Origin: Candidatus Omnitrophota bacterium
GTDB taxonomy: Bacteria > Omnitrophota > Gorgyraeia > Gygaellales > Profunditerraquicolaceae
Reading direction: 5' to 3'
NCBI GenBank assembly: GCA_041662125.1
Contig: JBAZTA010000002.1
Coordinates: 396,154-460,153, forward strand
DNA length: 64,000 nucleotides
Shown: positions 1 to 64,000 of the stretch, one piece after another
How positions within the stretch are numbered: position 1 is the stretch's first letter
How the letters are laid out: every line of letters starts with the position of its first letter
Notes under the pieces: model-generated
What the model was told of the DNA's origin: nothing
The model's input: only the letters and a program-made list of their open reading frames with translations
The model's database searches: none
Program-made: the position numbers and the translations under genes

Positions 1-1
1 G

Positions 2-664
2 CTCAAGCATACCAAGCAATCAGGACAAAAGCATGAATCGGAATATAATCTTGATTTAGTCCGGTACGTAGGCGTTCACCCGCTGGGTAAAAGATTATAT
101 GTTCCTATAACTGCAGGTGCAGAGGAATGGGTAAATGAATTATTTGATCAGAAAGGGATAAAAGGAGGCTCAAACCTTATAGCGCTTCACCCATCTTCCA
201 GTTGTCCTTCGAAAATCTGGTTACCTGAGCGGTTTGCGAAAGTTGCCGATATGTTAATTGAGAAATATAGCGCTACAGTTTTGATAGTCGCAGGGGCGAA
301 AGATATTGCGATCGCTGAAGCTGTGATGAAAAGAATGCGTCATAAAGCTCTGAATTTGGCAGGGAAAACTTCTGTTGCCCAACTGGTGAGTGTATTGAAA
401 CGCTGCCGGCTTTTTATTTCCAATGATTCCGGCCCTGTGCATATTGCTTCCGCAGTTCAGACACCGGTTATAGTTATTTTTGGAAGGAACCAGTTGGGGT
501 TAAGCCCGAAGCGCTGGGGGCCGCTCGGGCCAAAAGACCAGGTTTTGCATAAAGAGGTTGGGTGTGTTGCCTGCCTTGCCCATAATTGTAAAAAAGGTTT
601 TGCGTGTTTAAAAGCTATTACTGTTGAAGAGGTCCTGGCTGCGGCACAGAGGGTTTTGTGTTAA
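2..664 (+). CDS. ADP-heptose:LPS heptosyltransferase (GT9 family), 5'-truncated by window edge
   Basis: Open frame from window start joins the track ORF 251..664. C-terminal GT9 motifs are present (SNDSGPVHIASAV, PVIVIFG). No upstream stop, so the gene begins before the window. Confidence 0.65.
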   Translation, partial: LKHTKQSGQKHESEYNLDLVRYVGVHPLGKRLYVPITAGAEEWVNELFDQKGIKGGSNLIALHPSSSCPSKIWLPERFAKVADMLIEKYSATVLIVAGAKDIAIAEAVMKRMRHKALNLAGKTSVAQLVSVLKRCRLFISNDSGPVHIASAVQTPVIVIFGRNQLGLSPKRWGPLGPKDQVLHKEVGCVACLAHNCKKGFACLKAITVEEVLAAAQRVLC

Positions 665-670
665 AATAAC

Positions 671-698
671 TTGACAACCTATACCCTTTAAGTATAAT
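671..698 (+). promoter_or_regulatory. Sigma70-like promoter upstream of ptsN-like gene
   Basis: TTGACA, 16-nt spacer, TATAAT. Both hexamers match consensus. Confidence 0.6.
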
Positions 699-775
699 AT
701 GGGCAACAACTTAAGAGGGTTTTTTGGGTTTTTCTCACGTTACGTATACACAGTATATAGGAGGAGGCGCTTCTG

Positions 776-1273
776 GTGGCTCGTAAAGAAAGAAACGAAT
801 TAAGCTTATCACGCATTCTTAAGGAAAAATACATTGAGCTTGATCTTAAAGAGGTCAATAAAAATAAATTATTGAGTGAATTAGTTGATTTGATCGCTCA
901 ATCTGGAAAGTTAAAAGATAAAAAAGTATTCTTAAAGGCGCTTTTGAAACGGGAAAAGTTGGGGTCAACCGGTATTGGGAATGGTGTGGCTATACCCCAT
1001 ACGAAGTCTTCGGAAGTAAAGGATTTTATCCTTGCTTTCGCGCGGCAGGACCAGGGGATTGATTTCGGCGCTTTAGACGGAGAGAAAACATTTTTATTTT
1101 TTGTATTGGCATCGCCGGAAGTTGATGTGGGAAATCACTTAAAGATCCTGGCGCAGATTTCACGGTTGGTGAAGGATAAGTTTACTGTCGAATACCTCAA
1201 GAAAGTAAAAACTAAGAAAGAAATCTTAAAAATTATATCAAATTTTGAATCGCAGAGCGTTTCCCTCGTTTAA
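776..1273 (+). CDS. ptsN: PTS EIIA type-2 (nitrogen-regulatory EIIA-Ntr-like)
   Basis: GIGNGVAIPH phosphorylation-site signature of PTS EIIA type 2. GTG start preceded by the GGAGGAGG RBS. Length 165 aa. Confidence 0.7.
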   Translation: MARKERNELSLSRILKEKYIELDLKEVNKNKLLSELVDLIAQSGKLKDKKVFLKALLKREKLGSTGIGNGVAIPHTKSSEVKDFILAFARQDQGIDFGALDGEKTFLFFVLASPEVDVGNHLKILAQISRLVKDKFTVEYLKKVKTKKEILKIISNFESQSVSLV

Positions 1274-1311
1274 ATAACCTTACCCGGTTGTAAATTTTCT
1301 GTAAGGATGGT

Positions 1312-2490
1312 ATGGAGAAATTAAAGAATATCCTCGTCGGTATTATTTTTATACTTGCTGCGCCGGTCATCGCAGGTGCTGGGGAACCATCGAAAAGTGT
1401 CCCTGAGCTCATTTTCTTTCATTCCCCGAGCTGCCACGCCTGTGTTAAAGCAAAGGCAGAATGTATGCCGGCAATTGAAGAAAAATTCAAAGGGCGGCTT
1501 ACTATTATTTACCGTGACATGGGCGATATTGAGACGTATAAACTTTTGGCAAGTCTTAAGAGCAGGTATAAGATAACCAAATCTCTGGGGTTGCCGATTG
1601 TTTATTGCAATGGTAATCTCCTGAGTGGAGAGAAAGAGGTCTGTTCGGGGATTACTGGGTTTATTGAGCGTTCTTTAAGCGCCTCGCCTGTTGTCGCAGT
1701 CAAATATTCGTTGCAGGACTTGGTCGCGTTCTTTCTTTCGTTTACTCCCTGGGCCGTCATAAGCGCGGGTTTGATCGATGGTATCAATCCGTGCGCATTT
1801 GCGGTGATTATTTTCTTTATTTCATATCTTTCGCTTCAGGGGTACAGGAAAAGAGAATTGTTGGTTATCGGCTTGGTTTTTATCGCTGCAGTGTATTTGG
1901 CGTATTTCTTGATCGGTTTGGGCCTTTTTGGATTTCTCTACCGTTTGAAAGGGTTCTGGCTGGTCACGAAGGTTATTAATTATGGTATCGGGCTCATGTG
2001 TATTCTCCTCGGAGGTTTAGCCTTTTTCGATTTCCTGAAATACAAAAGAACCCGCAGTGTTGAAGGGCTGGCTTTACAGCTGCCTGAACGTTTGAAAAAC
2101 AGGATACATGCTGTTATCGGCGCGCGTTACCGTAAGCAAAAAACGCAAGACACAGGGCCAAAAAAAATAAAAATCGCTCCTTTAGCTGTCAATACCTTTA
2201 TTACGGGATTCCTGGTGTCGATATTGGAAGCGGTTTGTACCGGGCAGGTGTATTTACCGACCATCACCTTTATTTTAAAGAACACGCAGCTGAAATTTGA
2301 GGCGTTGGTTTATTTGGTGTTGTATAATTTGATGTTTGTTGTTCCGTTAGGTATTATTTTCTTGATCGCCCTGTTAGGGGTTACCTCAGAGGAATTTACC
2401 CGATTCTTTAAGAAGAATTTTTTATTAGTTAAAATGGCGATGGTGGTTCTTTTCTTGAGCTTCGGGGTTTATTTGATCTGGAGGGCGTAA
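1312..2490 (+). CDS. DsbD/CcdA-like thiol-disulfide transporter with N-terminal thioredoxin-like domain
   Basis: N-terminal signal/TM segment, then a CxxC motif (SCHAC). Multi-TM core with the GINPCAF and AVCTGQ conserved-Cys motifs typical of CcdA/DsbD. Confidence 0.65.
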   Translation: MEKLKNILVGIIFILAAPVIAGAGEPSKSVPELIFFHSPSCHACVKAKAECMPAIEEKFKGRLTIIYRDMGDIETYKLLASLKSRYKITKSLGLPIVYCNGNLLSGEKEVCSGITGFIERSLSASPVVAVKYSLQDLVAFFLSFTPWAVISAGLIDGINPCAFAVIIFFISYLSLQGYRKRELLVIGLVFIAAVYLAYFLIGLGLFGFLYRLKGFWLVTKVINYGIGLMCILLGGLAFFDFLKYKRTRSVEGLALQLPERLKNRIHAVIGARYRKQKTQDTGPKKIKIAPLAVNTFITGFLVSILEAVCTGQVYLPTITFILKNTQLKFEALVYLVLYNLMFVVPLGIIFLIALLGVTSEEFTRFFKKNFLLVKMAMVVLFLSFGVYLIWRA

Positions 2491-2939
2491 TGAGTGCTCG
2501 GGGATCGGTATTGGCGGTTTTGTTTTTGTTGGTTCCTTTGTCCGGTTGTTTTTCTGAGCCTGCGGGAAAACTGGCTTCGCCTGCCCAAAAGCTTGGCATT
2601 GAAGAGCAGAATACTTGGGATTTTGGCCCGGTTGAATCAGGCAAGATTATGGAACATGATTTTACGATAAAAAATGAAACAAGTGCGCTCTTGCAGATAA
2701 AAGATGTTTCCACATCCTGCGGCTGTACGGTTTCACAAATAAGAAGAAATACCCTGCAGAGGGGTGAGTCTACATCGCTTAATGTGAAATTTAATTCAAA
2801 AGGATATCACGGCCCGGTCCGTCAGTTTGTCTATGTTGATACCAATGATACGCAAAATCCGGTTATGAGATTTGTGGTCAAAGCAGATGTTTTTGATACC
2901 CAGCCTAACATCGAGGCACCGGCTGATAGCCATAAGTAA
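2490..2939 (+). CDS. DUF1573-family lipoprotein
   Basis: Lipobox LSGC after the signal peptide. DUF1573 signature DFGxV...SCGCT. Confidence 0.6.
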   Translation: MSARGSVLAVLFLLVPLSGCFSEPAGKLASPAQKLGIEEQNTWDFGPVESGKIMEHDFTIKNETSALLQIKDVSTSCGCTVSQIRRNTLQRGESTSLNVKFNSKGYHGPVRQFVYVDTNDTQNPVMRFVVKADVFDTQPNIEAPADSHK

Positions 2940-2953
2940 CGGTAAGTTTTTGT

Positions 2954-3030
2954 CCACCCCGCGCTAATTGCACCCAGCCTAATTGGTGTGGCTGGGTACG
3001 CCGCTTTCTGTGGCGGAATTGCGCCGGCAC
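2954..3030 (+). repeat. Conserved intergenic element family A, copy 1 (upstream of htpX)
   Basis: About 75 nt, >85% identical to the copies at 16732-16806 and 22479-22551. Core CCCGCGCTAATTGCACCCAGCCTAATTGGTGTGGCTGGGTACGCCGC...GGCGGnATTGCGC. Two hairpins (ACCCAGCC/GGCTGGGT and CGCCGC/GYGGCG). Followed by a non-conserved hairpin plus a T-run. Confidence 0.7.
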
Positions 3031-3034
3031 CTTG

Positions 3035-3071
3035 CCTTAAATGATAGGCAAGTACGTCGCCTCTGCGACGT
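3035..3071 (+). terminator. Hairpin plus T-run downstream of repeat A copy 1 (terminator or attenuator-like)
   Basis: ACGTCGC CTCT GCGACGT followed by GTTTTG. Preceded by a second hairpin CTTGCC/GGCAAG. Located between the DUF1573 gene and htpX. Confidence 0.4.
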
Positions 3072-3103
3072 GTTTTGAATTCTACAAAAGAAAGGAAGTT
3101 GCT

Positions 3104-4063
3104 ATGTGGTTTCTACAATTGAGAATGAGTTTATTAGTAGTCGCGCTTTTCGCGATCATTTACGCGGTGATCGTAATGATCGGCACGTATATGGGTGTTG
3201 CAAACTTTTATTTCTACTTGGTGATATCCCTGGGGTTAATGTTCATTCAGTACATGATCGGGCCTAAGATCATTGAATGGACGATGCATGTCCGCTATAT
3301 TAAACGCCAGGATAATCCGCGTTTATTCCAAATGGTAGAAAGCTTAAGTACCCAGGCCCGGATCCCGATGCCCAAGGTTGGCATTGCCCAAATAAGTATC
3401 CCCAATGCCTTTGCGTTCGGCAGGTCAATAAAAGACGGCAGGGTCTGCGTTACCGAAGGCATTATGCAGTTGTTGAATGATGATGAATTAAAGGCGGTCC
3501 TAGGCCATGAGTTGAGCCATGTAAAGAACAGGGATGTCTTGACGATTACGCTTCTTTCGGTTATTCCGATGATTATGTACCGCATTGCCTGGAATTTTCT
3601 TTTTTACGGCCGCCGCAGGGATTCACGGGGCGGTAATACCGTTTTGATCGGGATCGTGGCAATGCTCTTTTATTTTATTACTAATTTGCTGGTATTATAT
3701 GCCTCACGCATCAGGGAATATTTCGCGGATCAGGGTTCGATCCTTTTAGGGAATAAGCCTGCGGTCATGGCTTCAAGCTTGTACAAACTGGTTTATGGCG
3801 CGGCTCGGACTGACAAGGAATCCTTGAAAGAAGTCGAGGGTTTAAAAGCTTTCTTTGTGAATGATCCATCCCGGGCTTTAGCTGAAATAAAAGAATTAAA
3901 ACAACTGGATTTGGATAAAAGCGGAACGATTGATGCCCATGAACTGGAACAGTTACGCAACAAACAGGTCAAATTAGGTTTTGGCGATAAAGTCCTGGAG
4001 CTTTTAAGTACTCATCCTAATATGCTTAAGCGTATTAAGCAGCTTTCCGAATTCAAGGCATAA
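3104..4063 (+). CDS. htpX: HtpX-like M48 zinc metalloprotease with C-terminal EF-hand-like motif
   Basis: HELSHV HExxH motif and several TM helices. ATG at 3104 has the AAAGGAAG RBS. The track start 3041 would overlap the upstream repeat element. C-terminal DLDKSGTIDAHE matches the EF-hand loop. Confidence 0.7.
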   Translation: MWFLQLRMSLLVVALFAIIYAVIVMIGTYMGVANFYFYLVISLGLMFIQYMIGPKIIEWTMHVRYIKRQDNPRLFQMVESLSTQARIPMPKVGIAQISIPNAFAFGRSIKDGRVCVTEGIMQLLNDDELKAVLGHELSHVKNRDVLTITLLSVIPMIMYRIAWNFLFYGRRRDSRGGNTVLIGIVAMLFYFITNLLVLYASRIREYFADQGSILLGNKPAVMASSLYKLVYGAARTDKESLKEVEGLKAFFVNDPSRALAEIKELKQLDLDKSGTIDAHELEQLRNKQVKLGFGDKVLELLSTHPNMLKRIKQLSEFKA

Positions 4064-4103
4064 GAGTTTTTTGCGGTAGACTGGAAAAGGGATTCTTGCG
4101 AAT

Positions 4104-4132
4104 TTGACAAGATCGCCGTTTAGTGGTATATT
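4104..4132 (+). promoter_or_regulatory. Sigma70-like promoter upstream of rex paralog 1
   Basis: TTGACA (4104-4109), 17-nt spacer, TATATT (4127-4132). Confidence 0.55.
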
Positions 4133-4140
4133 TTATAAAT

Positions 4141-4158
4141 TTGTGAAAAATGTAACAA
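4141..4158 (+). promoter_or_regulatory. Candidate Rex operator (autoregulatory), partial match
   Basis: TTGTGAAAAATGTAACAA vs consensus TTGTGAA-N4-TTCACAA: perfect left half, 2 mismatches in the right half. Lies between the -10 and the rex start. Confidence 0.4.
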
Positions 4159-4167
4159 GGTTACGCT

Positions 4168-4806
4168 ATGCATGATGCAAAGAAATATATCCCTCAGGAA
4201 ACGGCAAAACGATTAAGTTTATATCTGCGAAGCCTGCGCAGGCTTGGCCAAGAGAAGGTCAGGATAGCTTCTTCGCAGGATATCACCCGTTTTTTGAATA
4301 TCTCTCCTGTCCAACTGAGGAAGGATCTATCGTATTTCGGCGAATTTGGCCGCAGAGGCGTTGGGTATGATGTTGATCTCCTCAAGGGTGAGATCGAAAA
4401 GATATTAGGGACGGATGTGGTTTGGAAGATAGCGCTCGTGGGAATAGGCCGGCTGGGGAGTGCGCTCTTGGGGTACAAGGGGTTCAGAGAATTTAATTTA
4501 CAGATTGAAGTTGCCTTTGATAACGATCCTGTGAAAATCGGAAAGAGCAGAGAAGGCATTAAGATCGAGAATATCGCGCGGATAAAAGAAACCATCGCTC
4601 AAAAAGGAATAAAGATCGCAATGCTTTCGGTTTCCGCGGTATCTGCTCAAAAGGTGAGCGAAGAATTAGTAACATGCGGCATAAAATCAATATTGAATTT
4701 CTCTCCGGTCAACCTGGCTTTGCCTTCGGATATTTATGTCTCGAACGTTGATATGGCGTCGGAATTGGAGAGCCTTGTCTATAAATTAAAAAGAGGGTTT
4801 TCGTAA
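4168..4806 (+). CDS. rex: Redox-sensing transcriptional repressor Rex (paralog 1)
   Basis: N-terminal winged-helix region (SLYLRSL...DLSYFGEFG) and Rossmann motif LVGIGRLGSALLGY. Length 212 aa. Confidence 0.85.
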   Translation: MHDAKKYIPQETAKRLSLYLRSLRRLGQEKVRIASSQDITRFLNISPVQLRKDLSYFGEFGRRGVGYDVDLLKGEIEKILGTDVVWKIALVGIGRLGSALLGYKGFREFNLQIEVAFDNDPVKIGKSREGIKIENIARIKETIAQKGIKIAMLSVSAVSAQKVSEELVTCGIKSILNFSPVNLALPSDIYVSNVDMASELESLVYKLKRGFS

Positions 4807-4807
4807 T

Positions 4808-5608
4808 ATGCATGTGATCTTAGAAAAACTCAATCTTGGCCCGAAAATCTATAGTATCACGGTGGATGTGCCGTTTATCGCCAAGAAAGCACAAGCCGGG
4901 CAGTTCGTGATGGTTAAGCTTCACGAAAAGGGGGAGCGCGTTCCTTTGACTATTTCTGATTATGACCGTGATAAAGGAACGATTACGATTGTTTTTCAGG
5001 ATGTCGGAAAGACTTCGGGATTATTGGCGTCAATGAATACAGGAGACCGTATCACCGATATCCTGGGCCCCCAGGGTAATCCTACTGAAATTGCATTGTT
5101 TGGGACTGTGATAGTGGTAGGCGGAGGTATTGGTGTTGCGCCGGTTTATCCCTTGGCGCAAGCCTTGCGTGAAAAAGGCAACTACGTAATATCAGCGCTG
5201 GGTTACCGCAGTAAGGAGCATGTTTTCTGGGAGGATAAATTGCGTTCTGTCTCTGATGAAGTATATCTTGCTACCAACGATGGATCTTATGGGAAGAAAG
5301 GTTTTGTTACTGATGCCCTTAAGGAAATCTTAGACGCTGGTAAGCATATCGATAGAGTGTTCGCCATCGGCCCGACAATAATGATGAAGGGGATAGTTGA
5401 TGTTGCGAAAAGAAAAAATATCCCGGTCGTCGTCAGCTTGAATTCGTTAATGGTCTGCGGTATGGGGATGTGCGGTGCTTGCCGCGTTACGATAGCAGGT
5501 AAGGTGCGGTTTACCTGTATGGATGGCCCTGATTTTGACGGCGCAGGGGTTGATTTTGAAGAATTAATGCAACGCTTAGATACCTATAAACATGAAGAAT
5601 CCCATTGA
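4808..5608 (+). CDS. nfnA: NfnA-like FAD/[2Fe-2S] oxidoreductase subunit (PyrK/SudB-like)
   Basis: PyrK-like FAD/NAD fold. C-terminal CGMGMCGACR 2Fe-2S motif. Sits immediately upstream of a GltD-like partner. Confidence 0.65.
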   Translation: MHVILEKLNLGPKIYSITVDVPFIAKKAQAGQFVMVKLHEKGERVPLTISDYDRDKGTITIVFQDVGKTSGLLASMNTGDRITDILGPQGNPTEIALFGTVIVVGGGIGVAPVYPLAQALREKGNYVISALGYRSKEHVFWEDKLRSVSDEVYLATNDGSYGKKGFVTDALKEILDAGKHIDRVFAIGPTIMMKGIVDVAKRKNIPVVVSLNSLMVCGMGMCGACRVTIAGKVRFTCMDGPDFDGAGVDFEELMQRLDTYKHEESH

Positions 5609-7010
5609 GAAAAAAACAGTTCCCATGCGCCAGTTGGAGGCTTCACAGAGAATAAAGAATTTCCAGGAGGTTCCGCTGGGATATTCTCAAGAAGAAGCAA
5701 TACGGGAAGCTTCCCGGTGCCTGCAATGCGTGACCCGTCCCTGTGTCAAAGGCTGTCCGGTTACCATCGATATCCCTGGTTTTATCAAGGCGATCAAAGA
5801 TGAAGATTTGCAGAAAGCTATCGATATTCTTCATGAGTCTGATACGTTACCGGCGGTAACCGGGAGGGTTTGCCCGCAAGAAGGGCAGTGCCAATTGACG
5901 TGCGTGCTCGCTCAAGCGGGGGAACCGATATCGATCGGGAGATTAGAACGGTTTGTTGCTGACTGGGATTTGCATAATCGTAAAAACCTCGCCGGCGTTG
6001 AGGTAGCTCAGCAAGGCCTCAAGGTCAAAAAGGTAGCGGTGGTTGGTTCCGGCCCCGCGGGCCTGGCGGCTGCTGCTGATTTGGCGAAAAAGGGCTATTC
6101 TGTTACGGTGTATGAAGGGTTTCATAAATTCGGCGGTGTTCTGGTCTACGGTATCCCTGAATTCCGTCTTCCGAAAGATATCGTAGCTTCTGAGATCGAG
6201 TTTTTGAAGGGATTAGGAGTTATTTTTACGGCTAATGTTTTAATCGGCAGGGCTCTGACGATCCCGGATTTATTTGCGCAAGGCAATGAAGCGGTTTTTA
6301 TCGCTGCGGGAGCGGGGTTACCGAAGTTCATGGGTATCCCGGGTGAAAACTTAAACGGCGTATATTCCGCGAATGAATTCTTGACCAGAGTAAATTTAAT
6401 GAAAGCGTATCAATTCCCTGAATATGATACGCCGGTTAAAAAAGGTGAGCAGGTCGCGGTTATCGGCGGTGGTAATGTTGCCGTTGATGCTGCCAGGACT
6501 GCGCTTCGCCTGGGTGCAAAGACCGTGTATTTGATTTATCGCCGCTCTGAAAAAGAGATGCCTGCCCGGGAAGAAGAAATCCTGCGCGCCAAAGAAGAAG
6601 GCATATCCTTTTGTCTTTTGACGAACCCGGTTTCCTATATCGGAGACAGCCGCGGGTTTATCAAGGCGGCCCAATGCGTTAAGATGGAATTAGGCCAGCC
6701 TGATGTCTCCGGAAGGGCAAGCCCCTATGCGATCCTGGGGTCGGAATTTATCATAGCAGTTGATGAGGTTATTGTTGCCGTCGGGGCAACGCCAAATCCG
6801 ATTCTCGCGCGCACGACTCCCGGTTTAAAGATCAAGCGTGCTGGGCAGATCGAAGTAGATGGATCAGGCAGGACATCGATGCCGGGTGTGTTTGCCGGAG
6901 GCGATATTGTGACGGGATCGGCTACGGTGATCACGGCAATGGGCGCCGGCAGGATCGCCGCGGCTGCCATCGATGAATACCTGAAAGGGAAATTGTGGCC
7001 GAGCATATAA
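5592..7010 (+). CDS. nfnB: NfnB-like / glutamate synthase small-subunit (GltD) family oxidoreductase
   Basis: Two N-terminal Cys clusters (CLQCVTRPCVKGCP). FAD/NAD(P) Rossmann motif VAVVGSGPAGLAAA. Length 472 aa. Confidence 0.7.
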   Translation: MKNPIEKKTVPMRQLEASQRIKNFQEVPLGYSQEEAIREASRCLQCVTRPCVKGCPVTIDIPGFIKAIKDEDLQKAIDILHESDTLPAVTGRVCPQEGQCQLTCVLAQAGEPISIGRLERFVADWDLHNRKNLAGVEVAQQGLKVKKVAVVGSGPAGLAAAADLAKKGYSVTVYEGFHKFGGVLVYGIPEFRLPKDIVASEIEFLKGLGVIFTANVLIGRALTIPDLFAQGNEAVFIAAGAGLPKFMGIPGENLNGVYSANEFLTRVNLMKAYQFPEYDTPVKKGEQVAVIGGGNVAVDAARTALRLGAKTVYLIYRRSEKEMPAREEEILRAKEEGISFCLLTNPVSYIGDSRGFIKAAQCVKMELGQPDVSGRASPYAILGSEFIIAVDEVIVAVGATPNPILARTTPGLKIKRAGQIEVDGSGRTSMPGVFAGGDIVTGSATVITAMGAGRIAAAAIDEYLKGKLWPSI

Positions 7011-8365
7011 TTGACGAAAAATATATTGAGGATACGCTTAAGAAGACAAGATCTCCTTCGAGTGAAACCATTGCCGGTATCCTTAGAAAAGCAAAATTAA
7101 AAAAAGGGCTTACCCTTGAAGAGGCCGGGTATTTGCTGAATGGTAGTCCTGCTTGTATGCAAGATATTTTTCTTGCCGCAGGAAAGGTCAAAAAAGAAAT
7201 ATACGGCGAGAGGCTGGTGTTTTTCGCGCCTTTGTATATTTCTGATTATTGCGTCAATGATTGTGATTATTGTAATTTTCATGCCCGTAATAAAGCCTTG
7301 CAGCGTAGAAAGCTTACCCTTGAAGAAATAGAAGAGCAGGTTAAATTTTTGATCAATATGGGCCATAAGCGTGTTTTGGTCGAGTTCGGGGAAGATCCTG
7401 AGCATAATGATATTGATTATGTGGTAAAAGCCATAGAGATGATATATTCGGTAAAGACGGACAAAGGAAGTATCCGTCGGATCAATGTGAATATCGCGGC
7501 TACCACGTTTGAGAATTATCAAAAGCTTAAAGCCGCTTCTATCGGTACGTATCAGCTTTTTCAGGAGACTTATCATCGGGCTACCTATGAAAAAGTCCAC
7601 CGCGGGCCAAAAGCTGATTACCTGCGTCAGATCACCGCTTATGACCGGGCGCTCGAAGCCGGCCTTGATGATATCGGCCTGGGGGTGCTTTTTGGTTTGT
7701 ATGATTGGCGTTTTGAGGTTTTAGCGCTTATCGCTCATTCCCAGTATTTGGATAAGAACTATAAGGTGGGTCCGCATACCATCTCTGTTCCGCGTTTTCA
7801 GCCTGCGCCTACAGCGCAAATGTCTAAAACCTATCAGGTCAGTGACGAGGATTTTTTGCAACTCATAGCAGTTTTGCGGCTGGCGGTCCCCTATACCGGG
7901 ATGATCATTTCAACACGGGAAAGTGCCCCAATCAGGCGCGCCGCTTTTAAGATCGGGATTTCACAGGCTTCTGCAGCATCCTGCACTACGATCGGCGGTT
8001 ACGGAAAAGGCCATGATCAACCGCAGTTTAAGATCCAGGATGAACGCCCTCTGGAAGAGGTAGTTGAGGATATTGTTAAAGAAGGTTACCTCCCGAGTTT
8101 TTGCACGGCCTGTTACCGTCTGGGCCGCACGGGGGAACATTTTATGGACATCTCTAAGGCAGGGAATATCCATAAATTCTGCCGGCCTAACGGCATCCTT
8201 ACGTTTGCTGAGTACTTGGAAGACTTTGCCGATAAACAACTATATGAAAAGGGCAGGAAAGTCATTGAGTTTTATATAAATCAAATACATGATCAGGCGT
8301 TGCGTGAAAGAACGCGCGCCTGCCTTGATGAAATCAGTAAAGGAAAGAGAGACGTGTATTTCTAA
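6995..8365 (+). CDS. hydG: [FeFe]-hydrogenase maturase HydG (radical SAM tyrosine lyase)
   Basis: CVNDCDYC radical-SAM motif. C-terminal CTAC-x22-C motif typical of HydG rather than ThiH. GTG start. Confidence 0.8.
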   Translation: MAEHIIDEKYIEDTLKKTRSPSSETIAGILRKAKLKKGLTLEEAGYLLNGSPACMQDIFLAAGKVKKEIYGERLVFFAPLYISDYCVNDCDYCNFHARNKALQRRKLTLEEIEEQVKFLINMGHKRVLVEFGEDPEHNDIDYVVKAIEMIYSVKTDKGSIRRINVNIAATTFENYQKLKAASIGTYQLFQETYHRATYEKVHRGPKADYLRQITAYDRALEAGLDDIGLGVLFGLYDWRFEVLALIAHSQYLDKNYKVGPHTISVPRFQPAPTAQMSKTYQVSDEDFLQLIAVLRLAVPYTGMIISTRESAPIRRAAFKIGISQASAASCTTIGGYGKGHDQPQFKIQDERPLEEVVEDIVKEGYLPSFCTACYRLGRTGEHFMDISKAGNIHKFCRPNGILTFAEYLEDFADKQLYEKGRKVIEFYINQIHDQALRERTRACLDEISKGKRDVYF

Positions 8366-9543
8366 TGTGTTACGCGATCCCGGGGAAGGTCCTGGATGTT
8401 GATAAGAAGATCATAACGGTTGATTATTTCGGCGAACATAAAAAAGCCAGAAATGAGTTTTACGAATTAACGCCGGGGGATTATGTATATGCTCAAGGCG
8501 GGTTTGTTGTGCAGAAGATCTCTGAGAGCGAGGCGATAGAAATTCTTAAAACCTGGGAAGAATTGTTTTTTAAATTGCAGGAGATCGATTCAGAATTAGT
8601 GCGTAATCCCAAGGGGTTATACCAGGTTGCCAATAATATCCGTCACAAAAATCACGGTAATTCCTGCTGTATCCATGGCATCTTAGAGTTTTCCAATTAT
8701 TGCAGGTGTAATTGCCTGTATTGCGGTATTCGAAAGGATTCTCCTGGGGTAACCCGTTACCGGATGAGTGTCGATGAGGTTGTTGATGCTGCTCGAAAAG
8801 CGGTTCATGCGTTAAAATTTAAAGCGCTTGTTTTGCAGTCGGGTGAAGATCTTTGGTATGACGAAAAGAAGCTGGCCAGGATCGTTAAGGAAATGAGGGA
8901 AAAAGCTCCTTGTTTAATAATTTTAAGTATTGGAGAAAGGGATTTAGAAACCTATAGGAAATTATACGACGCAGGGGCCCGCGGGGCGTTAATACGCTTT
9001 GAGACCAGTAATTCCGCTCTTTACAAAAAAATCAGGCCTGAGCATCGTTTAGAAGACCGTCTTGATCTGATCAGAAAATTAAAAGAGATCGGTTATATTG
9101 TCATGACCGGATTTCTTATCGGCTTACCGGGACAGACAGAAGAAGATATCCTGAAAGATATTGACGTAACCGACTCCCTGGGCCCTGATATGTTTTCTTT
9201 TGGGCCGTTTATTCCTCATCCGGACACTCCCCTTGCGCAATACCCCTCGCCTACTACAGAGACGGTTTTAAATACTATTGCTCACGCTCGTATTAAGAGC
9301 CCTCAGGCTAATATACTTGTTAATACTTCTTTTGAGACCCTGGACCGGGAAAACGCGGTCAGGCTTGGGCTGATGGCGGGAGCAAATTCTGTTATGATCA
9401 ATGTGACTCCACAAAAATACCGTAAATTGTATGATATTTATCCAAATCGTGCCGGCATAGATTTAGAGATGCATGAGAGGATCGATGCTATTGTAAAAAC
9501 GCTGCATGCTATTGGCCGTGCGCCGACGGATCTGGGGGTCTAA
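8365..9543 (+). CDS. hydE: HydE-family radical SAM maturase with N-terminal HypC/HupF-like domain (fusion)
   Basis: Residues 1-70 (MCYAIPGKV...VDYFG...GDYVYAQGGFV...EAIEIL) match the HypC signature MC(L/I)A(I/V)P. The remainder matches HydE (ILEFSNYCRCNCLYCGIRKD...LQSGED...GFLIGLPGQT...GPFIPHPDTPLA). Confidence 0.75.
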   Translation: MCYAIPGKVLDVDKKIITVDYFGEHKKARNEFYELTPGDYVYAQGGFVVQKISESEAIEILKTWEELFFKLQEIDSELVRNPKGLYQVANNIRHKNHGNSCCIHGILEFSNYCRCNCLYCGIRKDSPGVTRYRMSVDEVVDAARKAVHALKFKALVLQSGEDLWYDEKKLARIVKEMREKAPCLIILSIGERDLETYRKLYDAGARGALIRFETSNSALYKKIRPEHRLEDRLDLIRKLKEIGYIVMTGFLIGLPGQTEEDILKDIDVTDSLGPDMFSFGPFIPHPDTPLAQYPSPTTETVLNTIAHARIKSPQANILVNTSFETLDRENAVRLGLMAGANSVMINVTPQKYRKLYDIYPNRAGIDLEMHERIDAIVKTLHAIGRAPTDLGV

Positions 9544-10460
9544 TGAAGCTTTTGGTTACGGGGGCGACAGGGTTTATTGGCAGGTATCTTGTTGAGGCCT
9601 TGGTCAGGGAAAATCATGAAGTGTCCGCCCTGGCGAGAGAAACCAGTAAGGTTGATTTTTTGAAGCAGCAGGGGATTGATTGTATTACAGGGGATGTCAG
9701 CGTTGAAAGAAGCCTGCGGCCTGTCTTAGGGCGTAAGTTTGATGCTATTTTTCATTGCGCCGGGTATGTTCTCAACGATGATTGGAAGAAGCTTCACCGG
9801 ATCAATGTCGTTGGTACGGAAAATGTCTGCGCCTTGGGCCTTAAGCTTGGTGTTGAACGGCTGGTATATTTGAGTTCGGTGGCTGTGGTCAGCGGAAATG
9901 ATGTGAGCCCCTTGAAAGAAGATCTCCCGTATAGTGCGACAAACCTGTATGGGCTTTCTAAATTAGACGCTGAAAGTAAAGTAGTAGAGTTCCGGAAAAG
10001 AGGCTTACGCGTTGCGATTGTTCGCCCGTGTATGGTTTATGGGAGAGGTGAACCGCATGCTTTGAGTAAGATCCTTTTTTGCCTGAAACACCGTCTCCTG
10101 CCGCTGGTTGAACAGGGGAAAGCAAAATGGCATCTGGGTTACGTGGAGAATATCGTTGATGTTTTGCTTCTGGCGCTTAAGAAAGAAACAGCCCTGGCGG
10201 GAAGTTTTTTCGCCGCTGATGAAGAAATACTGACCGTAAAAGAAATTTTAGCTATTTTAAGCTCGAATATCAAAGGCCCGCCTCCTTTTTGTATCCCTTC
10301 CTGGATGACGCCAGCTATTCTTAAAATACCGTATATAGGCAAGAAAGCAAACTTTTTTATCAAAGACCGGATCTATGATCTAAGCAGGTTAAAGTCTTTG
10401 GGTTTCAAGGCTAGGTTTAATGCCCGCGAAGCGTTAGCACGCAGTGTCTCTTCTCCTTAA
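9543..10460 (+). CDS. NAD-dependent epimerase/dehydratase (SDR family)
   Basis: N-terminal GATGFIGRYL Rossmann motif. Length 305 aa. Substrate unknown. Confidence 0.65.
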   Translation: MKLLVTGATGFIGRYLVEALVRENHEVSALARETSKVDFLKQQGIDCITGDVSVERSLRPVLGRKFDAIFHCAGYVLNDDWKKLHRINVVGTENVCALGLKLGVERLVYLSSVAVVSGNDVSPLKEDLPYSATNLYGLSKLDAESKVVEFRKRGLRVAIVRPCMVYGRGEPHALSKILFCLKHRLLPLVEQGKAKWHLGYVENIVDVLLLALKKETALAGSFFAADEEILTVKEILAILSSNIKGPPPFCIPSWMTPAILKIPYIGKKANFFIKDRIYDLSRLKSLGFKARFNAREALARSVSSP

Positions 10461-10502
10461 TTCTTCTTAGTTCTCACCTGGCAAAAGTGTTGCAGAATTA
10501 AA

Positions 10503-10530
10503 TTGATAAGAATGACAAAGTTGTTATAAT
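10503..10530 (+). promoter_or_regulatory. Sigma70-like promoter upstream of the 730-aa radical SAM gene
   Basis: TTGATA, 16-nt spacer, TATAAT. Confidence 0.5.
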
Positions 10531-10587
10531 GATAACGGAAATAATGAAGGTTAATTTCGATACGTATCGTTAGCGAGGGTCGAGATA

Positions 10588-12780
10588 ATGAAACAGGTCT
10601 CCAGGGTTTCGCCAAAAGTTGCGGTGTTATTATTTAATACTGATGCGAAAAATGGGGTGTTTTGGGGGAACCTGTCTTTGTCTTTCTTTGCTGGACAGCT
10701 AAAATCGTTAAAGATTGACTACACGTTATTTGTTTTATTAATGAAACCGGCAGATATAAAGCAAAACCAGGAAACCATTAATAAATCTCTTAATCTTCTG
10801 GTGCGGGGAAAGTTTGATACTATCATCATGCATTCTTCATGGCTGCCGTGGCTGCCTCAAACGCTGCGTCAGAGAACGGGGGCTAAAGTTTTCTGCCTGG
10901 ATTATTCAGACAAACAGGATATCCCTGATCAGTTAAATCTTATGGGCTTGCCTCCGGTTCAAACAGTCCTGGCAGCTTTGTTGAATACAAAATTTGAGAG
11001 CATCCAAGAGGTTATAAAAAAATTTAAACGCCTCACAACGTTTAATCCTCAATTTAATTATACTTTCGTAGGCTTACCCCCGGGCAGTCAAACGCTGCCA
11101 AAACAGGAAAAAGTAGACGTTTCTCTTCGAGTTCCTTGTCCGTTCCATCAGGATGTTCGGCTTAATCCTCGGTTTAAAGGGATATGTTTTGACGAAGGGA
11201 TCAGTACGCAAGGTTGTTCTTATTGCGTCGCGGCAAAAGCATCGTTGAATCGCCCTATGGCAGAGGATAAGAAAAGAAAACAAATGGTTGAGCAGGTACG
11301 CTACCTGCAAAACCATCTTCCTTCCTTGAAAGAGATCGCAGTCGTTTATCCGGAGTTATATTTACGGGTGTTGCCCTGGATCATGCGCAATAGTAAAAGG
11401 TTGGGGATTAAACCGATTACTTTTTCCGGCCAATTCAGAGCTGCGGTATTAGCGCGGCATGAGTCGGATATCCGCGTATTGCTTAAGACAGCCCTTAAGA
11501 CCGGCTTTCGGTTTGAAATGTGCGTGGTTGGCTTGGAAAGTTTTTGCAACCAAGATTTGATGTTGTTTAACCGAGGTTCGGTCCGTGAAGTTAGACAGGC
11601 GGTTAAGGTCATTGAAAGGCTTCGGGACAGCTTTGATCCCGGTTTTTTTATGCCCGCCACCGTAGGAAGTTTTATCCTTTTTCATCCTTGGCAAACGGTT
11701 GCCGGTTTAAGGGAGAATATCCGTTCATTTTTGTCTGAGGGTATCCATGGTTTGTTCCCGAAATTAAACTTTAATGATATCCGCATCAATAAAGATGTGG
11801 CATTGTATAAATTGGCAGAAGCGCAAAATTGCCTTTCATCTCAGGCAGGGCGTAATATTAATGATATCCCTCTGGGGGGGTATTTTACTGAACATCCGTG
11901 GGTATTTAAAGATAAAAAAACAAAACACATCCATGCGCTTTATACCAGTCTTGCGCCTAAGGTCACGGAAAGAATAGGATTGCTTGAGGCTTTATGCGAT
12001 TATGCCGAGAAATCAAGACTTAATAGCGAATCCTCTGACGGGAAAAAGATCGTGCCTCTTTTGGAAGGCTTGTATAGTTTGTTATTACGCTATTACTGGC
12101 AGAAGGATTCTGAGGGAGTGCCGGTTTATGTTGGTGATACCTGTAATTCTTCCTGCCAATACTGTGTTTATGAGCATGCGCGGTTTATAAAAGGCAAACC
12201 TTTGGCTATAAAAAACGCACATGCTGCTTTTCTGAAAAATAAGCAAGTAGTGACGATCGCGGGGCGTGAACCTACGCTCCTGCCGTGGCTTATTCCGTTT
12301 ATCCGCGGGTTGAAAAAGAAAAACCCCCGGCGTATCCAGCTTGTTACTAACGCCAGAAGGTGTGTGTATCCTCACTATGCCGGATCTTTGCTCCGCGCGG
12401 GTGTTTCAGATTTTTTAATTAAATTTTTCTCCTGGCAGCCGAAGGTGCATGATCAGCTTACCCGCTGCCCGGGTTCTTTCCGTCAGTCAGTTGCTGGTAT
12501 CGGGGAATTGAAACGGTCGGCCCAAAGTTTGGCTATCCCTGTTCAAATCGCTCTTTTAGTTGTGGTTTCAGATGCAGTCATTAATGAATTACATGAAACA
12601 ATCCTTTTCGCGCAAAGAATAGGCGCTGATGAAGTGCGGTTTGTTTATCCCATGAGCGCGGTTAATCTTGCTGGTTTGAAAGATTCAGCACGAAAATTAG
12701 AAGCTATTTTAAGCCAGCGAAGGGACCCTCGTTTGTGCGTGGGCACTGATCCCCGGTTTAGTTTCTCTATGACTGTTTAG
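10588..12780 (+). CDS. Uncharacterised two-domain protein with C-terminal radical SAM domain
   Basis: C-terminal CNSSCQYC (CX3CX2C) motif followed by a GGEP-like TIAGREPTL. The N-terminal ~440 aa are cysteine-containing with no canonical motif. Own promoter upstream. Confidence 0.55.
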   Translation: MKQVSRVSPKVAVLLFNTDAKNGVFWGNLSLSFFAGQLKSLKIDYTLFVLLMKPADIKQNQETINKSLNLLVRGKFDTIIMHSSWLPWLPQTLRQRTGAKVFCLDYSDKQDIPDQLNLMGLPPVQTVLAALLNTKFESIQEVIKKFKRLTTFNPQFNYTFVGLPPGSQTLPKQEKVDVSLRVPCPFHQDVRLNPRFKGICFDEGISTQGCSYCVAAKASLNRPMAEDKKRKQMVEQVRYLQNHLPSLKEIAVVYPELYLRVLPWIMRNSKRLGIKPITFSGQFRAAVLARHESDIRVLLKTALKTGFRFEMCVVGLESFCNQDLMLFNRGSVREVRQAVKVIERLRDSFDPGFFMPATVGSFILFHPWQTVAGLRENIRSFLSEGIHGLFPKLNFNDIRINKDVALYKLAEAQNCLSSQAGRNINDIPLGGYFTEHPWVFKDKKTKHIHALYTSLAPKVTERIGLLEALCDYAEKSRLNSESSDGKKIVPLLEGLYSLLLRYYWQKDSEGVPVYVGDTCNSSCQYCVYEHARFIKGKPLAIKNAHAAFLKNKQVVTIAGREPTLLPWLIPFIRGLKKKNPRRIQLVTNARRCVYPHYAGSLLRAGVSDFLIKFFSWQPKVHDQLTRCPGSFRQSVAGIGELKRSAQSLAIPVQIALLVVVSDAVINELHETILFAQRIGADEVRFVYPMSAVNLAGLKDSARKLEAILSQRRDPRLCVGTDPRFSFSMTV

Positions 12781-12926
12781 CCTTAGCCAAATTTCCCTCC
12801 CTGAAGAAGTAGAAGGCCTCTTGTTCTAAGGGCTTAATTTTTTCCGAACTGTTCAATCTTAATTACTCAATAGCTTTAATTATAGCTAATATTATGGTAT
12901 ACAACATCTTACGTCCTTGCTTGTTG

Positions 12927-12944
12927 TAGTGAAATAAATCACAA
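12927..12944 (+). promoter_or_regulatory. Candidate Rex operator upstream of rex paralog 2 / hydF / kinase operon
   Basis: TAGTGAAATAAATCACAA: one mismatch per half-site vs TTGTGAA-N4-TTCACAA. Immediately upstream of and overlapping the promoter -35 TTGACA (12950-12955); -10 is TATACT (12972-12977). Confidence 0.5.
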
Positions 12945-12949
12945 AAAAT

Positions 12950-12977
12950 TTGACACAACTCGAAAATATGTTATACT
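12950..12977 (+). promoter_or_regulatory. Sigma70-like promoter upstream of rex paralog 2
   Basis: TTGACA, 16-nt spacer, TATACT. Confidence 0.55.
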
Positions 12978-13007
12978 TAGCATAGTTATTGTGAAATAAG
13001 GAGCAAT

Positions 13008-13643
13008 ATGATTACCAATAAGAATTGTATTATCCGGTTATCGCGGTATAAAAATGCTTTATATCGTCTCAGAACTCTTGGGTTTATTAAAGTATTTTCT
13101 GATAATTTAGCTGATGCCATTGGTGTGATGCCTTCTCAGGTCCGGAAAGATTTCTCGATATTCGGTATTTCCGGAAATAAGCGGGGAGGCTATCAGGTTG
13201 ATGAGCTTATTGAGAAACTCAATAATATCTTAGGTAAGAATGAGATCCAAAAAGTTGTTATTGTTGGGGCAGGCAATATCGGCACCGCGCTCATGAAATA
13301 CAAAGGCTTTGAAAAAGAGGGAATAAAGCTCATGGCGGTCTTTGATATCGATTCTTTGAAATTCAATAAAACCGTAGATGTTCCGGTATTGCCATTGGAG
13401 CAGCTCCCTGATTTTATAAAAAAGAATAAGATCAGAATAGGGATCATTGCGGTTCCTGATATCGCCGCGCAGCAGATACTTGATAGTATGGTTTCTGCGG
13501 GTATTAAGGGGATCTTGAATTTTGCCCCTATACGGTTGCGCGGCCCGGCGGATTGCGTGATCAATAACGTGAACCTGGAGTTGGAGTTGGAAAATGTTAT
13601 TTATTTCGTTAACACGCAGGAGAAAGCAAAGGTTGAGGAATAG
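13008..13643 (+). CDS. rex: Redox-sensing transcriptional repressor Rex (paralog 2)
   Basis: Same architecture as paralog 1 (SRYKNALYRL...DFSIFG...VVIVGAGNIGTALMKY). Own promoter and candidate Rex box upstream. Confidence 0.75.
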   Translation: MITNKNCIIRLSRYKNALYRLRTLGFIKVFSDNLADAIGVMPSQVRKDFSIFGISGNKRGGYQVDELIEKLNNILGKNEIQKVVIVGAGNIGTALMKYKGFEKEGIKLMAVFDIDSLKFNKTVDVPVLPLEQLPDFIKKNKIRIGIIAVPDIAAQQILDSMVSAGIKGILNFAPIRLRGPADCVINNVNLELELENVIYFVNTQEKAKVEE

Positions 13644-13645
13644 GT

Positions 13646-14878
13646 ATGAAGACGACGCCTAAGTCATTGCGTTTGCAGATCGGTTTGTTTGGCCGGACCA
13701 ATGTGGGAAAATCAAGTTTTTTGAATCTCATCGCCGGCCAGGACGTTGCGATCACATCTGCTGTCCCCGGCACAACGACTGACGTCGTGGAAAAGGCCAT
13801 GGAACTTCTACCGCTTGGGCCGGTCGTGTTCTTAGATACCGCAGGGATCGACGATGCTTCTGTGTTGGGTGACCTGCGCGTTAAAAAGTCCCGGAAAATA
13901 TTTGACCGCGCTGATGTTATTGTCTTAATAGCTGAACCTGATGTGTGGGGCGAGTTTGAAGATAAGATCTGGGATGAGGCAGGGAAACGCTCGATCCCGG
14001 TAATTATCGTGGTCAATAAAGCTGATGTGTTGGCGCCTGCAGAAGAGTTTATAGAAGCGCTGCGAAAGAAGACTGATAGATTCTTTCTGTGTTCTAGTAT
14101 CGATTCCGCCCACCGGGATACCTATGTATTTGCTTTGAAAAAGAATCTTATTGAGGTTTGTCCTGCTGATTTCCTGAATCCGCCTCCTTTATTAAAAGAC
14201 CTCCTGCCTTCATGCGGACTGGCAATAATGATCATTCCTATTGATAAGGAAGCTCCGAAAGGAAGGCTTATTTTACCTCAGGCTCAAGCGATACGGGATG
14301 CCTTAGACGGCGATGCGGCGGCGTTGATAGTTAAGGAAAAAGAATACGCCCATACCTTGAGAAATTTGAAGAATCCGCCTGATATCGTTATGTGTGATTC
14401 CCAGGTTGTTGAGAAAATGGTTGCCGATACACCCGCAGGTATCAAATGCACCACGTTTTCGATTTTGTTCGCGCGGAATAAAGGCGATTTATTGGAAATG
14501 GTGAAAGCGATATCGGCCATTGATACGTTAAAGCCGGGTGATAAAATATTAATTGCCGAATCCTGCAGCCATCATGCTATTGAAGATGATATCGGCAGGG
14601 TCAAAATCCCCCGCTGGCTGGAAAAATATTTAGGATTTAAGGTGCATATCGATGTGTGTTCAGGCAGGGATTATCCGGATAATCTCAAGGAGTATAAGCT
14701 TATCGTGCATTGCGGCGGCTGTATGCTGACGCGCAGGGAGATGCTTTTTCGGATCAATAAAGCAAAAGCGGAGAATGTTCCGATAACCAATTACGGTATT
14801 TGTATCGCGTTTTTACAGGGAGTATTAGTTCGGGTGTTATCGCCGTTTCCGGCGTGTTTAGAGGTATTGCGAAAATGA
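13646..14878 (+). CDS. hydF: [FeFe]-hydrogenase maturation GTPase HydF
   Basis: GRTNVGKSSF P-loop and TTTD G2 motif. C-terminal CSHH...HCGGC FeS-binding motif characteristic of HydF. Confidence 0.8.
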   Translation: MKTTPKSLRLQIGLFGRTNVGKSSFLNLIAGQDVAITSAVPGTTTDVVEKAMELLPLGPVVFLDTAGIDDASVLGDLRVKKSRKIFDRADVIVLIAEPDVWGEFEDKIWDEAGKRSIPVIIVVNKADVLAPAEEFIEALRKKTDRFFLCSSIDSAHRDTYVFALKKNLIEVCPADFLNPPPLLKDLLPSCGLAIMIIPIDKEAPKGRLILPQAQAIRDALDGDAAALIVKEKEYAHTLRNLKNPPDIVMCDSQVVEKMVADTPAGIKCTTFSILFARNKGDLLEMVKAISAIDTLKPGDKILIAESCSHHAIEDDIGRVKIPRWLEKYLGFKVHIDVCSGRDYPDNLKEYKLIVHCGGCMLTRREMLFRINKAKAENVPITNYGICIAFLQGVLVRVLSPFPACLEVLRK

Positions 14879-16713
14879 AGACTGAAACCTTGCAAAAGAA
14901 GATATTGTTCTCGTTTTTTCTCGTCATTGGAGTGATGGGGCTGTCTATCGCTATCCTGCGCACGTATGTCATCAAGGTAGATATTATTGACCGGGCGCAG
15001 ACCCAGGTCAAAAATGACCTAAAAGCAGCGCGGGAGGTTTTTGATAATGAGCTCGAAATGATGCAAAAGATGTTTAGCCTCCTGCCTTCGAATGACCATG
15101 TCATCGAATTAAGGGAAAAATTGGGGTTGGATTATTTACGCGTGGCAACGCTTGAAAATAAAACGCGCGTTTTAAGCAAGATCGCGCAGCTTGCGTTTTC
15201 CGGTAAGAGCCTGGGGGCAAGCCGTATTATTGATAAAGACGAGCTTTTGGAGATGGGGGAGGAATTCTATAAACGCTCGGAAATTGAAATACGCTTTACG
15301 CAGAAAGCTAAATCTACGACAAAGAAGATCCTGGATAAAGCAATGGTTTTAGAATACGCTATGCCTCTGGTTACTGAGCAAGGGCAGGTCAAAAGCGTCA
15401 TATATGGGGGGAAGATCATTAATCGCGATTTCGCGTTGGTCGATAGAATACGCGACCTGGTTTTTGAGAATAAGATCTATGATGCCAAGCCGCTGGGAAC
15501 CGTGACAATATTTCTTGATGACGTCCGCATTACCACGAATGTTTTAGACAGCCAAGGCAACCGTGCCATCGGTACGCGGGTTTCCGAGAGAGTCTATGAT
15601 ACGGTGGTCAAGAACGCCTTGACCTGGGTTGACCGGGCCTTTGTTGTGACGGACTGGTACCTTACCGCCTATGAGCCGATACGGGATGTCCAGGGCGCTA
15701 TTATCGGCATACTGTATGTTGGCATCCTGGAAAAGCCCTTTAGCGATATTACCAGAAATGTGCTTTTTGTGCTGGTGGCGATTGTTTCATTTTCTTCTAT
15801 CCTTGCGGCGATTTTAGGGTATGTCCTTGCGGCAACTATCACCAAGCCTTTGACGCAGATGCTTGAAGCGACTTCCCGGATATCGGGAGGCCATCTTGAG
15901 CACCGGGTAGAAAACAGGGCTTCGGTAAAAGAATTGGATGAATTGGCGCGGTCTTTTAATGAGATGGCAGCAAAGCTGCATGAACGCGATATGAGCCTGC
16001 AGGTGTCTAATGATAAACTGGCAGAGCTTAATAAAAGTTACCTTGATTTGATCGGTTTCGTCGCTCATGAGTTAAAGAACATATTGTCTTCTACCATCTT
16101 GAACGCTTATACCGTCAAGGACGGGTTCCTGGGAATGATCAATTTTAAACAGCGTAAAGCTCTTGACTCGGTAGCGCGCAACCTCGATTATTTTGCCTCT
16201 ACCATAAAGAATTTCTTAAACTTAAGCAGAATCGAGAAACATGAGTTGAGCTTGAACAGGTTAGAGTTATCAATAAAAGATGATATTCTTAGCCTCTCAC
16301 TTGAATCGTTCTTGCGCGAGGCAAATGAAAAGAATATCCGGATCATCAATTCCATCCCGGAAGGATTAAAGATAAAAGGTGACAGTGACCTGTTGCAGAT
16401 CGTCTTCAATAATCTTATCGCCAATGCCGTCAAATACGGCAGGCCGGGCGGGCAAATCATCCTGAGCGCACGTGAGTTACCGCAGAGTATTGAAATAGAA
16501 GTCTATAATGATGCCCGGCCTATTCAAGCGGAAGATATCAATAAACTGTTCCAGAAATTCTCTCGTTTGAGTTACGCCGAAAACAAAAAAGAGCGCGGCA
16601 CCGGGTTAGGGCTTTTTATTACTAAAGAGATCATTGAAAAACACGGCGGCAGGATCTGGGTTGAGCCGCGTTTGGAGGGTAACGCGTTTATATTCGGATT
16701 GATGAAAATTTAA
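14875..16713 (+). CDS. Sensor histidine kinase (two TM helices, periplasmic sensor domain, HAMP, HisKA, HATPase)
   Basis: ATG at 14875 overlaps the hydF stop (ATGA). TM1 and TM2 flank a ~260-aa extracytoplasmic domain. H-box VAHELKN. G-box GTGLGLFI. Confidence 0.75.
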   Translation: MKTETLQKKILFSFFLVIGVMGLSIAILRTYVIKVDIIDRAQTQVKNDLKAAREVFDNELEMMQKMFSLLPSNDHVIELREKLGLDYLRVATLENKTRVLSKIAQLAFSGKSLGASRIIDKDELLEMGEEFYKRSEIEIRFTQKAKSTTKKILDKAMVLEYAMPLVTEQGQVKSVIYGGKIINRDFALVDRIRDLVFENKIYDAKPLGTVTIFLDDVRITTNVLDSQGNRAIGTRVSERVYDTVVKNALTWVDRAFVVTDWYLTAYEPIRDVQGAIIGILYVGILEKPFSDITRNVLFVLVAIVSFSSILAAILGYVLAATITKPLTQMLEATSRISGGHLEHRVENRASVKELDELARSFNEMAAKLHERDMSLQVSNDKLAELNKSYLDLIGFVAHELKNILSSTILNAYTVKDGFLGMINFKQRKALDSVARNLDYFASTIKNFLNLSRIEKHELSLNRLELSIKDDILSLSLESFLREANEKNIRIINSIPEGLKIKGDSDLLQIVFNNLIANAVKYGRPGGQIILSARELPQSIEIEVYNDARPIQAEDINKLFQKFSRLSYAENKKERGTGLGLFITKEIIEKHGGRIWVEPRLEGNAFIFGLMKI

Positions 16714-16731
16714 GCTGAAAACAGCTGGATT

Positions 16732-16806
16732 CCACCCCGCGCTCATTGCACCCCAGCCTAATTGGAGTGGCTGGGTACGCCGCCTTCTGCGGCGGTATTG
16801 CGCGGG
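16732..16806 (+). repeat. Conserved intergenic element family A, copy 2 (upstream of hndB)
   Basis: See copy 1. Followed by a GC hairpin (TGCGCC/GGCGCA) abutting the hndB RBS. Confidence 0.7.
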
Positions 16807-16837
16807 TATGCGCCTTTCTGGCGCAAGGAGAATAACT

Positions 16838-17197
16838 ATGTCTGCTACACCACTTGAGATAATTAAAAAGAAACGGGCGGAAGCGCTCAATAGAATTGTC
16901 GGGAAAGGATATTTGTCCACGAAGCGGGTTTATGTGGGCATGGCGACCTGTGAGATAGCAGCCGGTTCAAAAGAAGTTATGGATGTTTTTAATGCTGCGA
17001 TCAAGAACGGTTTGACGGATGTCTATTTGACACAAAAGGGGTGCGCCGGAAGATGTAATTTGGAGCCGACGGTTGAGGTGATCGAAGAAGGAAAGATCCC
17101 GGTTAAATACGGCAAGATAACACAGGAAAAAGCGCTTGAAATCATCGAGCGCCATCTTAAAAAAGGGGAAGTCATTAAAGAATGGCTGATTAAGTAA
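16838..17197 (+). CDS. HndB-like small thioredoxin-fold [2Fe-2S] ferredoxin subunit of NADH-linked [FeFe] hydrogenase
   Basis: ~120 aa with conserved Cys residues (ATCE, KGCAGRC). Sits directly upstream of the NuoF-like subunit. ATG at 16838 has the AAGGAG RBS. Confidence 0.55.
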   Translation: MSATPLEIIKKKRAEALNRIVGKGYLSTKRVYVGMATCEIAAGSKEVMDVFNAAIKNGLTDVYLTQKGCAGRCNLEPTVEVIEEGKIPVKYGKITQEKALEIIERHLKKGEVIKEWLIK

Positions 17198-17254
17198 CCC
17201 CTCGACCGAGCTCGGGGTGAATGAGGCATAAGCGCCAGAGGCATGCCTCATTCA
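17195..17254 (+). repeat. Two-hairpin element family C, copy 1 (between hndB and hndC)
   Basis: TAACCCCTCGACCGAGCTCGGGGTGAATGAGGCATAAGCGCCAGAGGCATGCCTCATTCA. 12-bp stem TGAATGAGGCAT/ATGCCTCATTCA with 13-nt loop. ~85% identical to 60982-61040. Confidence 0.65.
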
Positions 17255-17290
17255 AAGTCAAAAGGCAAAAGAGACGAAAGGTATAAGACA

Positions 17291-19078
17291 ATGAAACGCT
17301 ACACGATTACTTTATGCGACGGGCCCAGCTGTATGCACAAAAAATCAAAGGACCTGCAGGAAGCCATTGAGCGTGAGCTGGAAAAACACGGTATTTTAGA
17401 TAAGGTCAGCATCAATCTCTCCGGCTGCCTGGGGATGTGTCCCAAGGGACCGGTTATGATCATAAATCCGGGGTATACCATATACGGGAAAGTAAGTGTC
17501 GCCGACATTCCCCTGATCATTGAAGGGCATTTGCTGAAGAATAAACCGCTTGCTTCCCTGGTTATCGATGAAGACCATCTTTATAACCGTTTCTTTCGGG
17601 TATTCGGGGATATTAATTTTTTTGGTAAACAGATGAGGATCGCCTTGCGTAACTGCGGTATCATCGACCCTGAGAGTATTGATGATTATCTTTCTGTCAG
17701 AGGCTATGAAGCCCTGGCAAAAGTGTTGACTGACAGTAAACCTCTTGAAGTTATCGCGGAAGTCAAAAAATCAGGGCTGCGGGGCAGGGGCGGGGCTGGT
17801 TTCCCAACGGGACTTAAGTGGGATTTGACGGCGCGGGAAAAAAGCGATGAAAGATACGTCATCTGCAACGCTGATGAGGGGGACCCGGGAGCGTTCATGG
17901 ACCGCAGTATGATCGAGGGAGACCCGCATACTATTATCGAGGGGATGATCATCGGCGGTTACGCCATAGGTTCCGGCAAGGGTATTGTTTATATCAGGGC
18001 TGAATATCCGTTGGCGATCAAACGGTTGGAGAAGGCTATTGAGGTTGCCCGCCGGGAAGGGTTTTTAGGAGAGAATATTTTAGGTTCCGGTTTTTCGTTC
18101 GATATTGAAATACGCCTGGGCGCGGGCGCATTTGTCTGCGGTGAGGAAACAGCGCTCATACATTCAGTTGAAGGCCACCGTGGTATGCCCCGTCCGCGTC
18201 CGCCTTATCCGTCGGTCAGCGGCCTCTTTGGTAAACCTACCGTCATCAATAATGTGGAAACCTGGGCCAATATCCCGGTCATCATACTCGATGGAGCTTC
18301 CTGGTTTAGTTCAATAGGCACAGAAAAAAGTAAAGGCAGTAAAGTCTTTGCCCTCGCCGGTAAGATCAAGAATACCGGGCTTGTTGAGGTGCCGATGGGC
18401 ACGACGCTTCGCCAGATCATTTATGATATTGGCGGAGGTGTCCCGAATAATAAAAAATTCAAAGCCGTTCAGACCGGGGGCCCTTCAGGCGGATGTATCC
18501 CGGAGGAATACCTCGATACCAAGATCGATTATGAATCGCTCTTACAGGTAGGCTCTATCATGGGATCAGGCGGCATGATCGTTATCGATGAAGAATCATG
18601 CATGGTCAATATCGCCAAGTTTTTCCTTGAATTTACCCAGAATGAGTCCTGCGGGAAATGCACTCCCTGCAGGGAAGGCACTAAGCGCATGCTTGAGATC
18701 TTGACCCGTATTACCAAAGGCCACGGCGTTCCTGAAGATATCGAAAAATTGGAGCGATTAGGCACTATGATCAAGAAAGCGTCTCTGTGTGGTTTAGGGC
18801 AGTCAGCTCCGAATCCGGTCTTAAGCACGCTGCGCCATTTTCGCAAGGAATATGAGGACCATATCCATTCAAAACATTGTGTCGCCGGGGTTTGCCAGGC
18901 GATGTTAGTTTATGAGATCCTTGACACCTGTGTCGGCTGTACTGTTTGTAAGAAAAACTGCCCTGTTTCAGCGATTAGCGGCAGTCCTAAACTCAAGCAT
19001 GAGATCATTCAGGAGAAGTGTATTAAATGCGGATTATGTTTTAAAGTATGTAAATTTAACGCTGTTAAAAAAAGCTAA
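17291..19078 (+). CDS. NuoF-like flavoprotein subunit of [FeFe] hydrogenase (HndC/HydB)
   Basis: N-terminal thioredoxin-like 2Fe-2S domain. NuoF core (GLRGRGGAGFPTGLKW). SLBB domain. Two C-terminal 4Fe-4S motifs (CVGCTVCKKNCP, CIKCGLCFKVC). Confidence 0.8.
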   Translation: MKRYTITLCDGPSCMHKKSKDLQEAIERELEKHGILDKVSINLSGCLGMCPKGPVMIINPGYTIYGKVSVADIPLIIEGHLLKNKPLASLVIDEDHLYNRFFRVFGDINFFGKQMRIALRNCGIIDPESIDDYLSVRGYEALAKVLTDSKPLEVIAEVKKSGLRGRGGAGFPTGLKWDLTAREKSDERYVICNADEGDPGAFMDRSMIEGDPHTIIEGMIIGGYAIGSGKGIVYIRAEYPLAIKRLEKAIEVARREGFLGENILGSGFSFDIEIRLGAGAFVCGEETALIHSVEGHRGMPRPRPPYPSVSGLFGKPTVINNVETWANIPVIILDGASWFSSIGTEKSKGSKVFALAGKIKNTGLVEVPMGTTLRQIIYDIGGGVPNNKKFKAVQTGGPSGGCIPEEYLDTKIDYESLLQVGSIMGSGGMIVIDEESCMVNIAKFFLEFTQNESCGKCTPCREGTKRMLEILTRITKGHGVPEDIEKLERLGTMIKKASLCGLGQSAPNPVLSTLRHFRKEYEDHIHSKHCVAGVCQAMLVYEILDTCVGCTVCKKNCPVSAISGSPKLKHEIIQEKCIKCGLCFKVCKFNAVKKS

Positions 19079-19131
19079 CCCCTCTGTGTCTGCCAGGACG
19101 GGTGTTTGCCGAATGAAGGAGCCAAGAAATA

Positions 19132-20904
19132 ATGGAAAAGATAACCATTTATATTAACGCTAAACCCTATGCGGTTGAACCGGATCAAACGATCATGCAG
19201 GCGGCTGATAAGCTGGGGTTTAGAATCCCGCGGCTTTGTTATCATCCGCGGCTTTCTATTGAAGGAGCCTGCCGCGTTTGCATCGTGGAAGTTGAGGGGA
19301 TGCGTAATTACGTAGCCAGCTGTGCGTTTCCTGTCAGTGAGGGGATAAAGATCCATACTGATTCTCAGGAGATCCGTCGGGCGCGCAGGGATATCGTGGA
19401 GTTGATCCTGGATAACCATCCTGATGACTGCCATACCTGCGAGCGGGATAGTATTTGCGAACTCCAGCGCTTGGCGTATTCGATGGGGATCCGTAACCGG
19501 CATTTTAAAGGTGAGAAGAAACAGTATGAAAAAGATATTTCATCGGCTTCAGTTGTTCGCGACCCGAATAAATGTATTCTTTGCGGCAGGTGCGTTAGGA
19601 TTTGTTCTGAGGTGCAAAAGGCACATACTCTGGGGCAGGCTTACCGCGGGTTTAAGACCGTTGTCATGCCTGCATATGATATGCCTTTTAAAGAGAGTGT
19701 CTGTACTAACTGCGGGCAGTGTATTAACGTTTGCCCCACGGCGGCATTTGTCGAGAAAAACCATACCCAGGAAGTATTCTCGAAATTAGATGATAAGTCG
19801 ATCATTAAAGTCGCTCAAGTCGCTCCATCGGTGCGCGCGGCGATAGGCGAAGCTTTCGGGATCGAAGCGGGAAGGTCAATGGAACATGAATTAGTTGCCG
19901 CGCTTAAGCGCCTGGGGTTTGATTATGTTTTTGATACGCAGTTTTCAGCTGACTTGACGATCATGGAAGAGGCAAGTGAATTCCTGGAAAGAGTCCAGGG
20001 TAAGGGCAAGCTGCCGATGATCACTTCTTGTTCAAGCGCCTGGATGAAATGCCTGGAACAATTTTATCCTGATCTGATCGATAATGTTTCGACCTGTAAA
20101 TCTCCCATGTCAATGATGGGGGCTCTGATTAAGACGTACTTCGCGCAGAAAATCAAACAAGATCCAAAGAATATCCTGAATGTTGCGATCATGTGCTGTA
20201 CTGCCAAAAAATATGAAGCGGCGCGGCCGGAACTGATGGTTGACGGTATGCCGGGGACCGATATGGTGGTAACGACTAGAGAAATGGCCTGGATGATCAA
20301 GTCAGCCGGGATAGATCTCCTGCGTATCAAGGGCGAGAATTTTGATGAGCCTCTTGGGCTTTCTTCGGGTGCGGGCACTATTTTTGGCGCTACCGGCGGC
20401 GTCATGGAAGCCGCGATCAGGACTGCCTATGAATTGTATACGGGTGAAACGCTGCTTGATATTGAGATCAGCGATTTGCGCGGGTTAAAGGGGATTAAGG
20501 AAGGTAAAATCGTCTTAGACGGTAAGGAGATACGGGTTGCTGTTGCGCATGGCCTGGGGAATGCCTGTGACCTGCTTGACGTTGTCCGTCACGACCCCGA
20601 TAAATACCATTTTATCGAGATCATGGGGTGCCCCGGCGGATGTATCGGCGGAGGCGGCCAGCCGTATGCGGGTATTAATTCAATTCCTTTGGATGAAGAG
20701 TGCCTGAATAAAAGAGCTGAAGCGCTCTACAACATTGACCGGAATAAAACGATCCGCAGAAGCCATGAAAATCCTGATGTGCAGAGGATCTATAAAGAGT
20801 TTCTGGGCAGGCCGTTGAGCGCCCAGTCGCATAAACTTTTGCATACGCATTATAAAGCGAAAGAGCCTCAAGGCATAATCCCGAGAGAATTTACGGTTAA
20901 ATAA
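19132..20904 (+). CDS. hydA: [FeFe] hydrogenase catalytic subunit (HydA/HndD) with non-canonical H-cluster motifs
   Basis: NuoG-like N-terminal 2Fe-2S and 4Fe-4S domains. H-cluster L3 motif EIMGCPGGCIGGGGQP is canonical. L1 reads TSCSSAW (canonical TSCCPxW). L2 reads MCCTAKKYE (canonical MPCxxKxxE). Confidence 0.8.
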   Translation: MEKITIYINAKPYAVEPDQTIMQAADKLGFRIPRLCYHPRLSIEGACRVCIVEVEGMRNYVASCAFPVSEGIKIHTDSQEIRRARRDIVELILDNHPDDCHTCERDSICELQRLAYSMGIRNRHFKGEKKQYEKDISSASVVRDPNKCILCGRCVRICSEVQKAHTLGQAYRGFKTVVMPAYDMPFKESVCTNCGQCINVCPTAAFVEKNHTQEVFSKLDDKSIIKVAQVAPSVRAAIGEAFGIEAGRSMEHELVAALKRLGFDYVFDTQFSADLTIMEEASEFLERVQGKGKLPMITSCSSAWMKCLEQFYPDLIDNVSTCKSPMSMMGALIKTYFAQKIKQDPKNILNVAIMCCTAKKYEAARPELMVDGMPGTDMVVTTREMAWMIKSAGIDLLRIKGENFDEPLGLSSGAGTIFGATGGVMEAAIRTAYELYTGETLLDIEISDLRGLKGIKEGKIVLDGKEIRVAVAHGLGNACDLLDVVRHDPDKYHFIEIMGCPGGCIGGGGQPYAGINSIPLDEECLNKRAEALYNIDRNKTIRRSHENPDVQRIYKEFLGRPLSAQSHKLLHTHYKAKEPQGIIPREFTVK

Positions 20905-20917
20905 CGGAGGTAATGAT

Positions 20918-21418
20918 ATGTGTTCTGCCAATAACGGGAAACAGCTTGCATTAAGGGCATTTATGGATAACTGTAAAGAAAAAGCGCATCCTGAATCAAA
21001 CCTGATCTCCATATTGCACAAAGCGCAGGAATTGTATGGATATTTAAGTAAGGAAGTCATGGATGATGTGGCGACGCGGATGAATATTCCGACTGCCCAT
21101 ATTTGGGGAGTGGCGACATTTTACCATTATTTTAATCTTAAACCTAAAGGCAAGCATACGGTTTCCATTTGTTTGGGGACTGCTTGTTATGTAAAAGGCG
21201 CTGACCAGATTTTGGACGCGATCAGGGAGGAGTTAATGATCGATGTCGGCCAGACGAGTGAGGATGATTTATTTACCTTGCAGGAAGCCCGTTGTTTGGG
21301 GACCTGCGGGCTTGCCCCGGTGGTCATGATCGATGAAAAGATCTACGGTAACCTGACACCTAAGAAAACTATAGAGATATTGCAGGGATATAAAAAGGCC
21401 GCGGGAAAGTATGATTAA
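20918..21418 (+). CDS. NuoE-like [2Fe-2S] subunit of [FeFe] hydrogenase (HndA/HydC)
   Basis: CLGTACYVKG...CLGTCGLAP Cys pattern of the NuoE thioredoxin-like ferredoxin. GGAGG RBS. Confidence 0.75.
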   Translation: MCSANNGKQLALRAFMDNCKEKAHPESNLISILHKAQELYGYLSKEVMDDVATRMNIPTAHIWGVATFYHYFNLKPKGKHTVSICLGTACYVKGADQILDAIREELMIDVGQTSEDDLFTLQEARCLGTCGLAPVVMIDEKIYGNLTPKKTIEILQGYKKAAGKYD

Positions 21419-22472
21419 AACCGAAACAATATTACAGAGGATTTATAAAGCCGAAGACCCTCGCGCGGCGGATATCGAGTATTTATTATCGCGGGAATCT
21501 TCTGATGAGGTGGGGATGATCTTTCGTTTTGCCGACTCGGTTCGCCGTGCCCACGCAGGAGACGGGATCCTCGCGCGCGGGATTATTGAGTTTTCCAACT
21601 ATTGCGCGAATTCTTGCGCTTATTGCGGGCTTAACAGGAATAACAAAAGTTTAAAACGGTACCGGCTCAGCCATGATGAGATCTTCAAAAGTATTCTTAA
21701 GATGGTTTCCTTAGGGATAAAGACCGTGGTCTTGCAGTCAGGAGAAGATTTTAGTATGGAAGCACTCCTTTTAAAAGAAACTATTGAGGAGATAAAGGCG
21801 CGTTTTGATGTTGCTCTTACGCTTTCTGTTGGAGAAAGAAGTGCCCGCGATTACCGCCTCTGGCGTAAGGCAGGCGCGGACCGGTATTTGCTTAAGATCG
21901 AGACAACGAATCGAAGATTGTATGAATCGCTTCATGCGGGGATGAGTTTTCAGCAGAGGATAAACTGCCTCAAGGCGCTTCAGGATCTCGGCTATCAAAC
22001 CGGTTCAGGAGTAATCGTTGGTTTAAAGGGCCAGACACTCCGCATGCTCGCCGAGGATATCGTGTTTTTCAAGAAAAACAATTTTGATATGATCGGGATC
22101 GGCCCGTTTATTCCGCATCCGGCTACTAAACTCAAAAACCAGGCGCAGGCAGATGTGAGCCTGACGTTGAAAACACTGGCGCTTACCAGGATCGTTACTA
22201 AAAATGCGCATCTTCCCGCGACAACAGCGTTAGGCAGTATCGGGAAGAGGGATTTTAAGATCGACGGGCTTCGCGCGGGGGCAAACGTGATCATGCTTAA
22301 TTTTACTCCTCCAGAATACAGCAGATTATATGAAATATATCCCGGTAAAGGCAATCACGACGGATTGATCGCGTCATACGAATCGTATATGCGAGGCTTG
22401 AGCGAGGCTACGGGCAGGCCATTTGATTTCGCCCGGGGAGATTCTCTGGTGCAGGTGACCGACAACCGATAA
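21411..22472 (+). CDS. hydE: HydE-family radical SAM maturase (second paralog, no HypC-like extension)
   Basis: IIEFSNYCANSCAYCGLNRNNKSLKRYR matches the HydE radical-SAM region. LQSGED and GPFIPHPATKL motifs present. Closes the structural operon. Confidence 0.75.
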   Translation: MIKTETILQRIYKAEDPRAADIEYLLSRESSDEVGMIFRFADSVRRAHAGDGILARGIIEFSNYCANSCAYCGLNRNNKSLKRYRLSHDEIFKSILKMVSLGIKTVVLQSGEDFSMEALLLKETIEEIKARFDVALTLSVGERSARDYRLWRKAGADRYLLKIETTNRRLYESLHAGMSFQQRINCLKALQDLGYQTGSGVIVGLKGQTLRMLAEDIVFFKKNNFDMIGIGPFIPHPATKLKNQAQADVSLTLKTLALTRIVTKNAHLPATTALGSIGKRDFKIDGLRAGANVIMLNFTPPEYSRLYEIYPGKGNHDGLIASYESYMRGLSEATGRPFDFARGDSLVQVTDNR

Positions 22473-22478
22473 CCGTAA

Positions 22479-22551
22479 CACCCGGCGCTAATTGCACCCA
22501 TCCTCATTGGTGTGGCTGGGTACGCCGCTTGCTGCGGCGGTATTGCGCTGG
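22479..22551 (+). repeat. Conserved intergenic element family A, copy 3 (downstream of hydE2, upstream of the response regulator)
   Basis: See copy 1. Followed by a variable hairpin (CTCGCC/GGCGAG) and the response-regulator promoter. Confidence 0.7.
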
Positions 22552-22625
22552 TGAGCCGTTTTCTACTGCAGGAAGCAGACACTCGCCTTTCCAATTAAGG
22601 CGAGGTGTGCGGCACATTATTTCTA

Positions 22626-22653
22626 TTGAGTTAAAAAATAAGTTTGTTATAAT
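22626..22653 (+). promoter_or_regulatory. Sigma70-like promoter upstream of the response-regulator gene
   Basis: TTGAGT, 16-nt spacer, TATAAT, about 25 nt upstream of the AAAGGAGG RBS. Confidence 0.5.
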
Positions 22654-22678
22654 AAATACCAACAAAGGAGGAAATACG

Positions 22679-23065
22679 ATGTCCAAGAAAATACTTATTA
22701 TTGATGATGATGCTGATTTTGTAGAAGCGATTACTACCTTGCTGGATGCCAAAGGTTATGAGGTGACTTCTGCTCCTGACGGGGAAGAAGGGTTTAAGAA
22801 GGCAAAGTCAAGTGTCCCGAACCTGATCTTACTTGATGTCATGATGGCGACAAAGACGCAAGGCTTCGATATTGCGGTAAATCTCAAGAAAGAAGCAAAA
22901 ACAAAAGATGTGCCTGTGGTTATGATCACCGGTATTAAGCGTGACATGAACCTTCCTTTTGGTTTTGAGCCTGATGAAGACTGGCTGCCGGTTAAAGCTG
23001 TTTTAGAAAAACCGGTAAAGCCTGAGGTGTTGTTAAAGGCTGTTGAGGAACATATTAAAAAATAA
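22679..23065 (+). CDS. Single-domain response regulator (CheY-like receiver)
   Basis: ILIIDDD acidic pocket, phospho-acceptor D in LILLDVMM, and a conserved K. No output domain. ATG at 22679 with AAAGGAGG RBS. The track start 22529 lies inside the upstream repeat. Confidence 0.7.
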   Translation: MSKKILIIDDDADFVEAITTLLDAKGYEVTSAPDGEEGFKKAKSSVPNLILLDVMMATKTQGFDIAVNLKKEAKTKDVPVVMITGIKRDMNLPFGFEPDEDWLPVKAVLEKPVKPEVLLKAVEEHIKK

Positions 23066-23094
23066 AATAGTATTAGTATAGGGTATAAGATCAG

Positions 23095-23131
23095 AGGGCA
23101 GTGTTATTAATTCCATAACACTGCCCTTTTT
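23095..23131 (+). terminator. Rho-independent terminator after the response-regulator gene
   Basis: Perfect 13-bp stem AGGGCAGTGTTAT/ATAACACTGCCCT, 7-nt loop, then TTTTT. Confidence 0.8.
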
Positions 23132-23150
23132 GCCGGTGATCGGTTATCGT

Positions 23151-23239
23151 AAGACCGGGTCTTGGACGGTTGATTAACTTACCCCCCGGCCTTAAAGGAT
23201 ATGCCGGGGGTGCGGCTTTCTGCCGCAAGACCCGGTCTT
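23151..23239. repeat. REP-like palindromic element cluster (upstream of the PIF1-like helicase)
   Basis: Perfect 13-bp palindromes AAGACCGGGTCTT (23151-23163) and AAGACCCGGTCTT (23227-23239). Between them lies the GC hairpin CCCCGGC/GCCGGGG. The motif CGGGGGTGCGGCTTTCTGCCGCAAGACC is shared with 29785-29815. Confidence 0.7.
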
Positions 23240-23266
23240 GAAATGGAATAAAACCCGAGTGAGCTC

Positions 23267-24835
23267 ATGAAGCCAAAAACTATAGAGATCAACGAGCAAT
23301 TCAAGAAAGCCTTGGATGTAATAGAAAATACCTCAAAGAACGTTTTTGTTACCGGAAAAGCAGGAACCGGTAAATCAACGCTCTTGGAGTATTTTCGTTC
23401 CAAAACTAAAAAGAAAATCGCGGTATTGGCTCCTACCGGTGTAGCCGCCTTGAATGTGCGTGGAGAAACCATCCATTCTTTCTTTAGGTTTAAGCCAAAT
23501 ATCACGCTTGAGAAAATAAAAAAGATTAAAGGAAAGCGCGCGCGGATATTCAAGGAAATAGAGGCGATTGTCATTGATGAAATATCCATGGTGCGCGCTG
23601 ATCTGCTGGACTGTATAGAGAGATTCTTGCGTTTAAATGGAAAGAATTCAGGTATGCTTTTTGGCGGCATTCAGATGATCTTTATCGGGGACCTCTATCA
23701 ATTGCCTCCGGTAGTTACCTTACGGGAAAAGCATATATTCAGCCAGTATTATCAAAGCCCGTATTTTTTCTCTGCGCGTTTATTTGAAGAACTTGAAATG
23801 GAATTTATCGAGCTCGAGAAGATTTACCGTCAGAAGGATGAGGATTTCATAGGTTTGCTTAATGCTATCCGTAACAACAGTATTACGGATGAAATGCTGG
23901 AGATGCTCAATACGCGCGCTCAGCCATGTATGGATGATCGCCGTGAAGCGTTTACCTTGCACTTAACCACGACCAATCAAATGGCTGCCCGGATTAATAA
24001 CTACCACTTACAGCAGCTTAGGTCAAAAATATTCACCTATCAGGCAGAAATGTCTGGTGATTTCCAAGAACATACCTGTCCTGCTGATGCTCAATTACAG
24101 GTTGCGGTCGGGGCTCAGGTGATGTTATTGAATAATGATTCTGAGGATAGGTGGGTCAATGGTTCCATCGCGGAAGTTAAGGAAATAAAGCATGATAAGA
24201 AAAATGATACCGATGTGATTTATGTCCGGATGCAGGATGGTTCTCTGGAAGAAGTCTTGCCGCATAGCTGGGAATTATTCCATTATCGTTTTAACGAAGA
24301 CACCTTTTCCATAGAAACAGAATCAGCCGGCTCATTCACGCAATATCCGCTTAAGTTGGCGTGGGCAATTACTATTCATAAGAGCCAGGGTAAGACTTTT
24401 GAGAGGGTAGTTATCGATATGGGAAACGGCGCGTTTGCCAATGGTCAAACCTATGTTGCCTTAAGCAGGTGCACTTCTTTGGACGGCATTATACTTAAAC
24501 GTTCGATCAGAAAATCAGATATCCGCATGGATTGGAATATCGCGGAATTCCTGACGAAATACCAGTATGCGTTGTCCCAACGAGACTTGCCGCTTGAGGA
24601 CAAAGTGGATTTGATCGAACAGGCGATTAAGAACGATTGTCACCTTGCCATTGTATATCTTAAAGCCAGTGATGAGAAAACGCGCAGGGTAATTAAGCCT
24701 CTTGGTGTTGGCAAGAAAGAGTATCGGGGAGAAACCTTTATCGGCGTAGATGCGTATTGCCTCAAGCGTGGGGAAGAACGGGTTTTTCGGGTGGACTGGA
24801 TGCTGGAGATAAAGCTAGCCGATGTTCCCCACTAA
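23267..24835 (+). CDS. PIF1/RecD-like superfamily 1 helicase with uncharacterised C-terminal extension
   Basis: Walker A VFVTGKAGTGKST. PIF1-type motifs (IDEISMV, ITIHKSQGKTFERVVI). ~120-aa C-terminal region of unknown function. Confidence 0.7.
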   Translation: MKPKTIEINEQFKKALDVIENTSKNVFVTGKAGTGKSTLLEYFRSKTKKKIAVLAPTGVAALNVRGETIHSFFRFKPNITLEKIKKIKGKRARIFKEIEAIVIDEISMVRADLLDCIERFLRLNGKNSGMLFGGIQMIFIGDLYQLPPVVTLREKHIFSQYYQSPYFFSARLFEELEMEFIELEKIYRQKDEDFIGLLNAIRNNSITDEMLEMLNTRAQPCMDDRREAFTLHLTTTNQMAARINNYHLQQLRSKIFTYQAEMSGDFQEHTCPADAQLQVAVGAQVMLLNNDSEDRWVNGSIAEVKEIKHDKKNDTDVIYVRMQDGSLEEVLPHSWELFHYRFNEDTFSIETESAGSFTQYPLKLAWAITIHKSQGKTFERVVIDMGNGAFANGQTYVALSRCTSLDGIILKRSIRKSDIRMDWNIAEFLTKYQYALSQRDLPLEDKVDLIEQAIKNDCHLAIVYLKASDEKTRRVIKPLGVGKKEYRGETFIGVDAYCLKRGEERVFRVDWMLEIKLADVPH

Positions 24836-24883
24836 GACCGGGACTTGGCAAGTTGTTTTAAAATGTTGATAAGTCCCGGTCTT
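24834..24883. repeat. REP-like inverted repeat (immediately downstream of the PIF1-like helicase stop codon)
   Basis: AAGACCGGGACTT ... AAGTCCCGGTCTT, a 13-bp inverted pair around a 24-nt AT-rich spacer. Near-identical unit at 29809-29858. Confidence 0.7.
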
Positions 24884-24911
24884 AAAACAACAGGCTGCGG
24901 CACAAATTTTC

Positions 24912-24939
24912 TTGACAAGAAGTAGGGGAGTGATAAAAT
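24912..24939 (+). promoter_or_regulatory. Sigma70-like promoter upstream of the hypA-like / [NiFe] hydrogenase operon
   Basis: TTGACA (24912-24917), 16-nt spacer, TAAAAT (24934-24939). Confidence 0.55.
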
Positions 24940-24958
24940 CAATAAAATCTCAATAAGA

Positions 24959-24976
24959 TTGTGATAAATTTCACAA
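24959..24976 (+). promoter_or_regulatory. Near-consensus Rex operator upstream of the [NiFe] hydrogenase operon
   Basis: TTGTGATAAATTTCACAA: perfect right half-site TTCACAA and a single mismatch in the left half-site (TTGTGAT) vs TTGTGAA-N4-TTCACAA. About 20 nt downstream of the -10. Confidence 0.6.
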
Positions 24977-24987
24977 TCAGCTGTTGT

Positions 24988-25230
24988 ATGCATGAAACAC
25001 ACCTCATAGCTAATATCTTGAAATACCTGGAAGAAGAAGAAAAGTCCCAATCCAGGAAAATTGCCAGGATATATATTTCCTTGTCGGAATTTGGCGGTTT
25101 GACCGAAGAGCATTTCCGGCATCATTACGACGAAGCGGTCGCGGGAAGCCGGTGGGAAAAGGTTTTTGTTGAAATCAAGAAGATCCCCTATGGCCCGGAG
25201 TTAGAAATTACAAAATTAGATTTTGCTTAA
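24988..25230 (+). CDS. hypA: HypA-like nickel metallochaperone N-terminal domain only (zinc-finger region absent)
   Basis: Starts MHETHL, matching the HypA MHE nickel-binding N-terminus and alpha/beta domain pattern. Ends after ~81 aa with no CxxC...CxxC zinc finger. Confidence 0.45.
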   Translation: MHETHLIANILKYLEEEEKSQSRKIARIYISLSEFGGLTEEHFRHHYDEAVAGSRWEKVFVEIKKIPYGPELEITKLDFA

Positions 25231-25246
25231 ACTTTAAGGAGGAACC

Positions 25247-26275
25247 GTGAAATATGCTGTCATAAAAAAAGATGACCTGAATAAGTGGGTTACGCATTTA
25301 ATGAAAAAAGCTCGGGTTTACGCGCCGAAGAAAAAAGAGAGCAGTTTTGTCTTTCGTCCTGTCAAGGATGTCGCTGATATCTGCCTGAAATATATTCCGA
25401 CCATCCTTCCTCCTAAAAAATACTATTTTCCTCAAAAAGAAAAACTATTAAAATTCAGCGTTAAACCTTTTAAAACATCCAAGGCGATAAAAGAATTTGA
25501 GGAGTTTATCCTTTTTGGCGTGCATACCTGCGATGTTGCCGGTATCCAGTGCATGGATGTGGTATTCCGTCAAGAGCCTGAAGACCCTAATTATCTCAAC
25601 CGTAAAGATAAGATGTCCATTATTGGCATTGAATGCCTGGAATATTGCGATAAGTTTGCTAATTGTACGGTCATGGGCAACCATGTCCCGCGCGGCGGGT
25701 ATGATTTAATGATGATTGATATAGGCTCGCAGTTTGTGCTGCATATTAATTCTGAAAAAGGCGAGCAGTTGATCAAAGGCCTGGCGTATATAAAAGAAGC
25801 CGGCCCGAAAGATATGGATGCTTTAGCAAATGCTCGAGAGGCAAAGAAAAAAATCTTCAAACAGGAATTTAATACTTCATTGCCGAAAGTCTATGAAGCT
25901 TTCGATAAGTCTTTTGCATCCAAAGTCTGGGAAGATCTCGGTAAGCGCTGTGTCGGCTGCGGTAATTGTACGGCGGTTTGCCCCACCTGTTATTGTTTTG
26001 ATGTTATGGATGATATGGCGCTCTCATTACAAGATGGCGTGCGTTACCGGATATGGAATTCCTGCCAGATGGATGATTTCGCTAAAGTTGCAGGGGGAGA
26101 GGATTTCAGGAAAGGCCGCGACGGGCGGCAGCGCCATCGCTATTACCGAAAATTTAAGTATCCGGTTGATAAATTTAACCGCTACTTTTGCACCGGCTGC
26201 GGCCGTTGTACGAGGGCGTGTATGGCAGAGATCAATTTGGTAGATACCGTTAATTCCCTGGTTGGGACGATTTAA
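25247..26275 (+). CDS. [NiFe] hydrogenase group 3b-like beta subunit (4Fe-4S ferredoxin-type)
   Basis: CVGCGNCTAVCPTCYC and CTGCGRCTRACM 4Fe-4S motifs. First gene of the beta-gamma-delta-alpha order seen in sulfhydrogenase-type operons. GTG start after a GGAGG RBS. Confidence 0.7.
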   Translation: MKYAVIKKDDLNKWVTHLMKKARVYAPKKKESSFVFRPVKDVADICLKYIPTILPPKKYYFPQKEKLLKFSVKPFKTSKAIKEFEEFILFGVHTCDVAGIQCMDVVFRQEPEDPNYLNRKDKMSIIGIECLEYCDKFANCTVMGNHVPRGGYDLMMIDIGSQFVLHINSEKGEQLIKGLAYIKEAGPKDMDALANAREAKKKIFKQEFNTSLPKVYEAFDKSFASKVWEDLGKRCVGCGNCTAVCPTCYCFDVMDDMALSLQDGVRYRIWNSCQMDDFAKVAGGEDFRKGRDGRQRHRYYRKFKYPVDKFNRYFCTGCGRCTRACMAEINLVDTVNSLVGTI

Positions 26276-26311
26276 TAAGCGCGCGCGAGAGTAAATAAAG
26301 GAGAAACAATC

Positions 26312-27178
26312 ATGATTGACCGAGAGATACTTTTAGAGCATATGAAGACCTCTCCCTATAAGCCGATGAAGGGGAAGATCCTTGAGGCTCGGATGCTTAC
26401 CGAAAAGGAGAAGTTTTTCAGGATCGAGTTGGAAGGAAAGACTAACCTCGCTCACGAGCCGGGGCAGTTTGTCATGGTTTCGATATTCGGCTATGGAGAA
26501 GCCCCGATCTCCATATGTTCTTCGCCGACCGACAAAGGTTATTTTGATCTGACCGTCAGAAACGTCGGGACATTGACCAATGCTTTGCATCGCTTAGGCG
26601 CGGGTGATATCGTCGGTATCCGCGGCCCCTTCGGGATTGGTTTTCCTATCGGGAACATGTTCGGGTTTGACCTGGTTATCGTTGCAGGCGGTTTAGGTAT
26701 TGTGCCGCTGCGGTCATTGATACGCTATATTATGCATAACCGCAATGATTTCGGAGAAGTCCAGATCCTGCTTGGCTGCAGGACCCCGAAAGAGCTTTTA
26801 TTTAAAGAAGAAACCCATGATTGGCAGCGCAGGGCGGAAATTAAATTTAATTGCACGGTGGATAAAGCCGATCCTGAATGGACGGGTAATGTCGGTTTGA
26901 TCACTACCCTTATCCCGGGTGTTGATATTAATCCGACCCGTACCTATGGAGTTGTTGTCGGCCCGCCTATCATGTATAAATTTGTCATTACCAAACTTAT
27001 TGAGAAAAATATCCCTGATCATCAGATCATTGTTTCTCTTGAACGCAGGATGAAATGCGGGCTTGGTAAATGCGGCCATTGCCAGATCGAAGGTATGTAT
27101 GTCTGCCAGTCCGGCCCTGTATTCAATTATAGCCAGTTAAAAAATTTTAAAGGAGAATGCCATGAAAAAGCAATCTAA
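26312..27178 (+). CDS. [NiFe] hydrogenase gamma subunit (FAD/NAD(P)-binding, 2Fe-2S)
   Basis: PyrK-like oxidoreductase fold with C-terminal CGLGKCGHCQ motif. Confidence 0.7.
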   Translation: MIDREILLEHMKTSPYKPMKGKILEARMLTEKEKFFRIELEGKTNLAHEPGQFVMVSIFGYGEAPISICSSPTDKGYFDLTVRNVGTLTNALHRLGAGDIVGIRGPFGIGFPIGNMFGFDLVIVAGGLGIVPLRSLIRYIMHNRNDFGEVQILLGCRTPKELLFKEETHDWQRRAEIKFNCTVDKADPEWTGNVGLITTLIPGVDINPTRTYGVVVGPPIMYKFVITKLIEKNIPDHQIIVSLERRMKCGLGKCGHCQIEGMYVCQSGPVFNYSQLKNFKGECHEKAI

Positions 27179-27926
27179 GCCAAAAGTGGCTTTTTTCGAT
27201 TTTTCCGATTGTGAAGGCTGCCAATTGCAGTTTGCCAATATGGGGGAGACGCTTTTAGCGATCACCGACTTGGTGGATATCGTGAATTTCCGTGAGATCA
27301 TGTCGGAAAACGGACAGGATTATGATATTGCTTTTATTGAAGGCAGTATCACTACCGACCATGATGTCGTGCGTATTAAAGCTATCAGGGAAAAAGCAAA
27401 AGTCATTATTTCATTGGGGGCCTGCGCTACTATCGGCGGCGTCAATGGGATCAAAAACCGCGCGCCGCTTGATGTTGCCAAACAGCGGGTCTATGGAGAT
27501 AAGGCTCATCTGATCAATACTATTAAGACTATGCCGGTGCACGCAGTGGTTAAAGTGGATTATTTTATTAATGGCTGTCCGGTGTATATCCCTGAAGTTG
27601 TCGCGGTGCTTAAATGCCTGCTTATGGGCAAGCCGTATGTGGTGCCCAATTATTCTGTTTGTACTGAATGTAAAAGCAATGAAAATGTCTGCCGGTATGA
27701 GAAAGACCAGGAATGTATGGGGCCGGTTACCAGGGCAGGATGTAACTCATGGTGTGTTAATAACGGGAACAGGTGTTATGGATGCAGAGGGTTAGTGGAT
27801 AATCCCGCCTCAAACGGCCAGAAAGATATTTTAGTGAAATACGGTTTAAAACTCGATGATGTTTTACGGCATTTTACCTTATATAACGATTCAATGGGAG
27901 AGAAATATGACAAAGAATTCAAATAA
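27162..27926 (+). CDS. [NiFe] hydrogenase small (delta) subunit
   Basis: FDFSDCEGCQLQ proximal-cluster motif of the NuoB/hydrogenase small-subunit family. Additional Cys clusters for medial and distal FeS. Confidence 0.75.
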   Translation: MKKQSKPKVAFFDFSDCEGCQLQFANMGETLLAITDLVDIVNFREIMSENGQDYDIAFIEGSITTDHDVVRIKAIREKAKVIISLGACATIGGVNGIKNRAPLDVAKQRVYGDKAHLINTIKTMPVHAVVKVDYFINGCPVYIPEVVAVLKCLLMGKPYVVPNYSVCTECKSNENVCRYEKDQECMGPVTRAGCNSWCVNNGNRCYGCRGLVDNPASNGQKDILVKYGLKLDDVLRHFTLYNDSMGEKYDKEFK

Positions 27927-29259
27927 GACGATTTCTAAAGATGTCAAAGTTGATGTGCAATACCTAACACGGGTGGAAGGCCATGGAAGTATCGTGGTTG
28001 ATGTCAAAGACGGTACCATGACTAAATGCGAGTTCCAGGTTATTGAATCGCCCCGGTTTTTTGAATCGATGCTGGTGGGCCGCTCGATCTGGGAAGCGCA
28101 GCATATTACCAGCCGTATCTGCGGGATCTGCGCCTGCGGCCATACACTGGCCAGCCTCAAGGCAGCTGAAGCAGCTTTACAGGTGACTCCTTCGGAAGAA
28201 ACCGTTATGCTGCGTAAACTGCTTTTGCATACTGAGCAGCTTGACAGCCATATTTTACATATCTATGTTCTTATTGCTCCGGATTTATTGGGGGTAAAGA
28301 GTATTGTTCCTCTTATTAAAACACATCGTCCGGTCATTGAGATGGCGCTGCGCATGAAACGCATGAGTGATTATGCCGGAGAGGTGCTCGCGGGCCGCCA
28401 TATCCACCCAATTAGTTATGTCGTTGGTGGTTTGACGCAGATGCCTTCACGTGAAGGTTTGGAGAAACTCTATGAGATGATGCTGGAGAGCCGTAAAGAC
28501 GGCCTTGAAACGGTTAAGATCATTAAAACACTGAAGTTCCCAGAGTTCCAGCGTCCGACGCAGTATTTGTCGCTTTCCAGTAATGAAGAATACGCGATGT
28601 ATGACGGAGATCTGGTGGTTAATAACGGACAGAGGACCAAGGTTGCAGATTATAAGAATTTGTTGACCGAAACCGTTAATGATTACTCTAAGGCCAAGAT
28701 CGCTACCATTAATAGTAAATCTTACGCGGTGGGCGCATTAGCGCGGTTCAATAATAATTACAATCTGCTCAATAAACCGGCTAAAGCGGTTGCTCAAGAG
28801 CTCGGCTTAAAGGCGCCGGTTCATAATCCGTATTTGAATACTGCCGCTCAGTTGGTAGAGTGGGTGCATTGCCTGGAAGAATCGATTGCGATCTTAAAGA
28901 AGATCTTGAAAGACGGCTTAGATGAAAAGAAAGTGGTTGTAAACTCCTGGCCGAAGAGAAGCGAAGTTGCTGCTAAGAAATATACTCCCAATACCGGTGC
29001 CGGTGCTGTGGAAGTGCCGCGAGGGACGTTATTCCATGAGTATACTATTGATGATACCGGCCATATTACGCATGCGAATTGTGTCATTCCGACTAATCAG
29101 AATATCGGCAATCTTGAAGATGATATGAGAAAGATCGTCCCGGAAATGGTGGGCCGCTTATCTCAGGATGATATAACGCTTAAATTAGAGATGCTCGCGC
29201 GGGCATATGATCCGTGTATATCGTGCGCGACCCATCTTTTAGATGTAAAATTTGTCTAA
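27907..29259 (+). CDS. [NiFe] hydrogenase large (alpha) subunit
   Basis: N-terminal RICGICACGH (L1 CxxC) and C-terminal DPCISCATH (L2 CxxC) Ni-Fe ligating motifs. ATG at 27907 with RBS. Confidence 0.8.
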   Translation: MTKNSNKTISKDVKVDVQYLTRVEGHGSIVVDVKDGTMTKCEFQVIESPRFFESMLVGRSIWEAQHITSRICGICACGHTLASLKAAEAALQVTPSEETVMLRKLLLHTEQLDSHILHIYVLIAPDLLGVKSIVPLIKTHRPVIEMALRMKRMSDYAGEVLAGRHIHPISYVVGGLTQMPSREGLEKLYEMMLESRKDGLETVKIIKTLKFPEFQRPTQYLSLSSNEEYAMYDGDLVVNNGQRTKVADYKNLLTETVNDYSKAKIATINSKSYAVGALARFNNNYNLLNKPAKAVAQELGLKAPVHNPYLNTAAQLVEWVHCLEESIAILKKILKDGLDEKKVVVNSWPKRSEVAAKKYTPNTGAGAVEVPRGTLFHEYTIDDTGHITHANCVIPTNQNIGNLEDDMRKIVPEMVGRLSQDDITLKLEMLARAYDPCISCATHLLDVKFV

Positions 29260-29722
29260 AAAAAGAGCTGTTATAGGTTTAGGGAATACGTTGAGGAGAG
29301 ACGATGGGATCGGTATTCTGGTTCTTGAATCTCTCTTCGCTGTTTATAAGCGCCAGAATATCGATTACCTGGATTTTGGGACCGCCAGTTTCGATCTTCT
29401 CTTTAAGTTTCAGGAGTATTCGCAAGTCCTTTTGATCGATGCCATTGATGCCGGCCTTGCGCCGGGGGAGCTGGCTATTTTTGACTTGAGCCAAATGCGC
29501 GCCGATGAACTACCTATGGTTATTTCTTCGCATGAGCTTAACCTGAAAAGTATTTTTGAACTCGCCAGGAAATTTGAGGTTAAAGCAAAGATCTATGTCG
29601 CCGGCATTCAGGTCCAGGATGTGGCTCATGGGGAAGGTTTGAGCCTTAAGCTTGCAGATAGAAAAGAAGCGATCGTAAGCGAGATCAGCGAGTTTATCGA
29701 TAAAAAGTTTGTGAATGCATAG
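29252..29722 (+). CDS. Hydrogenase maturation endopeptidase (HycI/HoxW family)
   Basis: GLGNTLRRDDGIG signature of the hydrogenase C-terminal processing protease. Length 156 aa. Confidence 0.7.
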   Translation: MSKKRAVIGLGNTLRRDDGIGILVLESLFAVYKRQNIDYLDFGTASFDLLFKFQEYSQVLLIDAIDAGLAPGELAIFDLSQMRADELPMVISSHELNLKSIFELARKFEVKAKIYVAGIQVQDVAHGEGLSLKLADRKEAIVSEISEFIDKKFVNA

Positions 29723-29729
29723 TTTATTT

Positions 29730-29858
29730 AAGACCCGGTCTTATCTGTAACTGAGGTTGACAACTCAAGACCGGGTCTTGTTTAGTCGGGGGTACGGTTT
29801 TCTGCCGTAAGACCGGGACTTGAGATGTTGTGTTTTATTATGGATAAGTCCCGGTCTT
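29730..29858. repeat. REP-like palindromic element cluster (between hycI and gcvT)
   Basis: Four units: AAGACCCGGTCTT (29730-29742), AAGACCGGGTCTT (29767-29779), AAGACCGGGACTT (29809-29821), AAGTCCCGGTCTT (29846-29858). Also contains the CGGGGGTACGGTTTTCTGCCGTAAGACC motif. Confidence 0.7.
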
Positions 29859-30004
29859 GACTAATTAAGTTTTTTTTACTATAATAAGTATAAGTAGTTT
29901 TCTTTCTTACAATCCCGTTTAAAAAAGCAGTATTTAGTTCTTATCCGAGAAGCCGGCTATGGCTTATGGGGTAACCTCCTATGTATCTGCCTTTTCCTTG
30001 AGAT

Positions 30005-31099
30005 ATGGATCTTAAACAAACTCCGTTAACAGAAGAACATAAGAAATTAGGCGCTCAGATGGGGCCGTTTGGCGGATGGCTGATGCCTATTCAATACAGC
30101 GGAATCCTTACCGAACACGCTTGGACCCGCCAGCAGGTTTCATTATTTGATATCTGCCATATGGGTGAGTTTTTGATCTATGGAGACCCGCAGAAAAGCG
30201 GGTTAAACAGGATCGTTTCAGCTAATCTTGAGGTAATGAGTGTGGGCAGCTGCCGCTATACTTCCATGTTAAATGAGGCTGGTGGGATTATCGACGATTT
30301 GATCGTTTACCGGCTCAAACCTGATCAATGGATGTTTGTGGTCAATGCCTCCCGTATTGATATTGACGCGGCTCATATTAAACGTTATTTGTCCAAAGAC
30401 GCCAAATTTGAAGATTTATCCGCGCGGCTTGGTAAGCTTGACCTGCAAGGGCCTCGGGCGTATGATGTTTTGCGCCAGCTCTTGGGACCAGGGATTTCCG
30501 CGTTAACGTATTACACCTTTGATCATTTTGTGTTGTTGGGTGAGAATAATGTTGTCAGCCGTACCGGTTATACCGGCGAATTAGGCTATGAATTATATCT
30601 CAGCAATGAAAAGATCACCGACCTCTGGAAGCTGCTCTTAAAAGACAATCTGGTCAAGCCCGCGGGATTAGGCGCGCGGGATACTTTGCGGTTGGAAATG
30701 GGCTACACCCTTTACGGCCAGGATATAGATGAAAATATCACTCCGCTTGAAGCCGGTATGGAGAAATTTATCGATTTGAAAAAAGATTTTATCGGGCGTG
30801 ATGCCCTTATCGCCAAACAGAAAAGCGGCGATGCGCGAAAGCTTGTTTATTTTGCTGCTGAATCACGCCGCGCCCCGCGCCATAATTATAAGATTTACTC
30901 AGGGACTAAAGAAATCGGGGTAGTGACCAGCGGTTCTTTTTCGCCCAGCCTTTCTTATGGTATTGGTATGGGGTATGTTACCGGGGGCTATGATTTGGTT
31001 GGCACCAAGATCAGTGTCAGAGACAATACTGATAAATCTGAGATCTTGGCGTCAATAATCAATAAACCGTTTTACCGCCGGAGTTCTTTAAAAAAATAG
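30005..31099 (+). CDS. gcvT: Glycine cleavage system T protein (aminomethyltransferase)
   Basis: GcvT family similarity across the full length. First gene of the gcv cluster. Confidence 0.8.
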   Translation: MDLKQTPLTEEHKKLGAQMGPFGGWLMPIQYSGILTEHAWTRQQVSLFDICHMGEFLIYGDPQKSGLNRIVSANLEVMSVGSCRYTSMLNEAGGIIDDLIVYRLKPDQWMFVVNASRIDIDAAHIKRYLSKDAKFEDLSARLGKLDLQGPRAYDVLRQLLGPGISALTYYTFDHFVLLGENNVVSRTGYTGELGYELYLSNEKITDLWKLLLKDNLVKPAGLGARDTLRLEMGYTLYGQDIDENITPLEAGMEKFIDLKKDFIGRDALIAKQKSGDARKLVYFAAESRRAPRHNYKIYSGTKEIGVVTSGSFSPSLSYGIGMGYVTGGYDLVGTKISVRDNTDKSEILASIINKPFYRRSSLKK

Positions 31100-31113
31100 A
31101 AGGGGGAGGAGCG

Positions 31114-31500
31114 ATGAATATTCCTGAAGGGCTCATGTATACCAAAGAGCATGAATGGGCAAAGATTGATGGGGCGCAGGCGACTGTGGGTATTACCGAC
31201 TACGCGCAGCATTCCCTGGGAGATATTACGTTTGTAGAACTTCCTAAGGTTGGGCAGAGTGTCACTCAAACTAAATTTTTAGCGACCGTGGAATCAGTGA
31301 AAGCTGCGTCTGATGTCTACGCGCCGCTTTCAGGTAATGTCATAAAGGTCAATGAGTCACTCAAGAGCTCTCCTGAGACGATTAATCAATCTCCGTATGA
31401 GAATGGATGGTTGGCGCTCATTGGAATTAAAGACCTGAAAGAAAGGGGCAGCCTTATGTCTGCTGCCGCGTATAAAACGTATGTAGAAGGATTGTCATAA
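31114..31500 (+). CDS. gcvH: Glycine cleavage system H protein
   Basis: Lipoyl-lysine motif ESVKAASDVY. Length 128 aa. Confidence 0.85.
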   Translation: MNIPEGLMYTKEHEWAKIDGAQATVGITDYAQHSLGDITFVELPKVGQSVTQTKFLATVESVKAASDVYAPLSGNVIKVNESLKSSPETINQSPYENGWLALIGIKDLKERGSLMSAAAYKTYVEGLS

Positions 31501-32837
31501 TGAACTATATTCCGCACACAGAAAAAGAAATCAAGGAAATGCTTAGGGTTATCGGTGTTTCCGGTATTGAGGATCTTTTTAAGGATATTGCTCCTGATCT
31601 GCGGGCCAAGTCATTTCGTCTGCCCGACGGGAAATCAGAGTTTGAGGTCCTGGAATATTTGCGGGGACTCGGGAGGCAGAATAAACAGGGGCTGATCAGT
31701 TTCTTAGGGGCGGGATTTTACGATCATTATATCCCGGCGGTCGTAGATGCGCTTTCCAGCCGTTCTGAGTTTTACACCGCGTATACGCCCTATCAGCCGG
31801 AATGTTCTCAAGGGTGGCTGCAGGCAATATATGAATATCAGACGGCTATTTGCGAGTTGACGGGGCTGGATGTGTCTAACGCGTCGTTATACGACGGCGG
31901 GACCGCGTTGTATGAAGCGGCAATGATGGCAGTGCGCTCGACCGGCAGGAAGAAAATATTGGTAGATTGCGGACTTAATTATATATACCGTACCATGCTC
32001 TATACGTATACGTCGAATTTGAACATTGAATTTGTGGAGATTCCTGTTGTGCACGGACAGAGCTGCAGGAATAGTGTTAAACAGTACCTTGATGAGGCGA
32101 CCGCGGCGGTCGTCATTCAGAACCCGAATTTTTTTGGCGTGATCGATGATCATTCCGATATTATAGAAAAAGCACACCAGATGGGGGCGCTGGTTATCGC
32201 CAGCGTCTATCCAGTCTCTTTAGGGATATTGAAGTCTCCCGGTGAAATGGGCGTTGATATCGCTACCGGAGAAGGCCAGAGTTTAGGGTTGCCGCTTTCT
32301 TTCGGCGGGCCGTACCTGGGTTTTATTGCCGCGCGCACGCAGCTTATGCGCCAGATGCCCGGCAGGATCGTCGGGGCAAGTGTCGACCAGGACGGAAAGC
32401 GTGGTTTTGTTTTGACACTCCAGGCGCGCGAGCAGCATATCAGAAGGGAAAAAGCTACTTCGAATATATGTTCTAATGAAGCTCTCTGCGCTTTACGGGC
32501 GCTTATTTTCCTGTGCAGCGTGGGACGCAATGGATTAAAAGAGCTGGCTGAACTTAATTTTCAAAAGTGCGAGTTTGCCAAGGATTGTTTGAGTAAGATC
32601 CCCGGTGTGGAAGTCAAACGCAGTTCTCCTACCTTTAACGAGTTTACGGTTAAACTTCCGCAGAGCGCGCAAAAGGTTTTTGCCGCGATGCTCAAAAAAG
32701 GTTTTATCAGCGGTTTTCCCCTCGGACAATTTTATAAAGGTATGGATGATTATCTTTTGGTGACGGTAACGGAAAAAAAGACGAAAGCAGAGATCACGGC
32801 GTTTGCAACATCTCTCAAGGAGATACTATGCAGTTGA
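31500..32837 (+). CDS. gcvPA: Glycine dehydrogenase (decarboxylating) subunit 1
   Basis: N-terminal half of the split P-protein. Length 445 aa. Confidence 0.8.
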   Translation: MNYIPHTEKEIKEMLRVIGVSGIEDLFKDIAPDLRAKSFRLPDGKSEFEVLEYLRGLGRQNKQGLISFLGAGFYDHYIPAVVDALSSRSEFYTAYTPYQPECSQGWLQAIYEYQTAICELTGLDVSNASLYDGGTALYEAAMMAVRSTGRKKILVDCGLNYIYRTMLYTYTSNLNIEFVEIPVVHGQSCRNSVKQYLDEATAAVVIQNPNFFGVIDDHSDIIEKAHQMGALVIASVYPVSLGILKSPGEMGVDIATGEGQSLGLPLSFGGPYLGFIAARTQLMRQMPGRIVGASVDQDGKRGFVLTLQAREQHIRREKATSNICSNEALCALRALIFLCSVGRNGLKELAELNFQKCEFAKDCLSKIPGVEVKRSSPTFNEFTVKLPQSAQKVFAAMLKKGFISGFPLGQFYKGMDDYLLVTVTEKKTKAEITAFATSLKEILCS

Positions 32838-34282
32838 TCTATGAGAAAACAGTCCCGGGAAGGACAGGAGTTAAACTTCCGCAGAACGATCTTCCTTCCA
32901 AAAAGAAATTTCCTGAAAAATATCGCAGGTCAACACTTGCGCATTTGCCTGAGGTTTCTGAGTTGGATGTTGTCAGGCATTTTACCAATTTGTCGCGCTT
33001 GAATTATTCCGTTGACGGTAATTTTTATCCGCTTGGTTCCTGCACGATGAAATATAACCCGAAATTCACCGAGAATGCGGCTGCGTTAGAAGGTTTTGTT
33101 GGCTTGCATCCGATGCTCTGCCGCGTGCCGAAAGCAGAGGCGTTGGTGCAGGGGGGATTGGTTGTGGTTGCAGAAATGGAAAGGCTTTTAGCCGAGATCA
33201 CGGGTATGGCTGCTTTTACGACACAGCCGCTGGCAGGGGCCCATGGTGAGTTAACTGGAGTCATGGTGATCGCCGCCTATCATAAACATATGGGGAACGC
33301 TCGAAAATATATCCTTGTTCCTGATTCTTCCCACGGGACTAATCCTGCGAGTGCCGCGATCGCCGGTTACACGGTGGTGGTTATTCCGACTGATAAAGAC
33401 GGGTTCATGGACTTAAGCGAATATAAAAATAAATTAAACCAGGATGTTGCCGCGGTGATGCTGACCTGTCCTGACACCTTAGGCATTTTTAATCCCCGGA
33501 TAAAAGAGATCGCCGATCTGGCCCATCAGGCGGGAGCGCTTATGTATTATGACGGGGCAAACCTGAATGCCATGATGGGCAAGGCCAGGCCTGGAGATTT
33601 GGGGTTTGATGTGGTGCATCTGAATTTGCATAAGACATTCGCCACCCCCCATGGCGGCGGCGGGCCGGGGGCCGGGCCGGTGGGAGTAAGTAAACGTTTA
33701 ATTGACTTTCTGCCAACACCCCGGGTGGTCAAGAATAAATCGGGGAGTTACTCGCTTGATTTTGACAGCCAAAGATCTATCGGGCATATCGCGCCGTTCT
33801 TCGGTAATTTCGGGGTTATCTTAAAAGCCTACGCGTATATCCTGTCTTTAGGAAAACAGGGTTTGATCGATGCCAGTGAAATTGCCGTCTTGAATGCCAA
33901 CTATTGCCGCGTGCGGCTTAAAGAGTATTATGAACCGGCATTTGACCGGATATGTATGCATGAGTGCGTTTTTTCTGCTTGCCGTCAGGTAGCCTGCGGG
34001 GTGCACGCCCTTGATATCGCCAAGTTCCTTATTGATAAAGGGTATCACCCTCCGACTATTTATTTTCCCTTGATAGTCAAGGAAGCGTTAATGATCGAGC
34101 CGACGGAAACAGAGTCGAAAGAGACGCTTGACCGTTTTATCGATACGATGATCGAGATCGCTCTCTTAGCCAAGAATGATCCCGACACGGTGCGTCGTTC
34201 GCCGGTAACCATGCCGATCAAACGTCTTGATGAAACAAAAGCTGCACGTGAACCTGACCTGCGGTGGAAACCCGGCATTTAA
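32828..34282 (+). CDS. gcvPB: Glycine dehydrogenase (decarboxylating) subunit 2 (PLP-binding)
   Basis: C-terminal half of the P-protein with PLP-lysine region (NLHKTF). Length 484 aa. Confidence 0.8.
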   Translation: MQLIYEKTVPGRTGVKLPQNDLPSKKKFPEKYRRSTLAHLPEVSELDVVRHFTNLSRLNYSVDGNFYPLGSCTMKYNPKFTENAAALEGFVGLHPMLCRVPKAEALVQGGLVVVAEMERLLAEITGMAAFTTQPLAGAHGELTGVMVIAAYHKHMGNARKYILVPDSSHGTNPASAAIAGYTVVVIPTDKDGFMDLSEYKNKLNQDVAAVMLTCPDTLGIFNPRIKEIADLAHQAGALMYYDGANLNAMMGKARPGDLGFDVVHLNLHKTFATPHGGGGPGAGPVGVSKRLIDFLPTPRVVKNKSGSYSLDFDSQRSIGHIAPFFGNFGVILKAYAYILSLGKQGLIDASEIAVLNANYCRVRLKEYYEPAFDRICMHECVFSACRQVACGVHALDIAKFLIDKGYHPPTIYFPLIVKEALMIEPTETESKETLDRFIDTMIEIALLAKNDPDTVRRSPVTMPIKRLDETKAAREPDLRWKPGI

Positions 34283-34331
34283 TCCTTTCGTGAATAATTA
34301 TTGAAGATATACTTTTAAGTTTATTGCTACC

Positions 34332-35210
34332 ATGAAGCAACCCTGGCGGTTCATACAAAGCGGTCACGCGGATGCCTATACCAATATGGCTTTTGATGAA
34401 GCTTTGTTTCAGCAATTTTCTGCCGGGGGTAGCCTGCCAACGCTACGGATCTATGGGTGGCGTCCGGCGGCATTTTCCGTCGGGTACGCGCAGGATGTGG
34501 GGGGAGTTTTACGGGTAAAAGATTGCCAGGAAAATAATATTCCTATTGTCAGAAGGATGACCGGCGGAGGAGCTGTTTTTCACCGGGATGAACTTACCTA
34601 TAGCCTGGTCTGTTTAAAAAAAGATATAGGCATAACCGGACCGGTTGTTTCTTCTTTTCGCACGCTATCCGCTTTTATTTTGAAGGCGTACCGCAAATCC
34701 GGGCTTCCTGCGGAATTTGCTTTTGCGCGCGCGCCGGAATCTTTTAAAAAGTTTAACGGTAACACTCCTTTTTGTTTCGCGGGGAAAGAAAAATACGATA
34801 TTCTTGTTGGAGGCAGGAAGATCGGCGGGAACGCGCAGAAGCGCAGCGGCGAGGTTATTTTTCAGCATGGCAGTATCCCTCTTACGTCAAGTATTGCGAT
34901 GGCAGTCAGATTCCTGCGCGATAAGCCGCAGGGGCTAGTACCTGAAATATGCTCTCTTGAAGAGACCTTGCCTGAACGTATATCCTTTGACGCGCTGGCG
35001 CTTACTTTGAAAGAATCTTTTCAGGAAACGTTCTGTGTTTACTTGAGAGAGTCCGGTTTTTCATCTGAAGAACAGGAATCGGCTCTGAGATTACGCCGGG
35101 AAAAATATTCTCTTGATGCCTGGAATATCGAGAGGGATTTTTGCCTCACGAGGGATACTCATGCATATGACGATAAAGCCGCATGCCAGAAAGCCGCGTT
35201 GGCTGAATAA
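34332..35210 (+). CDS. Lipoate-protein ligase / octanoyltransferase (BPL_LplA_LipB catalytic domain)
   Basis: LplA/LipM-like catalytic domain (RRMTGGGAVFH). Adjacent to gcvH and lipA. Confidence 0.7.
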   Translation: MKQPWRFIQSGHADAYTNMAFDEALFQQFSAGGSLPTLRIYGWRPAAFSVGYAQDVGGVLRVKDCQENNIPIVRRMTGGGAVFHRDELTYSLVCLKKDIGITGPVVSSFRTLSAFILKAYRKSGLPAEFAFARAPESFKKFNGNTPFCFAGKEKYDILVGGRKIGGNAQKRSGEVIFQHGSIPLTSSIAMAVRFLRDKPQGLVPEICSLEETLPERISFDALALTLKESFQETFCVYLRESGFSSEEQESALRLRREKYSLDAWNIERDFCLTRDTHAYDDKAACQKAALAE

Positions 35211-36030
35211 GAAAATCAATTTAGGTGATTGCCAAAAGGTGAAAACCTTACTTAACGGTTTGAGGGTAAATACGGTTTGCCGGGAAGCAAGCTGCCCGAA
35301 TATCGGTGAGTGTTTTGCGAAAAATCAGGCTACTTTTTTGATATTGGGGGCGGTGTGCACGCGCAGCTGCACTTTTTGCGGCGTCAGAAAAGCTGAACCT
35401 TTGCCTGTTGATCCGGATGAGCCTTTTCGTGTCGCGGAAGCGGCCCGCAAACTTGGCCTTAAACATGTCGTGATCACCAGTGTCACCCGTGATGATTTAG
35501 ATGATGGGGGAGCTCATTATTTCGCAGAGACTATTTCTGCAATACGCGCCGGCAACGGCACAGTGACCATTGAGGCCCTTATCCCTGATTTCCAGCTTAA
35601 TACAAGAGCTCTTGTAACAGTCGTTGAAGCTGCCCCCGATATTATCGGGCATAATATTGAATGTGTCCCTCGGCTTTACCAGGCAATACGTTTAGGTTCA
35701 GACTATGCCCGTTCTTTAGCGGTGTTGCGAACGATCAAAGAGATCGATAGAAATATCTATACAAAATCAGGTATTATGTTAGGATTAGGAGAAGCGAGGC
35801 CGGAAGTCGGGCGTGTTTTTAGAGACCTGGTGAAAACAGGTTGTGATTTTATAAGTATTGGGCAGTATTTATCTCCCAGCGTTTCTCATGCGCCAGTCAA
35901 AGAATATATTTGCCCTGAAGATTTCGAGTATTACCGTCAGCAGGCAAAAGCCGCCGGGTTTCGCCATGTGGTAAGCGGGCCGTATGTCCGCAGCTCGTAT
36001 TTGGCGGGTGAGTATTTAGACAAGAAATAA
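35161..36030 (+). CDS. lipA: Lipoyl synthase (radical SAM)
   Basis: CREASCPNIGEC auxiliary-cluster motif and CTRSCTFC radical-SAM motif. ATG at 35161 preferred over the overlapping track start. Confidence 0.85.
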   Translation: MHMTIKPHARKPRWLNKKINLGDCQKVKTLLNGLRVNTVCREASCPNIGECFAKNQATFLILGAVCTRSCTFCGVRKAEPLPVDPDEPFRVAEAARKLGLKHVVITSVTRDDLDDGGAHYFAETISAIRAGNGTVTIEALIPDFQLNTRALVTVVEAAPDIIGHNIECVPRLYQAIRLGSDYARSLAVLRTIKEIDRNIYTKSGIMLGLGEARPEVGRVFRDLVKTGCDFISIGQYLSPSVSHAPVKEYICPEDFEYYRQQAKAAGFRHVVSGPYVRSSYLAGEYLDKK

Positions 36031-36045
36031 AAGAGTGGAGTGGAA

Positions 36046-37011
36046 ATGAAAGTAATTGTTACGGGTGGGGCGGGGTTTATCGGAAGTTGCCTGGTATGGA
36101 AGCTTAACGCCGAAGGCATAACCGATATTATTGTCGTCGACGAAAAAGGCAGGGAAAAGGCCGGAAACTTAAAAGGAAAGAAAATCTCCTCTTTTATGGA
36201 AAAGAACGCCTTTTTAGCGTCTTTGGGGAAGCTTGACTTACCGGGGCGCGGGAATATCGTTGTGCATATGGGGGCAGCGACTTCGACTACTGAATTAGAT
36301 GCTTCGTATTTAATTGAAAATAATTATTTGTATACTAAGACGCTGGCGATGTGGGCTTTGAAGAAAAAGACGCCTTTTCTTTACGCATCTTCCGCTTCTA
36401 CGTATGGCGACGGAGAGCTGGGGTATAGTGATGCCGATAGGGTCACTCCTAAACTTAAGCCGCTGAATATGTACGGTTATTCAAAACACGCCTTTGATCT
36501 GTGGCTGCTTAATAACAGGCTCACTGATAAAGTTACCGGTTTTAAATTTTTTAATGTCTTTGGCCCTAACGAATACCATAAAGGCGCGATGAAAAGCGTT
36601 ATCGCTAAAACATTCGATACAATAGCCGCCGGTGAAACGATGCAATTGTTTAAATCATATAAAAAAGAATATGCCGACGGAGAACAACAGCGCGATTTTA
36701 TCTATGTCAAAGATGCTGTTGAGATCGTTTACTTTTTTTTAGAGCATTTGGATAAAAAAGGGATTTTTAACGTGGGGACCGGAAAAGCCAGAAGTTGGAA
36801 TGATGTGGCGCATGCATTGTTTTCCTCCCTGCAGCAGCGGCCGCGTATCGAATATATCCCGATGCCTGAAGAGCTTAAGGCGCGGTATCAATATTTTACT
36901 CAGGCAAATTTAACTAAACTGCGTAAGGCAGGCTGTCACCATAGATGTTTAAGCCTGGAAGAGGCGGTCCGGGATTATGCCGGTTATTTAAAAGATCGTG
37001 CGTATCTGTAA
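36046..37011 (+). CDS. hldD: ADP-L-glycero-D-manno-heptose 6-epimerase
   Basis: MKVIVTGGAGFIGS and overall HldD/RfaD similarity. RBS GGAG 5 nt upstream of ATG 36046. The alternative GTG at 36040 is in frame. Confidence 0.75.
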   Translation: MKVIVTGGAGFIGSCLVWKLNAEGITDIIVVDEKGREKAGNLKGKKISSFMEKNAFLASLGKLDLPGRGNIVVHMGAATSTTELDASYLIENNYLYTKTLAMWALKKKTPFLYASSASTYGDGELGYSDADRVTPKLKPLNMYGYSKHAFDLWLLNNRLTDKVTGFKFFNVFGPNEYHKGAMKSVIAKTFDTIAAGETMQLFKSYKKEYADGEQQRDFIYVKDAVEIVYFFLEHLDKKGIFNVGTGKARSWNDVAHALFSSLQQRPRIEYIPMPEELKARYQYFTQANLTKLRKAGCHHRCLSLEEAVRDYAGYLKDRAYL

Positions 37012-37029
37012 AAAAGAAGAGGGAGCGCT

Positions 37030-37764
37030 ATGGCACAAGTAAAATTGAACATCAAACTTCTCGATATGACCCAAAATCCGGTCGCGCTTATTTATGCGGC
37101 CTGCCGGCAGTGTTATTCCAGTAAATTCGCCGGAGATATTTTTGCGGACTCAACGCAAGATTCCCAGAAGCAGGAAGAGTTTATCCGTAAAGTCGCGGCT
37201 TCAGGGCATGAAAGCCCTTTGGAACATGTGAAATTCTCCTTTGCTATTGAAGGTGTTTCGCGGGCGTTGACCCATCAGCTGGTGCGCCACAGGATAGCGT
37301 CGTATTCCCAGCAGAGCCAGCGCTATGTTAAGGCAAGCTCTTTTAATTATATTATTCCTCCGACGATAGAAGAGGATAAGTCCCTGTGCGCTAAATTCAT
37401 TAAGATCATGGATGATATCCAGAAGCATTATGACGAGATGCTGGAAGCCTTTAAGGTAAAAGGCAAGGCCGGAGAAGCCGCAAATCAGGATGTGCGGTTC
37501 TTGTTGCCTCAGGCAGTAGAGACTAAGATCGTGGTAACGATGAATTGCCGGGAACTGATACATTTCTTTCAACAGCGCTGCTGTACGAGGGCTCAGTGGG
37601 AGATACGCTGTCTGGCTTCGAAAATGCTGGAGATCTGTAAGATAAATCTGCCTTCGGTTTTCTCTGAGGTAGGCGCGAAATGCGTAAATTTAAGCTATTG
37701 CCCTGAATCTAAACAATTTAGCTGCGGCAAATATCCGGTCAAAGATGATGTGATCAAAGGGTAG
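37030..37764 (+). CDS. thyX: Flavin-dependent thymidylate synthase
   Basis: ThyX RHRxxSxxxxSxR motif (RHRIASYSQQSQR). Confidence 0.85.
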   Translation: MAQVKLNIKLLDMTQNPVALIYAACRQCYSSKFAGDIFADSTQDSQKQEEFIRKVAASGHESPLEHVKFSFAIEGVSRALTHQLVRHRIASYSQQSQRYVKASSFNYIIPPTIEEDKSLCAKFIKIMDDIQKHYDEMLEAFKVKGKAGEAANQDVRFLLPQAVETKIVVTMNCRELIHFFQQRCCTRAQWEIRCLASKMLEICKINLPSVFSEVGAKCVNLSYCPESKQFSCGKYPVKDDVIKG

Positions 37765-37775
37765 GAAGGCGTGCG

Positions 37776-38180
37776 ATGAAAATTCTGGTAGCGGTAGTCT
37801 GTGAGCATTCCTGGGTTGAAGACGGTTGCTTATCTGTTTGCAGGGCATTTGATACTGTGTTTGCGGTTAGTTTTCCCTATAGTATCCCCCGTTTAAGCGT
37901 GGCGCTACGGGTGCTCTTACGAAGGACAGAAACAGGTGAGCACCGGATCAATGTTTCCCTCTCAGATGCCGACGGAAAAAAACTGATGAATACGGATTTT
38001 AGCGTTACCATGCAGCTTGCGGCAGAGTCTGTTTCAGAATCTTCATTTTCATTCGCGCTCAATGGCCAAAATGTCGTTTTTACCAAAGCCGGAGATTACG
38101 TGGTTGATATCGTTATTGACGGGAAAGTTGAAGCAAGTATTCCCCTTTATGTAAAAGAAAAACAGCCGCCTGTAGCATAG
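37776..38180 (+). CDS. Hypothetical protein (134 aa)
   Basis: AGGAAGG RBS and ATG start. No recognisable motifs. Confidence 0.4.
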   Translation: MKILVAVVCEHSWVEDGCLSVCRAFDTVFAVSFPYSIPRLSVALRVLLRRTETGEHRINVSLSDADGKKLMNTDFSVTMQLAAESVSESSFSFALNGQNVVFTKAGDYVVDIVIDGKVEASIPLYVKEKQPPVA

Positions 38181-38324
38181 TTTTAGCAAAAACTTCCCTC
38201 TCTCAAGTATCCTTTTCCCTGAATTCTCCCAATCTCTTAGAATAAACAATGATCTCCCGCGTAAAATGGTTTTAACTGATTGCGGCTGGATGATTTATGT
38301 GCGGTAAATTTAGTTCTATTGCGG

Positions 38325-38353
38325 TTGACAGGGGCGAGTTTCTGCTATATAAT
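38325..38353 (+). promoter_or_regulatory. Strong sigma70-like promoter upstream of lysS
   Basis: TTGACA, 17-nt spacer, TATAAT (perfect consensus hexamers and spacing). Confidence 0.65.
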
Positions 38354-38400
38354 TATAGCTCAATGCAGGGGAATTAAATTATTAAAATTGGAAGGCAAAG

Positions 38401-39861
38401 ATGGAATTAAATGAGATTATTGAACAACGTAAGTTAAAATTAGAAGCGCTGAAAGCTAAGTCTATAAATGTTTATCCAAGCAAGGTTGCCGCCAGCACTG
38501 ATATCGCGGATGTTTTAAACACTTTTCAGGAAACAAAAAAGGCTTCGGTATGCGGCCGCGTTTACGCCAAGCGCAGCCATGGTAAAGTGGTTTTTATGGA
38601 CTTGCGGGACAGGACCGGCAGGATCCAATTGTATATTAAATCTGATTTTATTGGACAGGAAAACTTCGCGTTATTGGATAATATTGATATCGCCGATTTC
38701 TTAAGCGTTACGGGAGAGCTGTTCAAGACTCATACGGGAGAGCCGACAATAAAAGTGGAAACATATGCCGTTATCTCAAAGGCGCTTCGGCCCCTGCCGG
38801 AGAAATGGCATGGTTTAAAAGACATTGACCTGCGTTACCGTCAGCGTTATTTGGACCTTATTGCCAATCAGGAAGTTAAGAAAGTATTCCTGGCGCGTTC
38901 AAAGATCATTAAAACTATCAGGGGGTTTCTTGACAGTAAAGATTTCCTGGAAGTTGAGACTCCGATGATGCATCCGATCGCCGGAGGCGCGGCCGGGAGG
39001 CCTTTTAAGACGCACCATAATGTGTATGATGCTGATTTGTTTTTAAGGATCGCGCCTGAATTATATTTGAAGAGGCTTTTAGTCGGCGGCCTGGAGCGGG
39101 TCTATGAAATGAACCGTAGTTTCCGTAACGAAGGCATATCAACGCGTCACAATCCTGAATTTACCATGCTTGAAGTTTATCAGGCATACGCCAATTATGA
39201 GGATATGATGCAGCTCTGTGAAGACCTGATCTGTGAGGTCGCTGGAAAGGTTTTGGGGGGCTTGACTTTTACGTATCAGGGCAAAACCATTGATTTGACG
39301 CCTCCCTGGCAGCGGCGTTCTTTTTCCGGTATGGTCAAGGAAAAATTTGATATTATCCCGGCTGATGAGCCGCTTGTTATGCTTAAGAAATTACAGGCAA
39401 AAGGTTTTGCCAAAGAAAAGAATAAGCTCAGCCGTTCCCAGGTCGCTAAAGTCATCGAAGAGATCCTGGGGGAAGATATGAATCAGAATCCGGCCTTTGT
39501 CACTGATTATTTCACGGTGCTCTGCCCGTTGGCAAAGGCCAGGGTTGATGAGCCGCTTGTGTCTGAGCGCTTTGAATTATATATCGGCGGCATGGAGGTC
39601 GGTAACGCGTATTCAGAACTCAATGACCCGGTTGAACAGAAACGGCGGTTCACCGAAGAAGTCCAGGATGGCGATGACGCGCAAAAATCAGTCGATGAAG
39701 ATTATTGTTTAACGCTGGAGCACGGGATGCCTCCTGCGGGCGGTTTAGGTATCGGTATTGACCGGTTAGTCATGCTTTTGACTGATTCCGCTTCAATACG
39801 CGATGTGATCCTTTTTCCGCTCCTGCGGCCGGAATCCAAAGACGTTTTAGTAGATGCTTAA
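38401..39861 (+). CDS. lysS: Lysyl-tRNA synthetase (class II)
   Basis: N-terminal OB fold and class II motifs (FRNEGIS). Length 486 aa. Strong sigma70-like promoter upstream. Confidence 0.9.
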   Translation: MELNEIIEQRKLKLEALKAKSINVYPSKVAASTDIADVLNTFQETKKASVCGRVYAKRSHGKVVFMDLRDRTGRIQLYIKSDFIGQENFALLDNIDIADFLSVTGELFKTHTGEPTIKVETYAVISKALRPLPEKWHGLKDIDLRYRQRYLDLIANQEVKKVFLARSKIIKTIRGFLDSKDFLEVETPMMHPIAGGAAGRPFKTHHNVYDADLFLRIAPELYLKRLLVGGLERVYEMNRSFRNEGISTRHNPEFTMLEVYQAYANYEDMMQLCEDLICEVAGKVLGGLTFTYQGKTIDLTPPWQRRSFSGMVKEKFDIIPADEPLVMLKKLQAKGFAKEKNKLSRSQVAKVIEEILGEDMNQNPAFVTDYFTVLCPLAKARVDEPLVSERFELYIGGMEVGNAYSELNDPVEQKRRFTEEVQDGDDAQKSVDEDYCLTLEHGMPPAGGLGIGIDRLVMLLTDSASIRDVILFPLLRPESKDVLVDA

Positions 39862-41047
39862 GAATGAACTTTTTATAAGTTGGCGGTATTTGTTTACCAA
39901 GAGAAAAGAAAAATTTATTTCTGCGATCGGCCTTATCTCTGTCTTAGGGGTTGCTATCGGAGTTATGGCTTTGATCGTGGTCATCGGCGTTATGACCGGT
40001 TTTGATAAGGACCTGCGTGATAAGATCATCGGTAATTATTCGCATATTACGATCAGCAGTTACCGGGGGTTGAATCTTTCTGAATACGCAGAGATGGAGA
40101 AAAAGGTCGCTGTTCATCCGCATGTTATTGCCGTAAGCCCGTATATCCAGGGCCAGGTTTTGACGAAAGAAGGCCAGCGTTTTTTCGCGGTTTCTCTGAA
40201 AGGGATCGACCCGAAAAAGGAAAGCAATGTTACTAAGCTTAAACAGTACATTAAAGAGGGGGATATCAATGCTTTAGGGGCGGATGCGGTGATCATTGGG
40301 AGAGAATTGGCGTCTTATTTGGGCCTGGGGTTGGGGGCTTCGCTGGAGACGTATTCACCGTCGGGCAAGAAGAAAGAGTTAAAAGTTTCCGGTATTTTTA
40401 CCTCCGGCATGTTTGATTATGATCTGAATTTGATCTTTACCAATATAAAGACTGCCCAGGAAGTCCTGGGGATGGACAATCAGCTCACGGCGCTTGCTCT
40501 GAAACTTGATAATCTGTATCTGGCGGATACGGTTAAGCAGGAACTGTCCAATATTTTAGGCTTTGATTATACCTATAAAACCTGGATGGAGGCAAACCAG
40601 AATTTCTTCGCTGCGCTCAATTTAGAAAAATTAGCCATGTTCATTATCCTGACGTTGATCATCCTGGTGGCGTCGTTTAATATTATCAGTACCCTGATTG
40701 TCATGGCGGTTGAGAAGACCAAAGATATCGGTATCTTAAAGACATTAGGGATGAATTCGGCAAGTATCAGGAAGATTTTTACCTTTATCGGTTTGACGAT
40801 CGGCACCTGCGGGACGGCGCTCGGCGTTGCCGGCGGCATGGTGCTCTGCGGACTGCTTAAGAAATACCAGTTTATTAAGCTTCCCAAAGATATTTATTAT
40901 ATGGATAAGCTGCCGGTTCAAATAGTCTTCTGGCCGGATGTTGCTTTGATCATTATCGCGGCCCTTCTGATCACGTTGGTGGCGTCGGTGTATCCTGCCG
41001 GCAAGGCTGCCCAGTTAAAACCGGTTGAGGCGCTGCGCTACGAATAG
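39854..41047 (+). CDS. lolE: Lipoprotein-releasing system permease (LolC/LolE, FtsX-like)
   Basis: MacB/FtsX-type four-TM permease with a large periplasmic loop. Followed by lolD. Confidence 0.75.
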   Translation: MLKNELFISWRYLFTKRKEKFISAIGLISVLGVAIGVMALIVVIGVMTGFDKDLRDKIIGNYSHITISSYRGLNLSEYAEMEKKVAVHPHVIAVSPYIQGQVLTKEGQRFFAVSLKGIDPKKESNVTKLKQYIKEGDINALGADAVIIGRELASYLGLGLGASLETYSPSGKKKELKVSGIFTSGMFDYDLNLIFTNIKTAQEVLGMDNQLTALALKLDNLYLADTVKQELSNILGFDYTYKTWMEANQNFFAALNLEKLAMFIILTLIILVASFNIISTLIVMAVEKTKDIGILKTLGMNSASIRKIFTFIGLTIGTCGTALGVAGGMVLCGLLKKYQFIKLPKDIYYMDKLPVQIVFWPDVALIIIAALLITLVASVYPAGKAAQLKPVEALRYE

Positions 41048-41057
41048 ATAGAGGGAC

Positions 41058-41732
41058 ATGCTTGAAGCCAGGAATATCCATAAAGCGTATCAAGACAGTA
41101 ATAAAAAAGTTTCGGTCTTAAAGGGCGTTGACCTGAAAATTGAACGGGGTAAATTTATTTCTATTGTCGGCCCTTCGGGCGCAGGAAAATCGACGCTTCT
41201 GCATATTTTAGGCGGCCTGGATAATCCGACGAGCGGGCATGTCCTTTTTGAAGGCAAAGATGTGTATTCATTAACTGATCTTTCGCTTTGCAGGTTCAGG
41301 AATCAAGCAATTGGTTTTGTATTTCAGTTTTATCATTTGCTTTCTGAATTTACCGTGCTGGAGAATGTCCTGATGCCGGTATGGATCGGTTCGGACTCTA
41401 GCCTCAACCGCCAGCAGCTCAACGAAGAGGCCCGGATACTGCTTCGGCATGTAGGGTTACGGGAACGCCTTGAGCATTTTCCCGGCGAACTTTCAGGCGG
41501 AGAGCAGCAGCGGGTCGCACTCGTGCGCGCGCTCATTGGTAAGCCGGCGGTGCTTTTGTGCGACGAACCGACGGGCAACCTCGATTCCAAGACCGGCAAT
41601 GAGATCGTGGCATTGATACAGAAGATGCATCGGGAAAACCAGATGACGGTGGTGCTGGTGACTCATAATATGGAATTGGCCGGTTTGGCGGAAAAGGTAT
41701 ACCATTTAAAAGATGGGATGTTGGCGAATTAA
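41058..41732 (+). CDS. lolD: Lipoprotein-releasing system ATP-binding protein
   Basis: Walker A GPSGAGKST, signature LSGGEQQR, Walker B LLCDEPT. Confidence 0.8.
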   Translation: MLEARNIHKAYQDSNKKVSVLKGVDLKIERGKFISIVGPSGAGKSTLLHILGGLDNPTSGHVLFEGKDVYSLTDLSLCRFRNQAIGFVFQFYHLLSEFTVLENVLMPVWIGSDSSLNRQQLNEEARILLRHVGLRERLEHFPGELSGGEQQRVALVRALIGKPAVLLCDEPTGNLDSKTGNEIVALIQKMHRENQMTVVLVTHNMELAGLAEKVYHLKDGMLAN

Positions 41733-41763
41733 CAGAAGTGGGCCTCTAATGACGGAGAGAAAA

Positions 41764-42633
41764 ATGAAAGTTAATATCAATGGGAAATTCTATGAAAAAG
41801 AAGATGCGAAGATCTCAGTGTTTGATCACGGGCTTTTATACGGGGATGGCGTTTTTGAAGGCATCCGCGCGTATAACCGCCTGGTTTTCAAGCTGCAGGA
41901 ACATATCGAACGGCTCTTTGAATCGGCGCATACGATCATGTTGAAAATGCCTTTGTCAAAAGAAGCATTGAAGAAAGAGGTAATCAGGACGTTAAAGGTT
42001 AATAAGCTTGATGATGCCTATATCCGTCTTGTGGTGACCAGGGGGGAGGGCGATCTTGGCCTTGACCCGCGCAAATGTATTGGCGCGGCAACGATTGTCA
42101 TCATCGCGGATAAGATCAAATTGTATCCGGAAAAGTTTTACCAGGAGGGCCTGGCAATTGTGACGGTCCCGACGGTCAGGAACCTTCCGGAGGCATTAAA
42201 TCCGCAGATAAAGTCATTGAATTATTTGAATAATATTTTAGCCAAGATCGAGGCGGTTAATGCCGGTTGTGATGAAGCGATCATGCTTGATTCTCTGGGG
42301 TTTGTGGCAGAGTGTACGGGCGATAATATTTTTATCGTCAAGCGTGGAGAATTGTATACGCCTCCCCAATGCATGGGGACACTGCGCGGCATTACCCGGG
42401 ATAGCGTGCTGGAGATCGCCAAGAAGGCTAAAATACCGGTGCATGAACATGTGATCACCCGGCATGAAGTCTATATTTCCGATGAGTGTTTCTTGACCGG
42501 CACTGCGGCGGAGATCATCCCCGTCGTCAAGGTGGACGGCAGGGTCATAGGTCAGGGGAAACCGGGGGCGCTTACCTTGAGCCTGACAAAGAAATTCCGG
42601 GATTTAACTAAGATCGCAGGGGACAGGTATTAA
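41764..42633 (+). CDS. Class IV (branched-chain / D-amino acid) aminotransferase
   Basis: GDGVFEGIRAY motif of fold-type IV PLP enzymes. ATG at 41764 preferred over 41713. Confidence 0.7.
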   Translation: MKVNINGKFYEKEDAKISVFDHGLLYGDGVFEGIRAYNRLVFKLQEHIERLFESAHTIMLKMPLSKEALKKEVIRTLKVNKLDDAYIRLVVTRGEGDLGLDPRKCIGAATIVIIADKIKLYPEKFYQEGLAIVTVPTVRNLPEALNPQIKSLNYLNNILAKIEAVNAGCDEAIMLDSLGFVAECTGDNIFIVKRGELYTPPQCMGTLRGITRDSVLEIAKKAKIPVHEHVITRHEVYISDECFLTGTAAEIIPVVKVDGRVIGQGKPGALTLSLTKKFRDLTKIAGDRY

Positions 42634-42667
42634 GGCTCTCTTAAGAAACTCGATTGTACGAAGGGAA

Positions 42668-43183
42668 ATGTCTATGGTATGCGATGTGTGCGGAAAAAAT
42701 CAAGCGACGGTGCATCTTACGGAAATTATTGACGAGCAGATGAATGAATTGCATCTGTGTGAAGAGTGCGCCCGTCAGAAAAGCGTTAAGATGGAACAGC
42801 AGTTTGGCCTGGCTGACCTCCTGGCAGGCTTGTCTGATTTCCAAAAGCCGTCTGAGGAAAAAGAGATCATTTCTTTGAAATGCCCGGAATGCGGTTTGAT
42901 GTATAAGGATTTTAAGAAATTAGGAAGAATGGGGTGCGGGGAGTGTTACAGCACGTTTCGCAAATATCTGGCTCCTTTGTTGAAGAAGATACATGGTTCA
43001 AATACGCATTTTGGAAAGTCGCCGATCAAGGTGCCGAAGGCGGCAAAAGAGAAGAATAATCTGCAGGATCTGCGTTTTATGCTTCAGAAAGCGATCCAGC
43101 GTGAAGCATATGAAGAAGCCGCGCAAATCCGCGATCAGATAAAGAAATTTCAGGAAAAACAAACAAAAGATACTTCTGAATAA
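42668..43183 (+). CDS. mcsA: McsA-like protein-arginine kinase activator (CxxC zinc fingers plus UVR domain)
   Basis: Repeated CxxC pairs (CDVCGK...CEEC; CPECG...CGEC). C-terminal UVR motif (EAYEEAAQIRDQI). Confidence 0.7.
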   Translation: MSMVCDVCGKNQATVHLTEIIDEQMNELHLCEECARQKSVKMEQQFGLADLLAGLSDFQKPSEEKEIISLKCPECGLMYKDFKKLGRMGCGECYSTFRKYLAPLLKKIHGSNTHFGKSPIKVPKAAKEKNNLQDLRFMLQKAIQREAYEEAAQIRDQIKKFQEKQTKDTSE

Positions 43184-43194
43184 GAGGAAACTCT

Positions 43195-44250
43195 ATGGAA
43201 TTAAATGATTTAATGAAAAATCCCAGTGAGTGGTTAAAGGGCAGCGGCCCTCATTCAGATATTGTCATCTCAAGCCGCATCAGGCTGGCCCGTAACCTTG
43301 ACAAGATCCCGTTTCCGAACTGGGCAAATAAGAAACAGGTAAAACAAGTCTTGGATACGGTAGTTGATGCTGTTGGTAAGGTTGCCTGCCTCAATAAGAC
43401 GAGTGTTTTAAAGATGGCTGATATCGGCAATACCGATAAACAATTCCTGGTTGAGCGGCACTTGATGTCTCTGGATCATGCTCAGAAAGATAATTCCCGC
43501 GCTATTGTCATAGATGAAGATGAAGTAATCTCTATTATGATCAACGAAGAAGATCATATTCGTATCCAGGTAATGCAGTCAGGTTTTAATCTTTATGAAT
43601 GCTGGAATATCATTAATCGTATTGATGACGGATTGTCGGGAGAATTGAAATTCGCTTTTTTACCTGATTGGGGGTATTTGACTGCTTGTCCTACGAATAT
43701 CGGCACGGGTATGCGCGGTTCAGTCATGCTGCATCTGCCGGCGCTGGTAATGACGCGGCAGGTTAACCACGTTTTGGCGGCAATCGCGAAACTCAGTTTT
43801 ACCACGCGCGGGTTATACGGTGAAGGCACCCAGGCAAGCGGGAATTTCTTCCAGATATCAAATCAGGTTTCTTTAGGCCAGAAAGAAGAAGAGATCATTG
43901 AGAATATTAACGGTTTGATCAGGCAGATCATTGAGCAGGAAAATCAGGCGCGTGAAGTATTGCTTTCTCAGAACAGGGCATTGGTGGAAGATAAGGTAAA
44001 CAGGAGTTTTGGGATCTTAAAGAGCGCCCATATTATTACCAGCCAGGAAACCATTGAGCTTCTTTCCATGGTCCGTTTGGGTTTTGATTTGGGCATGGTC
44101 AAAGATATCGACCGGCGCACGATCAACGAGCTTTTTATTATTATTCAGCCGGCGCATTTGCAAAGATTAGATGAAAAGAAGATCTCTTCACAGGAACGCG
44201 ACGTCAAGCGGGCGGAGCTGATCCGTAAAAGGCTTACGAATAGTCGATAG
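43195..44250 (+). CDS. mcsB: Protein arginine kinase (ATP:guanido phosphotransferase)
   Basis: CPTNIGTGMRGSV phosphagen-kinase active-site motif. Confidence 0.85.
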   Translation: MELNDLMKNPSEWLKGSGPHSDIVISSRIRLARNLDKIPFPNWANKKQVKQVLDTVVDAVGKVACLNKTSVLKMADIGNTDKQFLVERHLMSLDHAQKDNSRAIVIDEDEVISIMINEEDHIRIQVMQSGFNLYECWNIINRIDDGLSGELKFAFLPDWGYLTACPTNIGTGMRGSVMLHLPALVMTRQVNHVLAAIAKLSFTTRGLYGEGTQASGNFFQISNQVSLGQKEEEIIENINGLIRQIIEQENQAREVLLSQNRALVEDKVNRSFGILKSAHIITSQETIELLSMVRLGFDLGMVKDIDRRTINELFIIIQPAHLQRLDEKKISSQERDVKRAELIRKRLTNSR

Positions 44251-44336
44251 TTCGCCGTTGAGAGAATGTACCTTTGAGAATAATTACATCAGGTTAGAAA
44301 AAGTCTACGGAGAATTACAAAAGGGGGTATTTGAAA

Positions 44337-46763
44337 ATGTTTAATCGTTTTACTGAGCGGGCAAGAAAAGTCATTATTTTAGCCAAAGAAGAGGCGAAGC
44401 GTTTTAACCATGATTATATCGGGACCGAGCATATCCTTTTGGGTTTGATCCGTGAAGGAGAAGGGGTTGCTGCCAGTGTCTTAGAGAAGATGGGGGTATC
44501 GCTTGAAAATATCCGTTTAGAGATCGAGAAATTAGTGCAGCCTGGCCCGACGACGCAGATCATCGGCGACCTGCCGTTTACTCCTCGTTCAAAGAAAGCA
44601 TTGGAATTGGCCGCTGAAGAAGCGCATGCCTTGGGCCATAACTATATCGGGACCGAGCATATTTTACTGGGGTTGATCCGGGAAGAAGAGGGTGTAGCTT
44701 CTCAGGTATTGATCAATCTGAGTCTGGATTTAGAGACCGTGCGTAATAAGATCATGGAGGTTTTAGGTTCAGAGCTTCCTGGTTTTGGCCAGCCTGCCGC
44801 GAAAAAGAAGACCCCCGCGCTTGATGCTTTTGGCCGCGACCTGAATATTTTAGCAAAAGAAGCAAAGCTCGACCCTGTCATCGGCAGGGAGAAAGAGATC
44901 GAACGCGTGATACAGATCTTAAGCCGCCGCACGAAAAATAATCCGGTTTTATTAGGGGAGGCAGGCGTCGGAAAGACTGCGATCGTCGAAGGGCTTGCCC
45001 AGTCGATTGTTTCAGGCAATGTTCCGGAGGTTTTACGCCATAAACGGATCATTGTCCTTGATTTAGCGCTGATGGTCGCCGGGACGAAATACCGCGGGCA
45101 GTTTGAAGAGCGGATCAAAGCGGTCATGGAAGAGATCAAACGTTCACAGGACGTGATCATTTTTATTGATGAACTGCATACGTTGGTCGGCGCTGGTGCC
45201 GCGGAAGGGGCGATTGACGCTTCTAATATCTTGAAGCCGGCACTTTCTCGCGGGGAGATCCAGTGTATCGGCGCCACCACGATGGATGAGTACCGCAAAT
45301 ATATCGAAAAAGACGCTGCTCTTGAGCGCAGGTTCCAGACGATCATGGTCGATCCTCCGTCTATTGAACAGACTATTGAGATCTTAAAAGGTTTGCGCGA
45401 GCGTTATGCAGCGCATCACCGGGTCGTATATAAGGATGAAGCGCTGGTGGCGGCGGCCAAGTTTGCTGACCGCTATATTTCCGGAAGGTTTCTTCCTGAT
45501 AAAGCAATTGACTTGATCGATGAGACCGGTTCTCGCGCGCGCTTAAACGCGTTGATCCTGCCTCCGGAGATCAAAGAACTGGAAGCAAAAGTAGAGATCC
45601 TCAAGAAAGAAAAAGAGGAGCATATTAAAAACCAGGATTTTGAGAAAGCTGCCGCACTGCGCGACCAGGAACGCACGGCGCGCGAAGAGTTAGAGCGGCT
45701 CAACCGTGAATGGTCAGTGACCAGGGATAAGATCAATCCTGAAGTAGGCGAAGAAGATATCGCGCGTATTGTTTCTCAGTGGACCGGTATCCCGATCATC
45801 AGGCTTGAAGAAAAAGAAGGTGAAAAATTATTAAAGATCGAAGAGGGGTTACGCGAGCGCGTTATCGGGCAGGAAGAAGCTATCAGCGCGATCGCGCATG
45901 CGCTTCGGCGTTCACGGGCAGGGATCAAAGATCCCCGCCGGCCGATAGGTTCTTTTATATTCCTGGGGCCGACCGGTGTAGGTAAGACGCTTTTGTCGCG
46001 GGCTTTGGCTGAATTTATGTTTGGCGATGAGAATGCTATTTTACAGCTGGATATGTCCGAGTATATGGAAAAATTCAATGTTTCACGCCTGGTGGGAGCT
46101 CCTCCCGGATATGTCGGTTATGAAGAGGGCGGGCAATTGACCGAGCGTATCAGGCGCCGTCCTTACGCGGTCATCCTTCTCGATGAGATCGAGAAAGCTC
46201 ACCCCGATGTTTTTAATTTATTGCTGCAGGTGCTTGAAGACGGACGGTTGACCGATAGTTTCGGCAGAAAAGTTGATTTCAGGAATTCAATCGTGATCAT
46301 GACTTCGAATGTCGGCGCGGAAGTGATCCGCCGGACCGGTTCCATCGGGTTTAAGAGCACTAAGGAAGATGTCACGTATCAGGACATGAAGCATAAACTT
46401 CTTGATGAAGTCAAAAAGACTTTCAAACCTGAATTTTTAAACCGCGTTGACGACACGATTGTCTTTCGTCCGCTGGCCAAAGAGGATTTAGTCCAGATCG
46501 TCGATATCGAGATCAACCAGGTCGCTCTGCGGCTTAAAGACCAGAAGATCTCTCTTGAAGTCACCCGGGAAGCGAAAGATTTCCTGATTGAAAAAGGATT
46601 CGATCCGGTTTTTGGGGCGCGGCCTTTAAAGAGGACTATCCAGAGGTTCCTTGAAGATCCTTTGGCGTCGGAAATCATTGCCAAGAAATTAAAGGAAGGT
46701 TCGATGGTGCGGGTGGTTCGTAAGAATGAGGAATTAGTTTTGGAAGAGGCAGCTCAGGTATGA
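44337..46763 (+). CDS. clpC: ATP-dependent Clp protease ATP-binding subunit ClpC
   Basis: Two Clp_N repeats, two AAA+ modules ([16 protein letters not shown]), and UVR linker. ATG at 44337 gives the canonical MFNRFTERA start. The track start is an upstream TTG. Confidence 0.9.
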
Positions 46764-47545
46764 TGACTGAATTCTTAATTAGTATCGGGCAGAGGGTATT
46801 GGCTTTTTTGTATTTTGTGGGAGGGATAAGTAAATTAGCATCCCAGACGTTTTACTTTTTATTTATTCCCCCTTTTAAACGGCAGCGGATCCTTCTGGAA
46901 GCAAAAAAGGCCGGCCTTGACAGCCTGCTGATCGTTTCCGTTATTTCGTTATTTATCGGTGTCATTCTGGCTTTGCAGACTGCGTATCTTATGCAGCGGC
47001 TGGGTTCGGAAATATATATTGCCAGTATTGTAGCGCTTTCCCTTGTCCGTGAAATGGGCCCGGTAATTACGTCGCTGGTTGTCGCCGGAAGGGTCGGTTC
47101 GGCGATCGCGGCTGAGATCGGCTCAATGCAGGTGACTGAACAGATCGACGCGCTGGAGACTTTGGCGGCGAATCCTGTTCAGTATTTGGTTGTTCCCCGT
47201 TTCCTGGCGTTAAGTTTGATGCTGCCGCTTTTGACTTTATTCGCCGATATTATCGGGATCATCGGCGGGTGGCTTATTTGTGTTTTTAAATTAGGGATAT
47301 CATCGAGTATGTACCTGCAGGTGACCTTTGACGCGTTATTGTTTAAAGATTTGTTTACCGGCACCTTTAAAACGGTATTTTTCGGCATGATCATTGCTTT
47401 TGTCAGTTGTTACCAGGGGTTTAATGTGGAAGGCGGTGCAGAAGGAGTTGGCAGGGCGACTAAGCAGGCGGTGGTTATATCGTTTATTCTGATCATTGCC
47501 TGTGATTGTTTGTTTACCGCGCTGTTTTATTTTATATTCCCTTAA
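46760..47545 (+). CDS. mlaE: MlaE-type ABC permease (phospholipid transport)
   Basis: MlaE/Ttg2B family multi-TM permease. Precedes the mlaF and mlaD homologs. Confidence 0.75.
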   Translation: MMTEFLISIGQRVLAFLYFVGGISKLASQTFYFLFIPPFKRQRILLEAKKAGLDSLLIVSVISLFIGVILALQTAYLMQRLGSEIYIASIVALSLVREMGPVITSLVVAGRVGSAIAAEIGSMQVTEQIDALETLAANPVQYLVVPRFLALSLMLPLLTLFADIIGIIGGWLICVFKLGISSSMYLQVTFDALLFKDLFTGTFKTVFFGMIIAFVSCYQGFNVEGGAEGVGRATKQAVVISFILIIACDCLFTALFYFIFP

Positions 47546-47600
47546 ATTATTCTTGTTCTTGGAACGGGGATTACAAGTGGAGCATAACGTTAGGTGAAAT

Positions 47601-48383
47601 ATGGCTGATCAGGAAGATATATTAATAGATATACAGGAAGTTACTAAATCCTTTAATTCTCATAAGGTCCTTAATAAAGTAAGTGTTAAGGTCAAACGGG
47701 GCTCGACACTGGTAATTCTAGGGCGTTCAGGCTGCGGAAAGAGTGTTTTATTAAAGCATATCGTCGGGGTATTGCGGCCGGAAAGCGGCAAGATCTTTAT
47801 TGAAGGTAAAGATATCTTTTCTCTCCCCGATAAGGAGTTCAATAAGCTGCGTTTAAAGATGGGGATGGTGTTTCAAGGGGGGGCTCTTTTTGATTCTCTC
47901 TCTGTGGGAGAAAACGTCGCCTTTAGCTTGATAGAACATGATTCGCTTGACTCAAAACAGATATGGGAGCGGGCAGAGGAAGCCCTTTCTATGGTGGGGC
48001 TTTCCGGTATTGAAAGCCTGATGCCTTCTGAATTAAGCGGCGGGATGAAGAAGCGCGTAGCATTAGCGCGGGCGATCTGTATCAAGCCGGATGTTATCCT
48101 CTATGATGAGCCGACGACAGGCATGGATCCCATTACCGCTGATAGTATTAATGAGCTTATGCGGAACCTGCATGATAAACTAAAAGTTACCTCTCTTGTT
48201 GTCACTCACGATATGAAGAGCGCGTATCGTATCGCCGATCGGATCGCGATGTTGTATCAGGGCAAGATCATTTTTGAAGGAACACCGCTTGAGGTGCAGA
48301 ATACGACGCATCCGATCGTCTACCAATTTGTCAACGGGCTGGCCCAGGGGCCGATCACTGAAACGGCGGGTCATTTCAGGTAA
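47601..48383 (+). CDS. mlaF: MlaF-type ABC ATPase
   Basis: Walker A GRSGCGKS, signature LSGGMKKR, Walker B ILYDEPT. Confidence 0.8.
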   Translation: MADQEDILIDIQEVTKSFNSHKVLNKVSVKVKRGSTLVILGRSGCGKSVLLKHIVGVLRPESGKIFIEGKDIFSLPDKEFNKLRLKMGMVFQGGALFDSLSVGENVAFSLIEHDSLDSKQIWERAEEALSMVGLSGIESLMPSELSGGMKKRVALARAICIKPDVILYDEPTTGMDPITADSINELMRNLHDKLKVTSLVVTHDMKSAYRIADRIAMLYQGKIIFEGTPLEVQNTTHPIVYQFVNGLAQGPITETAGHFR

Positions 48384-48444
48384 GTGCTCTTGGCGTAAAG
48401 TGCTTTTTGTTATAATTTCTTTATTTCATACATGGAGGAGAAAG

Positions 48445-49098
48445 ATGGTTTTTGGTAAAACGAAACTGGAGCTAAAGGTCGGGTTATTCGTCTTTGCCGG
48501 TATGGTTATTTTGATCACGTTTATTTTGCTGATCGGTGATTTTAAAACCTGGGGGTCCGGCCATCGGGTCAAATTCATGTTTAACTTTGTCAATGGGATC
48601 AAGCTGGGCGCGCCGGTGCGCTTCGCGGGAGTTGATGTCGGAGAAGTCAAGGATATATCTTTTGTGTTCTCTCCTGAAGAACAGAGAATGAAAGTTGAGC
48701 TTGCCTGTTTACTTAAACAGCAGGCCAATATCCCTGTCGATTCAAAGGTCTGGATCAATACCCTGGGGCTTTTGGGGGAGAAGTATGTCGATATTGTTCC
48801 GGGAAAGGATTTCACGGAGTTTCTTGGTGAGACCCACGTGATCAAGGGCAATGATCCGCTTGCGATGCACGAGGTTGGAGAAGCGGCAATGTCTGTTGTC
48901 AATAATTTGAATGAGACGATCGCAAAGATCAAGAATAAAGAAGGTACTCTCGGTAAGCTTATATACGATGAAGCATTATACAAACAAATAGAAGCGATCG
49001 GCAGCGATCTACAGGCATTGCTTAAACAGACTGACGGTTTAGTGGAAGATATCCGGCGTAATCCCTGGAAATTGCTTTGGAAAGCAAAAACGAAATAG
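48445..49098 (+). CDS. mlaD: MlaD (MCE-domain) periplasmic substrate-binding component
   Basis: N-terminal TM anchor plus MCE domain. ATG at 48445 with GGAGGAG RBS, preferred over the overlapping track start 48274. Confidence 0.75.
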   Translation: MVFGKTKLELKVGLFVFAGMVILITFILLIGDFKTWGSGHRVKFMFNFVNGIKLGAPVRFAGVDVGEVKDISFVFSPEEQRMKVELACLLKQQANIPVDSKVWINTLGLLGEKYVDIVPGKDFTEFLGETHVIKGNDPLAMHEVGEAAMSVVNNLNETIAKIKNKEGTLGKLIYDEALYKQIEAIGSDLQALLKQTDGLVEDIRRNPWKLLWKAKTK

Positions 49099-50484
49099 AT
49101 GAAAGCAAAAACGATATTCAGTTGCCAGCATTGCGGTTACCAGTCCCCAAAATGGTTGGGGAAATGCCCTGATTGCAATAGCTGGAATTCTTTTGTCGAA
49201 GAAGATTACGCGGTGCCTTCAAAGGCAAAAGAACGCAGCGCCTTGTATAAAGATGCTCCGGTATTGCTCAAGGATATTGAAGTCAAAGAAGCAGGCCGTA
49301 TTAAGACAGGGATTAGCGAGTTAGACCGGGTTTTAGGTTCGGGTATTGTTGCAGGATCGGTGGTGCTTATCGGAGGAGATCCGGGTATCGGTAAATCGAC
49401 GATATCGCTGCAAATTTCTAATCAGCTGGTTAAAGCGGGGCATACGGTCCTGTATGTCAGCGGCGAGGAATCAGTCGCGCAGACGAAATTACGGGCGCAG
49501 CGTTTAGGTAAAGTTCATGACGGCAGCCTGTATATTGTCAATCAGACCGATATAGCATTAATCCTTGAATACATAAAGAAATTAAAGCCGGCATTGGTTA
49601 TTATTGATTCGATCCAGGTTGTTTTTGACCCTACGATCAGTTCTTCCCCCGGCAGCGTCAGCCAGGTGCGTGAATGCGCAGGGATATTAACACAGCTGGC
49701 AAAGACTTCAGGCACGACTATTTTTCTTATCGGCCATGTCACCAAAGAAGGTACGCTTGCCGGGCCGCGAGTCCTGGAGCATATTGTCGACACGGTCCTT
49801 TATTTTGAAGGCGAGCGGTTTTCCATTTATCGGATCTTGCGCGCGGTCAAAAACAGGTTTGGCTCCACCAATGAGATCGGCGTCTTTGAAATGAGTTCTA
49901 ACGGCCTTCAGGAAGTCAAGAATCCTTCCGAGATATTTTTGTCTGAGCGGCCGAAAGATGTCTCAGGGTCGGTGGTTGTCTCAGTCTTAGAAGGCTCGCG
50001 CCCGTTACTGGTGGAAATCCAGTCATTGGTCAGTAAGGCTGGTTTTGGGTATGCGCAGAGGCGTTCCCAGGGATTTGATTATAATCGTTTAAGCCTCCTG
50101 GTGGCGGTGCTTGAAAAAAGGATCGGTTTGGCTCTTGAGGCGGAAGATATTTTTGTCAATGTTGCCGGCGGCATTAAAGTGGAAGACCCGGCAGCTGACC
50201 TGGCGGTAGCGATGGCGATTCATTCAGCGTTTAGCGGCCGCACTATTTCTGCTGATATAGTGGTATTAGGAGAGGTAGGTTTGGCAGGGGAGGTCAGGAG
50301 TATTTCACAGGCCGGCTTGCGTATTAAAGAAGCGGAGAAACTGGGGTTTCGCTATTGCCTGTTACCGAAGAATAACTTTAAGAATCTTGATTATAAGAAA
50401 GAAACCATAGAGTTGATCCCCGTTGCCACATTATCAGAAGCCTTGGATGCGGCCGCGGGGATTGCTGTGCCGAAGAAGAAGTAA
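49099..50484 (+). CDS. radA: DNA repair protein RadA (Sms)
   Basis: N-terminal C4 zinc finger (CQHCGY...CPDC), RecA-like Walker A GDPGIGKST, KNRFG motif, Lon-like C-terminal domain. Confidence 0.9.
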   Translation: MKAKTIFSCQHCGYQSPKWLGKCPDCNSWNSFVEEDYAVPSKAKERSALYKDAPVLLKDIEVKEAGRIKTGISELDRVLGSGIVAGSVVLIGGDPGIGKSTISLQISNQLVKAGHTVLYVSGEESVAQTKLRAQRLGKVHDGSLYIVNQTDIALILEYIKKLKPALVIIDSIQVVFDPTISSSPGSVSQVRECAGILTQLAKTSGTTIFLIGHVTKEGTLAGPRVLEHIVDTVLYFEGERFSIYRILRAVKNRFGSTNEIGVFEMSSNGLQEVKNPSEIFLSERPKDVSGSVVVSVLEGSRPLLVEIQSLVSKAGFGYAQRRSQGFDYNRLSLLVAVLEKRIGLALEAEDIFVNVAGGIKVEDPAADLAVAMAIHSAFSGRTISADIVVLGEVGLAGEVRSISQAGLRIKEAEKLGFRYCLLPKNNFKNLDYKKETIELIPVATLSEALDAAAGIAVPKKK

Positions 50485-50508
50485 TCAACGTCTTTATAAG
50501 GGGGTCAT

Positions 50509-51486
50509 ATGAATCTACTTGCGTTACGGATTATGTTTGTTGTCGGCAGCATGATTGTTGGATATCAGACCATGGATCCCAAGCAGGCGGTCTTTGGTGT
50601 CCTTTGGGGTGCGGTCGCAAGTTTAGGGATCATCTTGTTGGAAATGGGAATGCGCCGTGTTTCCATGCGCGGCCTATCGAGCGCGGTATTCGGGCTTATT
50701 TTAGGGCTCATTATGGCAAAGCTGGTCAGTGATGCTTTTAAACTTGCTCCCATTACCGCGGAAAGTTTATCAATCATTAATGTGACGGCAACGCTTGTTT
50801 TCTGTTATCTGGGCATGGCGATCGCGCTGCGCGGGAAAGACGAGTTTAATATAATCATCCCCTATGTCCGGTTGCGCCGTCAGGACCAGATAGAAGAAGT
50901 GGTGTTGCTTGATACCAGCGTTATTATCGACGGAAGGATATTAGATATTCTCAAGACAAAGTTTATCGAAGGCAAGATAGTTATTCCGCGTTTTGTGTTA
51001 AAGGAATTGCAGCAGATCGCCGATTCTACTGACCCGATTAAACGCCAACGGGGGCGCAGGGGGTTAGAGATTTTACATGTGATCCAGAAAGAAGCGGCTT
51101 TAAGCCTAAGTTTTCATGAGGAAGAATTCCCGGAAGTTCTCGAAGTGGATTCTAAGCTGGTGAAATTGGCAAAATTACTGGAAGCGCGGATTTTGACCGT
51201 AGATTTTAATTTGAACCGTGTAGCGTCGCTGCAAGGTGTCAAGGTTTTGAATATTAATGAATTGTCCAATGCTTTAAAACAGGTGGTTTTTCCCGGCGAG
51301 CGCATGGAGATAAAATTAATTAAAGAAGGTAAAGAATATAATCAGGCAGTCGGTTACCTTGAAGACGGAACTATGGTCGTCGTCGAAGACGGCCGCAGGT
51401 CTATCGGCCAGGAGATCAAAGTCGTTGTGACATCGGTCTTACAGACGCCTGCAGGCAGGATAATCTTTACCAAGTTTGAACGCTGA
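50509..51486 (+). CDS. YacL-like membrane protein with PIN and TRAM domains
   Basis: N-terminal TM helices, PIN-domain acidic residues ([10 protein letters not shown]), C-terminal TRAM-like beta domain. Confidence 0.65.
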
Positions 51487-52190
51487 TGTTTGTTACAGCA
51501 ATTGTCCTTGCCGCAGGTAGCGGCTCACGGCTGGGATCCGGAGTCCCGAAACCGCTTGTTTTGATAAATTCAAAACCCATCTTTATTTATTCATTGGAAA
51601 CACTTTGCCAGCATCCGGCTATTGACAAAATTATAGTCGTAGCTTCTGATGCGTTTCGGCAGGAGCTTTGCGCGCGGATAAAACAGTATCGTATCCGCAA
51701 AGTTACGCAGGTCGTATCCGGCGGCAGGCGGCGGCAGGATTCGGTTTTAAACGGCCTGCGCGCGGTTGAGCAAAAAGATGGTTTGGTTTTGATCCATGAC
51801 AGCGCCCGCCCGTTTATCGATAGTAAAACGATCTCTGCGGTTATCAAAGAAGCAAGCCACAGCGGCGCGGCAATCGTGGCAGTAGCGGCGAAGGCGACAA
51901 TAAAAGAGGCAAGGGTTTCTCGCGGGAAAACGCGTGTTTTAAGGACATTGGACAGGAGCCGGCTCTGGGAGGCGCAGACGCCGCAGGTGTTTTCGAAAGA
52001 GCTGCTCGTTCAGGCATATAAGAAGTTCGCGCGCGCTTCGGTTACCGACGACTCGATGTTAGCCGAGAAGCTGGGAGCTGTGGTAAGCGTGGTGCCGGGA
52101 TTATATTCGAACATTAAGATCACGACTCCGGATGATGTTATTGTCGCGGAAGGTTTTGCGCGCCATCTCCGGAAAATGCGTAGTATATAA
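51486..52190 (+). CDS. ispD: 2-C-methyl-D-erythritol 4-phosphate cytidylyltransferase
   Basis: AIVLAAGSGSRLG nucleotide-binding motif. Adjacent to ispF. Confidence 0.85.
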   Translation: MFVTAIVLAAGSGSRLGSGVPKPLVLINSKPIFIYSLETLCQHPAIDKIIVVASDAFRQELCARIKQYRIRKVTQVVSGGRRRQDSVLNGLRAVEQKDGLVLIHDSARPFIDSKTISAVIKEASHSGAAIVAVAAKATIKEARVSRGKTRVLRTLDRSRLWEAQTPQVFSKELLVQAYKKFARASVTDDSMLAEKLGAVVSVVPGLYSNIKITTPDDVIVAEGFARHLRKMRSI

Positions 52191-52192
52191 CT

Positions 52193-52672
52193 ATGGTTAA
52201 GACAGGTATTGGATATGATATCCATCGTTTCATCAAGGGGCGCCGTTTATTTTTGGGAGGTGTTGAGATCCCCTCCCCTAAGGGATTGTTAGGCCATTCT
52301 GACGCGGATGTCCTTTTGCACGCGGTCTGTGACGCGTTATTGGGGGCGGCGAGTGCCGGTGATATCGGAGAACACTTCCCCGATACTGACCAGCGGTATA
52401 AGGATATTTCAAGCGTCGAACTGCTCAGGCGTGTAGCGGTAGTTATTAAATCAAAGAAGTACAGGATCAATAATATCGACGCGATAGTGATCATGGAAAA
52501 ACCGAAACGCTCAAACTATAAAAAAGAGATCCAGGAAAAGATCAGCAGTGTCTTGAAGATCAGCGCGGATAAGGTGAGTGTAAAAGCAAAGACGCATGAA
52601 GGCTTGGGCGTTATCGGAAAAGGTTTGGCGGTTGCCAGCTATTGCGTAGCGACAATCGTTAAGGGGGTTTAA
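52193..52672 (+). CDS. ispF: 2-C-methyl-D-erythritol 2,4-cyclodiphosphate synthase
   Basis: GIGYDIHRF and GHSDADVLLHA motifs. Confidence 0.9.
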   Translation: MVKTGIGYDIHRFIKGRRLFLGGVEIPSPKGLLGHSDADVLLHAVCDALLGAASAGDIGEHFPDTDQRYKDISSVELLRRVAVVIKSKKYRINNIDAIVIMEKPKRSNYKKEIQEKISSVLKISADKVSVKAKTHEGLGVIGKGLAVASYCVATIVKGV

Positions 52673-52675
52673 AAA

Positions 52676-53362
52676 ATGGAACTCGCATTAAATGTCGTAG
52701 TGATCCTTATGGGTTTGTTTGTTTTTAAGATCGTTGTTATTTTTACGCTCTTTGATGATGAAATTAAAGCCGCGCAAAAAAGGGACCCTGCTGCCAAAAG
52801 CCCCCTTGAAATAGTGTTATTGTATCAAGGGCTTCACGCGCTCATCAGCCATCGTATGGCGCAGTTCTTCTATAAAAAAAGATTTTATTTGCTCGCCCGC
52901 CTGATAAGCCAGGTGTCCCGGCATTTTACCGGTATCGAGATCCATCCGGGAGCGCAGATTGGCCGCAGGTTTTTTATTGACCATGGTTTTGGGGTGGTGA
53001 TCGGGGAGACAACTATTATCGGCGATGATGTGCTTTTGTATCAGGGAGTGACCCTGGGGGGTACCGGCCTTGAAAAAGGTAAGCGCCACCCGACTATCGG
53101 CAATAATGTGGTCATCGGGGCAGGTGCGAAGGTGCTGGGGAATATTAGTATCGGTGATAATTCCTATATTGGGGCAAACGCGGTTGTGATCAAAGATGTC
53201 CCGGTGAATTCAACGGTCGTCGGTATCCCGGGGAGGATCACCAAGCAGGATGGCAAGAAAATAGATATAAGCCTTGACCACGCCTTTGTCCTTGACCCGA
53301 TAAAGCAAAATATGGATGAATTGGAAAAACGCATAGAAAAATTAGAGCACGGCCAAAAATAA
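52676..53362 (+). CDS. cysE: Serine O-acetyltransferase (hexapeptide repeat)
   Basis: SAT N-terminal helical domain and left-handed beta-helix hexapeptide repeats ([19 protein letters not shown]). The hydrophobic N-terminus makes the true start uncertain. Confidence 0.75.
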
Positions 53363-53367
53363 AGACG

Positions 53368-54774
53368 ATGCCTATCCGGATTTATAATTCCCTCTCCCGA
53401 AAAAAAGAGGAGTTTGTTGCTCAGTCTGCCCCCCTGATCACGATGTATACCTGCGGAATAACGGTCTATGACCAATGCCATATCGGCCATGCCCGAAGCC
53501 TTTCTATTTTTGAAGTGATCAGGCGGTATCTGGAGTACCGGGGCTATACCGTGCGTTTTGTGCGCAATATTACCGATATCGACGACAAAATAATCAACCG
53601 GGCCAATGAGCTCCACCTGGATTGGGAGATGCTGGTTAAACAGTACATCGAAGCGTATTATAAAGACCTTGATGTCTTAGGGGTGCGTCGAGGAATAGAG
53701 GATTCCGGTGAGGAGCCGCGGGCGACAAGAAATATCCCTGAAATGATCAGTTTTATCAAAGATTTGCTGGATAAAGCTTACGCCTATGTGACAGAGAGCG
53801 GCGTGTATTTTAGCGTGCGTAAATTTAAGGAGTACGGTAAATTATCCGGCCAGAGCATTGATGAGATGTTGACCGGCGTGCGTAAAGAATCCGACGAGGC
53901 TAAGCTTGACCCGCTCGATTTTGCTTTATGGAAAAGGTCTAAGCCGGGAGAGCCGTTTTGGCAGAGCCCCTGGGGAGAGGGCAGGCCCGGCTGGCATATA
54001 GAGTGTTCTGTGATGAGCCAGAAATACCTGAATACCTCGACGCTTGATATTCACGCGGGGGGCAGGGATTTGATCTTTCCGCATCATGAGAACGAATTGG
54101 CGCAGAGTCAGGCTCAGAGCGGCAAATGTTTCGCGAAATACTGGATACACCACGGCCTCTTGACGATCAACGGCCAGAAGATGTCTAAATCCCTGGGGAA
54201 TTTTATTACCATTGATGATTTTATGCGGAAATTCCAGAATGCCGATCTGCTGAAATTATTGTTTTTAGCGGCGCACTATTCTCATCCGGTGGATTATACC
54301 GATGAAAAGATCCAGGAAACCAGGCAGGCATGGGGAAGGATCATGCATTTGATGGAAAGGCTCCAGAGAAAAGTAACACCGTCAGGCGCGCCTGCCGAGC
54401 TGCATGCCGAGATCAATACGGTCAAAGCTCGGTTTATAGAAGCTATGGATGATGATTTTAACACGCCCAAGGCGTTGGCAGCGCTTTTTGAATTAGTAAA
54501 TGTAACGAATAAGAAAATAGATGATATCAGTTTTATTACCGAAGCTTCTGTTACGTTAAAAGAATTGTTTGGTGTTTTGGGTATTTCGCTGAGCTCCACG
54601 AAAGAAGGGCCTTTAGCTGACGATCAGGCTATTAATACAAAGATCGCTGAAAGAAATAATGCCCGTAAACTTAAGGATTTTGCTTTAGCGGATAAGTTGC
54701 GCAAAGAGCTGGATGCTGCGGGTGTCATTATAGAAGATTCTAAAGAAGGCACGACCTGGCGCAGAAAATTGTAA
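53368..54774 (+). CDS. cysS: Cysteinyl-tRNA synthetase
   Basis: HIGHARS and KMSKS class I motifs. Length 468 aa. Confidence 0.9.
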   Translation: MPIRIYNSLSRKKEEFVAQSAPLITMYTCGITVYDQCHIGHARSLSIFEVIRRYLEYRGYTVRFVRNITDIDDKIINRANELHLDWEMLVKQYIEAYYKDLDVLGVRRGIEDSGEEPRATRNIPEMISFIKDLLDKAYAYVTESGVYFSVRKFKEYGKLSGQSIDEMLTGVRKESDEAKLDPLDFALWKRSKPGEPFWQSPWGEGRPGWHIECSVMSQKYLNTSTLDIHAGGRDLIFPHHENELAQSQAQSGKCFAKYWIHHGLLTINGQKMSKSLGNFITIDDFMRKFQNADLLKLLFLAAHYSHPVDYTDEKIQETRQAWGRIMHLMERLQRKVTPSGAPAELHAEINTVKARFIEAMDDDFNTPKALAALFELVNVTNKKIDDISFITEASVTLKELFGVLGISLSSTKEGPLADDQAINTKIAERNNARKLKDFALADKLRKELDAAGVIIEDSKEGTTWRRKL

Positions 54775-54791
54775 GATTGGCAAGTAATATT

Positions 54792-55035
54792 ATAAATAAA
54801 TCTGCCGGTTTTCAAGCGAATGTCGATTTTAGCCAAAGCAGCTTGAGTGTTTTCGGGCATCCCCGTGGAGCGAAGCGACAACACGGGGACGGCGATGCTG
54901 TTTGAGTCATATTTGCTAGAGCAAATAGGACGAGTTCAGCAGCCGCCGAAAACACGAAAGAACTTTGGCGGCACCTTAGTTTAGAATATTCTGGCAAAAT
55001 CGACCTTGAGCGAGAAAACCGGCAGATTTATTTAT
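54792..55035. repeat. 244-bp element bounded by perfect 22-bp terminal inverted repeats (MITE-like or long-hairpin ncRNA)
   Basis: 5' ATAAATAAATCTGCCGGTTTTC and 3' GAAAACCGGCAGATTTATTTAT are exact reverse complements. The interior is an extended imperfect inverted repeat (GTCGATTTTAGCCAAAG vs CTGGCAAAATCGAC; GTGTTTTCGG on both arms). Central hairpins CCCCGTG/CACGGGG and TATTTGC/GCAAATA. Confidence 0.6.
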
Positions 55036-55096
55036 AGTAGCGCTAAATTAAAATTCACGTGTGACATTTCGCAGCAAGAATATCTGTAGGGAGACT

Positions 55097-55708
55097 ATGA
55101 AAAGCAAATTTATCACATTTGAAGGGTCCGAGGGGTGCGGCAAAAGCACGCAGTCAAAACTTTTGGCTGGGTTTTTAAAACGTAAAGGCTATGATGTCGT
55201 TTATATCCGAGAACCCGGGGGCACTAAGATAAGCGAGAAGATACGTCAGATCTTGTTGGACGCCAAGAACGATGCTATGGCTTCTTCGAGTGAAATGCTT
55301 TTATATATGGCGGCACGCGCGCAGATCATAGCTGAGGTGATCAAACCCGCGCTCCTGCAAGGGAAAATTGTTATCGGTGACCGCTTTCTCGATTCGACTC
55401 TGGCATACCAGGGTTTTGGTTTGGGTATGGATATTGATTTTATTAAAACAGTAGGAAATTTCGTTACCGCAGGCATTAAACCCGATTTGACGATATTCCT
55501 TGATCTGCCGGTTCATAAGGGGCTCAAGCACCGCGAACTCACCAAAGACCGTATTGAGCAAAGGTCTTTTAACTATCATCTGCGGGTCAGAAATGGGTAT
55601 TTAAAACTTGCCAGTCAAGAGCCGCAGAGGATCAAGATCGTAAAATTAGAAAAAGAGATATCACTGACACAGGAAAAAATAAGGGCTTTAGTTTCCGCGC
55701 TTATTTGA
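55097..55708 (+). CDS. tmk: Thymidylate kinase
   Basis: P-loop EGSEGCGKST. ATG at 55097 with GGGAG RBS, preferred over the track start 55061. Confidence 0.85.
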   Translation: MKSKFITFEGSEGCGKSTQSKLLAGFLKRKGYDVVYIREPGGTKISEKIRQILLDAKNDAMASSSEMLLYMAARAQIIAEVIKPALLQGKIVIGDRFLDSTLAYQGFGLGMDIDFIKTVGNFVTAGIKPDLTIFLDLPVHKGLKHRELTKDRIEQRSFNYHLRVRNGYLKLASQEPQRIKIVKLEKEISLTQEKIRALVSALI

Positions 55709-56742
55709 TGAAACCCATGGCATTTGGCGATATATACGGACAGGACACAATAATAGAGCGGATAAAACAATATTTACGCGCCGGCACTATTACCGGGACC
55801 TATCTTTTCACCGGCCCGCAAGGCGTCGGTAAAGCTTCGGTCGCTCAGGCTATGGCTGCGGCGCTCAATTGTTTGACCGATAGTTTTGATGCCTGTGGAG
55901 AATGTTCATCCTGTAAGAAAATAAGTAAAGGGGTGCATCCTGATGTCCATATGATCAATGATCTGAATGCCGAGGCTCTCCCTGAAGAAGATGAGGCAAC
56001 GGTTGAATATAAGAGCCGCAAGCTTGAAGCGCCAGGTGAGGAGATCAAGATCGAGACTATCCGGCAGCTGCAGAAAGAAATAAATTTGCGGCCGTATGAA
56101 GGAAGAAAAAAAGTTTTTATTATCCAGGAAGCGCATACCATGACTCAGGATGCCTCTCACGCCTTCTTAAAAACGTTAGAGGAGCCTCCTGCCAACAGCG
56201 TCATTATCCTGGTGAGTGCAAAGCCGGCGCTCTTGTTAAATACGATCATTTCCCGGTGTAAAGTTTTTAAGTTTGCTTCTTTGAAGCGCGATGCCCTGGA
56301 AAATATTTTGCGGAAGTTCTCGCACCTTGATGAAGAACGTATCCATTATTTGTCTTTTTTCTGCGAAGGAAGGATCGGCCAGGCGCTGCGGTTAAAAGAT
56401 AAAGATGTTTTGGCAGAGAAGAACAAGGTGATCGATGAGTTTATCTTTTCGGGAAACGCTGAGATCGCGGATATGCAGAAAATAGGGCGGGAAGGATTGC
56501 GCCAGCATTTAAATATCCTGGCTGGCTGGTTCCGTGATGTTTATTTGGTCAAGTCTGGCCTGCCGCAGCAGGAACTGATCAATCGGGACCGCGCCGATGA
56601 GCTGTATCAATTTGCCAGGAATTATTGTTTTGCCGAACTTGATGAAATATTCATGGTTATCACAGATTCGTTGCGGTATTGTGAACAAAACCTGAACATG
56701 CGGCTGATCGCCTCGAATGTGCAGGTTCAATTAAAGCATTAA
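55705..56742 (+). CDS. holB: DNA polymerase III delta-prime subunit
   Basis: AAA+ clamp-loader fold (GPQGVGK) with CxxC zinc module. Conserved tmk-holB-ricT synteny. Confidence 0.75.
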   Translation: MMKPMAFGDIYGQDTIIERIKQYLRAGTITGTYLFTGPQGVGKASVAQAMAAALNCLTDSFDACGECSSCKKISKGVHPDVHMINDLNAEALPEEDEATVEYKSRKLEAPGEEIKIETIRQLQKEINLRPYEGRKKVFIIQEAHTMTQDASHAFLKTLEEPPANSVIILVSAKPALLLNTIISRCKVFKFASLKRDALENILRKFSHLDEERIHYLSFFCEGRIGQALRLKDKDVLAEKNKVIDEFIFSGNAEIADMQKIGREGLRQHLNILAGWFRDVYLVKSGLPQQELINRDRADELYQFARNYCFAELDEIFMVITDSLRYCEQNLNMRLIASNVQVQLKH

Positions 56743-56764
56743 TTGCGGAGTAGGTTTAACCTAA

Positions 56765-57619
56765 ATGAGTATGGAAAAATTAATGTTGGTGCGTTTGAGG
56801 GATTCGGGCCAGAGTTTTTTGTATAACGCCTTTGATTTGAACGTCAAAGAAGGCGATTATGTCATTGTAGAGCATGACCGGGGGCTTGATTACGGACAGG
56901 TATCTTCAGTTAAAGTGCAGGTAGACGCGAAGTCTAAACAGGCGCCGAAAAAGATCCTGCGGCTTGCTAAAGAAAGCGATTTGCGGCAGATCGATGAAAA
57001 CAGGGCGAAATCACGGGAAGCCTATGCTACCTGCGCGCGTAAGATCGAGGAACATAAACTTGATATGAAACTGGTGCATTCGGAATATTCATTTGACCGC
57101 ACGAAGATCGTTTTTTATTTTACCGCCGGAGGAAGGGTCGATTTTCGGGATCTGGTTAAAGACCTTGCGAAGATCTTTAAGGCGAGGATCGAGTTGCGCC
57201 AGATCGGCGTACGGGATGAGGCCCGGCTTTTTGGGGGATTCGGGCCCTGCGGAAGGGAATTATGCTGCGCTCGCTTCCTGAAAGATTTTGAGCCGGTGAC
57301 TATCAAGATGGCAAAAGAAGAAGGCCTGCCGCTTAATCCGCCAAAGATCTCGGGTATCTGCGGAAGGCTGATGTGCTGTTTGTATTTTGAATATGAAACG
57401 TATAAGAATCTGGCAAAAGGGCTGCCTCGTGAAGGAGAGCGGCTGCATTTGCCTACGGGTAAAGGAAAAGTTATTAACGTCAATGTTTTTAAGCGCACGG
57501 CGACTGTTGAGCTTGAAGATGGTTCGCATGTTGTGATGGATTATAAAGATAAGCAGCATAAGGAAAACAAGGATAGTAAAGATCATAAGGACAGCAAGGA
57601 AGAGCCTAAAGAAAAATGA
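56765..57619 (+). CDS. ricT: PSP1-domain protein (RicT/YaaT-like)
   Basis: PSP1 C-terminal domain with Cys motifs (CGRELCCARF, CGRLMCCLYFEY). Lys/Asp-rich C-terminal tail. Confidence 0.75.
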   Translation: MSMEKLMLVRLRDSGQSFLYNAFDLNVKEGDYVIVEHDRGLDYGQVSSVKVQVDAKSKQAPKKILRLAKESDLRQIDENRAKSREAYATCARKIEEHKLDMKLVHSEYSFDRTKIVFYFTAGGRVDFRDLVKDLAKIFKARIELRQIGVRDEARLFGGFGPCGRELCCARFLKDFEPVTIKMAKEEGLPLNPPKISGICGRLMCCLYFEYETYKNLAKGLPREGERLHLPTGKGKVINVNVFKRTATVELEDGSHVVMDYKDKQHKENKDSKDHKDSKEEPKEK

Positions 57620-59133
57620 AGAAGAAATTCTACATTACAACGCCGCTCTATTATGTTAATGCTTCTCCGCATATCGGCCATTCATATACAAATATCGCTT
57701 GTGACGTAATAGCGCGGTATATGCGCCAGGTGATCGGTAAAGACAAAGTGTGGTTTTTGACCGGTACTGATGAGCATGGACAAAAGATCCAGAAAGCCGC
57801 GCAGGCAGAAGGGTTGGCTCCGATCGCTTTTGTTGATAAAACCGTTTTACAGTTTAAAGCGCTCTGGGAAAAGCTCAACATATCATTTGATGATTTTATC
57901 CGTACGACTGAAAGCCGGCATGGGCAATTTGTGCAGGCCGCTTTAAGGATCCTCTATGCAAAGGGCGAGATCTATAAAGATACCTATGAAGGTTTATATT
58001 GTACGCCCTGTGAGAATTTCTGGCTTCAGCAGCAGGCGCCTGATAACCTTTGCCCTGATTGTAAAAGGCCTTTGGAGCGGATACTCGAGGAGAATTATTT
58101 CTTTAATTTAAGCAAACATCAGCCCTGGCTTATGGAATATATCAGAAAGAACCCCGGTTTTATAAAACCGGAAAGCCGCAGGAATGAAGTGATGAGTTTC
58201 CTGGAGCTTAATACCCTTGCTCCGTTATGTATCTCCCGCCCGAAAGAGCGCCTGGAGTGGGGGATCCCGCTGCCGTTTAGCAGTGATCATGTTACCTATG
58301 TTTGGTTTGACGCGCTCCTGAATTACACGAGCGCGGTAGGAAGTTTTGATAAAAATGATGCCTATGTTTCAGAGTGGTGGCCGGCAGACCTCCAGTTGAT
58401 CGGAAAAGATATTTTGCGCCACCACGCCATATACTGGCCGATCATGCTGCATGCGTTAGGGATAGAGCTTCCTCAAACAGTATTTGCGCATGGATGGTGG
58501 ATGATCAATGAAGATAAAATGTCAAAATCAAAAGGGAATGCGGTTAATCCGCTTGATATGGTCAATACCTTCGGTATAGATGTATACCGCTATTTCCTGA
58601 TGCGCGATGTGCCCTTTGGGCTCGACGGGAATTTCTCGGAAGACGCCATCATTAAACGCTTCAACAGCGATCTTGCCAATGACCTGGGTAATCTGGTGTA
58701 TCGGACACTTACCATGGTTGAGAAATATTTCTCAGGGAATGTTCCTGTTGCTGATAGTTCGTTAAAGGAGGGCTTTGCCGAATCAATCAGGGAAAAAATG
58801 CTGCACTTAGGCGAAGGTATCTCAGGTGCTATCGGTGTTGAGAGTAATTATAATTTCAGCCAGGCGTTGGAACGTATCTGGGAAGTCATAAATTTGGCTA
58901 ATAAATATGTTGAAGAAACAAAGCCCTGGAACCTGGCAAAGGAGAATAAAGAAAAAGAATTAAAAGCTTTTATCCGCCTTTTAGTCGATGTTATCAGGGT
59001 GGTAAGCGATGCTCTTCTGCCGTTCATGCCGGCTACTGCCGCCGCAATACAAGCGCAGGTTGGCACAGACCGTATTGCCAAGGGTAATCCTTTGTTCCCG
59101 CGTATAGACACAAAACTGCCTAAGAAAAATTGA
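57616..59133 (+). CDS. metG: Methionyl-tRNA synthetase (short form)
   Basis: HIGHSYT and KMSKS motifs. CxxC zinc knuckle (CTPC...CPDC). Confidence 0.9.
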   Translation: MKKKFYITTPLYYVNASPHIGHSYTNIACDVIARYMRQVIGKDKVWFLTGTDEHGQKIQKAAQAEGLAPIAFVDKTVLQFKALWEKLNISFDDFIRTTESRHGQFVQAALRILYAKGEIYKDTYEGLYCTPCENFWLQQQAPDNLCPDCKRPLERILEENYFFNLSKHQPWLMEYIRKNPGFIKPESRRNEVMSFLELNTLAPLCISRPKERLEWGIPLPFSSDHVTYVWFDALLNYTSAVGSFDKNDAYVSEWWPADLQLIGKDILRHHAIYWPIMLHALGIELPQTVFAHGWWMINEDKMSKSKGNAVNPLDMVNTFGIDVYRYFLMRDVPFGLDGNFSEDAIIKRFNSDLANDLGNLVYRTLTMVEKYFSGNVPVADSSLKEGFAESIREKMLHLGEGISGAIGVESNYNFSQALERIWEVINLANKYVEETKPWNLAKENKEKELKAFIRLLVDVIRVVSDALLPFMPATAAAIQAQVGTDRIAKGNPLFPRIDTKLPKKN

Positions 59134-59136
59134 TGT

Positions 59137-59934
59137 ATGGCTATTGATCCTAAACCCGTATTAATTGACACGCACTGCCACATTGATTATCCTGAATTTG
59201 ATCAAGACCGTGATAGGATCTTGCGGGCCTTACCTGACTGCGGCCTTGAATATATGATCAATGTGGGTTCTACGCTTGCGGGGTCACAGAATTCGGTAGC
59301 GTTGGCAAAACAATATGAGCGGGTTTTTGCGGTAGTAGGCGTGCATCCTCATGACGCAGAATCGTTTGACAACGTTTCGCTGGGTATTTTAAGTAAACTT
59401 GCCAATGAAGAAAAAGTTGTGGCGATCGGCGAAACAGGCTTGGATTATTTCAAGAATTATTCTCCTATGGAAAAGCAGCAAGAAGTTTTTCTTATGATGC
59501 TTGAGTTGGCAAAAGAGAAGAAGCTTCCTGTTGTGATCCATTGCCGGCAGGCAGAATCCGATTGTATCCGTATCGTGAAGGAAAAAATGCCATTACGCGC
59601 GGTGGTGCATTGTTTTTCAGGGGATGAGCATTTTCTGAAAGAATGCCTTGACCTGGGATTCTACGTTTCTTTCACCGCTAATATTACGTATAAGAAAGCC
59701 CAGAATTTGCGTGATGTTTTAAAAGTTGTCCCGCTACAGCGCCTGATGCTTGAGACTGATGCTCCGTATTTGTCTCCTGAAGGTTTACGCGGCAAGCGCA
59801 ACGAGCCGATAAATGTCCGTTATGTCGCAGAAGCTGTTGCCAGTATTAAGGGGTTGAGCATTGAAGAAATAGCGCGCCTTACTACGTTCAACGCCAAGAC
59901 ATTCTTTAACCTGGAAGTGAAAAAGTTTTCTTAA
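59137..59934 (+). CDS. tatD: TatD-family metal-dependent DNase/hydrolase
   Basis: IDTHCH N-terminal metal-binding motif. Length 265 aa. Confidence 0.85.
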   Translation: MAIDPKPVLIDTHCHIDYPEFDQDRDRILRALPDCGLEYMINVGSTLAGSQNSVALAKQYERVFAVVGVHPHDAESFDNVSLGILSKLANEEKVVAIGETGLDYFKNYSPMEKQQEVFLMMLELAKEKKLPVVIHCRQAESDCIRIVKEKMPLRAVVHCFSGDEHFLKECLDLGFYVSFTANITYKKAQNLRDVLKVVPLQRLMLETDAPYLSPEGLRGKRNEPINVRYVAEAVASIKGLSIEEIARLTTFNAKTFFNLEVKKFS

Positions 59935-59948
59935 ACCCTCTAAAAAAT

Positions 59949-61010
59949 ATGGAAATAAAAACTCTTGAATGGAAGCATAACGCGGTTGTGATCATTGATC
60001 AGACGTTGCTGCCGGGGAAATTAAAATACCTCCACATAAAAGATGTTTTGGCGCTGTGGCAGGCGATCAAGGAGTTAAAGGTGCGCGGAGCACCGGCATT
60101 AGGCGCTGCCGCGGCCTTCGGGGTATATCTTGGCGTTAAGGATTCGCAAACCACTGATTCCCGTGATTTCTTGAGACTCGTGAAAAAAGTTTCTGAGTAT
60201 TTAGGGTCAAGCCGGCCGACCGCGATCAATTTGTTCTGGGGGCTTAATCGTATGCGCCGCGCGGCGCAGTCCTGCATTGATCAGTCCGTGGTTTTTATTA
60301 AAGAGCGATTGTTTCAGGAGGCCTGCGCTATTATTGAAGAAGATAGGGTTGCCTGTCGTAATATCGGAAAATTCGGCGCAACGCTTATCAGGGATAATGA
60401 TACGCTCTTGACGGTATGCAACGCCGGAATTTTAGCTACGATTGATTATGGGACGGCATTAGGGGTCATGTACCGGGCAAAAGATGAGGGTCGGCGTTTT
60501 AAGGTGTATGCGTGTGAGACGCGTCCGCTTTTACAGGGCGCCCGGCTGACGAGTTGGGAATTAAAGAAAAAAAGGATCGATGTTACCTTGATCTGTGATA
60601 ATATGGCGGCGTCTTTAATGCAGCAGGGCAAGATCTCAAAAGTCATTGCCGGCGCAGACAGGATCGCCGTTAATGGGGATGCTGCCAATAAGATCGGGAC
60701 GTATAGCCTGGCGGTTCTTTGCCACTATCATAAGGTTCCTTTTTATATTGCTGCCCCACTGTCGAGCTTCGATATCAAGATCAAAAGCGGCAGGCAGATC
60801 CCTGTTGAAGAACGTTCGGGCTTAGAAATTACTGAGCTGTTTTTTAAGCGGCCGATAGCAGCGTCTGGCGTGAAAGTATATAATCCTGCTTTTGATGTAA
60901 CGCCTCATGAGCTCATTACCGCCATTATTACGGATGCGGGGATCATCAGGGCGCCGTATGCTTTGAAGATACGGGAAAAGTTAACCCCTCGACAGGCTCG
61001 GGGTGAATAA
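59949..61010 (+). CDS. mtnA: Methylthioribose-1-phosphate isomerase (eIF-2B family)
   Basis: MtnA/eIF2B alpha/beta/delta family similarity throughout. The last nine codons plus the stop codon are encoded by a repeat element copy. Confidence 0.8.
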   Translation: MEIKTLEWKHNAVVIIDQTLLPGKLKYLHIKDVLALWQAIKELKVRGAPALGAAAAFGVYLGVKDSQTTDSRDFLRLVKKVSEYLGSSRPTAINLFWGLNRMRRAAQSCIDQSVVFIKERLFQEACAIIEEDRVACRNIGKFGATLIRDNDTLLTVCNAGILATIDYGTALGVMYRAKDEGRRFKVYACETRPLLQGARLTSWELKKKRIDVTLICDNMAASLMQQGKISKVIAGADRIAVNGDAANKIGTYSLAVLCHYHKVPFYIAAPLSSFDIKIKSGRQIPVEERSGLEITELFFKRPIAASGVKVYNPAFDVTPHELITAIITDAGIIRAPYALKIREKLTPRQARGE

Positions 61011-61040
61011 GCCATAAACGCCAGAGGCATGGCTTATTCA
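60982..61040 (+). repeat. Two-hairpin element family C, copy 2 (overlapping the mtnA 3' end)
   Basis: Same element. Stem reads TGAATAAGCCAT/ATGGCTTATTCA. Both differences from copy 1 are compensatory, so pairing is preserved. The loop AAACGCCAGAGGC is conserved. Confidence 0.65.
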
Positions 61041-61048
61041 ATTTTAGA

Positions 61049-61098
61049 AAGACCGGGTCTTAAAGAGGTGTTCTTTATTATAAATAAGACCCGGTCTT
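61049..61098. repeat. REP-like palindromic element pair (between mtnA and thiL)
   Basis: AAGACCGGGTCTT (61049-61061) and AAGACCCGGTCTT (61086-61098) around an AT-rich spacer. Directly follows the family C element. Confidence 0.7.
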
Positions 61099-61125
61099 AA
61101 AAGATAAGAATAAGGCGAAGGCAAA

Positions 61126-62022
61126 ATGTTGATCGAACAATTGGGTGAGTTTGGGTTAATTGAGCGTATCAAAAAGACGATCAGAACAGATCCTTCAGTC
61201 ATTAAAGGTATCGGCGATGATTGCGCGGTCATTGATCATAATGTTAGGGAATACCTCTTATTGACCGCGGATATGCTGGTCGAAAAAGTTGATTTTACCC
61301 TTCGGGATAAACCGTATTGGATAGGCCATAAAGCTTTGGCTGTTTCTCTGAGTGATATTGCTGCCTGTGGCGGTTTGCCCCGGTATGCTCTGGTATCGCT
61401 TGGCGTGCCGGTTAAAACGCGGGTTAGGTTTATTGATGAAATGTATAGGGGGATGCGTGATTTAGCTAAGCGTTTCGGGGTTACTATCGTTGGTGGTGAC
61501 TTAAGCCGCGCGCCTGCAATAACCATCGATGTTTCCCTGGCTGGTTTTGTTGAAAAAAACAAGCTCGTGCTTCGTAGTGGGGCAGCGCTCGGGGATCAAA
61601 TATTGGTCAGCGGAAAGCTGGGTGGCGCATTGAAAAGCGGGCGGCATTTGAAGTTTATCCCCCGGGTTAAGGAAGCCCGTTTCCTGGTAGAGAATTTTAA
61701 AGTTAGTTCCATGATCGATATTTCAGACGGTTTGTTGCAGGATCTATCCCATATACTCAAAGCGAGTAATACAGGTGCTTTAATTTACGAGCGGTTATTA
61801 CCGCGTAATAATGATGCTGGCACTCTTGCCGCAGCGTTATCGGCGGGTGAAGATTTCGAATTGTTATTTACTATGCCTCCGCGGCAAGCCAAACGCTTGG
61901 CAGAGCAAAAACGTGATTTTCGGGTTATTGGTGAAATTGTACACAAAAAAAACGGTTTCCAGTTAGTGGATAGGCAGGGAGTGGCTCACCGCGCGTCTCC
62001 TGCGGGCTTTCGTCATTTCTAA
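61126..62022 (+). CDS. thiL: Thiamine-monophosphate kinase
   Basis: AIR-synthase-related fold with GIGDDCAV motif. Confidence 0.8.
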   Translation: MLIEQLGEFGLIERIKKTIRTDPSVIKGIGDDCAVIDHNVREYLLLTADMLVEKVDFTLRDKPYWIGHKALAVSLSDIAACGGLPRYALVSLGVPVKTRVRFIDEMYRGMRDLAKRFGVTIVGGDLSRAPAITIDVSLAGFVEKNKLVLRSGAALGDQILVSGKLGGALKSGRHLKFIPRVKEARFLVENFKVSSMIDISDGLLQDLSHILKASNTGALIYERLLPRNNDAGTLAAALSAGEDFELLFTMPPRQAKRLAEQKRDFRVIGEIVHKKNGFQLVDRQGVAHRASPAGFRHF

Positions 62023-62034
62023 AAAGATACGTAT

Positions 62035-62508
62035 ATGGATATTACATGCGGGTCTGTCGCAGATACATTACGGGTTGGCAGGGTGATAGCGCAGTATCTT
62101 AAAGCAGGCGATATTATTTGTTTGTATGGGGGCCTGGGTGCAGGTAAAACGGTTTTGTCAAAAGGGATCGCCTCAGGATTAGGGATTCAAAAAGAAGAGG
62201 TGATCAGCCCTACTTTTGTGCTCATTCGTCAGTATCACGCAAGCCTGACGCTAAACCATTTTGACCTCTATCGCTTGAATGAACCGCGGGAAATAGCGGT
62301 ATTGGGGTATGAGGAATATTTGTACTCAGATGGGGTTTCGGTTATTGAATGGGCGGAGCGTTTGGGATCTTTGACTCCGCGGGAATTTTTAAAAGTTGAA
62401 TTACGCATCTCTGGCGCGCAGGAAGGGCGTTTGATAAAGCTGACTGCGTTAGGGAAACGGTATGAAGAGTTATTGACGCGCGTAAATCGGAAATTGAAGA
62501 GTTCTTAA
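62035..62508 (+). CDS. tsaE: tRNA threonylcarbamoyladenosine biosynthesis protein TsaE
   Basis: P-loop GGLGAGKT. Length 157 aa. Adjacent to tsaB. Confidence 0.8.
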   Translation: MDITCGSVADTLRVGRVIAQYLKAGDIICLYGGLGAGKTVLSKGIASGLGIQKEEVISPTFVLIRQYHASLTLNHFDLYRLNEPREIAVLGYEEYLYSDGVSVIEWAERLGSLTPREFLKVELRISGAQEGRLIKLTALGKRYEELLTRVNRKLKSS

Positions 62509-62525
62509 CGGTTTTAGGGGGACAT

Positions 62526-63293
62526 ATGAAAATACTGGCGCTTGATACATCGACTAAATTCTTGTCTTTGGGTATTACTGACGGCAAGAAGATATATGAA
62601 TGCTGCCTTGAGACAGGAGTAAAATTGTCTTCGCTGCTTATGCCGACGATAAAAAGGACACTCTTAAGCTTGCGTATGCGGCCTGGTGATATTGATTATT
62701 TTGCCTGCGGATTAGGCCCGGGGTCTTTTACCGGTATTCGAGTCGGAATGAGTGCTGTTAAGGGGCTGGCGTGGGCTTTAAAGAAACCGGTTGTCGGTAT
62801 CCCCACACTTGATGCTCTTGCCAGGAATATGTATCCGGTTAAGAAAAGTATCTTTGAGCCCGGCGATACTTGTCAGGGAGTAAGGCCGCAGGATGTTATT
62901 ATTGCGCCGGTCATTGACGCTAAACGAAAGTTGCTCTATAGTAGTGTGTATAAAATGAGAGGCAGCAAGCTAACGCGTGTATCTGCCTATTTCCTGGTAA
63001 CTCCGCAAGAATTGTCCGGGAAGATCGAGTCATTTTGCGGCAGTAAAAAAGAAAACACTACGTTACTTCTGGCAGGGGACGGAGCTGATCTGTATCGTCA
63101 GGCAATAGCGCATTGCCGGTTGAGGATCGTGGTATTAGATAAAGATCGCTGGTATCCGCAGCCGCGTCATATGATCGCTCTTGCTCAAGAAAAAATCGCC
63201 TCGGGAAAAGAATCTACTGTCTATGCGTTAAAACCTTTATATCTTTATCCTAAAGAGTGTCAAATTAGATGCACAAAAGCGACAGATAAGTAA
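62526..63293 (+). CDS. tsaB: tRNA threonylcarbamoyladenosine biosynthesis protein TsaB (YeaZ)
   Basis: MKILALDTST ASKHA-fold N-terminus typical of inactive Kae1/YeaZ. Confidence 0.8.
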   Translation: MKILALDTSTKFLSLGITDGKKIYECCLETGVKLSSLLMPTIKRTLLSLRMRPGDIDYFACGLGPGSFTGIRVGMSAVKGLAWALKKPVVGIPTLDALARNMYPVKKSIFEPGDTCQGVRPQDVIIAPVIDAKRKLLYSSVYKMRGSKLTRVSAYFLVTPQELSGKIESFCGSKKENTTLLLAGDGADLYRQAIAHCRLRIVVLDKDRWYPQPRHMIALAQEKIASGKESTVYALKPLYLYPKECQIRCTKATDK

Positions 63294-63480
63294 AATAGGG
63301 TAAGTTTAAGTAAGTTTGAGTAAGTATTCTTAGATAAATATATAATATTCTAGGTAAGAGTAAGTAAGATTGAGTAAGTAGTAGTAAGTAAGTCTAGGTA
63401 ACTCTGAGTAAATTAGAGTAATACATTATTGGTAATTTCAGTAATAGTAAGTAATAGTAAGTAAGTCTAGGTAATACTAT
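63294..63480. repeat. GTAAGT-rich simple-sequence repeat array (tsaB-alr intergenic)
   Basis: About 185 bp composed largely of GTAAGT / AGTAAGT units with short variable spacers (some 20 copies). Recurring CTAGGTAA sub-motif. No ORF. Confidence 0.6.
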
Positions 63481-63494
63481 ATTTGGAGAGTTAA

Positions 63495-64000
63495 ATGGTG
63501 AAACTTAGGGATGTTGGATATAGGCCGACGTGGGCAGAGATTAATTTGAGGAATGTGGCCTATAATTACCGCCAAATTAAGAAAATTGTTGGAGCTGATG
63601 TAAAGATCATGGCGTGTGTTAAAGCTGACGCATATGGCCATGGGATTATTCCTGTTGCCCAAACATTGGTATCTTGCGGAGTGAATTATTTGAGTGTTGC
63701 TTCGATAGATGAAGCGATAAAGCTGCGGCAGGCAAAGATTTTCGCGCCTATTTTAGTGTTAGGTATGGTACTTAAGAAGGATATTGAACCGCTTTTTCGC
63801 TATAACATTAGCCAAACAGTTTGTTCTGATGAGTTGGCAATCGCTTTAAACACGATGGCTAAAAGAAAAGGAAAATTGCTGAATATCCATATTAAGGTAG
63901 ATACCGGTATGGGAAGGATCGGTGTTTTACATCACGAAGCGTTTACTTTTATTAAAAGGCTTGAGAAACTCAAGAATCTCCATATCGAGGGGGTCGCGAC
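63495..64000 (+). CDS. alr: Alanine racemase, 3'-truncated by window edge
   Basis: N-terminal PLP-binding region VKADAYGHG with the catalytic lysine. The ORF continues past the window end. Confidence 0.8.
   Translation, partial: MVKLRDVGYRPTWAEINLRNVAYNYRQIKKIVGADVKIMACVKADAYGHGIIPVAQTLVSCGVNYLSVASIDEAIKLRQAKIFAPILVLGMVLKKDIEPLFRYNISQTVCSDELAIALNTMAKRKGKLLNIHIKVDTGMGRIGVLHHEAFTFIKRLEKLKNLHIEGVA

Follow-up and report, generated by a model that had tools for sequence, protein, structure and literature searches.

How does a domain typical of [NiFe] hydrogenase maturation come to share a polypeptide with a radical-SAM (rSAM) enzyme of the [FeFe] type, and which kind of hydrogenase does the resulting protein serve? 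[NiFe] and [FeFe] hydrogenases are a textbook case of convergent evolution, and their maturation systems, HypA-F and HydE/F/G, respectively, are regarded as two systems with neither kinship nor overlap. The question is raised by a gene of Candidatus Omnitrophota bacterium (assembly GCA_041662125.1, contig JBAZTA010000002.1, positions 396,154-460,153 of the forward strand; this whole stretch of 64,000 nt is referred to below as the window). The gene (8365..9543, + strand) is a single uninterrupted ORF that starts with ATG-TGT and encodes a protein of 392 aa (MCYAIPGKV...). The original prediction described it as an in-frame fusion of a HypC domain with a canonical HydE that acts in [FeFe] H-cluster assembly.

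Domains, partner gene and distribution of the fusion

The assignment of the N-terminal ~70 residues to the HypC/HupF family was borne out. HupF_HypC (PF01455) matched residues 1-64 with 51.6 bits (Pfam; gathering score 28.5; model positions 1-65 of 65), and the HypC model TIGR00074 reached 48.5 bits with residues 1-78 alone (cutoff 48) and 43.9 bits in the full-length protein. This domain (residues 1-78; 8365..8598, + strand) matched solved HypC structures, with an end-to-end alignment to 2z1c (E=8.5e-13), and the remainder of the protein matched HydE of T. maritima (TmHydE; E=4e-68). The AlphaFold2 model of the fusion (pLDDT 93.2, pTM 0.92) comprises a five-strand OB-type domain with a helix (residues 7-78), followed by the barrel. 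DSSP analysis of the model assigned the strands to residues 7-13, 16-21, 24-29, 40-44 and 47-52, and the C-terminal helix to residues 54-78 (pLDDT about 90); these five strands and the helix, together with the alignment to 2z1c, support an OB fold for this domain. The pTM value implies that, in the predicted structure, the HypC domain and the barrel are held in a fixed arrangement.

Met1, Cys2, Pro6 and Gln44 of the HypC domain are invariant in 78 sequences, and 115 of 120 homologs start with MC. In HypC, the initiator Met is removed, exposing the Cys, and chaperones of this type carry Fe(CN)2CO on Cys2 to the [NiFe] large subunit. The clade-invariant Gln44 aligns to the conserved His of HypC (H51 in E. 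coli), which may coordinate Fe on the HypCD scaffold (PMC12134894).

The HydE-type (beta-alpha)8 radical-SAM barrel (8665..9543, + strand) was identified with TIGR03956, by column comparison and by Foldseek against TmHydE 3cix (TM 0.85, 38% identity). Pfam placed Radical_SAM on residues 108-267 (81.3 bits) and BATS on residues 282-362. The radical-SAM motif CX3CX2C (C113, C117, C120; 8701..8724, + strand) is invariant in the clade and aligns to C63/C67/C70 of TmHydE. At the beginning of barrel strand beta-1, a clade-specific Cys101-Cys102-Ile-His104 motif (8665..8676, + strand) takes the place of H52/R54 of TmHydE.

The fusion is real. The same HypC-HydE architecture is present in more than 120 protein clusters (90% identity) from independent assemblies, with 59-100% identity to the query, and this conservation excludes a frame artefact of the assembly. 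The motif C[VI]HG[IV][ILV]EFS recovered about 495 metagenome loci with the fusion, and 88 fusion lineages were left after dereplication at 90%. The lineages, the loci and the HypC-HydE-HydG triple fusions that were found (P0122, P0135) come mostly from Omnitrophota. The expectation that the architecture would be undescribed was correct in that our literature search found no published description of a HypC-HydE fusion, but the fusion is common and machine-annotated, yet so far without interpretation. Database names for members of the clade are "HydE", "radical SAM protein" (many, in NCBI), "biotin synthase" and, once, "HypC". The literature search found no Omnitrophota paper that mentions hypD, and Omnitrophota metabolic papers are silent on maturation.

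Directly upstream lies hydG2 (6995..8365, + strand), the last base of its TAA stop codon being the first base of the fusion ATG, exactly the one-base overlap that had been noted. HydG2 is a full-length HydG (537 bits with TIGR03955, cutoff 312) with the rSAM CX3CX2C and the auxiliary CX2CX22C motif; the rSAM and auxiliary-cluster motifs are present in 43 of 43 partner HydGs. It is 57-70% identical to other partner HydGs and 42-44% identical to HydF-linked HydGs; by this comparison, HydG2 belongs to a "fusion-partner" lineage, which is distinct from that of the HydF-linked HydGs in this phylum. In 46 of the 88 lineages, no more than 400 bp separate the fusion from a HydG gene.

The barrel compared with canonical HydE

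The description of the HydE core as canonical did not hold. The equivalog model TIGR03956 was passed marginally (265.4 bits against a cutoff of 254.6; NCBIfam, model positions 27-330), and a canonical HydE is encoded 12 kb downstream. This unfused protein of 353 aa (21411..22472, + strand) directly follows hydC, scores 308.3 bits with TIGR03956 (model positions 3-339) and is 34% identical to the fusion barrel. The presence of a canonical HydE in the window makes the fusion a second HydE paralog, and the sequence comparisons place its core in a divergent paralog clade rather than with canonical HydE.

The barrel keeps 52 of the 68 HydE-conserved columns. Among the retained residues are M276 and M344, which correspond to M224 and M291 of TmHydE and are kept in 94% and 97% of the fused sequences, respectively. 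In HydE, Met224 and Met291 bind or relay Fe(I)(CO)2CN species (PMC11826987, PMC10114646). Relative to TmHydE, the fused clade carries His for R54 (100%), Gly or Ala for R155, Ile or Phe for T134, and Cys for H52; in the query, I186 replaces T134 and G207 replaces R155 (TmHydE numbering). C102 and H104 are present in 100% of the fused sequences, and R54 in 90% of unfused HydE. The canonical HydE of the window has L-R-T-R at the positions aligned to TmHydE 52, 54, 134 and 155. All four replacements map to the bottom of the barrel, where its strands have their N-terminal ends. A site in HydE termed S3, with one Thr and two Arg, holds the Fe(CO)2CN species and is the exit to HydF, and mutants of these residues are impaired in maturation (PMC10114646). 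From this description in a review, together with the alignment and the barrel topology, we infer that R54, T134 and R155 are the S3 residues.

Strict monophyly of the fused clade was recovered in 0 of 100 bootstrap replicates (NJ), because four truncated ORFs and one truly unfused member (P0141) bear the clade signature. When the clade was redefined by the signature and the signature columns were dropped, the bootstrap value remained low (12/60). The full tree, by contrast, has the signature in 41 of 42 clade leaves, and for 40 of the 41 signature sequences the nearest neighbor is also signature-bearing.

Gene neighborhoods in the window and across lineages

The window encodes both types of hydrogenases. 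The genes of the [FeFe] enzyme, HydB (NuoF-like), HydA (group A6 model, NF040763, 830 bits) and HydC (NuoE-like), span 17243..21418 (+ strand) and immediately precede the canonical hydE; the HydF GTPase, the scaffold of [FeFe] maturation, is encoded at 13646..14878 (+ strand; TIGR03918, 522 bits; Pfam HydF domains). A [NiFe] group-3-type hydrogenase (beta, gamma, small and large subunits) with a maturation endopeptidase follows at 25247..29722 (+ strand). Its large subunit has RICGIC and DPCISC motifs and a C-terminal extension, and it is probably this enzyme that the fusion serves in this genome. The same [NiFe] cluster directly precedes the fusion in seven other lineages (L009, L019, L022, L023, L025, L054 and L102). 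No HypD was found within the 64-kb window; a weak match to HypE at 61126-62022 turned out to be ThiL (TIGR01379, 272 bits). A Rex-type redox-sensing regulator (4168..4806, + strand; Put_DNA-bind_N and CoA_binding) precedes nfnAB-like genes, hydG2 and the fusion, and a second copy (13008-13643) stands before hydF. Rex also adjoins the fusion in L017 and L019.

Across the 88 lineages, the flanks total 934 kb, and 33 lineages are well flanked, with 8 kb or more of upstream sequence. [NiFe] structural or Ni-maturation genes occur in 22 of these 33, and HydF together with canonical HydE within 10 kb in only one, namely the window's own lineage. HycI was found in 29, HypA in 13 and HypB in 4 of the 88 lineages, in gene orders such as LSU-HycI-(HypA)-HydG-fusion, fusion-HypA-HypB and HypB-fusion. 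In these [NiFe] operons, therefore, the fusion occupies the hypC slot. Eighteen of 19 neighboring [NiFe] large subunits have intact RxCGxC/DPCxxC motifs and, accordingly, need Fe(CN)2CO. E. coli queries for HypD, HypE, HypF or free HypC gave zero matches in the 934 kb of flanks of the 88 lineages, although the same E. coli query set caught HypB (E about 1e-50) as well as HypA, a small protein (E about 1e-14). As flanks were searched, genes for HypD/E/F may lie at distances of more than 10 kb from the fusion, and most genomes may have HydA/HydF elsewhere. In a reading that we consider less likely than not, Omnitrophota and some neighboring lineages dispense with HypD, HypE and HypF in the maturation of [NiFe] hydrogenases; both CO and CN would then be made from tyrosine by a HydG paralog, the HydE-like barrel would process the synthon, and the fused HypC would deliver Fe(CN)2CO to the large subunit.

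True HydA lies near the fusion in two lineages, L069 being one of them, and the fusion is found beside [FeFe] genes in L069 and in the window's lineage. "HydA" matches in L043 and L088 (31-33% identity) were read as NuoG/HoxU-like subunits of [NiFe] group-3 complexes. The [FeFe] clusters found elsewhere in Omnitrophota carry HydF-HydG-HydE, with an unfused HydE that lacks a HypC domain (343 bits with TIGR03956 for that of L112). HydF is 68-74% identical across many phyla, and because of this conservation, the number of HydF matches is uninformative as to whether HydF and the fusion are distributed together. A free HypC-like analog was sought in HydX of Shewanella, the product of a small gene between hydG and hydE; this protein has 23.9 kDa and is not HypC-like.

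Candidate roles of the HydG2/HypC-HydE2 module

Sequence and gene context lead us to favor, at slightly less than even probability, a dedicated [NiFe] maturation module in which HydG2 and HypC-HydE2 would do the job of HypC, HypD, HypE and HypF. HydG2 would cleave tyrosine and use its auxiliary cluster as the site on which an Fe(Cys)(CO)x(CN)y synthon is built. HydE2 would take up this synthon in the conserved pocket at the top of its barrel. There, the 5'-deoxyadenosyl radical would strip the cysteine, as in HydE, and the Fe-CO/CN fragment would then reach the bottom chamber through a relay of the conserved Met344 and Met276. Because the chamber has lost the Thr and the two Arg of the putative S3 and gained Cys101-Cys102-x-His104, the fragment would be kept mononuclear instead of being dimerized and passed to HydF. 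A dimeric product is nevertheless possible, given that Met224/Met291, which are tied to Fe(I) handling and dimerization, are retained. The tethered HypC domain would receive the fragment from the chamber on its Cys2, dock on the apo large subunit and insert the iron; nickel would come from HypA/HypB, and a HycI-type protease would complete the enzyme. In the window, the single HydG2 may also supply the canonical HydE/HydF/[FeFe] pathway.

The evidence favors this order of transfer, from HydG through the barrel and the HypC domain to the [NiFe] large subunit, over the order HydG to HypC to HydE. Of the Cys-carrier idea in the original prediction, the coupling to Fe-CO/CN chemistry of the HydG/HydE type survives, given the frequent proximity of HydG and the triple fusions, but the proposed direction probably does not. 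The product of HydG is Fe(CO)2(CN), and the [NiFe] site needs Fe(CN)2(CO); owing to this difference, a dedicated [NiFe] module requires the assumption of an extra ligand exchange.

This stoichiometry problem does not arise if the module contributes to [NiFe] maturation alongside conventional HypD, HypE and HypF encoded elsewhere, with, for example, an Fe-CO unit passing from HydG2/HydE2 to the HypC domain and the cyanides coming from HypEF/HypD. The [NiFe] gene context fits such a partial role equally, the HypDEF null result covers flanks, not whole genomes, and the anaerobic source of CO is an acknowledged gap of the Hyp pathway (PMC12134894). However, hypC is normally located beside hypD, yet hypD/E/F is found in the flanks of 0 of the 88 lineages, even where hypA and hypB are adjacent. 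Furthermore, the HypC domain lacks the His to which a review ascribes a possible role in binding Fe on HypCD, and HydG yields CN besides CO, which would make HypEF redundant. We therefore regard this partial role as unlikely.

A role as the HydE of [FeFe] H-cluster assembly, with the HypC domain shuttling the HydG synthon to or within HydE, as originally proposed, is probably wrong and has, in our view, only a small chance of being correct. The pass of TIGR03956, even if marginal, the adjacent HydG, hydF and hydBAC 4-12 kb downstream in the window, the nearby HydA of L069 and the conservation of the complex-B-side residues M224 and M291 all agree with it. However, the window already has a canonical HydE next to hydC, the flanks of all other lineages lack HydF and canonical HydE, and most lineages have their HydG-fusion pairs in [NiFe] operons. 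In addition, the [FeFe] clusters of Omnitrophota use an unfused HydE and another HydG lineage, the positions assigned to S3, the exit to HydF, are replaced, and HypC is otherwise [NiFe]-specific, the fusion sitting between HycI, HypA and HypB. Slightly less probable still is a function outside both hydrogenase pathways, be it as fused neighbors with independent functions or in the synthesis of another Fe-CO/CN or sulfur-containing cofactor: about a third of the well-flanked lineages lack hydrogenase genes in the surrounding 10 kb, in L001 the fusion lies beside a molybdopterin oxidoreductase, and ThiF/MoeB-like and rSAM/SPASM genes recur nearby, but the fusion is kept in 88 lineages with an invariant Cys2, both domains show coordinated clade-specific substitutions, HydG triple fusions exist, the AF2 interdomain geometry is confident, and the fusion is strongly associated with the HycI protease, HypA and HypB.

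As a dedicated [NiFe] module, the fusion would combine traits of several known systems. With HydE (T. maritima, PDB 3cix/7o1o) it shares the barrel fold, CX3CX2C, Met224/Met291 and the adjacent HydG, and it differs in the N-terminal HypC domain, the Cys-Cys-x-His motif and, in most genomes, the linkage to [NiFe] genes instead of those for HydF/HydA. With HypC/HybG/HupF (PDB 2z1c, 3vyr) it has in common Met-Cys2...Pro6, the OB fold with a helix and the hypC position beside hycI, hypA and hypB, and it differs in the rSAM tether, the Gln in place of E. coli H51 and the adjacency of hypD in 0 of 88 lineages. The proposed role resembles that of HypC-HypD with HypE/HypF, in which CO/CN-iron is held on a Cys-rich site shared with Cys2 of HypC and is then passed to the large subunit. 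By analogy, the ligand set of barrel C102 and H104 plus HypC C2 possibly parallels HypD-C41, HypC-C2 and HypC-H51. HypD, however, has no sequence relationship to the barrel, and its ligands come from carbamoyl phosphate and an unknown CO source, in contrast to the proposed origin from tyrosine via HydG in the fusion module.

Covalent coupling of maturases is also known from the algal HydEF fusion, which joins [FeFe]-pathway proteins only. The same holds for a HydE-HydG fusion (P0148), which likewise couples consecutive steps of Fe-CO/CN assembly. The HypC-HydE fusion, unlike these, joins a [NiFe] chaperone to [FeFe]-type enzymes, and the triple fusions P0122 and P0135 follow the same coupling logic. 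HypX, finally, is another add-on enzyme that gives a diatomic ligand to HypC-bound iron, with an unrelated fold and chemistry: it is an aerobic CO source that works with HypCDEF under oxic conditions through formyl-THF/formyl-CoA decarbonylation (PMC12134894).

A widespread module that is found in [NiFe] operons in place of hypCDEF makes it a testable hypothesis that the CO and CN ligands of the [NiFe] site can come from tyrosine. If true, the module would combine elements of both hydrogenase maturation systems and would be nature's answer to the anaerobic CO-ligand problem. It would also offer a compact two-gene alternative for heterologous production of [NiFe] hydrogenases, and a HydE variant apparently trapped at the mononuclear-iron stage would be useful for the debated question of the HydE product. 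Where automatic annotation assigns "HydE" and "HydG" to genes of Omnitrophota and related MAGs, the names should not be taken as evidence of [FeFe] hydrogenase maturation, and, if the proposed route is correct, there would be cross-talk, or common functional ancestry, between the Hyp and Hyd systems.

Architecture and distribution of the HypC-HydE fusion

The fusion is encoded by an uninterrupted ORF of 392 aa (8365-9543, + strand), which starts with MCYAIPGKV. One base is common to its ATG and the TAA that ends the gene before it (6995-8365, + strand); the product of that upstream gene, HydG2, matches the NCBIfam HydG model with 537 bits. The original prediction of an in-frame fusion of HypC and HydE was confirmed, with HypC family models of both Pfam and NCBIfam matched above threshold in this single open frame. 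In Pfam, residues 1-64 match the whole HupF/HypC model (51.6 bits against a threshold of 28.5), and a Radical_SAM domain (residues 108-267) and a BATS domain follow. In NCBIfam, the N-domain scanned alone scored 48.5 bits with the HypC model TIGR00074 (cutoff 48), and the fusion scored 265.4 bits with the HydE model TIGR03956, barely above the cutoff of 254.6. Solved HypC structures align over the full N-domain, and the rest of the protein aligns with HydE of T. maritima (TmHydE). The AlphaFold2 model (pLDDT 93.2, pTM 0.92) contains the OB fold expected for the N-domain, made of five strands with an added helix, and behind it a barrel whose TM score to TmHydE is 0.85.

The same architecture is present in more than 120 protein clusters (90% identity), with 59-100% identity to the query, and at 495 metagenome loci confirmed via a clade-specific peptide motif. 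Thus, the fusion is not an assembly artefact, a possibility that had initially been considered. The N-terminus is Met-Cys in 115 of 120 homologs. Dereplication at 90% yielded 88 lineages, the MAGs of which, according to the taxonomy labels as deposited, belong mostly to Omnitrophota, with some Elusimicrobiota, Desantisbacteria, "Planctomycetales" and "Micrarchaeota".

A paralogous pair of HydE and HydG

On the + strand of the window, Rex and two NfnAB-like genes come first, followed by HydG and the fusion and, to close this first group, by an epimerase and a radical-SAM protein of 730 aa. A second group consists of another Rex gene and HydF, then a histidine kinase and a small ferredoxin. HydB, HydA, HydC, HydE and a response regulator make up the third. 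The last group encodes a group-3-type [NiFe] hydrogenase (beta, gamma, small, large) and a maturation protease, followed by a glycine-cleavage system. The HydE of the third group (21411-22472, + strand) is unfused and of full length (308 bits), and it is only 34% identical to the barrel of the fusion, so that the fused protein is an extra paralog rather than "the" HydE of the organism.

Several neighbouring genes deserve mention in their own right. The NfnA/NfnB-like pair (4808-7010), with DHOD-B-type FAD/NAD and GltD-like subunits, overlaps the start of hydG2. The order Rex-NfnAB-HydG recurs in loci L006 and L023 (546-2884), and the HydG at the latter belongs to the other HydG lineage (46% identity). 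The NAD-dependent epimerase/dehydratase and the 730-aa protein fill 9543-12780, between the fusion and Rex-HydF; the C-terminal half of the latter protein is a radical-SAM domain nearest to HxsC-type maturases, far below cutoff. This pair is kept in the lineage of the window (L005, L006), and an epimerase also lies 3' of the fusion in L098. Between the hydrogenase clusters of the [FeFe] and the [NiFe] type, 23267-24835 encodes a PIF1-like helicase that carries a WYL domain at its C-terminus. The region immediately behind the [NiFe] hydrogenase and its protease (30005-36030) encodes GcvT, GcvH, GcvPA and GcvPB as well as a lipoate-protein ligase and a lipoyl-synthase-like radical-SAM protein, and in L008 GcvT/GcvH (13599-15143) are found about 2.4 kb 3' of the fusion. 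Because the H-protein is a known donor when the dithiomethylamine bridge is made in [FeFe] maturation, this linkage may be more than coincidence.

Three Omnitrophota [FeFe] clusters, found via HydF, have the order TM1266-like-ammonia-lyase-HydF-HydG, with HydGs of 488-498 aa, and none of the three contains a HypC domain. In L112, where the contig runs on past HydG, an unfused HydE (343 bits) follows. The TM1266-like small protein directly precedes hydF in all three (L112, 8296-10017; L113, 8351-10008; L114, 8307-8576) and the aspartate-ammonia-lyase-like gene precedes it in two; hydF of the window has neither neighbour and is preceded by Rex instead. HydF of the window (13646-14878) is 68-74% identical to proteins labelled Eremiobacterota, Dehalococcoidia, Pseudomonadota and Firmicutes, and this unusual conservation suggests that the [FeFe] maturation genes have spread horizontally and recently, unlike the phylum-restricted fusion module.

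HydG of the window is 57-70% identical to other HydGs adjoining fusions, and 51-57% to the HydG parts of triple fusions, but only 42-44% to the HydF-linked HydGs of the three [FeFe] clusters. Each of the 43 full-length partner HydGs has both the radical-SAM motif and the CX2CX22C motif of the auxiliary cluster, so that these should still be able to build the iron synthon. For HydE, when the representatives at 50% identity were searched exhaustively, almost all top scorers were HypC-fused. In a neighbor-joining tree built without the columns of the clade-specific signature, the 41 signature-bearing sequences fell within a 42-leaf clade, for which strict bootstrap support was weak and which leaves out TmHydE and the canonical HydE of the window. 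Two single polypeptides, P0122 (906 aa) and P0135 (881 aa), combine, from the N- to the C-terminus, HypC, a HydE-like part and HydG, which independently indicates that these modules work together. In P0148 (803 aa), HydE is fused to HydG but HypC is absent, and four HydE relatives (P0176 and P0180, about 440 aa; P0146; P0165) carry non-HypC N-terminal extensions of about 110-150 residues, with a Cys-containing small domain common to P0176 and P0180.

Residue changes and gene neighbourhoods

Column comparison of 36 fused with 126 unfused HydE cores showed that the fused cores retain 52 of 68 HydE-conserved columns. Among these are the cluster cysteines and Met224/Met291; structural and computational studies have implicated the two methionines in how the Fe(I)(CO)2CN species is bound and relayed (PMC11826987; PMC10114646). 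Nearly all changes map within the first three residues of the barrel strands, that is, to the bottom chamber. H52 is replaced by Cys and R54 by His in 100% of the fused cores, a second near-invariant Cys precedes the former, R155 is replaced by Gly/Ala and T134 by Ile/Phe, and there are several further changes. At the bottom site S3 of HydE, an Fe(CO)2CN species has been seen and the product exits toward HydF; its defining residues are one Thr and two Arg, mutation of which impairs maturation (PMC10114646). R54, T134 and R155 probably are these residues. In the HypC domain, Cys2 and Pro6 are invariant, and the conserved His of HypC (H51 in E. coli; VIVHTGF in T. kodakarensis) is an invariant Gln. 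In HypC, this His may coordinate Fe on the HypCD scaffold, together with HypD-C41 and HypC-C2 (PMC12134894). By analogy, the Cys/Cys/His ligand set might be re-created by Cys102 and His104 of the barrel and Cys2 of the HypC domain.

Flanks of up to 10 kb around fusions were collected for 24 loci from species-representative genomes, for 80 metagenome loci and for entries of a protein index; ORFs were called mechanically and classed against the proteins of the window and E. coli Hyp/Hyc proteins. In 46 of 88 lineages, HydG and the fusion are no more than 400 bp apart. Among the 33 lineages with at least 8 kb upstream, HydG was found in 27, and [NiFe] structural or Ni-maturation genes in 22. HydF plus canonical HydE occur in the flanks of one lineage only, that of the window itself, and a genuine HydA is near the fusion in two. 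The gene orders that recur are Mbh-type large subunit-Mrp-ferredoxin-(HycI)-(HypA)-HydG-fusion, in one case with a CbiMNQO Ni/Co transporter behind it; group-3 beta-gamma-small-large-HycI-(HypA)-(HydG)-fusion; fusion-HypA-HypB; and HypB-fusion. HypB, the maturation protease and the HypA-like protein were confirmed by curated models. The RxCGxC and DPCxxC cofactor-binding motifs and the C-terminal extension are present in 18 of 19 neighbouring large subunits, which by these motifs are genuine [NiFe] enzymes requiring an Fe(CN)2CO group.

Searches of the flanks (934 kb) and of the 64-kb window with E. coli queries found no HypD, HypE, HypF or free HypC, whereas the same queries did detect HypB and the small, poorly conserved HypA in the flanks. 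Therefore, the fusion fills the hypC position of [NiFe] operons, and its hypD-hypE-hypF companions are locally missing. Alternatively, the fusion module could cooperate with HypDEF from another part of the genome, for instance by donating the CO whose anaerobic source is missing from the Hyp pathway, a reading that is less likely but plausible.

Further genes occur beside the fusion in single or few lineages. An ECF-type Ni/Co transporter, CbiM-PDGLE-CbiQ-CbiO (L003, 11185-13866), lies directly 3' of the fusion in one lineage (L003, L004, L010), consistent with a nickel-enzyme maturation operon. In about five lineages (L011, 7577-8356; L069, 14063-14800; L073, 9046-9632), an E1-like adenylyltransferase of the ThiF/MoeB family is encoded either immediately before HydG2 or between it and the protease, and may represent a sulfur-carrier or cysteine-supply step for the dangler iron of HydG. 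In two fusion-HypA-HypB operons, a radical-SAM/SPASM protein directly 3' of HypB (L069, 12456-13523; L073, 3468-4463) best matches the ACGX-system and NirJ2 models, both below cutoff.

A putative route to the [NiFe] site

Sequence, predicted structure and gene contexts up to 10 kb on either side suggest the following mechanism. HydG2 would make an Fe-CO/CN-cysteine synthon, and the conserved upper half of the barrel would perform the HydE-type radical desulfurisation. The resulting mononuclear Fe-CO/CN fragment would be kept in the remodelled lower chamber instead of being passed as a dimer to HydF. The HypC domain joins the barrel just before strand beta-1, the N-terminal end of which is at the barrel bottom; thus tethered, it would take the fragment onto Cys2 and pass it on to the large subunit of the [NiFe] hydrogenase, the maturation of which would be finished by HypA/HypB and the protease. 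The known product of HydG has two CO and one CN, the [NiFe] site one CO and two CN, so that the mechanism would require a further exchange of ligands.

The original prediction placed the fusion in [FeFe] H-cluster assembly, with the HypC domain carrying the synthon from HydG to HydE. This role is weakened by the canonical HydE already encoded in the window, the separate lineages of HydG and HydE of the module, the altered exit site and the [NiFe] gene context, and appears improbable. That the modules are not functionally coupled, or build another cofactor, is likewise improbable given the conservation of the fusion, the triple fusions and the coordinated substitutions.

As had been surmised, the architecture appears to be undescribed: among the papers searched, those mentioning both HypC and HydG contain no account of the fusion or of a link of HydG to [NiFe] maturation. 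Database entries for the fusion proteins exist under generic or misleading names, and thus the architecture is "known" only to annotation pipelines. Radical-SAM enzymes are absent from a 2025 review of [NiFe] maturation, in which the anaerobic source of CO is given as the key open question (PMC12134894). There is a substantial chance that the fusion of HypC and HydE marks a new maturation route.

What the first reader, a model, noticed from the sequence alone, without database searches (positions are those of the whole stretch)
9543..12780. Uncharacterised SDR epimerase and 730-aa two-domain radical-SAM protein embedded in the [FeFe] maturation cluster
An NAD-dependent epimerase/dehydratase (9543-10460) and a large protein (10588-12780) sit between hydG/hydE and rex2/hydF. 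The large protein has a canonical CX3CX2C + GGEP-like radical-SAM domain in its C-terminal ~290 aa and a Cys-containing ~440-aa N-terminal region of unknown fold. Neither is part of the canonical HydEFG machinery. Their position inside the otherwise complete maturation set suggests auxiliary H-cluster or cofactor-processing functions, possibly ligand or precursor modification.
Basis: partly seen in the sequence, partly recalled or inferred. Interest (0 to 1): 0.7.

Follow-up and report, generated by a model that had tools for sequence, protein, structure and literature searches.

The report
Stray tandem radical-SAM gene among hydrogenase genes
Both genes are real, but the 730-aa protein is a rare, separately transcribed enzyme with two radical-SAM modules whose relatives elsewhere never sit near hydrogenase genes, and the small reductase is a common Omnitrophota gene, so neither is likely to help build the [FeFe] hydrogenase cofactor.

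Summary
An extended SDR (9543-10460) and a 730-aa radical-SAM protein (10588-12780) lie between hydG/hypC::hydE-like and rex2/hydF in a Candidatus Omnitrophota MAG.

The family is tiny: 25 clusters among 5.8 billion, and 13 of 185,579 species genomes. Only four closely related Omnitrophota clusters have the hyd context. In 16 other loci (241 kb) no hyd gene is present. There the gene sits in Myxococcota multi-radical-SAM clusters with HxsB/HxsC-like enzymes.

In the window it has its own conserved promoter without a Rex box, and it evolves 2-5 times faster than the hyd genes. More than 120 Omnitrophota lineages carry the neighbouring hypC::hydE fusion without it.

The SDR is a widespread, probably NADPH-type, Omnitrophota enzyme and the last gene of a Rex-controlled nfnAB-hydG-hypC::hydE operon. 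It recurs next to hydrogenase genes in three arrangements, but not always.

An auxiliary H-cluster role is unlikely for the radical-SAM protein and unproven for the SDR.

The parts
9543..10460 (+). Extended SDR of 305 aa, probably NADPH-dependent. It is the last gene of the rex1-nfnA-nfnB-hydG-hypC::hydE2 unit, and its ATG overlaps the hydE2 stop codon (ATGA).
   Evidence: PF01370 at 134.6 bits. The best NCBIfam hits, OleD and HpnA, are far below their cut-offs. The alignment of 25 homologues shows invariant T6-G7-A8-T9-G10-F11-x-G13, R32, S111/S112, Y136 and K140. There are 1288 homologues, with hundreds of Omnitrophota clusters at 50-60% identity. dN/dS is 0.10.
10503..10530 (+). Sigma-70-type promoter-like site (TTGATA, 16 nt, TATAAT, with an extended-10 TG), 58 nt upstream of the radical-SAM gene's start codon. 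No Rex box is nearby.
   Evidence: It matches 11 of 12 consensus positions and is one of the three best sites in 4000-17300. The block is conserved in L012 and L013 while the surrounding spacer diverges and carries indels. No Rex-box match with up to 3 mismatches lies in 10461-10587.
10588..12780 (+). The 730-aa tandem radical-SAM protein, called rSAM730 in this report.
   Evidence: ORF. It is 100% identical to an NCBI 'MAG: radical SAM protein [Candidatus Omnitrophota bacterium]'. The AlphaFold2 model has pLDDT 84.4 and pTM 0.82. dN/dS is 0.21-0.26.
10612..11037 (+). N-terminal Rossmann-like module, aa 9-150, resembling a cobalamin-binding domain.
11050..11952 (+). Divergent first radical-SAM barrel, aa 155-455. 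It is the most conserved part of the family.
11137..11226 (+). Non-canonical cluster motif C184-x25-C210-x2-C213, located between strand 1 and helix 1 of the first barrel.
   Evidence: It is invariant in 23 of 23 family members. 'GCP[YF]-x(19-27)-GC[AS][FY]C' recurs in almost all of the 150 best superfamily hits. Its position after E175-178 and before the next helices (H215-218, H226-243) follows.
12103..12777 (+). Canonical second radical-SAM domain, aa 506-730, of the MoaA/NifB/HxsC type. It has no SPASM or twitch extension.
12142..12165 (+). C519-x3-C523-x2-C526 motif of the second domain. The GGE-like G559-R-E-P562 follows at 12262-12273.
   Evidence: Read directly from the sequence. The Cys triad is present in P0001-P0013 and absent in P0014-P0023, whereas G559, E561 and P562 are invariant.
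8365..9543 (+). Context: HypC/HupF domain (aa 1-64, N-terminus MCYAIPGKV with Cys2) fused to a HydE-like radical-SAM enzyme.
   Evidence: PF01455 at 1e-13 plus PF04055 and BATS. TIGR03956 at 265 bits. Sequence. At least 120 fusion clusters at 59-92% identity.
6995..8365 (+). Context: HydG.
   Evidence: TIGR03955 at 537 bits against a cut-off of 312.
12927..12977 (+). Context: Rex box (12927-12944) abutting the promoter-like site (12950-12977) of rex2-hydF. A similar pair lies at 4104-4158, upstream of rex1.
13008..14878 (+). Context: rex2 (13008-13643) and hydF (13646-14878).
   Evidence: NF003996 at 247.6 bits and TIGR03918 at 522 bits.

Best explanation
The two genes are not part of one device, and neither is an H-cluster maturase.

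The 730-aa protein (rSAM730):
- Shown: it belongs to a rare, uncharacterised family of tandem radical-SAM enzymes. The order of modules is a cobalamin-domain-like Rossmann module, a divergent class-B-type radical-SAM barrel, a helical linker, and a canonical MoaA/NifB/HxsC-type radical-SAM domain without SPASM.
- Inferred: the first barrel binds its [4Fe-4S] cluster through C184-x25-C210-x2-C213, and the second through C519-x3-C523-x2-C526.
- Inferred mechanism: each module binds a site-differentiated [4Fe-4S] cluster and SAM, and the two carry out consecutive radical steps on one substrate. FbiC (CofG+CofH fused) is the precedent for two radical-SAM modules in one chain. The N-terminal module is the indispensable one, because the family keeps it even where the C-terminal Cys triad is lost.
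- Inferred, weakly: the substrate is a peptide or protein side chain rather than an organometallic precursor. In other phyla the gene travels with HxsB/HxsC/PapB-like and SPASM-type maturases, a HemN-like radical-SAM enzyme and an FMN reductase.
- In this Omnitrophota lineage it is a lineage-specific, independently transcribed gene lodged between two Rex-controlled hydrogenase-maturation operons.

The SDR:
- It is a widespread Omnitrophota extended SDR with a Ser-Tyr-Lys triad and an invariant Arg32 after strand 2, which suggests NADPH.
- It is the last gene of the Rex-controlled nfnAB-hydG-hypC::hydE2 operon.
- It most likely acts as an NADPH-dependent carbonyl reductase or epimerase on a sugar or lipid-like metabolite, co-regulated with redox-balancing genes. 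It probably does not act on the H-cluster.
For: Architecture:
- The models have pLDDT 84 and 82.
- The Cys motifs and barrel motifs are invariant, and the motif recurs across the best 150 hits of a superfamily with 701 representatives at E<=1e-3.

Rarity and context:
- 25 clusters among 5.8 billion and 13 of 185,579 species genomes.
- The hyd context occurs only in P0001-P0004, L012 and L013, at 65-82% identity.
- No hyd gene was found in 16 other loci totalling 241 kb.
- The Myxococcota clusters hold HxsC4-like (200 bits), HxsB/PapB-like, SPASM/twitch and HemN/ChuW-like radical-SAM genes plus an FMN reductase.

Independence from the hyd genes:
- It has its own promoter-like site, conserved in three genomes, with no Rex box. 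The flanking operons carry Rex boxes.
- Amino-acid identity to L013 is 65%, against 87-94% for the hyd genes. dN/dS is 0.21, against 0.04-0.11.
- At least 120 hypC::hydE fusion clusters exist, against 4 Omnitrophota clusters of this protein.
- Defined in-vitro maturation needs no such factor (PMC12501116).

SDR:
- Motifs and invariant R32; 1288 homologues.
- Mixed contexts.
- nfnAB lies in the same unit.
- A second PF01370 SDR lies at 36040-37011.
Against: - The gene order hydG-hypC::hydE2-SDR-rSAM730-rex-hydF is kept in all four known Omnitrophota carriers, at down to 65% identity. The insertion is therefore stable.
- No terminator-like site separates the SDR from rSAM730 in the window, so read-through from the Rex-controlled operon is possible.
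- There is no compositional sign of recent transfer.
- The SDR sits next to hydrogenase or maturase genes in three different arrangements: the window type, L106 after hydG-like, and L011 after hydA. That is more than a random housekeeping gene would be expected to show.
- Peptide or protein as the substrate class rests only on weak HxsC-level similarity and on neighbours in another phylum.
- No candidate substrate gene was found in the window.
- Cluster binding by C184/C210/C213 and SAM cleavage by either module are untested.
Confidence: 0.6

Rival explanations
1. rSAM730, with or without the SDR, is an accessory maturase that modifies an H-cluster ligand or precursor. For example, it could process the HydG synthon or a dithiomethylamine precursor in this Omnitrophota lineage.
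For: - It sits between the hydG/hypC::hydE2 and rex2/hydF genes, and this order is kept in four related genomes.
- The wider island also holds hydBAC, a second hydE, a [NiFe] hydrogenase and the glycine-cleavage and lipoylation genes.
Against: - The hyd linkage is confined to one narrow clade, and 16 other loci have no hyd genes.
- At least 120 lineages carrying hypC::hydE lack it.
- It has its own promoter and no Rex box.
- Constraint is relaxed relative to the hyd genes.
- The C-terminal Cys triad is dispensable in the family.
- Defined in-vitro maturation is complete without it.
Confidence: 0.08
2. The SDR and rSAM730 form a two-enzyme cassette for a small molecule: a radical dehydration or rearrangement followed by NAD(P)H-dependent reduction of the resulting carbonyl. 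The model is the AprD4 radical-SAM diol dehydratase with its NADPH reductase partner AprD3. The substrate would be a sugar, polyol or lipid head group.
For: - The AprD4/AprD3 partnership is documented (PMC5461906).
- The SDR is adjacent to rSAM730 in all four Omnitrophota carriers.
- An SDR homologue at 59% identity is flanked by two radical-SAM genes in L009.
- A more distant SDR lies 1.5 kb from the rSAM730 homologue in L006.
- The SDR's best family hits are of the sugar or lipid type: HpnA, OleD, NSDHL.
Against: - The SDR is found in hundreds of lineages without rSAM730.
- The two genes appear to be in different transcription units.
- The SDR in L006 is below 38% identity and so is not an orthologue.
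- The Myxococcota clusters contain no such SDR.
- Structural similarity to AprD4 is no better than to the methyltransferases CysS, MgmA and TsrM.
Confidence: 0.15
3. The SDR alone is functionally tied to the HydG/HypC::HydE2 pair in Omnitrophota. It might supply or recycle a small-molecule substrate or product of these radical-SAM enzymes. rSAM730 is a bystander.
For: - The SDR start codon overlaps the hypC::hydE2 stop codon, and the same is true in L013.
- In L106 the order is hypC::rSAM, hydG-like, a 214-bp gap, then the SDR, at the end of a group-4 [NiFe] hydrogenase operon.
- In L011 the SDR directly follows hydC-hydB-hydA.
Against: - L009 and L010 show SDR orthologues at 55-59% identity with no hydrogenase genes within 8 kb.
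- L010 and L011 share the downstream CheR/pilin genes, so the SDR may be anchored to that side.
- L105 has hydG-like and hypC::rSAM with no adjacent SDR.
- SDR genes are frequent here; a second one lies at 36040-37011.
Confidence: 0.15

Closest known systems
Class B (cobalamin-binding-domain) radical-SAM enzymes and their B12-independent look-alikes: CysS, TsrM, OxsB, MgmA, AprD4
   Different: The cluster motif is C-x25-C-x2-C instead of C-x3-C-x2-C. There is no PF02310 or PF04055 hit for the window protein's N-terminus, and no sequence-level PDB relative. A complete second radical-SAM domain is fused to the C-terminus. Cobalamin binding is unknown.
HxsC / HxsC4 radical-SAM maturases of the His-Xaa-Ser system, now reported as an anti-phage system (PMC13128918)
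   Same: They are the best NCBIfam matches of the C-terminal domain, and like it they have no SPASM extension. Distant family members sit beside HxsC4-like and HxsB-like genes.
   Different: The scores of 66-73 bits are far below the cut-offs of 268 and 500. No HxsA, HxsB or HxsD is in the window. PADLOC gives only generic viperin-level hits. HxsC proteins are about 300 aa, single-domain enzymes.
FbiC (fused CofG+CofH), the F0 synthase
   Same: It is one polypeptide with two radical-SAM modules that act in sequence. It is the precedent for the proposed mode of action (own knowledge; mentioned in PMC11917521).
   Different: There is no sequence relationship. Both FbiC modules have canonical motifs and neither has a Rossmann module. 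Its substrates, tyrosine and a ribityl-diaminouracil, have nothing to do with this context.
HydE and HydG, the radical-SAM maturases of the H-cluster
   Different: rSAM730 does not match TIGR03955 or TIGR03956. It has no BATS domain and no HydG-type auxiliary cluster region, and it does not co-occur with hydrogenases outside one clade.
Extended SDRs of the 3-beta-HSD/NSDHL, HpnA and OleD type (for the 305-aa protein)
   Same: The match to PF01370 and PF01073, the TGxxGxxG and S-Y-K motifs, and the size.
   Different: All equivalog models score far below cut-off: OleD 99.8 against 580, HpnA 98.5 against 368, GalE 60 against 262. The substrate is unknown.

Membership tests
Radical SAM superfamily (C-terminal domain, aa 506-730) | A CX3CX2C cluster motif after strand 1, and a Pfam PF04055 score above its gathering threshold | tested here: met
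   C519-x3-C523-x2-C526. PF04055 scores 45.4 bits against 29.5.
Radical SAM superfamily (C-terminal domain, aa 506-730) | A GGE-type SAM-binding motif at the end of strand 2, and the partial TIM-barrel fold | tested here: met
Radical SAM superfamily (N-terminal barrel, aa 155-455) | Three Cys that ligate a site-differentiated [4Fe-4S] cluster in the loop after strand 1 | tested here: inconclusive
   Three invariant Cys (C184, C210, C213) lie between strand 1 and helix 1, but with a 25-residue insert. Their geometry and metal binding were not tested.
Radical SAM superfamily (N-terminal barrel, aa 155-455) | Detection by the PF04055 profile | tested here: not met
   The window protein gives no hit in this region. 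Only 3 of 11 family members give weak hits, the best at E 0.003. P0151 scores E 0.004.
Radical SAM superfamily (N-terminal barrel, aa 155-455) | The radical-SAM barrel fold | tested here: met
Class B cobalamin-dependent radical SAM | An N-terminal Rossmann-type cobalamin-binding domain preceding the barrel | tested here: inconclusive
   The fold is present. PF02310 is not hit, and AprD4, an equally good match, does not use cobalamin (own knowledge).
Class B cobalamin-dependent radical SAM | Binds cobalamin | not testable with these tools
   This needs a cofactor analysis of purified protein.
HxsC / HxsC4 (His-Xaa-Ser system) | An NCBIfam equivalog score above cut-off | tested here: not met
   TIGR03977 scores 66.5 bits against 267.9, and NF038332 scores 73.4 against 500.
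HxsC / HxsC4 (His-Xaa-Ser system) | Neighbouring hxsA (HxS-repeat protein), hxsB and hxsD | tested here: not met
   None was found among the annotated neighbours at 4168-17197. There is no small precursor ORF in the flanking spacers.
SPASM/twitch radical SAM maturases | A C-terminal Cys-rich auxiliary-cluster domain | tested here: not met
   There is no PF13186 hit, and no Cys after C526 is conserved.
[FeFe] hydrogenase H-cluster maturation set (HydE/HydF/HydG and accessories) | Sequence membership in HydE, HydG or HydF | tested here: not met
   Neither protein matches TIGR03955, TIGR03956 or TIGR03918.
[FeFe] hydrogenase H-cluster maturation set (HydE/HydF/HydG and accessories) | Co-occurrence or linkage with hydA/E/F/G across lineages | tested here: not met
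   For rSAM730, linkage is seen only in 4 related clusters, and there are no hyd genes in 16 other loci. At least 120 hypC::hydE lineages lack it. For the SDR the contexts are mixed.
[FeFe] hydrogenase H-cluster maturation set (HydE/HydF/HydG and accessories) | Required for maturation | not testable with these tools
   Published defined systems work without such proteins (PMC12501116). No Omnitrophota system has been tested.
Extended SDR (NAD-dependent epimerase/dehydratase, PF01370) | A Pfam score above threshold, the TGxxGxxG motif and the S...YxxxK triad | tested here: met
   134.6 bits against 20.9. T6-G7-A8-T9-G10-F11-x-G13, S111/S112, Y136 and K140 are invariant.
OleD / HpnA / GalE equivalogs | An NCBIfam equivalog score above cut-off | tested here: not met
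   OleD scores 99.8 against 580, HpnA 98.5 against 367.65, and GalE 60.2 against 262.3.

The most novel reading that the evidence does not exclude
The hydG - hypC::hydE2 - SDR (- rSAM730) genes form an Omnitrophota-specific pathway for an organometallic Fe(CO)x(CN)y building block. The HypC-like domain carries the HydG product. The pathway serves [NiFe] as well as [FeFe] hydrogenases, because the hydG-like/hypC::rSAM pair closes group-4 [NiFe] hydrogenase operons next to hycI and hypA in L105 and L106. In one lineage the SDR and the tandem radical-SAM enzyme were recruited to process a ligand or precursor of that pathway. The part of this reading that concerns rSAM730 is the least likely part.
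Probability: 0.07. Interest if true: 0.85.

Novelty: new variant of a known kind. Interest (0 to 1): 0.35.

Why it matters
For hydrogenase biology the result is mostly negative. The large radical-SAM gene should not be treated as a missing H-cluster maturase, and gene-neighbourhood arguments based on this one clade would mislead.

For radical-SAM enzymology it points to an unannotated group. About 700 clusters at 50% identity share a class-B-like module whose cluster-binding motif carries a 19-27-residue insert (CPY...GCxFC). Neither Pfam nor NCBIfam recognises the module, and it is often fused to further radical-SAM domains. No member has been characterised. The Myxococcota multi-radical-SAM clusters around it would be a reasonable place to look for new chemistry.

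The SDR question, whether it is linked to hydG/hypC::hydE2, is cheap to settle by a phylum-wide survey.

Tried and rejected
- Metagenome scan with the SDR alignment. The degenerate patterns were generic, so 77 of 80 loci were SDRs at 25-35% identity. It was useless for orthologue context, and that scan is now spent.
- A Foldseek search against afdb50 was not available.
- A profile of the N-terminal 480 aa against PDB sequences gave only spurious hits to designed proteins.
- PADLOC gave only viperin-level radical-SAM similarity, so no defence-system membership.
- Literature searches found nothing relevant. The queries were Omnitrophota + radical SAM + hydrogenase, tandem or double radical SAM, CX21-26CX2C motifs, and HypC-HydE fusion.
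- A test for horizontal transfer by GC, GC3 and codon usage showed rSAM730 to be indistinguishable from its neighbours.
- A search for a precursor-peptide ORF in the spacers 10461-10587 and 12781-13007 found no plus-strand ORF of 20 aa or more.
- A search for the Asp/Cys-rich CDGxDNDCDG repeat proteins that neighbour distant homologues found none in the 64-kb window.
- A naive longest-ORF caller on the high-GC loci produced shadow ORFs. It was replaced by a GC3>GC1>GC2 filter.
- The SDR in L006 was considered as an orthologue of the window SDR and rejected, because identity is below 38%.
- Matching contig lengths between the SDR and hypC::hydE hit lists, as a proxy for co-occurrence, gave only two extra matches. 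Both lists are truncated at 120, so no statistic was drawn from this.

Full report
**Observation**

- The first is an extended SDR. PF01370 scores 134.6 bits. It has GATGFIG and an invariant Ser/Tyr136/Lys140 triad. An invariant Arg32 after strand 2 suggests NADPH.
- The second matches Pfam only at aa 514-644 (PF04055, 45.4 bits). It carries C519-x3-C523-x2-C526 and a GGE-like G559-R-E-P562.

The neighbours are also as described:
- Upstream: rex1, nfnA, nfnB, hydG (TIGR03955, 537 bits) and a HydE-type gene.
- Downstream: rex2, hydF (TIGR03918, 522 bits) and a histidine kinase.
- Further downstream: hydB, a group-A6 hydA and hydC.

The exact sequence is in NCBI as a Candidatus Omnitrophota MAG protein. 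Two details differ from the finding. The adjacent 'hydE' is a HypC/HupF::HydE-like fusion that scores barely above the HydE cut-off (265 against 254.6 bits). A second, better HydE (308 bits) lies at 21411-22472.

**What the 730-aa protein is**

An alignment of 23 family members shows that the N-terminal 470 aa, not the canonical C-terminal domain, is the conserved core. Its invariant residues are:
- C184-P185 and G209-C210-x-Y212-C213
- P255-E256
- S280-G281-Q282
- V313-x-G315-x-E317-S318
- N328-R329
- F365-H-P-W-Q369
- P428-L-x-G-Y-F433

By contrast, the C-terminal Cys triad is present only in P0001-P0013. It is replaced by non-Cys residues in P0014-P0023, although G559, E561 and P562 stay invariant.

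The three invariant Cys lie in the loop between strand 1 (E175-178) and the next helix, where radical-SAM enzymes bind their cluster. Here the loop carries a 25-residue insert.

Sequence profiles barely see this module.
- Pfam and NCBIfam give no hit for the window protein's N-terminus.
- 3 of 11 members hit PF04055 weakly.
- There is no PDB sequence relative.

The protein is therefore a tandem radical-SAM enzyme: a Rossmann module, a divergent barrel (C-x25-C-x2-C), a helical linker, and a canonical barrel (C-x3-C-x2-C). It has no SPASM or twitch extension.

**How wide the family is**

- The full-length family is tiny: 25 clusters at 90% identity among 5.8 billion, and 13 of 185,579 species-representative genomes.
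- A profile of the N-terminal module alone finds 701 representatives at E<=1e-3 (520 at <=1e-10) among 1.84 billion.
- These are proteins of 400-1900 aa that usually carry further canonical radical-SAM domains, and sometimes a B12-binding domain.
- In almost all of the 150 best hits the motif 'GCP[YF]-x(19-27)-GC[AS][FY]C' is kept.
- I found no literature on such a motif, and the source databases give these proteins almost no names.

**Genomic context of relatives**

The hydrogenase context is confined to the closest relatives.
- P0003 (67% identity), L013 (65%) and L012 (82%) repeat the window's order gene for gene.
- P0004 shares its contig with an SDR orthologue.

All other members (33-47% identity) come from high-GC MAGs labelled Myxococcota or Deltaproteobacteria, plus a few others. 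tblastn with HydA, HydB, HydE, HydF and HydG finds nothing in 16 such loci, totalling 241 kb.

In those loci the gene sits in conserved multi-radical-SAM clusters that hold:
- a B12-type radical-SAM gene
- a twitch/SPASM-type gene
- an HxsC4-like gene (200 bits, below cut-off)
- an HxsB/PapB-like gene
- a roughly 950-aa multi-domain radical-SAM protein
- a HemN/ChuW-like gene
- an FMN reductase

Often a giant secreted Asp/Cys-rich 'CDGxDNDCDG' repeat protein follows directly downstream. Other contexts are ABC-2 transporters or unrelated genes.

**Is it part of the hyd operons here?**

The three best promoter-like sites in 4-17.3 kb (11 of 12 matches, extended -10) lie upstream of rex1 (4104-4132), upstream of rSAM730 (10503-10530) and upstream of rex2 (12950-12977).
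- The first and third are accompanied by Rex boxes, at 4141-4158 and 12927-12944. The second is not.
- The rSAM730 promoter block is conserved in L012 and L013, while the rest of the spacer diverges and carries indels.
- No terminator-like site follows the SDR in the window, so read-through cannot be excluded.

Between the window and L013:
- The hyd genes are 87-94% identical (dN/dS 0.04-0.11).
- The SDR is 83% identical (dN/dS 0.10).
- rSAM730 is 65% identical (dN/dS 0.21).

rSAM730 is thus functional but clearly less constrained. Composition and codon usage are unremarkable.

The neighbouring hypC::hydE fusion occurs in at least 120 clusters (59-92% identity, nearly all Omnitrophota), against four Omnitrophota clusters for rSAM730. 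Fully active [FeFe] hydrogenase can be matured in a defined system of HydE, HydF, HydG, glycine-cleavage components and NfuA (PMC12501116). No chemical step is therefore missing that would call for another radical-SAM enzyme.

**The SDR**

It has 1288 detectable homologues, with hundreds of Omnitrophota clusters at 50-60% identity. It is far more widespread than rSAM730. All NCBIfam equivalogs score well below cut-off (OleD, HpnA, thioester reductase, GalE), and the best solved relatives are generic, including NSDHL.

Contexts of orthologues at 54-59% identity are mixed:

| Locus | Context |
|---|---|
| L009 | Between two radical-SAM genes in a polysaccharide cluster |
| L010 | After a response regulator, before CheR-CheR-pilin genes |
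| L011 | Directly after hydC-hydB-hydA, before the same CheR-CheR-pilin genes |
| L106 | After hypC::rSAM and hydG-like, at the end of a group-4 [NiFe] hydrogenase operon |
| L105 | No SDR adjacent to the same pair |

In the window its ATG overlaps the hypC::hydE2 stop codon. That makes it the last gene of a Rex-controlled unit which also encodes NfnAB-like proteins. I infer from the family that these supply NADPH. A second PF01370 SDR lies at 36040-37011.

I read the SDR as an NADPH-type reductase or epimerase of the Rex regulon. A specific link to hydG/hypC::hydE2 is possible but unproven, because the sample is small and partly biased.

**Most likely mechanism**

- Shown: the domain architecture, the motif conservation and the context distribution.
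- Inferred: each barrel binds a [4Fe-4S] cluster and SAM, and the two modules act consecutively on one substrate, as the fused CofG/CofH modules of FbiC do. The N-terminal module is the essential one.
- Weakly inferred: the substrate is a peptide or protein rather than a metallocofactor precursor. This rests on HxsC-level similarity and on RiPP-type neighbours in Myxococcota.

An AprD4/AprD3-like pairing of a radical-SAM enzyme with an NADPH reductase (PMC5461906) is a fair rival for the SDR + rSAM730 pair. The SDR's independent distribution and separate transcription argue against it.

**Membership and novelty**

The C-terminal domain is a bona fide radical-SAM domain. The N-terminal module has the class-B fold but fails the sequence-profile tests, and its metal and cobalamin binding are untested. 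HxsC, SPASM and HydE/G membership are each tested and not met.

I rate the protein a new variant of a known kind. It is a tandem radical-SAM enzyme with an insert-bearing cluster motif, from an unannotated superfamily.

As a hydrogenase-maturation lead it is weak, so the overall interest is modest. The more intriguing observation made on the way is the HypC::HydE-like fusion and its association with [NiFe] hydrogenase operons. That lies outside this finding.

Noticed in passing
window 8365-9543; L105 8517-11176; L106 9398-12397: The 'hydE' next to hydG is a fusion of a HypC/HupF domain (MCYAIPGKV..., Cys2 kept) to a HydE-like radical-SAM enzyme. The fusion occurs in at least 120 clusters, nearly all Omnitrophota. 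In two other Omnitrophota contigs the hydG-like + hypC::rSAM pair (64-67% identical to the window's) closes a membrane-bound group-4 [NiFe] hydrogenase/Mrp operon, next to hycI (and hypA). This hints that a HydG-type CO/CN source and a HypC-type iron carrier serve [NiFe] maturation, or hand over the HydG synthon. No literature was found.
   Followed up: partly
window 21411-22472: A second, full-length and better-scoring HydE (TIGR03956, 308 bits) lies directly after hydB (17243-19078), hydA (19132-20904, group A6) and hydC (20918-21418). The genome therefore has two HydE-type genes. In L011 the orthologue of this one lies upstream of hydCBA, with a tRNA methyltransferase gene between them.
   Followed up: partly
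window 4141-4158, 12927-12944, 24959-24976: Rex-box-like sites (TTGTGAA-N4-TTCACAA, 1-2 mismatches) lie upstream of rex1-nfnAB-hydG..., of rex2-hydF, and of the [NiFe] hydrogenase operon that starts at 25247. There are two rex paralogues in 10 kb. The total count of matches in the window is not above chance, so only their positions are suggestive.
   Followed up: partly
window 25247-36030: A four-subunit, sulfhydrogenase-like [NiFe] hydrogenase (25247-29259) plus HycI (29252-29722) is followed by glycine-cleavage T (30005-31099), H (31114-31500), P1/P2 (31500-34282), a lipoate-protein ligase (34332-35210) and a lipoyl-synthase-like radical-SAM gene (35113-36030). Glycine-cleavage H and T proteins are now known to feed the dithiomethylamine ligand of the H-cluster, so this proximity to the hyd genes may be meaningful.
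   Followed up: partly
L007 1-18403; L014; L018; L021 (Myxococcota-type MAG contigs): A conserved cluster of six to seven radical-SAM genes: B12-type, twitch/SPASM, HxsC4-like, HxsB/PapB-like, a roughly 950-aa multi-domain radical-SAM protein, a HemN/ChuW-like gene and the rSAM730 homologue. It also holds an FMN reductase and a roughly 1950-aa secreted protein with 22% Asp and 7% Cys, made of CDGxDNDCDG repeats. The product and function are unknown.
   Followed up: partly
proteins P0146-P0289 (hits to the profile of window 10588-12027): About 700 clusters at 50% identity share the N-terminal module with a 'GCP[YF]-x(19-27)-GC[AS][FY]C' motif. They are proteins of 400-1900 aa with extra radical-SAM, B12-binding or GFO/IDH/MocA domains. 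Pfam does not cover the module, and the sources give almost no names.
   Followed up: partly
window 10588-12780 versus L012 4173-6338: Synonymous divergence of rSAM730 between the window and L012 (dS 0.36) is about half that of the flanking hydG, hypC::hydE2 and SDR genes (0.69-0.95). This could mean a recent exchange of this gene between the two lineages. The NG86 estimates are near saturation and were not examined further.
   Followed up: no
L012 2576-3107: In L012 a 533-bp spacer separates hypC::hydE2 from the SDR, whereas the two genes overlap in the window and in L013. The content of the spacer was not examined.
   Followed up: no
window 36040-37011: A second PF01370 epimerase/dehydratase-type SDR (323 aa) lies right after the lipoyl-synthase-like gene. 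SDR genes are frequent in this region, which lowers the weight of any single SDR adjacency.
   Followed up: no

Follow-up and report, generated by a model that had tools for sequence, protein, structure and literature searches.

The [FeFe] hydrogenase operon located in the window analysed here (the whole stretch of 64,000 nucleotides from a Candidatus Omnitrophota bacterium) is bracketed by two copies of a ~75-nt element, Repeat A, which encourages us to ask what these copies do there. Do they delimit a module, or did they enter spacers of an operon that already existed? The sequence-only reading placed copies 2 and 3 upstream of hndB and downstream of hydE2, and on this point coordinates, pattern and covariance model all agree with it; its calls for rex2, hydF, the kinase, hndB, hndC, hydA, hndA, hydE2 and the receiver are all correct as well. 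The features concerned are listed below.

2955..3027, + strand: Repeat A copy 1, P1-P2-P3 three-way junction (repeat search, pattern, covariance model)
12927..12977, + strand: Rex-box-like site (TAGTGAAATAAATCACAA) overlapping a promoter-like TTGACA-16-TATACT, upstream of rex2 (consensus matches only)
13008..13643, + strand: rex2, Rex redox repressor family
13646..14878, + strand: hydF, maturase GTPase
14875..16713, + strand: sensor histidine kinase, sCache_3_3/HAMP/HisKA/HATPase_c (Pfam domains, orthologue alignment)
16734..16806, + strand: Repeat A copy 2, intercistronic, in the kinase/hndB spacer (repeat search, pattern, covariance model)
16809..16825, + strand: P4 hairpin UGCGCC-UUUCU-GGCGCA, directly 3' of copy 2 (sequence and fold)
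16838..17197, + strand: hndB-like 2Fe-2S protein (homologues named HndB or (2Fe-2S) ferredoxin)
17291..19078, + strand: hndC, NuoF-like flavoprotein subunit
19132..20904, + strand: hydA, NADH-dependent [FeFe] hydrogenase, group A6 (NCBIfam)
20918..21418, + strand: hndA, NuoE-like subunit
21411..22472, + strand: hydE2, radical SAM maturase (HydE, 308 bits against a cut-off of 254.6)
22479..22551, + strand: Repeat A copy 3 (repeat search, pattern, covariance model)
22547..22624, - strand: diverged inverted Repeat A copy adjoining copy 3 (22.9 bits, E 0.002-0.007)
22626..22653, + strand: promoter-like TTGAGT-16-TATAAT (TG-extended) before the receiver gene (consensus match)
22679..23065, + strand: single-domain response-regulator receiver, orthologue of the receivers found last in the hyd clusters of relatives
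23185..23227, + strand: partial mosaic copy (P2-like hairpin and GC-stem/TTTCT-loop hairpin) in the receiver/helicase spacer

The operon resembles the Rex-controlled HydABC/Hnd-type operons of NADH-dependent (electron-bifurcating type) [FeFe] hydrogenases in its group A6 HydA (830 bits against a cut-off of 765 for the NCBIfam family 'NADH-dependent [FeFe] hydrogenase, group A6'), in the NuoF-like, NuoE-like and HndB-like subunits with HydE/F/G maturases, and in the Rex gene with Rex-box-like sites. The hndB-like protein has no Pfam match. Judging by its consensus motifs, the site upstream of rex2 is probably the operon promoter. The ORF list starts the kinase at 14800, but the orthologue alignment begins at M26, and 14875 is used here. 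Kinase-like genes within Hnd-type hydrogenase operons are known in Firmicutes and Thermotogae; the present arrangement differs in that, throughout the clade, the structural genes lie between a full membrane Cache/HAMP sensor kinase upstream and a single-domain receiver downstream.

All three copies of Repeat A in the window lie on the + strand; a 37-nt core pattern occurs exactly three times, where 0.00 were expected from 100 shuffles, and the covariance model scores the copies at 104-106 bits (E~1e-23). Copy 1 separates a DUF1573 gene from one for an M48 peptidase; a hairpin of a second type (3028-3053) and a terminator-like one come next. The gap between the kinase stop codon (16713) and copy 2 is 20 nt, that between the end of the copy and the hndB ATG (16838) is 31 nt, and the P4 hairpin of this copy adjoins the hndB Shine-Dalgarno sequence AGGAG (16826-16830). 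Copy 3 starts 6 nt past the hydE2 stop (22472). Its inverted partner retains the P2 loop TTAATTGG, carries compensatory stem changes and is followed, on the + strand, by a U-rich tail. The partial copy at 23185..23227 is nested between AAGACCSGGTCTT palindromes. The P4 of copy 2, the inverted partner and this partial copy add to what had been noticed before.

The closing stem P1 (CACCCSGCGC / GCGCSGGTG) surrounds the hairpins P2 (CCCAGCC-TAATTGGTGT-GGCTGGG) and P3 (GCCGC-TTTCT-GCGGC), and in about 20 of the 24 copies the element is followed by P4, the stem of which covaries or varies freely among copies with the loop TTTCT (UUUCU as RNA) retained. The structure is maintained: in the covariation test of the Repeat A copies, paired cells reached 96% against 32-46% in slid controls, and double changes were found in 16 of 20 pairs against 1-6 pairs. 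Conserved loops together with a freely covarying P4 stem are more what one would expect of a hairpin recognised as RNA or DNA than of DNA simply copied and pasted; mismatch types across copies (nine G-U against four A-C) do not decide between constraint at the RNA and at the DNA level. The predicted folds are stable, at -52.9 kcal/mol for copy 2 with P4 and -62 kcal/mol for copy 3 folded jointly with its inverted partner (z -3.5 in both cases). Hairpins are gained or lost as whole units, and further modules are nested in the loops of others: a 46-nt module sits in TTTCTG loops, that of P3 in contig L001 and that of P4 in L124 and L131, and mosaic arrays are present in L012, L030 and L129. The composite of copy 1 and its 3' hairpin recurs, with 88% identity over 108 nt, at a non-orthologous site in the metagenome-assembled genome JBAZKL01. 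Hairpins with a GC stem and a TTTCT loop exceed chance in the ingroup, with 25 in 220 kb, but not in the outgroups, with 1 in 110 kb.

Comparison with relatives bears directly on the age of this arrangement. Six more distant relatives share the order rex - Cache/HAMP kinase - hndB - hndC - hydA - hndA - (hydGEF) - single-domain receiver, with 49% identity to the window's kinase and 55-60% to its receiver. This recurrence supports the description of the operon as regulated, and the idea that kinase, receiver and Rex belong with the hydrogenase. Repeat A is absent from the outgroup loci with the same gene order (L140, L002, L003) in a 61-kb search with filters off, which also covered two ingroup contigs with a P3-less copy (L138, L139); in the outgroup loci L141-L143 the kinase likewise adjoins hndB. 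Because the outgroups share the gene order without the element, the repeats must have entered an old operon later, and the comparison shows that the kinase-hydrogenase-receiver order, compact in the outgroups, is old and vertically inherited. Within the ingroup, the orthologous kinase/hndB spacer is found in four module states in four genomes: the full element in the window; the full element with the 46-nt insert in L001; an element with P3 missing and a compensatory P1 change (CCCACGC/GCGTGGG) in L123/L138; and a stub, CACCCGGCGC-TCATAGGTATT-GCGCCGGTG, in L056 (JBAZKL01), which instead has a full element in the hndB/hndC spacer. L001 also has a minus-strand stub in its hndA/hydE spacer. An element that occupies different spacers in different genomes, and is absent in relatives with the operon, does not delimit hndB-hydE2 as a unit. 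Two spacers happen to be occupied, and this gives the appearance of bracketing without marking the boundary of a module.

The Repeat A family is limited to a narrow clade, placed by the analysis among uncultured Phycisphaerae-like Planctomycetota and comprising the window's genome, the metagenome-assembled genomes JBAZKL01 and CAZPNW01, and a few metagenome contigs. Among 185,579 species genomes scanned, true copies were found only in the latter two genomes, and 241 million metagenome records yielded 20 stretches with matches. The sister genomes have copies in both orientations at over 20 unrelated loci that are unconnected with hyd genes, which is the very observation that the sequence-only reading had named as refuting it. 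They are found between genes for ComEC and a BamD-like protein, GalT and GalT, PanB and a class II aaRS, CBS and T2SSE, CTP synthase and DAO, LptFG and Alr, or L,D-transpeptidase and PAP2, and beside genes for ABC-F, NuoB-like protein, patatin, MTHFR, PGK, an endonuclease III-like protein and polysaccharide deacetylase. At 23 non-redundant sites, ~15 copies point the same way as their flanking genes, 4-5 point the other way (in L016 and L017 with Pfam-supported flanking genes) and three lie between convergent genes. Visual inspection showed promoter-like TTGACA sites downstream of several of the co-oriented copies. Between genomes, the copies are ~95% identical and the flanking coding DNA 82-86%.

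We consider it likely that Repeat A represents one type of module in a family of palindromic repeats that is specific to this lineage, mosaic and nested, lies between genes and resembles REP/BIME elements. The operon spacers were colonised secondarily, like many others in these genomes. REP/BIME elements of Enterobacteria and Pseudomonas, known for roles in mRNA stabilisation and segmental decay, are likewise extragenic GC-rich imperfect palindromes in both orientations, forming mosaics and tandem arrays together with further short motifs, often located at gene 3' ends or between cistrons, lineage-specific and conserved above the neighbouring DNA. However, REP is a single 20-40-nt hairpin present in hundreds per genome, whereas Repeat A is a ~75-95-nt three-way junction with an extra hairpin, occurs at about 5 per Mb (about nine strict copies in the 1.95 Mb of JBAZKL01, low for a REP family) and has modules nested inside hairpin loops. 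The sense-strand bias (~15 against 5) and this low copy number were counted against our reading, as were the conserved loops with their covarying P4 stem. A literature search found no such repeat family described in Planctomycetota.

Correia elements (NEMIS/CREE) and other bacterial MITEs are ~100-nt units with terminal inverted repeats, located in spacers and co-transcribed as hairpins that alter mRNA processing and stability. Repeat A is similar in unit size, spacer location and hairpin fold, but its terminal inverted repeat, P1, is much shorter (9-10 bp), no clean, consistent target-site duplication was found around the copies, and we know of no parent insertion sequence. General features of REP and REPIN sequences have been described, REPINs being non-autonomous palindromes inherited vertically in a narrow lineage with a conserved 'master' sequence (PMC3116915, PMC3337134). 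Repeat A resembles the REPIN-RAYT system in all of these respects, and its complementary strand has GTAC next to P2, reminiscent of the GTAG/GTGG at REP hairpins. The tetranucleotide is nevertheless GTAC and not GTAG, and a doublet of two inverted units occurs only once, in copy 3 with its partner. No RAYT gene was met in an unsystematic look through about 220 kb of ingroup DNA, and no transposase, whether RAYT/IS200-like or DDE, was identified from these partial genome sequences, which also weighs against our reading.

A dedicated cis-regulatory RNA, such as a riboswitch or protein-binding site, acting over hndB-hydE, the receiver and M48-rex1-nfnAB-hydG as a small redox/H2 regulon, would explain why H2-metabolism genes have three sense copies within 20 kb, and it would fit the covarying junction with conserved loops, the bias towards sense orientation, and the retention of the element at kinase/hndB in four genomes, with the compensatory P1 change and P4 adjoining the Shine-Dalgarno sequence in all four. 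It is still unlikely, given that most sister-genome copies adjoin unrelated housekeeping genes, that some run antisense to the genes on either side (L016, L017) or are placed between convergent genes, and that several, being upstream of promoter-like sites, occupy 3' regions. Moreover, the orthologous site loses P3, or P2 and P3, and the operon stays; outgroups have the same operon without the element; and Rfam has no match for it.

The location of many copies at gene 3' ends, and the U-rich tail after the inverted partner of copy 3, would suit small RNA genes in their own right, or ordinary intrinsic terminators alike in appearance only, yet the full copies themselves have no U-tract, copy 2 is intra-operonic, no promoter-like site lies ahead of the copies, and ~95% identity between genomes with nested modules is unexpected for unrelated terminators; we give this explanation very little weight. 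Least probable is a hydrogenase cassette that moves horizontally and ends at copies 2 and 3, these being recombination or att-like sites, or repeats left by insertion. Direct copies flank hndB-hydE2 and, in CAZPNW01, an ABC-F gene, but this model is already contradicted: the same block lies between kinase and receiver in six outgroups without repeats, the full copy in JBAZKL01 is inside the block, base composition is flat across the window (GC 0.43-0.48), no integrase or transposase adjoins the block (the gene after the receiver encodes a PIF1/WYL helicase), searches of plasmid, phage and viral contigs gave no match, and attC-type core sites (RYYYAAC/GTTRRRY) do not occur in the sequence. The suggestion of horizontal mobility thus finds no support here.

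If Repeat A is a REP/BIME-like family, its copies would be non-autonomous palindromic units that spread or persist as DNA, and those transcribed in sense, including all three in the window, would form very stable RNA structures. Such copies could act as REP elements do, blocking exonucleases and forming structures for processing or at 3' ends. Copy 2 may uncouple a regulatory segment kept at a low level (rex2-hydF-kinase) from the structural genes (hndB-hydE). The transcript may end at copy 3, with the inverted partner and the U-rich tail contributing, ahead of the promoter that serves the receiver. Repeat A probably acts as a REP-like RNA structure that influences the stability of mRNAs and their 3' ends. 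In the window, all three full copies are gathered within 20 kb around H2-metabolism genes, and the remaining 41 kb has none; this density, above the JBAZKL01 average, counts against our reading and could hint at a local function.

Repeat A, an element of about 75 nt, was recovered by a repeat search of the window as a single family of three ~73-nt copies, all on the plus strand (copy 1, 2955-3027; copy 2, 16734-16806; copy 3, 22479-22551), and a 37-nt core pattern matched only these three places, with 0.00 matches expected from shuffled sequence. Copy 2 starts 20 nt past the stop codon of a sensor kinase gene and ends 31 nt ahead of the hndB start, copy 3 starts 6 nt past the hydE2 stop, and copy 1 has a DUF1573 gene on one side and an M48 peptidase gene on the other, the latter being the head of a rex1-nfnAB-like-hydG-hydE1 cluster. 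A filter-free model search of the window returned the three full copies and two further pieces.

Genes and further Repeat A pieces around copies 2 and 3
13008-13643, plus strand, rex2 (Pfam)
13646-14878, plus strand, hydF (Pfam)
14875-16713, plus strand, Cache/HAMP/HisKA/HATPase_c kinase (Pfam)
16838-17197, plus strand, HndB-like small protein (no Pfam match; homologues named HndB or (2Fe-2S) ferredoxin by their sources)
17291-19078, plus strand, hndC, NuoF-like (Pfam, NCBIfam)
19132-20904, plus strand, hydA (NCBIfam NF040763, group A6, 830 bits against a cut-off of 765)
20918-21418, plus strand, hndA, NuoE-like (Pfam, NCBIfam)
21411-22472, plus strand, hydE2 (308 bits against a cut-off of 254.6)
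22547-22624, minus strand, diverged inverted Repeat A copy abutting copy 3 (model search)
22679-23065, plus strand, single-domain receiver (Pfam)
23185-23227, partial Repeat A copy (model search)

The gene names given by the sequence-only reading were all borne out, by Pfam and NCBIfam and, for HndB, by the names of its homologues, and copies 2 and 3 do lie on either side of hndB-hydE2, as it had observed. A group A HydA is encoded in one operon with NuoF-like and NuoE-like subunits, as in NADH-dependent or bifurcating [FeFe] hydrogenases (HydABC/Hnd), and HydE, HydF and HydG of the window all score above their family cut-offs. All window genes are on the plus strand, and base composition is flat over the window. 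The first HydE-like radical SAM protein (8365-9543, 265 bits against a cut-off of 254.6) carries a HypC/HupF-like domain at its N-terminus (residues 1-76), a fusion also present in the distant relative L140, and together with hydE2 it gives the window two HydE paralogues. Between an epimerase gene and rex2 lies a gene for a 730-aa radical SAM protein with weak HxsC-like matches (10588-12780); its presence in the close relative L001 and absence from the otherwise collinear L140 make it an insertion among the H2 genes that is specific to this clade. The gene next to that of the receiver encodes a PIF1-like helicase whose C-terminus is a WYL domain (23267-24835), and the gap between the two holds a terminator (23096-23135) and a mosaic of repeat modules.

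The sequence-only reading took copies 2 and 3 as the bounds of a possibly mobile H2-metabolism module. In six distant relatives (L002, L003, L140, L141, L142 and L143) the order is rex-Cache/HAMP kinase-hndB-hndC-hydA-hndA-(hydG-hydE-hydF)-single-domain receiver, the kinase gene abuts hndB or overlaps it by 0-7 nt, and the element is absent; a filter-free model search of L002, L003 and L140 found no Repeat A. The L003 kinase is short and L140 ends ahead of the receiver. L140, with an HndB 89% identical to that of the window, shares the longer window order rex1-nfnAB-hydG-hydE1-epimerase-rex2-hydF-kinase-hndB-hndC-hydA-hndA. In L002, L003, L141, L142 and L143 the hyd genes stand between orthologues of the kinase and receiver, and identity to the window proteins in the relatives is 49% for the kinase and 55-60% for the receivers. 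Since the same order exists in outgroups that have no element, the block between kinase and receiver was inherited vertically from an ancestor, and the repeats are later additions. With this block in repeat-free outgroups and the composition flat, Repeat A is not the boundary of a mobile cassette.

By its HndB homologues, whose labels are Anaerohalosphaeraceae, Sedimentisphaerales, Planctomycetes and "Omnitrophica", the window falls among Phycisphaerae-like Planctomycetota. A genome scan with the pattern ATTGGNNTGGCTGGGTAC, one genome per species, was too permissive with its 18 specified bases and gave mostly chance matches in unrelated phyla, with 11 real loci among the matches listed. With nhmmer, true copies were found, among the matches listed, in two MAGs only, JBAZKL01 and CAZPNW01. 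JBAZKL01, labelled Omnitrophota, is syntenic with the window at 82-86% nucleotide identity; it is 'Candidatus Omnitrophota bacterium SO_2017_LW4_142', and its loci L006, L012, L016, L030 and L056 are collinear with the window. The phylum labels of these MAGs disagree, since the JBAZKL01 HndB groups with proteins named Planctomycetes, Anaerohalosphaeraceae and Sedimentisphaerales. Of 241 million metagenome records, a stricter pattern picked out only 20 stretches, which came from the same few samples, and collections of viral contigs, phages and plasmids gave no Repeat A match; the two MAGs, the few samples and these null results together confine the family to a very narrow clade. Within it, three JBAZKL01 scaffolds (1.95 Mb) hold nine strict matches to P2, one of the hairpins of the element, to which looser copies, stubs and lone hairpins add more. 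In 220 kb of ingroup DNA there are 25 hairpins with a GC stem and a TTTCT loop; 110 kb of outgroup DNA has 1, the chance level. A literature search on such repeats in Planctomycetes returned nothing relevant.

Counted without redundancy, the copies occupy 23 intergenic sites, spread over three genomes or metagenomes, and their flanking genes are unrelated. Those of the sister genomes have no tie to hydrogen: ComEC and a BamD-like lipoprotein; two GalT paralogues; ABC-F ATPase; NuoB-like; PanB and a class II aminoacyl-tRNA synthetase; a CBS protein and a T2SSE ATPase; patatin-like lipase; CTP synthase and a DAO oxidoreductase; MTHFR; LptF/G and alanine racemase; phosphoglycerate kinase; L,D-transpeptidase and PAP2; endonuclease III-like; and polysaccharide deacetylase. 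By open reading frames, the neighbours of about 15 of the 23 sites run in the same direction as the copy; at 4-5 sites the copy is antisense to both neighbours, and 3 sites fall between convergent genes. Antisense copies are those in L016, L017 and L024, the flanking genes being Pfam-supported in the first two. Several co-oriented copies have, on reading the sequence, a promoter-like TTGACA...TATAAT site downstream, which places them in the 3' region of the upstream gene. In L017 of CAZPNW01, two direct copies (3005-3087 and 5706-5788) surround one opposite-strand ABC-F ATPase gene, so that the 'bracketing' of the hyd operon is repeated at an unrelated gene. The tie of Repeat A to hyd genes, which the sequence-only reading had itself made to depend on the copies not recurring elsewhere, does not survive: they stand at unrelated genes and in both orientations. 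Our results show a dispersed, clade-specific and structured family that entered the hyd operon secondarily.

The three window copies fold as a closing stem, P1 (CACCCSGCGC/GCGCSGGTG), around hairpins P2 and P3, and the single-sequence folds are 2.3-3.3 standard deviations more stable than shuffles. In a covariance-model alignment of 35 matches from the window and related DNA, which leans towards structure because it is fitted to the model, 96% of paired cells are filled by pairs (32-46% in slid controls) and both partners have changed in 16 of 20 pairs (1-6 in the controls). The clearest covarying position, in P1, is CG in 8, GC in 7, GU in 2 and UA in 1. Among copies read with their flanks, about 20 of 24 are directly followed by a further hairpin, P4, whose stem differs among copies with full compensation (GCGCC/GGCGC, GCGGC/GCCGC, GCTGC/GCAGC, GTTGC/GCAAC, ACGGC/GCCGT, TTTGC/GCAAA, TTGTCC/GGACAA), and whose loop, TTTCT, is constant and equal to that of P3. 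The P4 of copy 2 (16809-16825) adjoins the hndB Shine-Dalgarno sequence. Folding is predicted to be very stable, at -52.9 kcal/mol when copy 2 is taken with P4 and at -62 kcal/mol when copy 3 is joined to its inverted partner. Rfam gave no match in the 64-kb window at gathering thresholds and chance-level matches alone (E>1) in E-value scans of 16690-16850 and 22440-23270. On this result, the junction sequence and the lack of reverse transcriptase or integrase genes, hammerhead, twister and pistol ribozymes, retron ncRNA and tRNA-like elements were rejected, and so were attC sites. In an integron attC site, which closes a cassette at its 3' end and has an integron integrase in the vicinity, inverted core sites R''(RYYYAAC) and R'(GTTRRRY) enclose an imperfect palindrome; P1 has no AAC/GTT cores and the neighbourhood no integrase.

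The spacer between kinase and hndB is found in four states in the ingroup.

States of the kinase/hndB spacer
Window: full element
L001 (HndB 94% identical): full element, its P3 loop carrying a 46-nt insert
CAZPNW01 (L123/L138): P1 and P2, P3 missing; P1 compensated to CCCACGC/GCGTGGG
JBAZKL01 (L056): P1-only stub, CACCCGGCGC-TCATAGGTATT-GCGCCGGTG

The next spacer, between hndB and hndC, holds a full Repeat A in JBAZKL01, an unrelated repeat in the window and a long palindrome of CGGTTNN heptamers in L001, where a minus-strand stub also lies between hndA and hydE. The 46-nt module (TCCAGMAAGGRCGCACCCAGCATTCC..NNNN..GCTGGGGTGCTG) stands directly after TTTCTG in a P3 or P4 loop at three non-orthologous sites (P3 loop, L001 7157-7202; P4 loop, L124 ~10780-10830 and L131 ~2090-2140), a placement that suggests loop-targeted insertion. 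Arrays of stubs, lone TTTCT hairpins and full elements occur in L012, L030, L129 and L136. Copy 1 and its 3' hairpin are 88% identical over 108 nt to the JBAZKL01 site L129; orthology of the two sites is ruled out by their unrelated flanking proteins, and therefore the composite of element and hairpin has been dispersed. Such turnover is how a mosaic repeat family behaves when its units of gain and loss are whole hairpins.

Other repeats share these spacers. A second family (17210-17255 and 60996-61041, 89% identical), one copy of which fills the window hndB/hndC spacer, consists of a short hairpin and, after it, one of 12 bp; the copies differ by two compensatory changes (TGAATGAGGCAT/ATGCCTCATTCA against TGAATAAGCCAT/ATGGCTTATTCA) and have fold z-scores of -4.2 and -4.4. 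A third is built on the palindrome AAGACCSGGTCTT (24834-24887, 29809-29862 and 61049-61102; also 23144-23160, 23228-23240 and 29720-29780), often as two arms around an AT-rich spacer, a terminator-like layout, and with compensatory changes among copies; in the receiver/helicase spacer other modules are nested between its arms. Heptamer arrays of CCGANNA (inverse TNNTCGG/CGGTTNN), which can form long imperfect palindromes, lie beside many element copies, at the places listed here; in the window the array is the final 20 nt of the hydE2 coding sequence.

Heptamer arrays
Window: 22456-22478
L056: 3960-4010 and 3845-3865
L001: 7630-7710
L119, L120, L124 and L131: flanks of the element

Repeat A belongs to the known class of intergenic palindromic mosaic repeats, of which it is a new and lineage-specific member; it is neither a cassette boundary nor a dedicated hydrogenase regulator. 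Like REP/BIME elements, its copies are short extragenic palindromes dispersed over unrelated loci, in both orientations and in mosaic or tandem combinations; REP/BIME elements reach tens to hundreds of copies per genome, to be set against the nine strict P2 matches in 1.95 Mb of JBAZKL01. REPIN-RAYT systems have GTAG/GTGG beside the hairpin, inverted REP doublets and a cognate single-copy Y1 (RAYT) transposase gene flanked by repeats, whereas the Repeat A junction is GGGTAC (GTAC on the other strand) and the one inverted pair is copy 3 with 22547-22624. No transposase was found among 30 flanking proteins scanned. The copies would have dispersed at the DNA level: the elements are about 95% identical between genomes and coding DNA 82-86%, a sign of a master sequence under constraint, like that of REPIN populations (PMC3116915, PMC3337134). 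A MITE derived from a DDE transposase has terminal inverted repeats, as which the 9-10 bp of P1 could serve, and a target-site duplication of fixed length. Flanking direct repeats of at least 5 bp were found at 2 of 17 copies against 0.9 in mispaired controls, and the 7-bp repeats CCGAGCA (L056) and CCGATAA (L119) are equally explained by the CCGANNA arrays, which confound any call of such a duplication beside the copies. A riboswitch or cis-regulatory leader RNA would keep a consistent sense position in the 5' leaders of functionally related genes; Repeat A lies at unrelated genes, in antisense, upstream of promoters and between convergent genes, which speaks against this.

No promoter-like site was found between kinase and hndB and all genes are on the plus strand, so that copy 2 is transcribed within the operon mRNA and copy 3 at its end. 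Downstream of copy 3 and its inverted partner come a U-rich stretch and, beyond it, a promoter-like site for the receiver (22626-22653). REP elements provide the model for mRNA stabilisation and 3'-end formation by such repeats. By this analogy, the most likely effect of Repeat A RNA would be segmental mRNA stabilisation and 3'-end formation, which may set the abundant structural genes apart from the low-level upstream regulatory genes. The idea that the repeats delimit the operon falls as to a module boundary, and what may stand of it is a weak RNA-level version, a side effect of a general repeat. That the family is a dispersed repeat is close to certain, and the explanation as a whole, a dispersed mosaic repeat with a REP-like RNA role, is probable; the specific RNA role, taken alone, is offered tentatively and has slightly less than an even chance of being right.

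Three full copies lie in 20 kb of H2 genes, against about 1 per 200 kb in JBAZKL01, and over four genomes at least four different spacers of the hyd operon have been colonised. Loops are conserved while P4 stems drift, and orientation leans to sense. These features keep two readings alive, an RNA module recognised by a protein and a mobile element that targets hairpin loops, and the wobble count over the copies (G-U 9, A-C 4) is too small to settle the strand of folding and does not separate the two. It could be, improbable as we consider it, that the modules are an undescribed Planctomycetota system and not inert, with small palindromic units inserting specifically into the loops of hairpins already there, loops read by a dedicated protein and the strongly expressed hyd operon as a target that is preferred or selected. 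Such insertion would be exemplified by the 46-nt module in TTTCTG loops and by P2-P3 inside the stub loop, and the conserved loops UUUCU and UAAUUGG on freely covarying stems would be what the protein reads, be it a hairpin-targeting single-strand transposase or an RNA-binding protein setting segmental mRNA stability; that the hydrogenase operon is such a target would explain its repeated colonisation in four genomes. The dispersed mosaic repeat with a REP-like role is the explanation we prefer.

Regulation of the operon, the other half of what the sequence-only reading proposed, is supported by candidate Rex sites and by the conserved kinase and receiver. Rex-operator-like sites (TTGTGAAnnnnTTCACAA, 1-2 mismatches, 4-nt spacer) precede three genes, their total count being not above chance, and a search with a 6-nt spacer gave chance matches alone.

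Rex-box-like sites
4141-4158, upstream of rex1
12927-12944, upstream of rex2, overlapping a promoter-like site (12950-12977)
24959-24976, upstream of the gene at 25247, right after a strong promoter-like site (24912-24939)

The receiver has no output domain; conserved synteny supports it (22679-23065) and the kinase (14875-16713) as a candidate cognate pair. The conserved order rex-Cache kinase-hydrogenase-single-domain receiver suggests that in these anaerobes a signal from outside the cell or from the periplasm is coupled to a cytoplasmic NADH-dependent hydrogenase.

A pair of repeats on both sides of an operon is not evidence of a mobile cassette, and here the comparison with sister genomes settled the question. 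Other windows of this clade will show the same elements, and to take them for riboswitches or cassette ends would be a mistake. Nested, structured intergenic repeats have been acquired by a narrow, uncultured lineage of Phycisphaerae-like bacteria and are missing from its nearest relatives, and the orthologous spacers, caught in four states, are a handy natural series for the study of repeat growth, decay and effect on operon expression.
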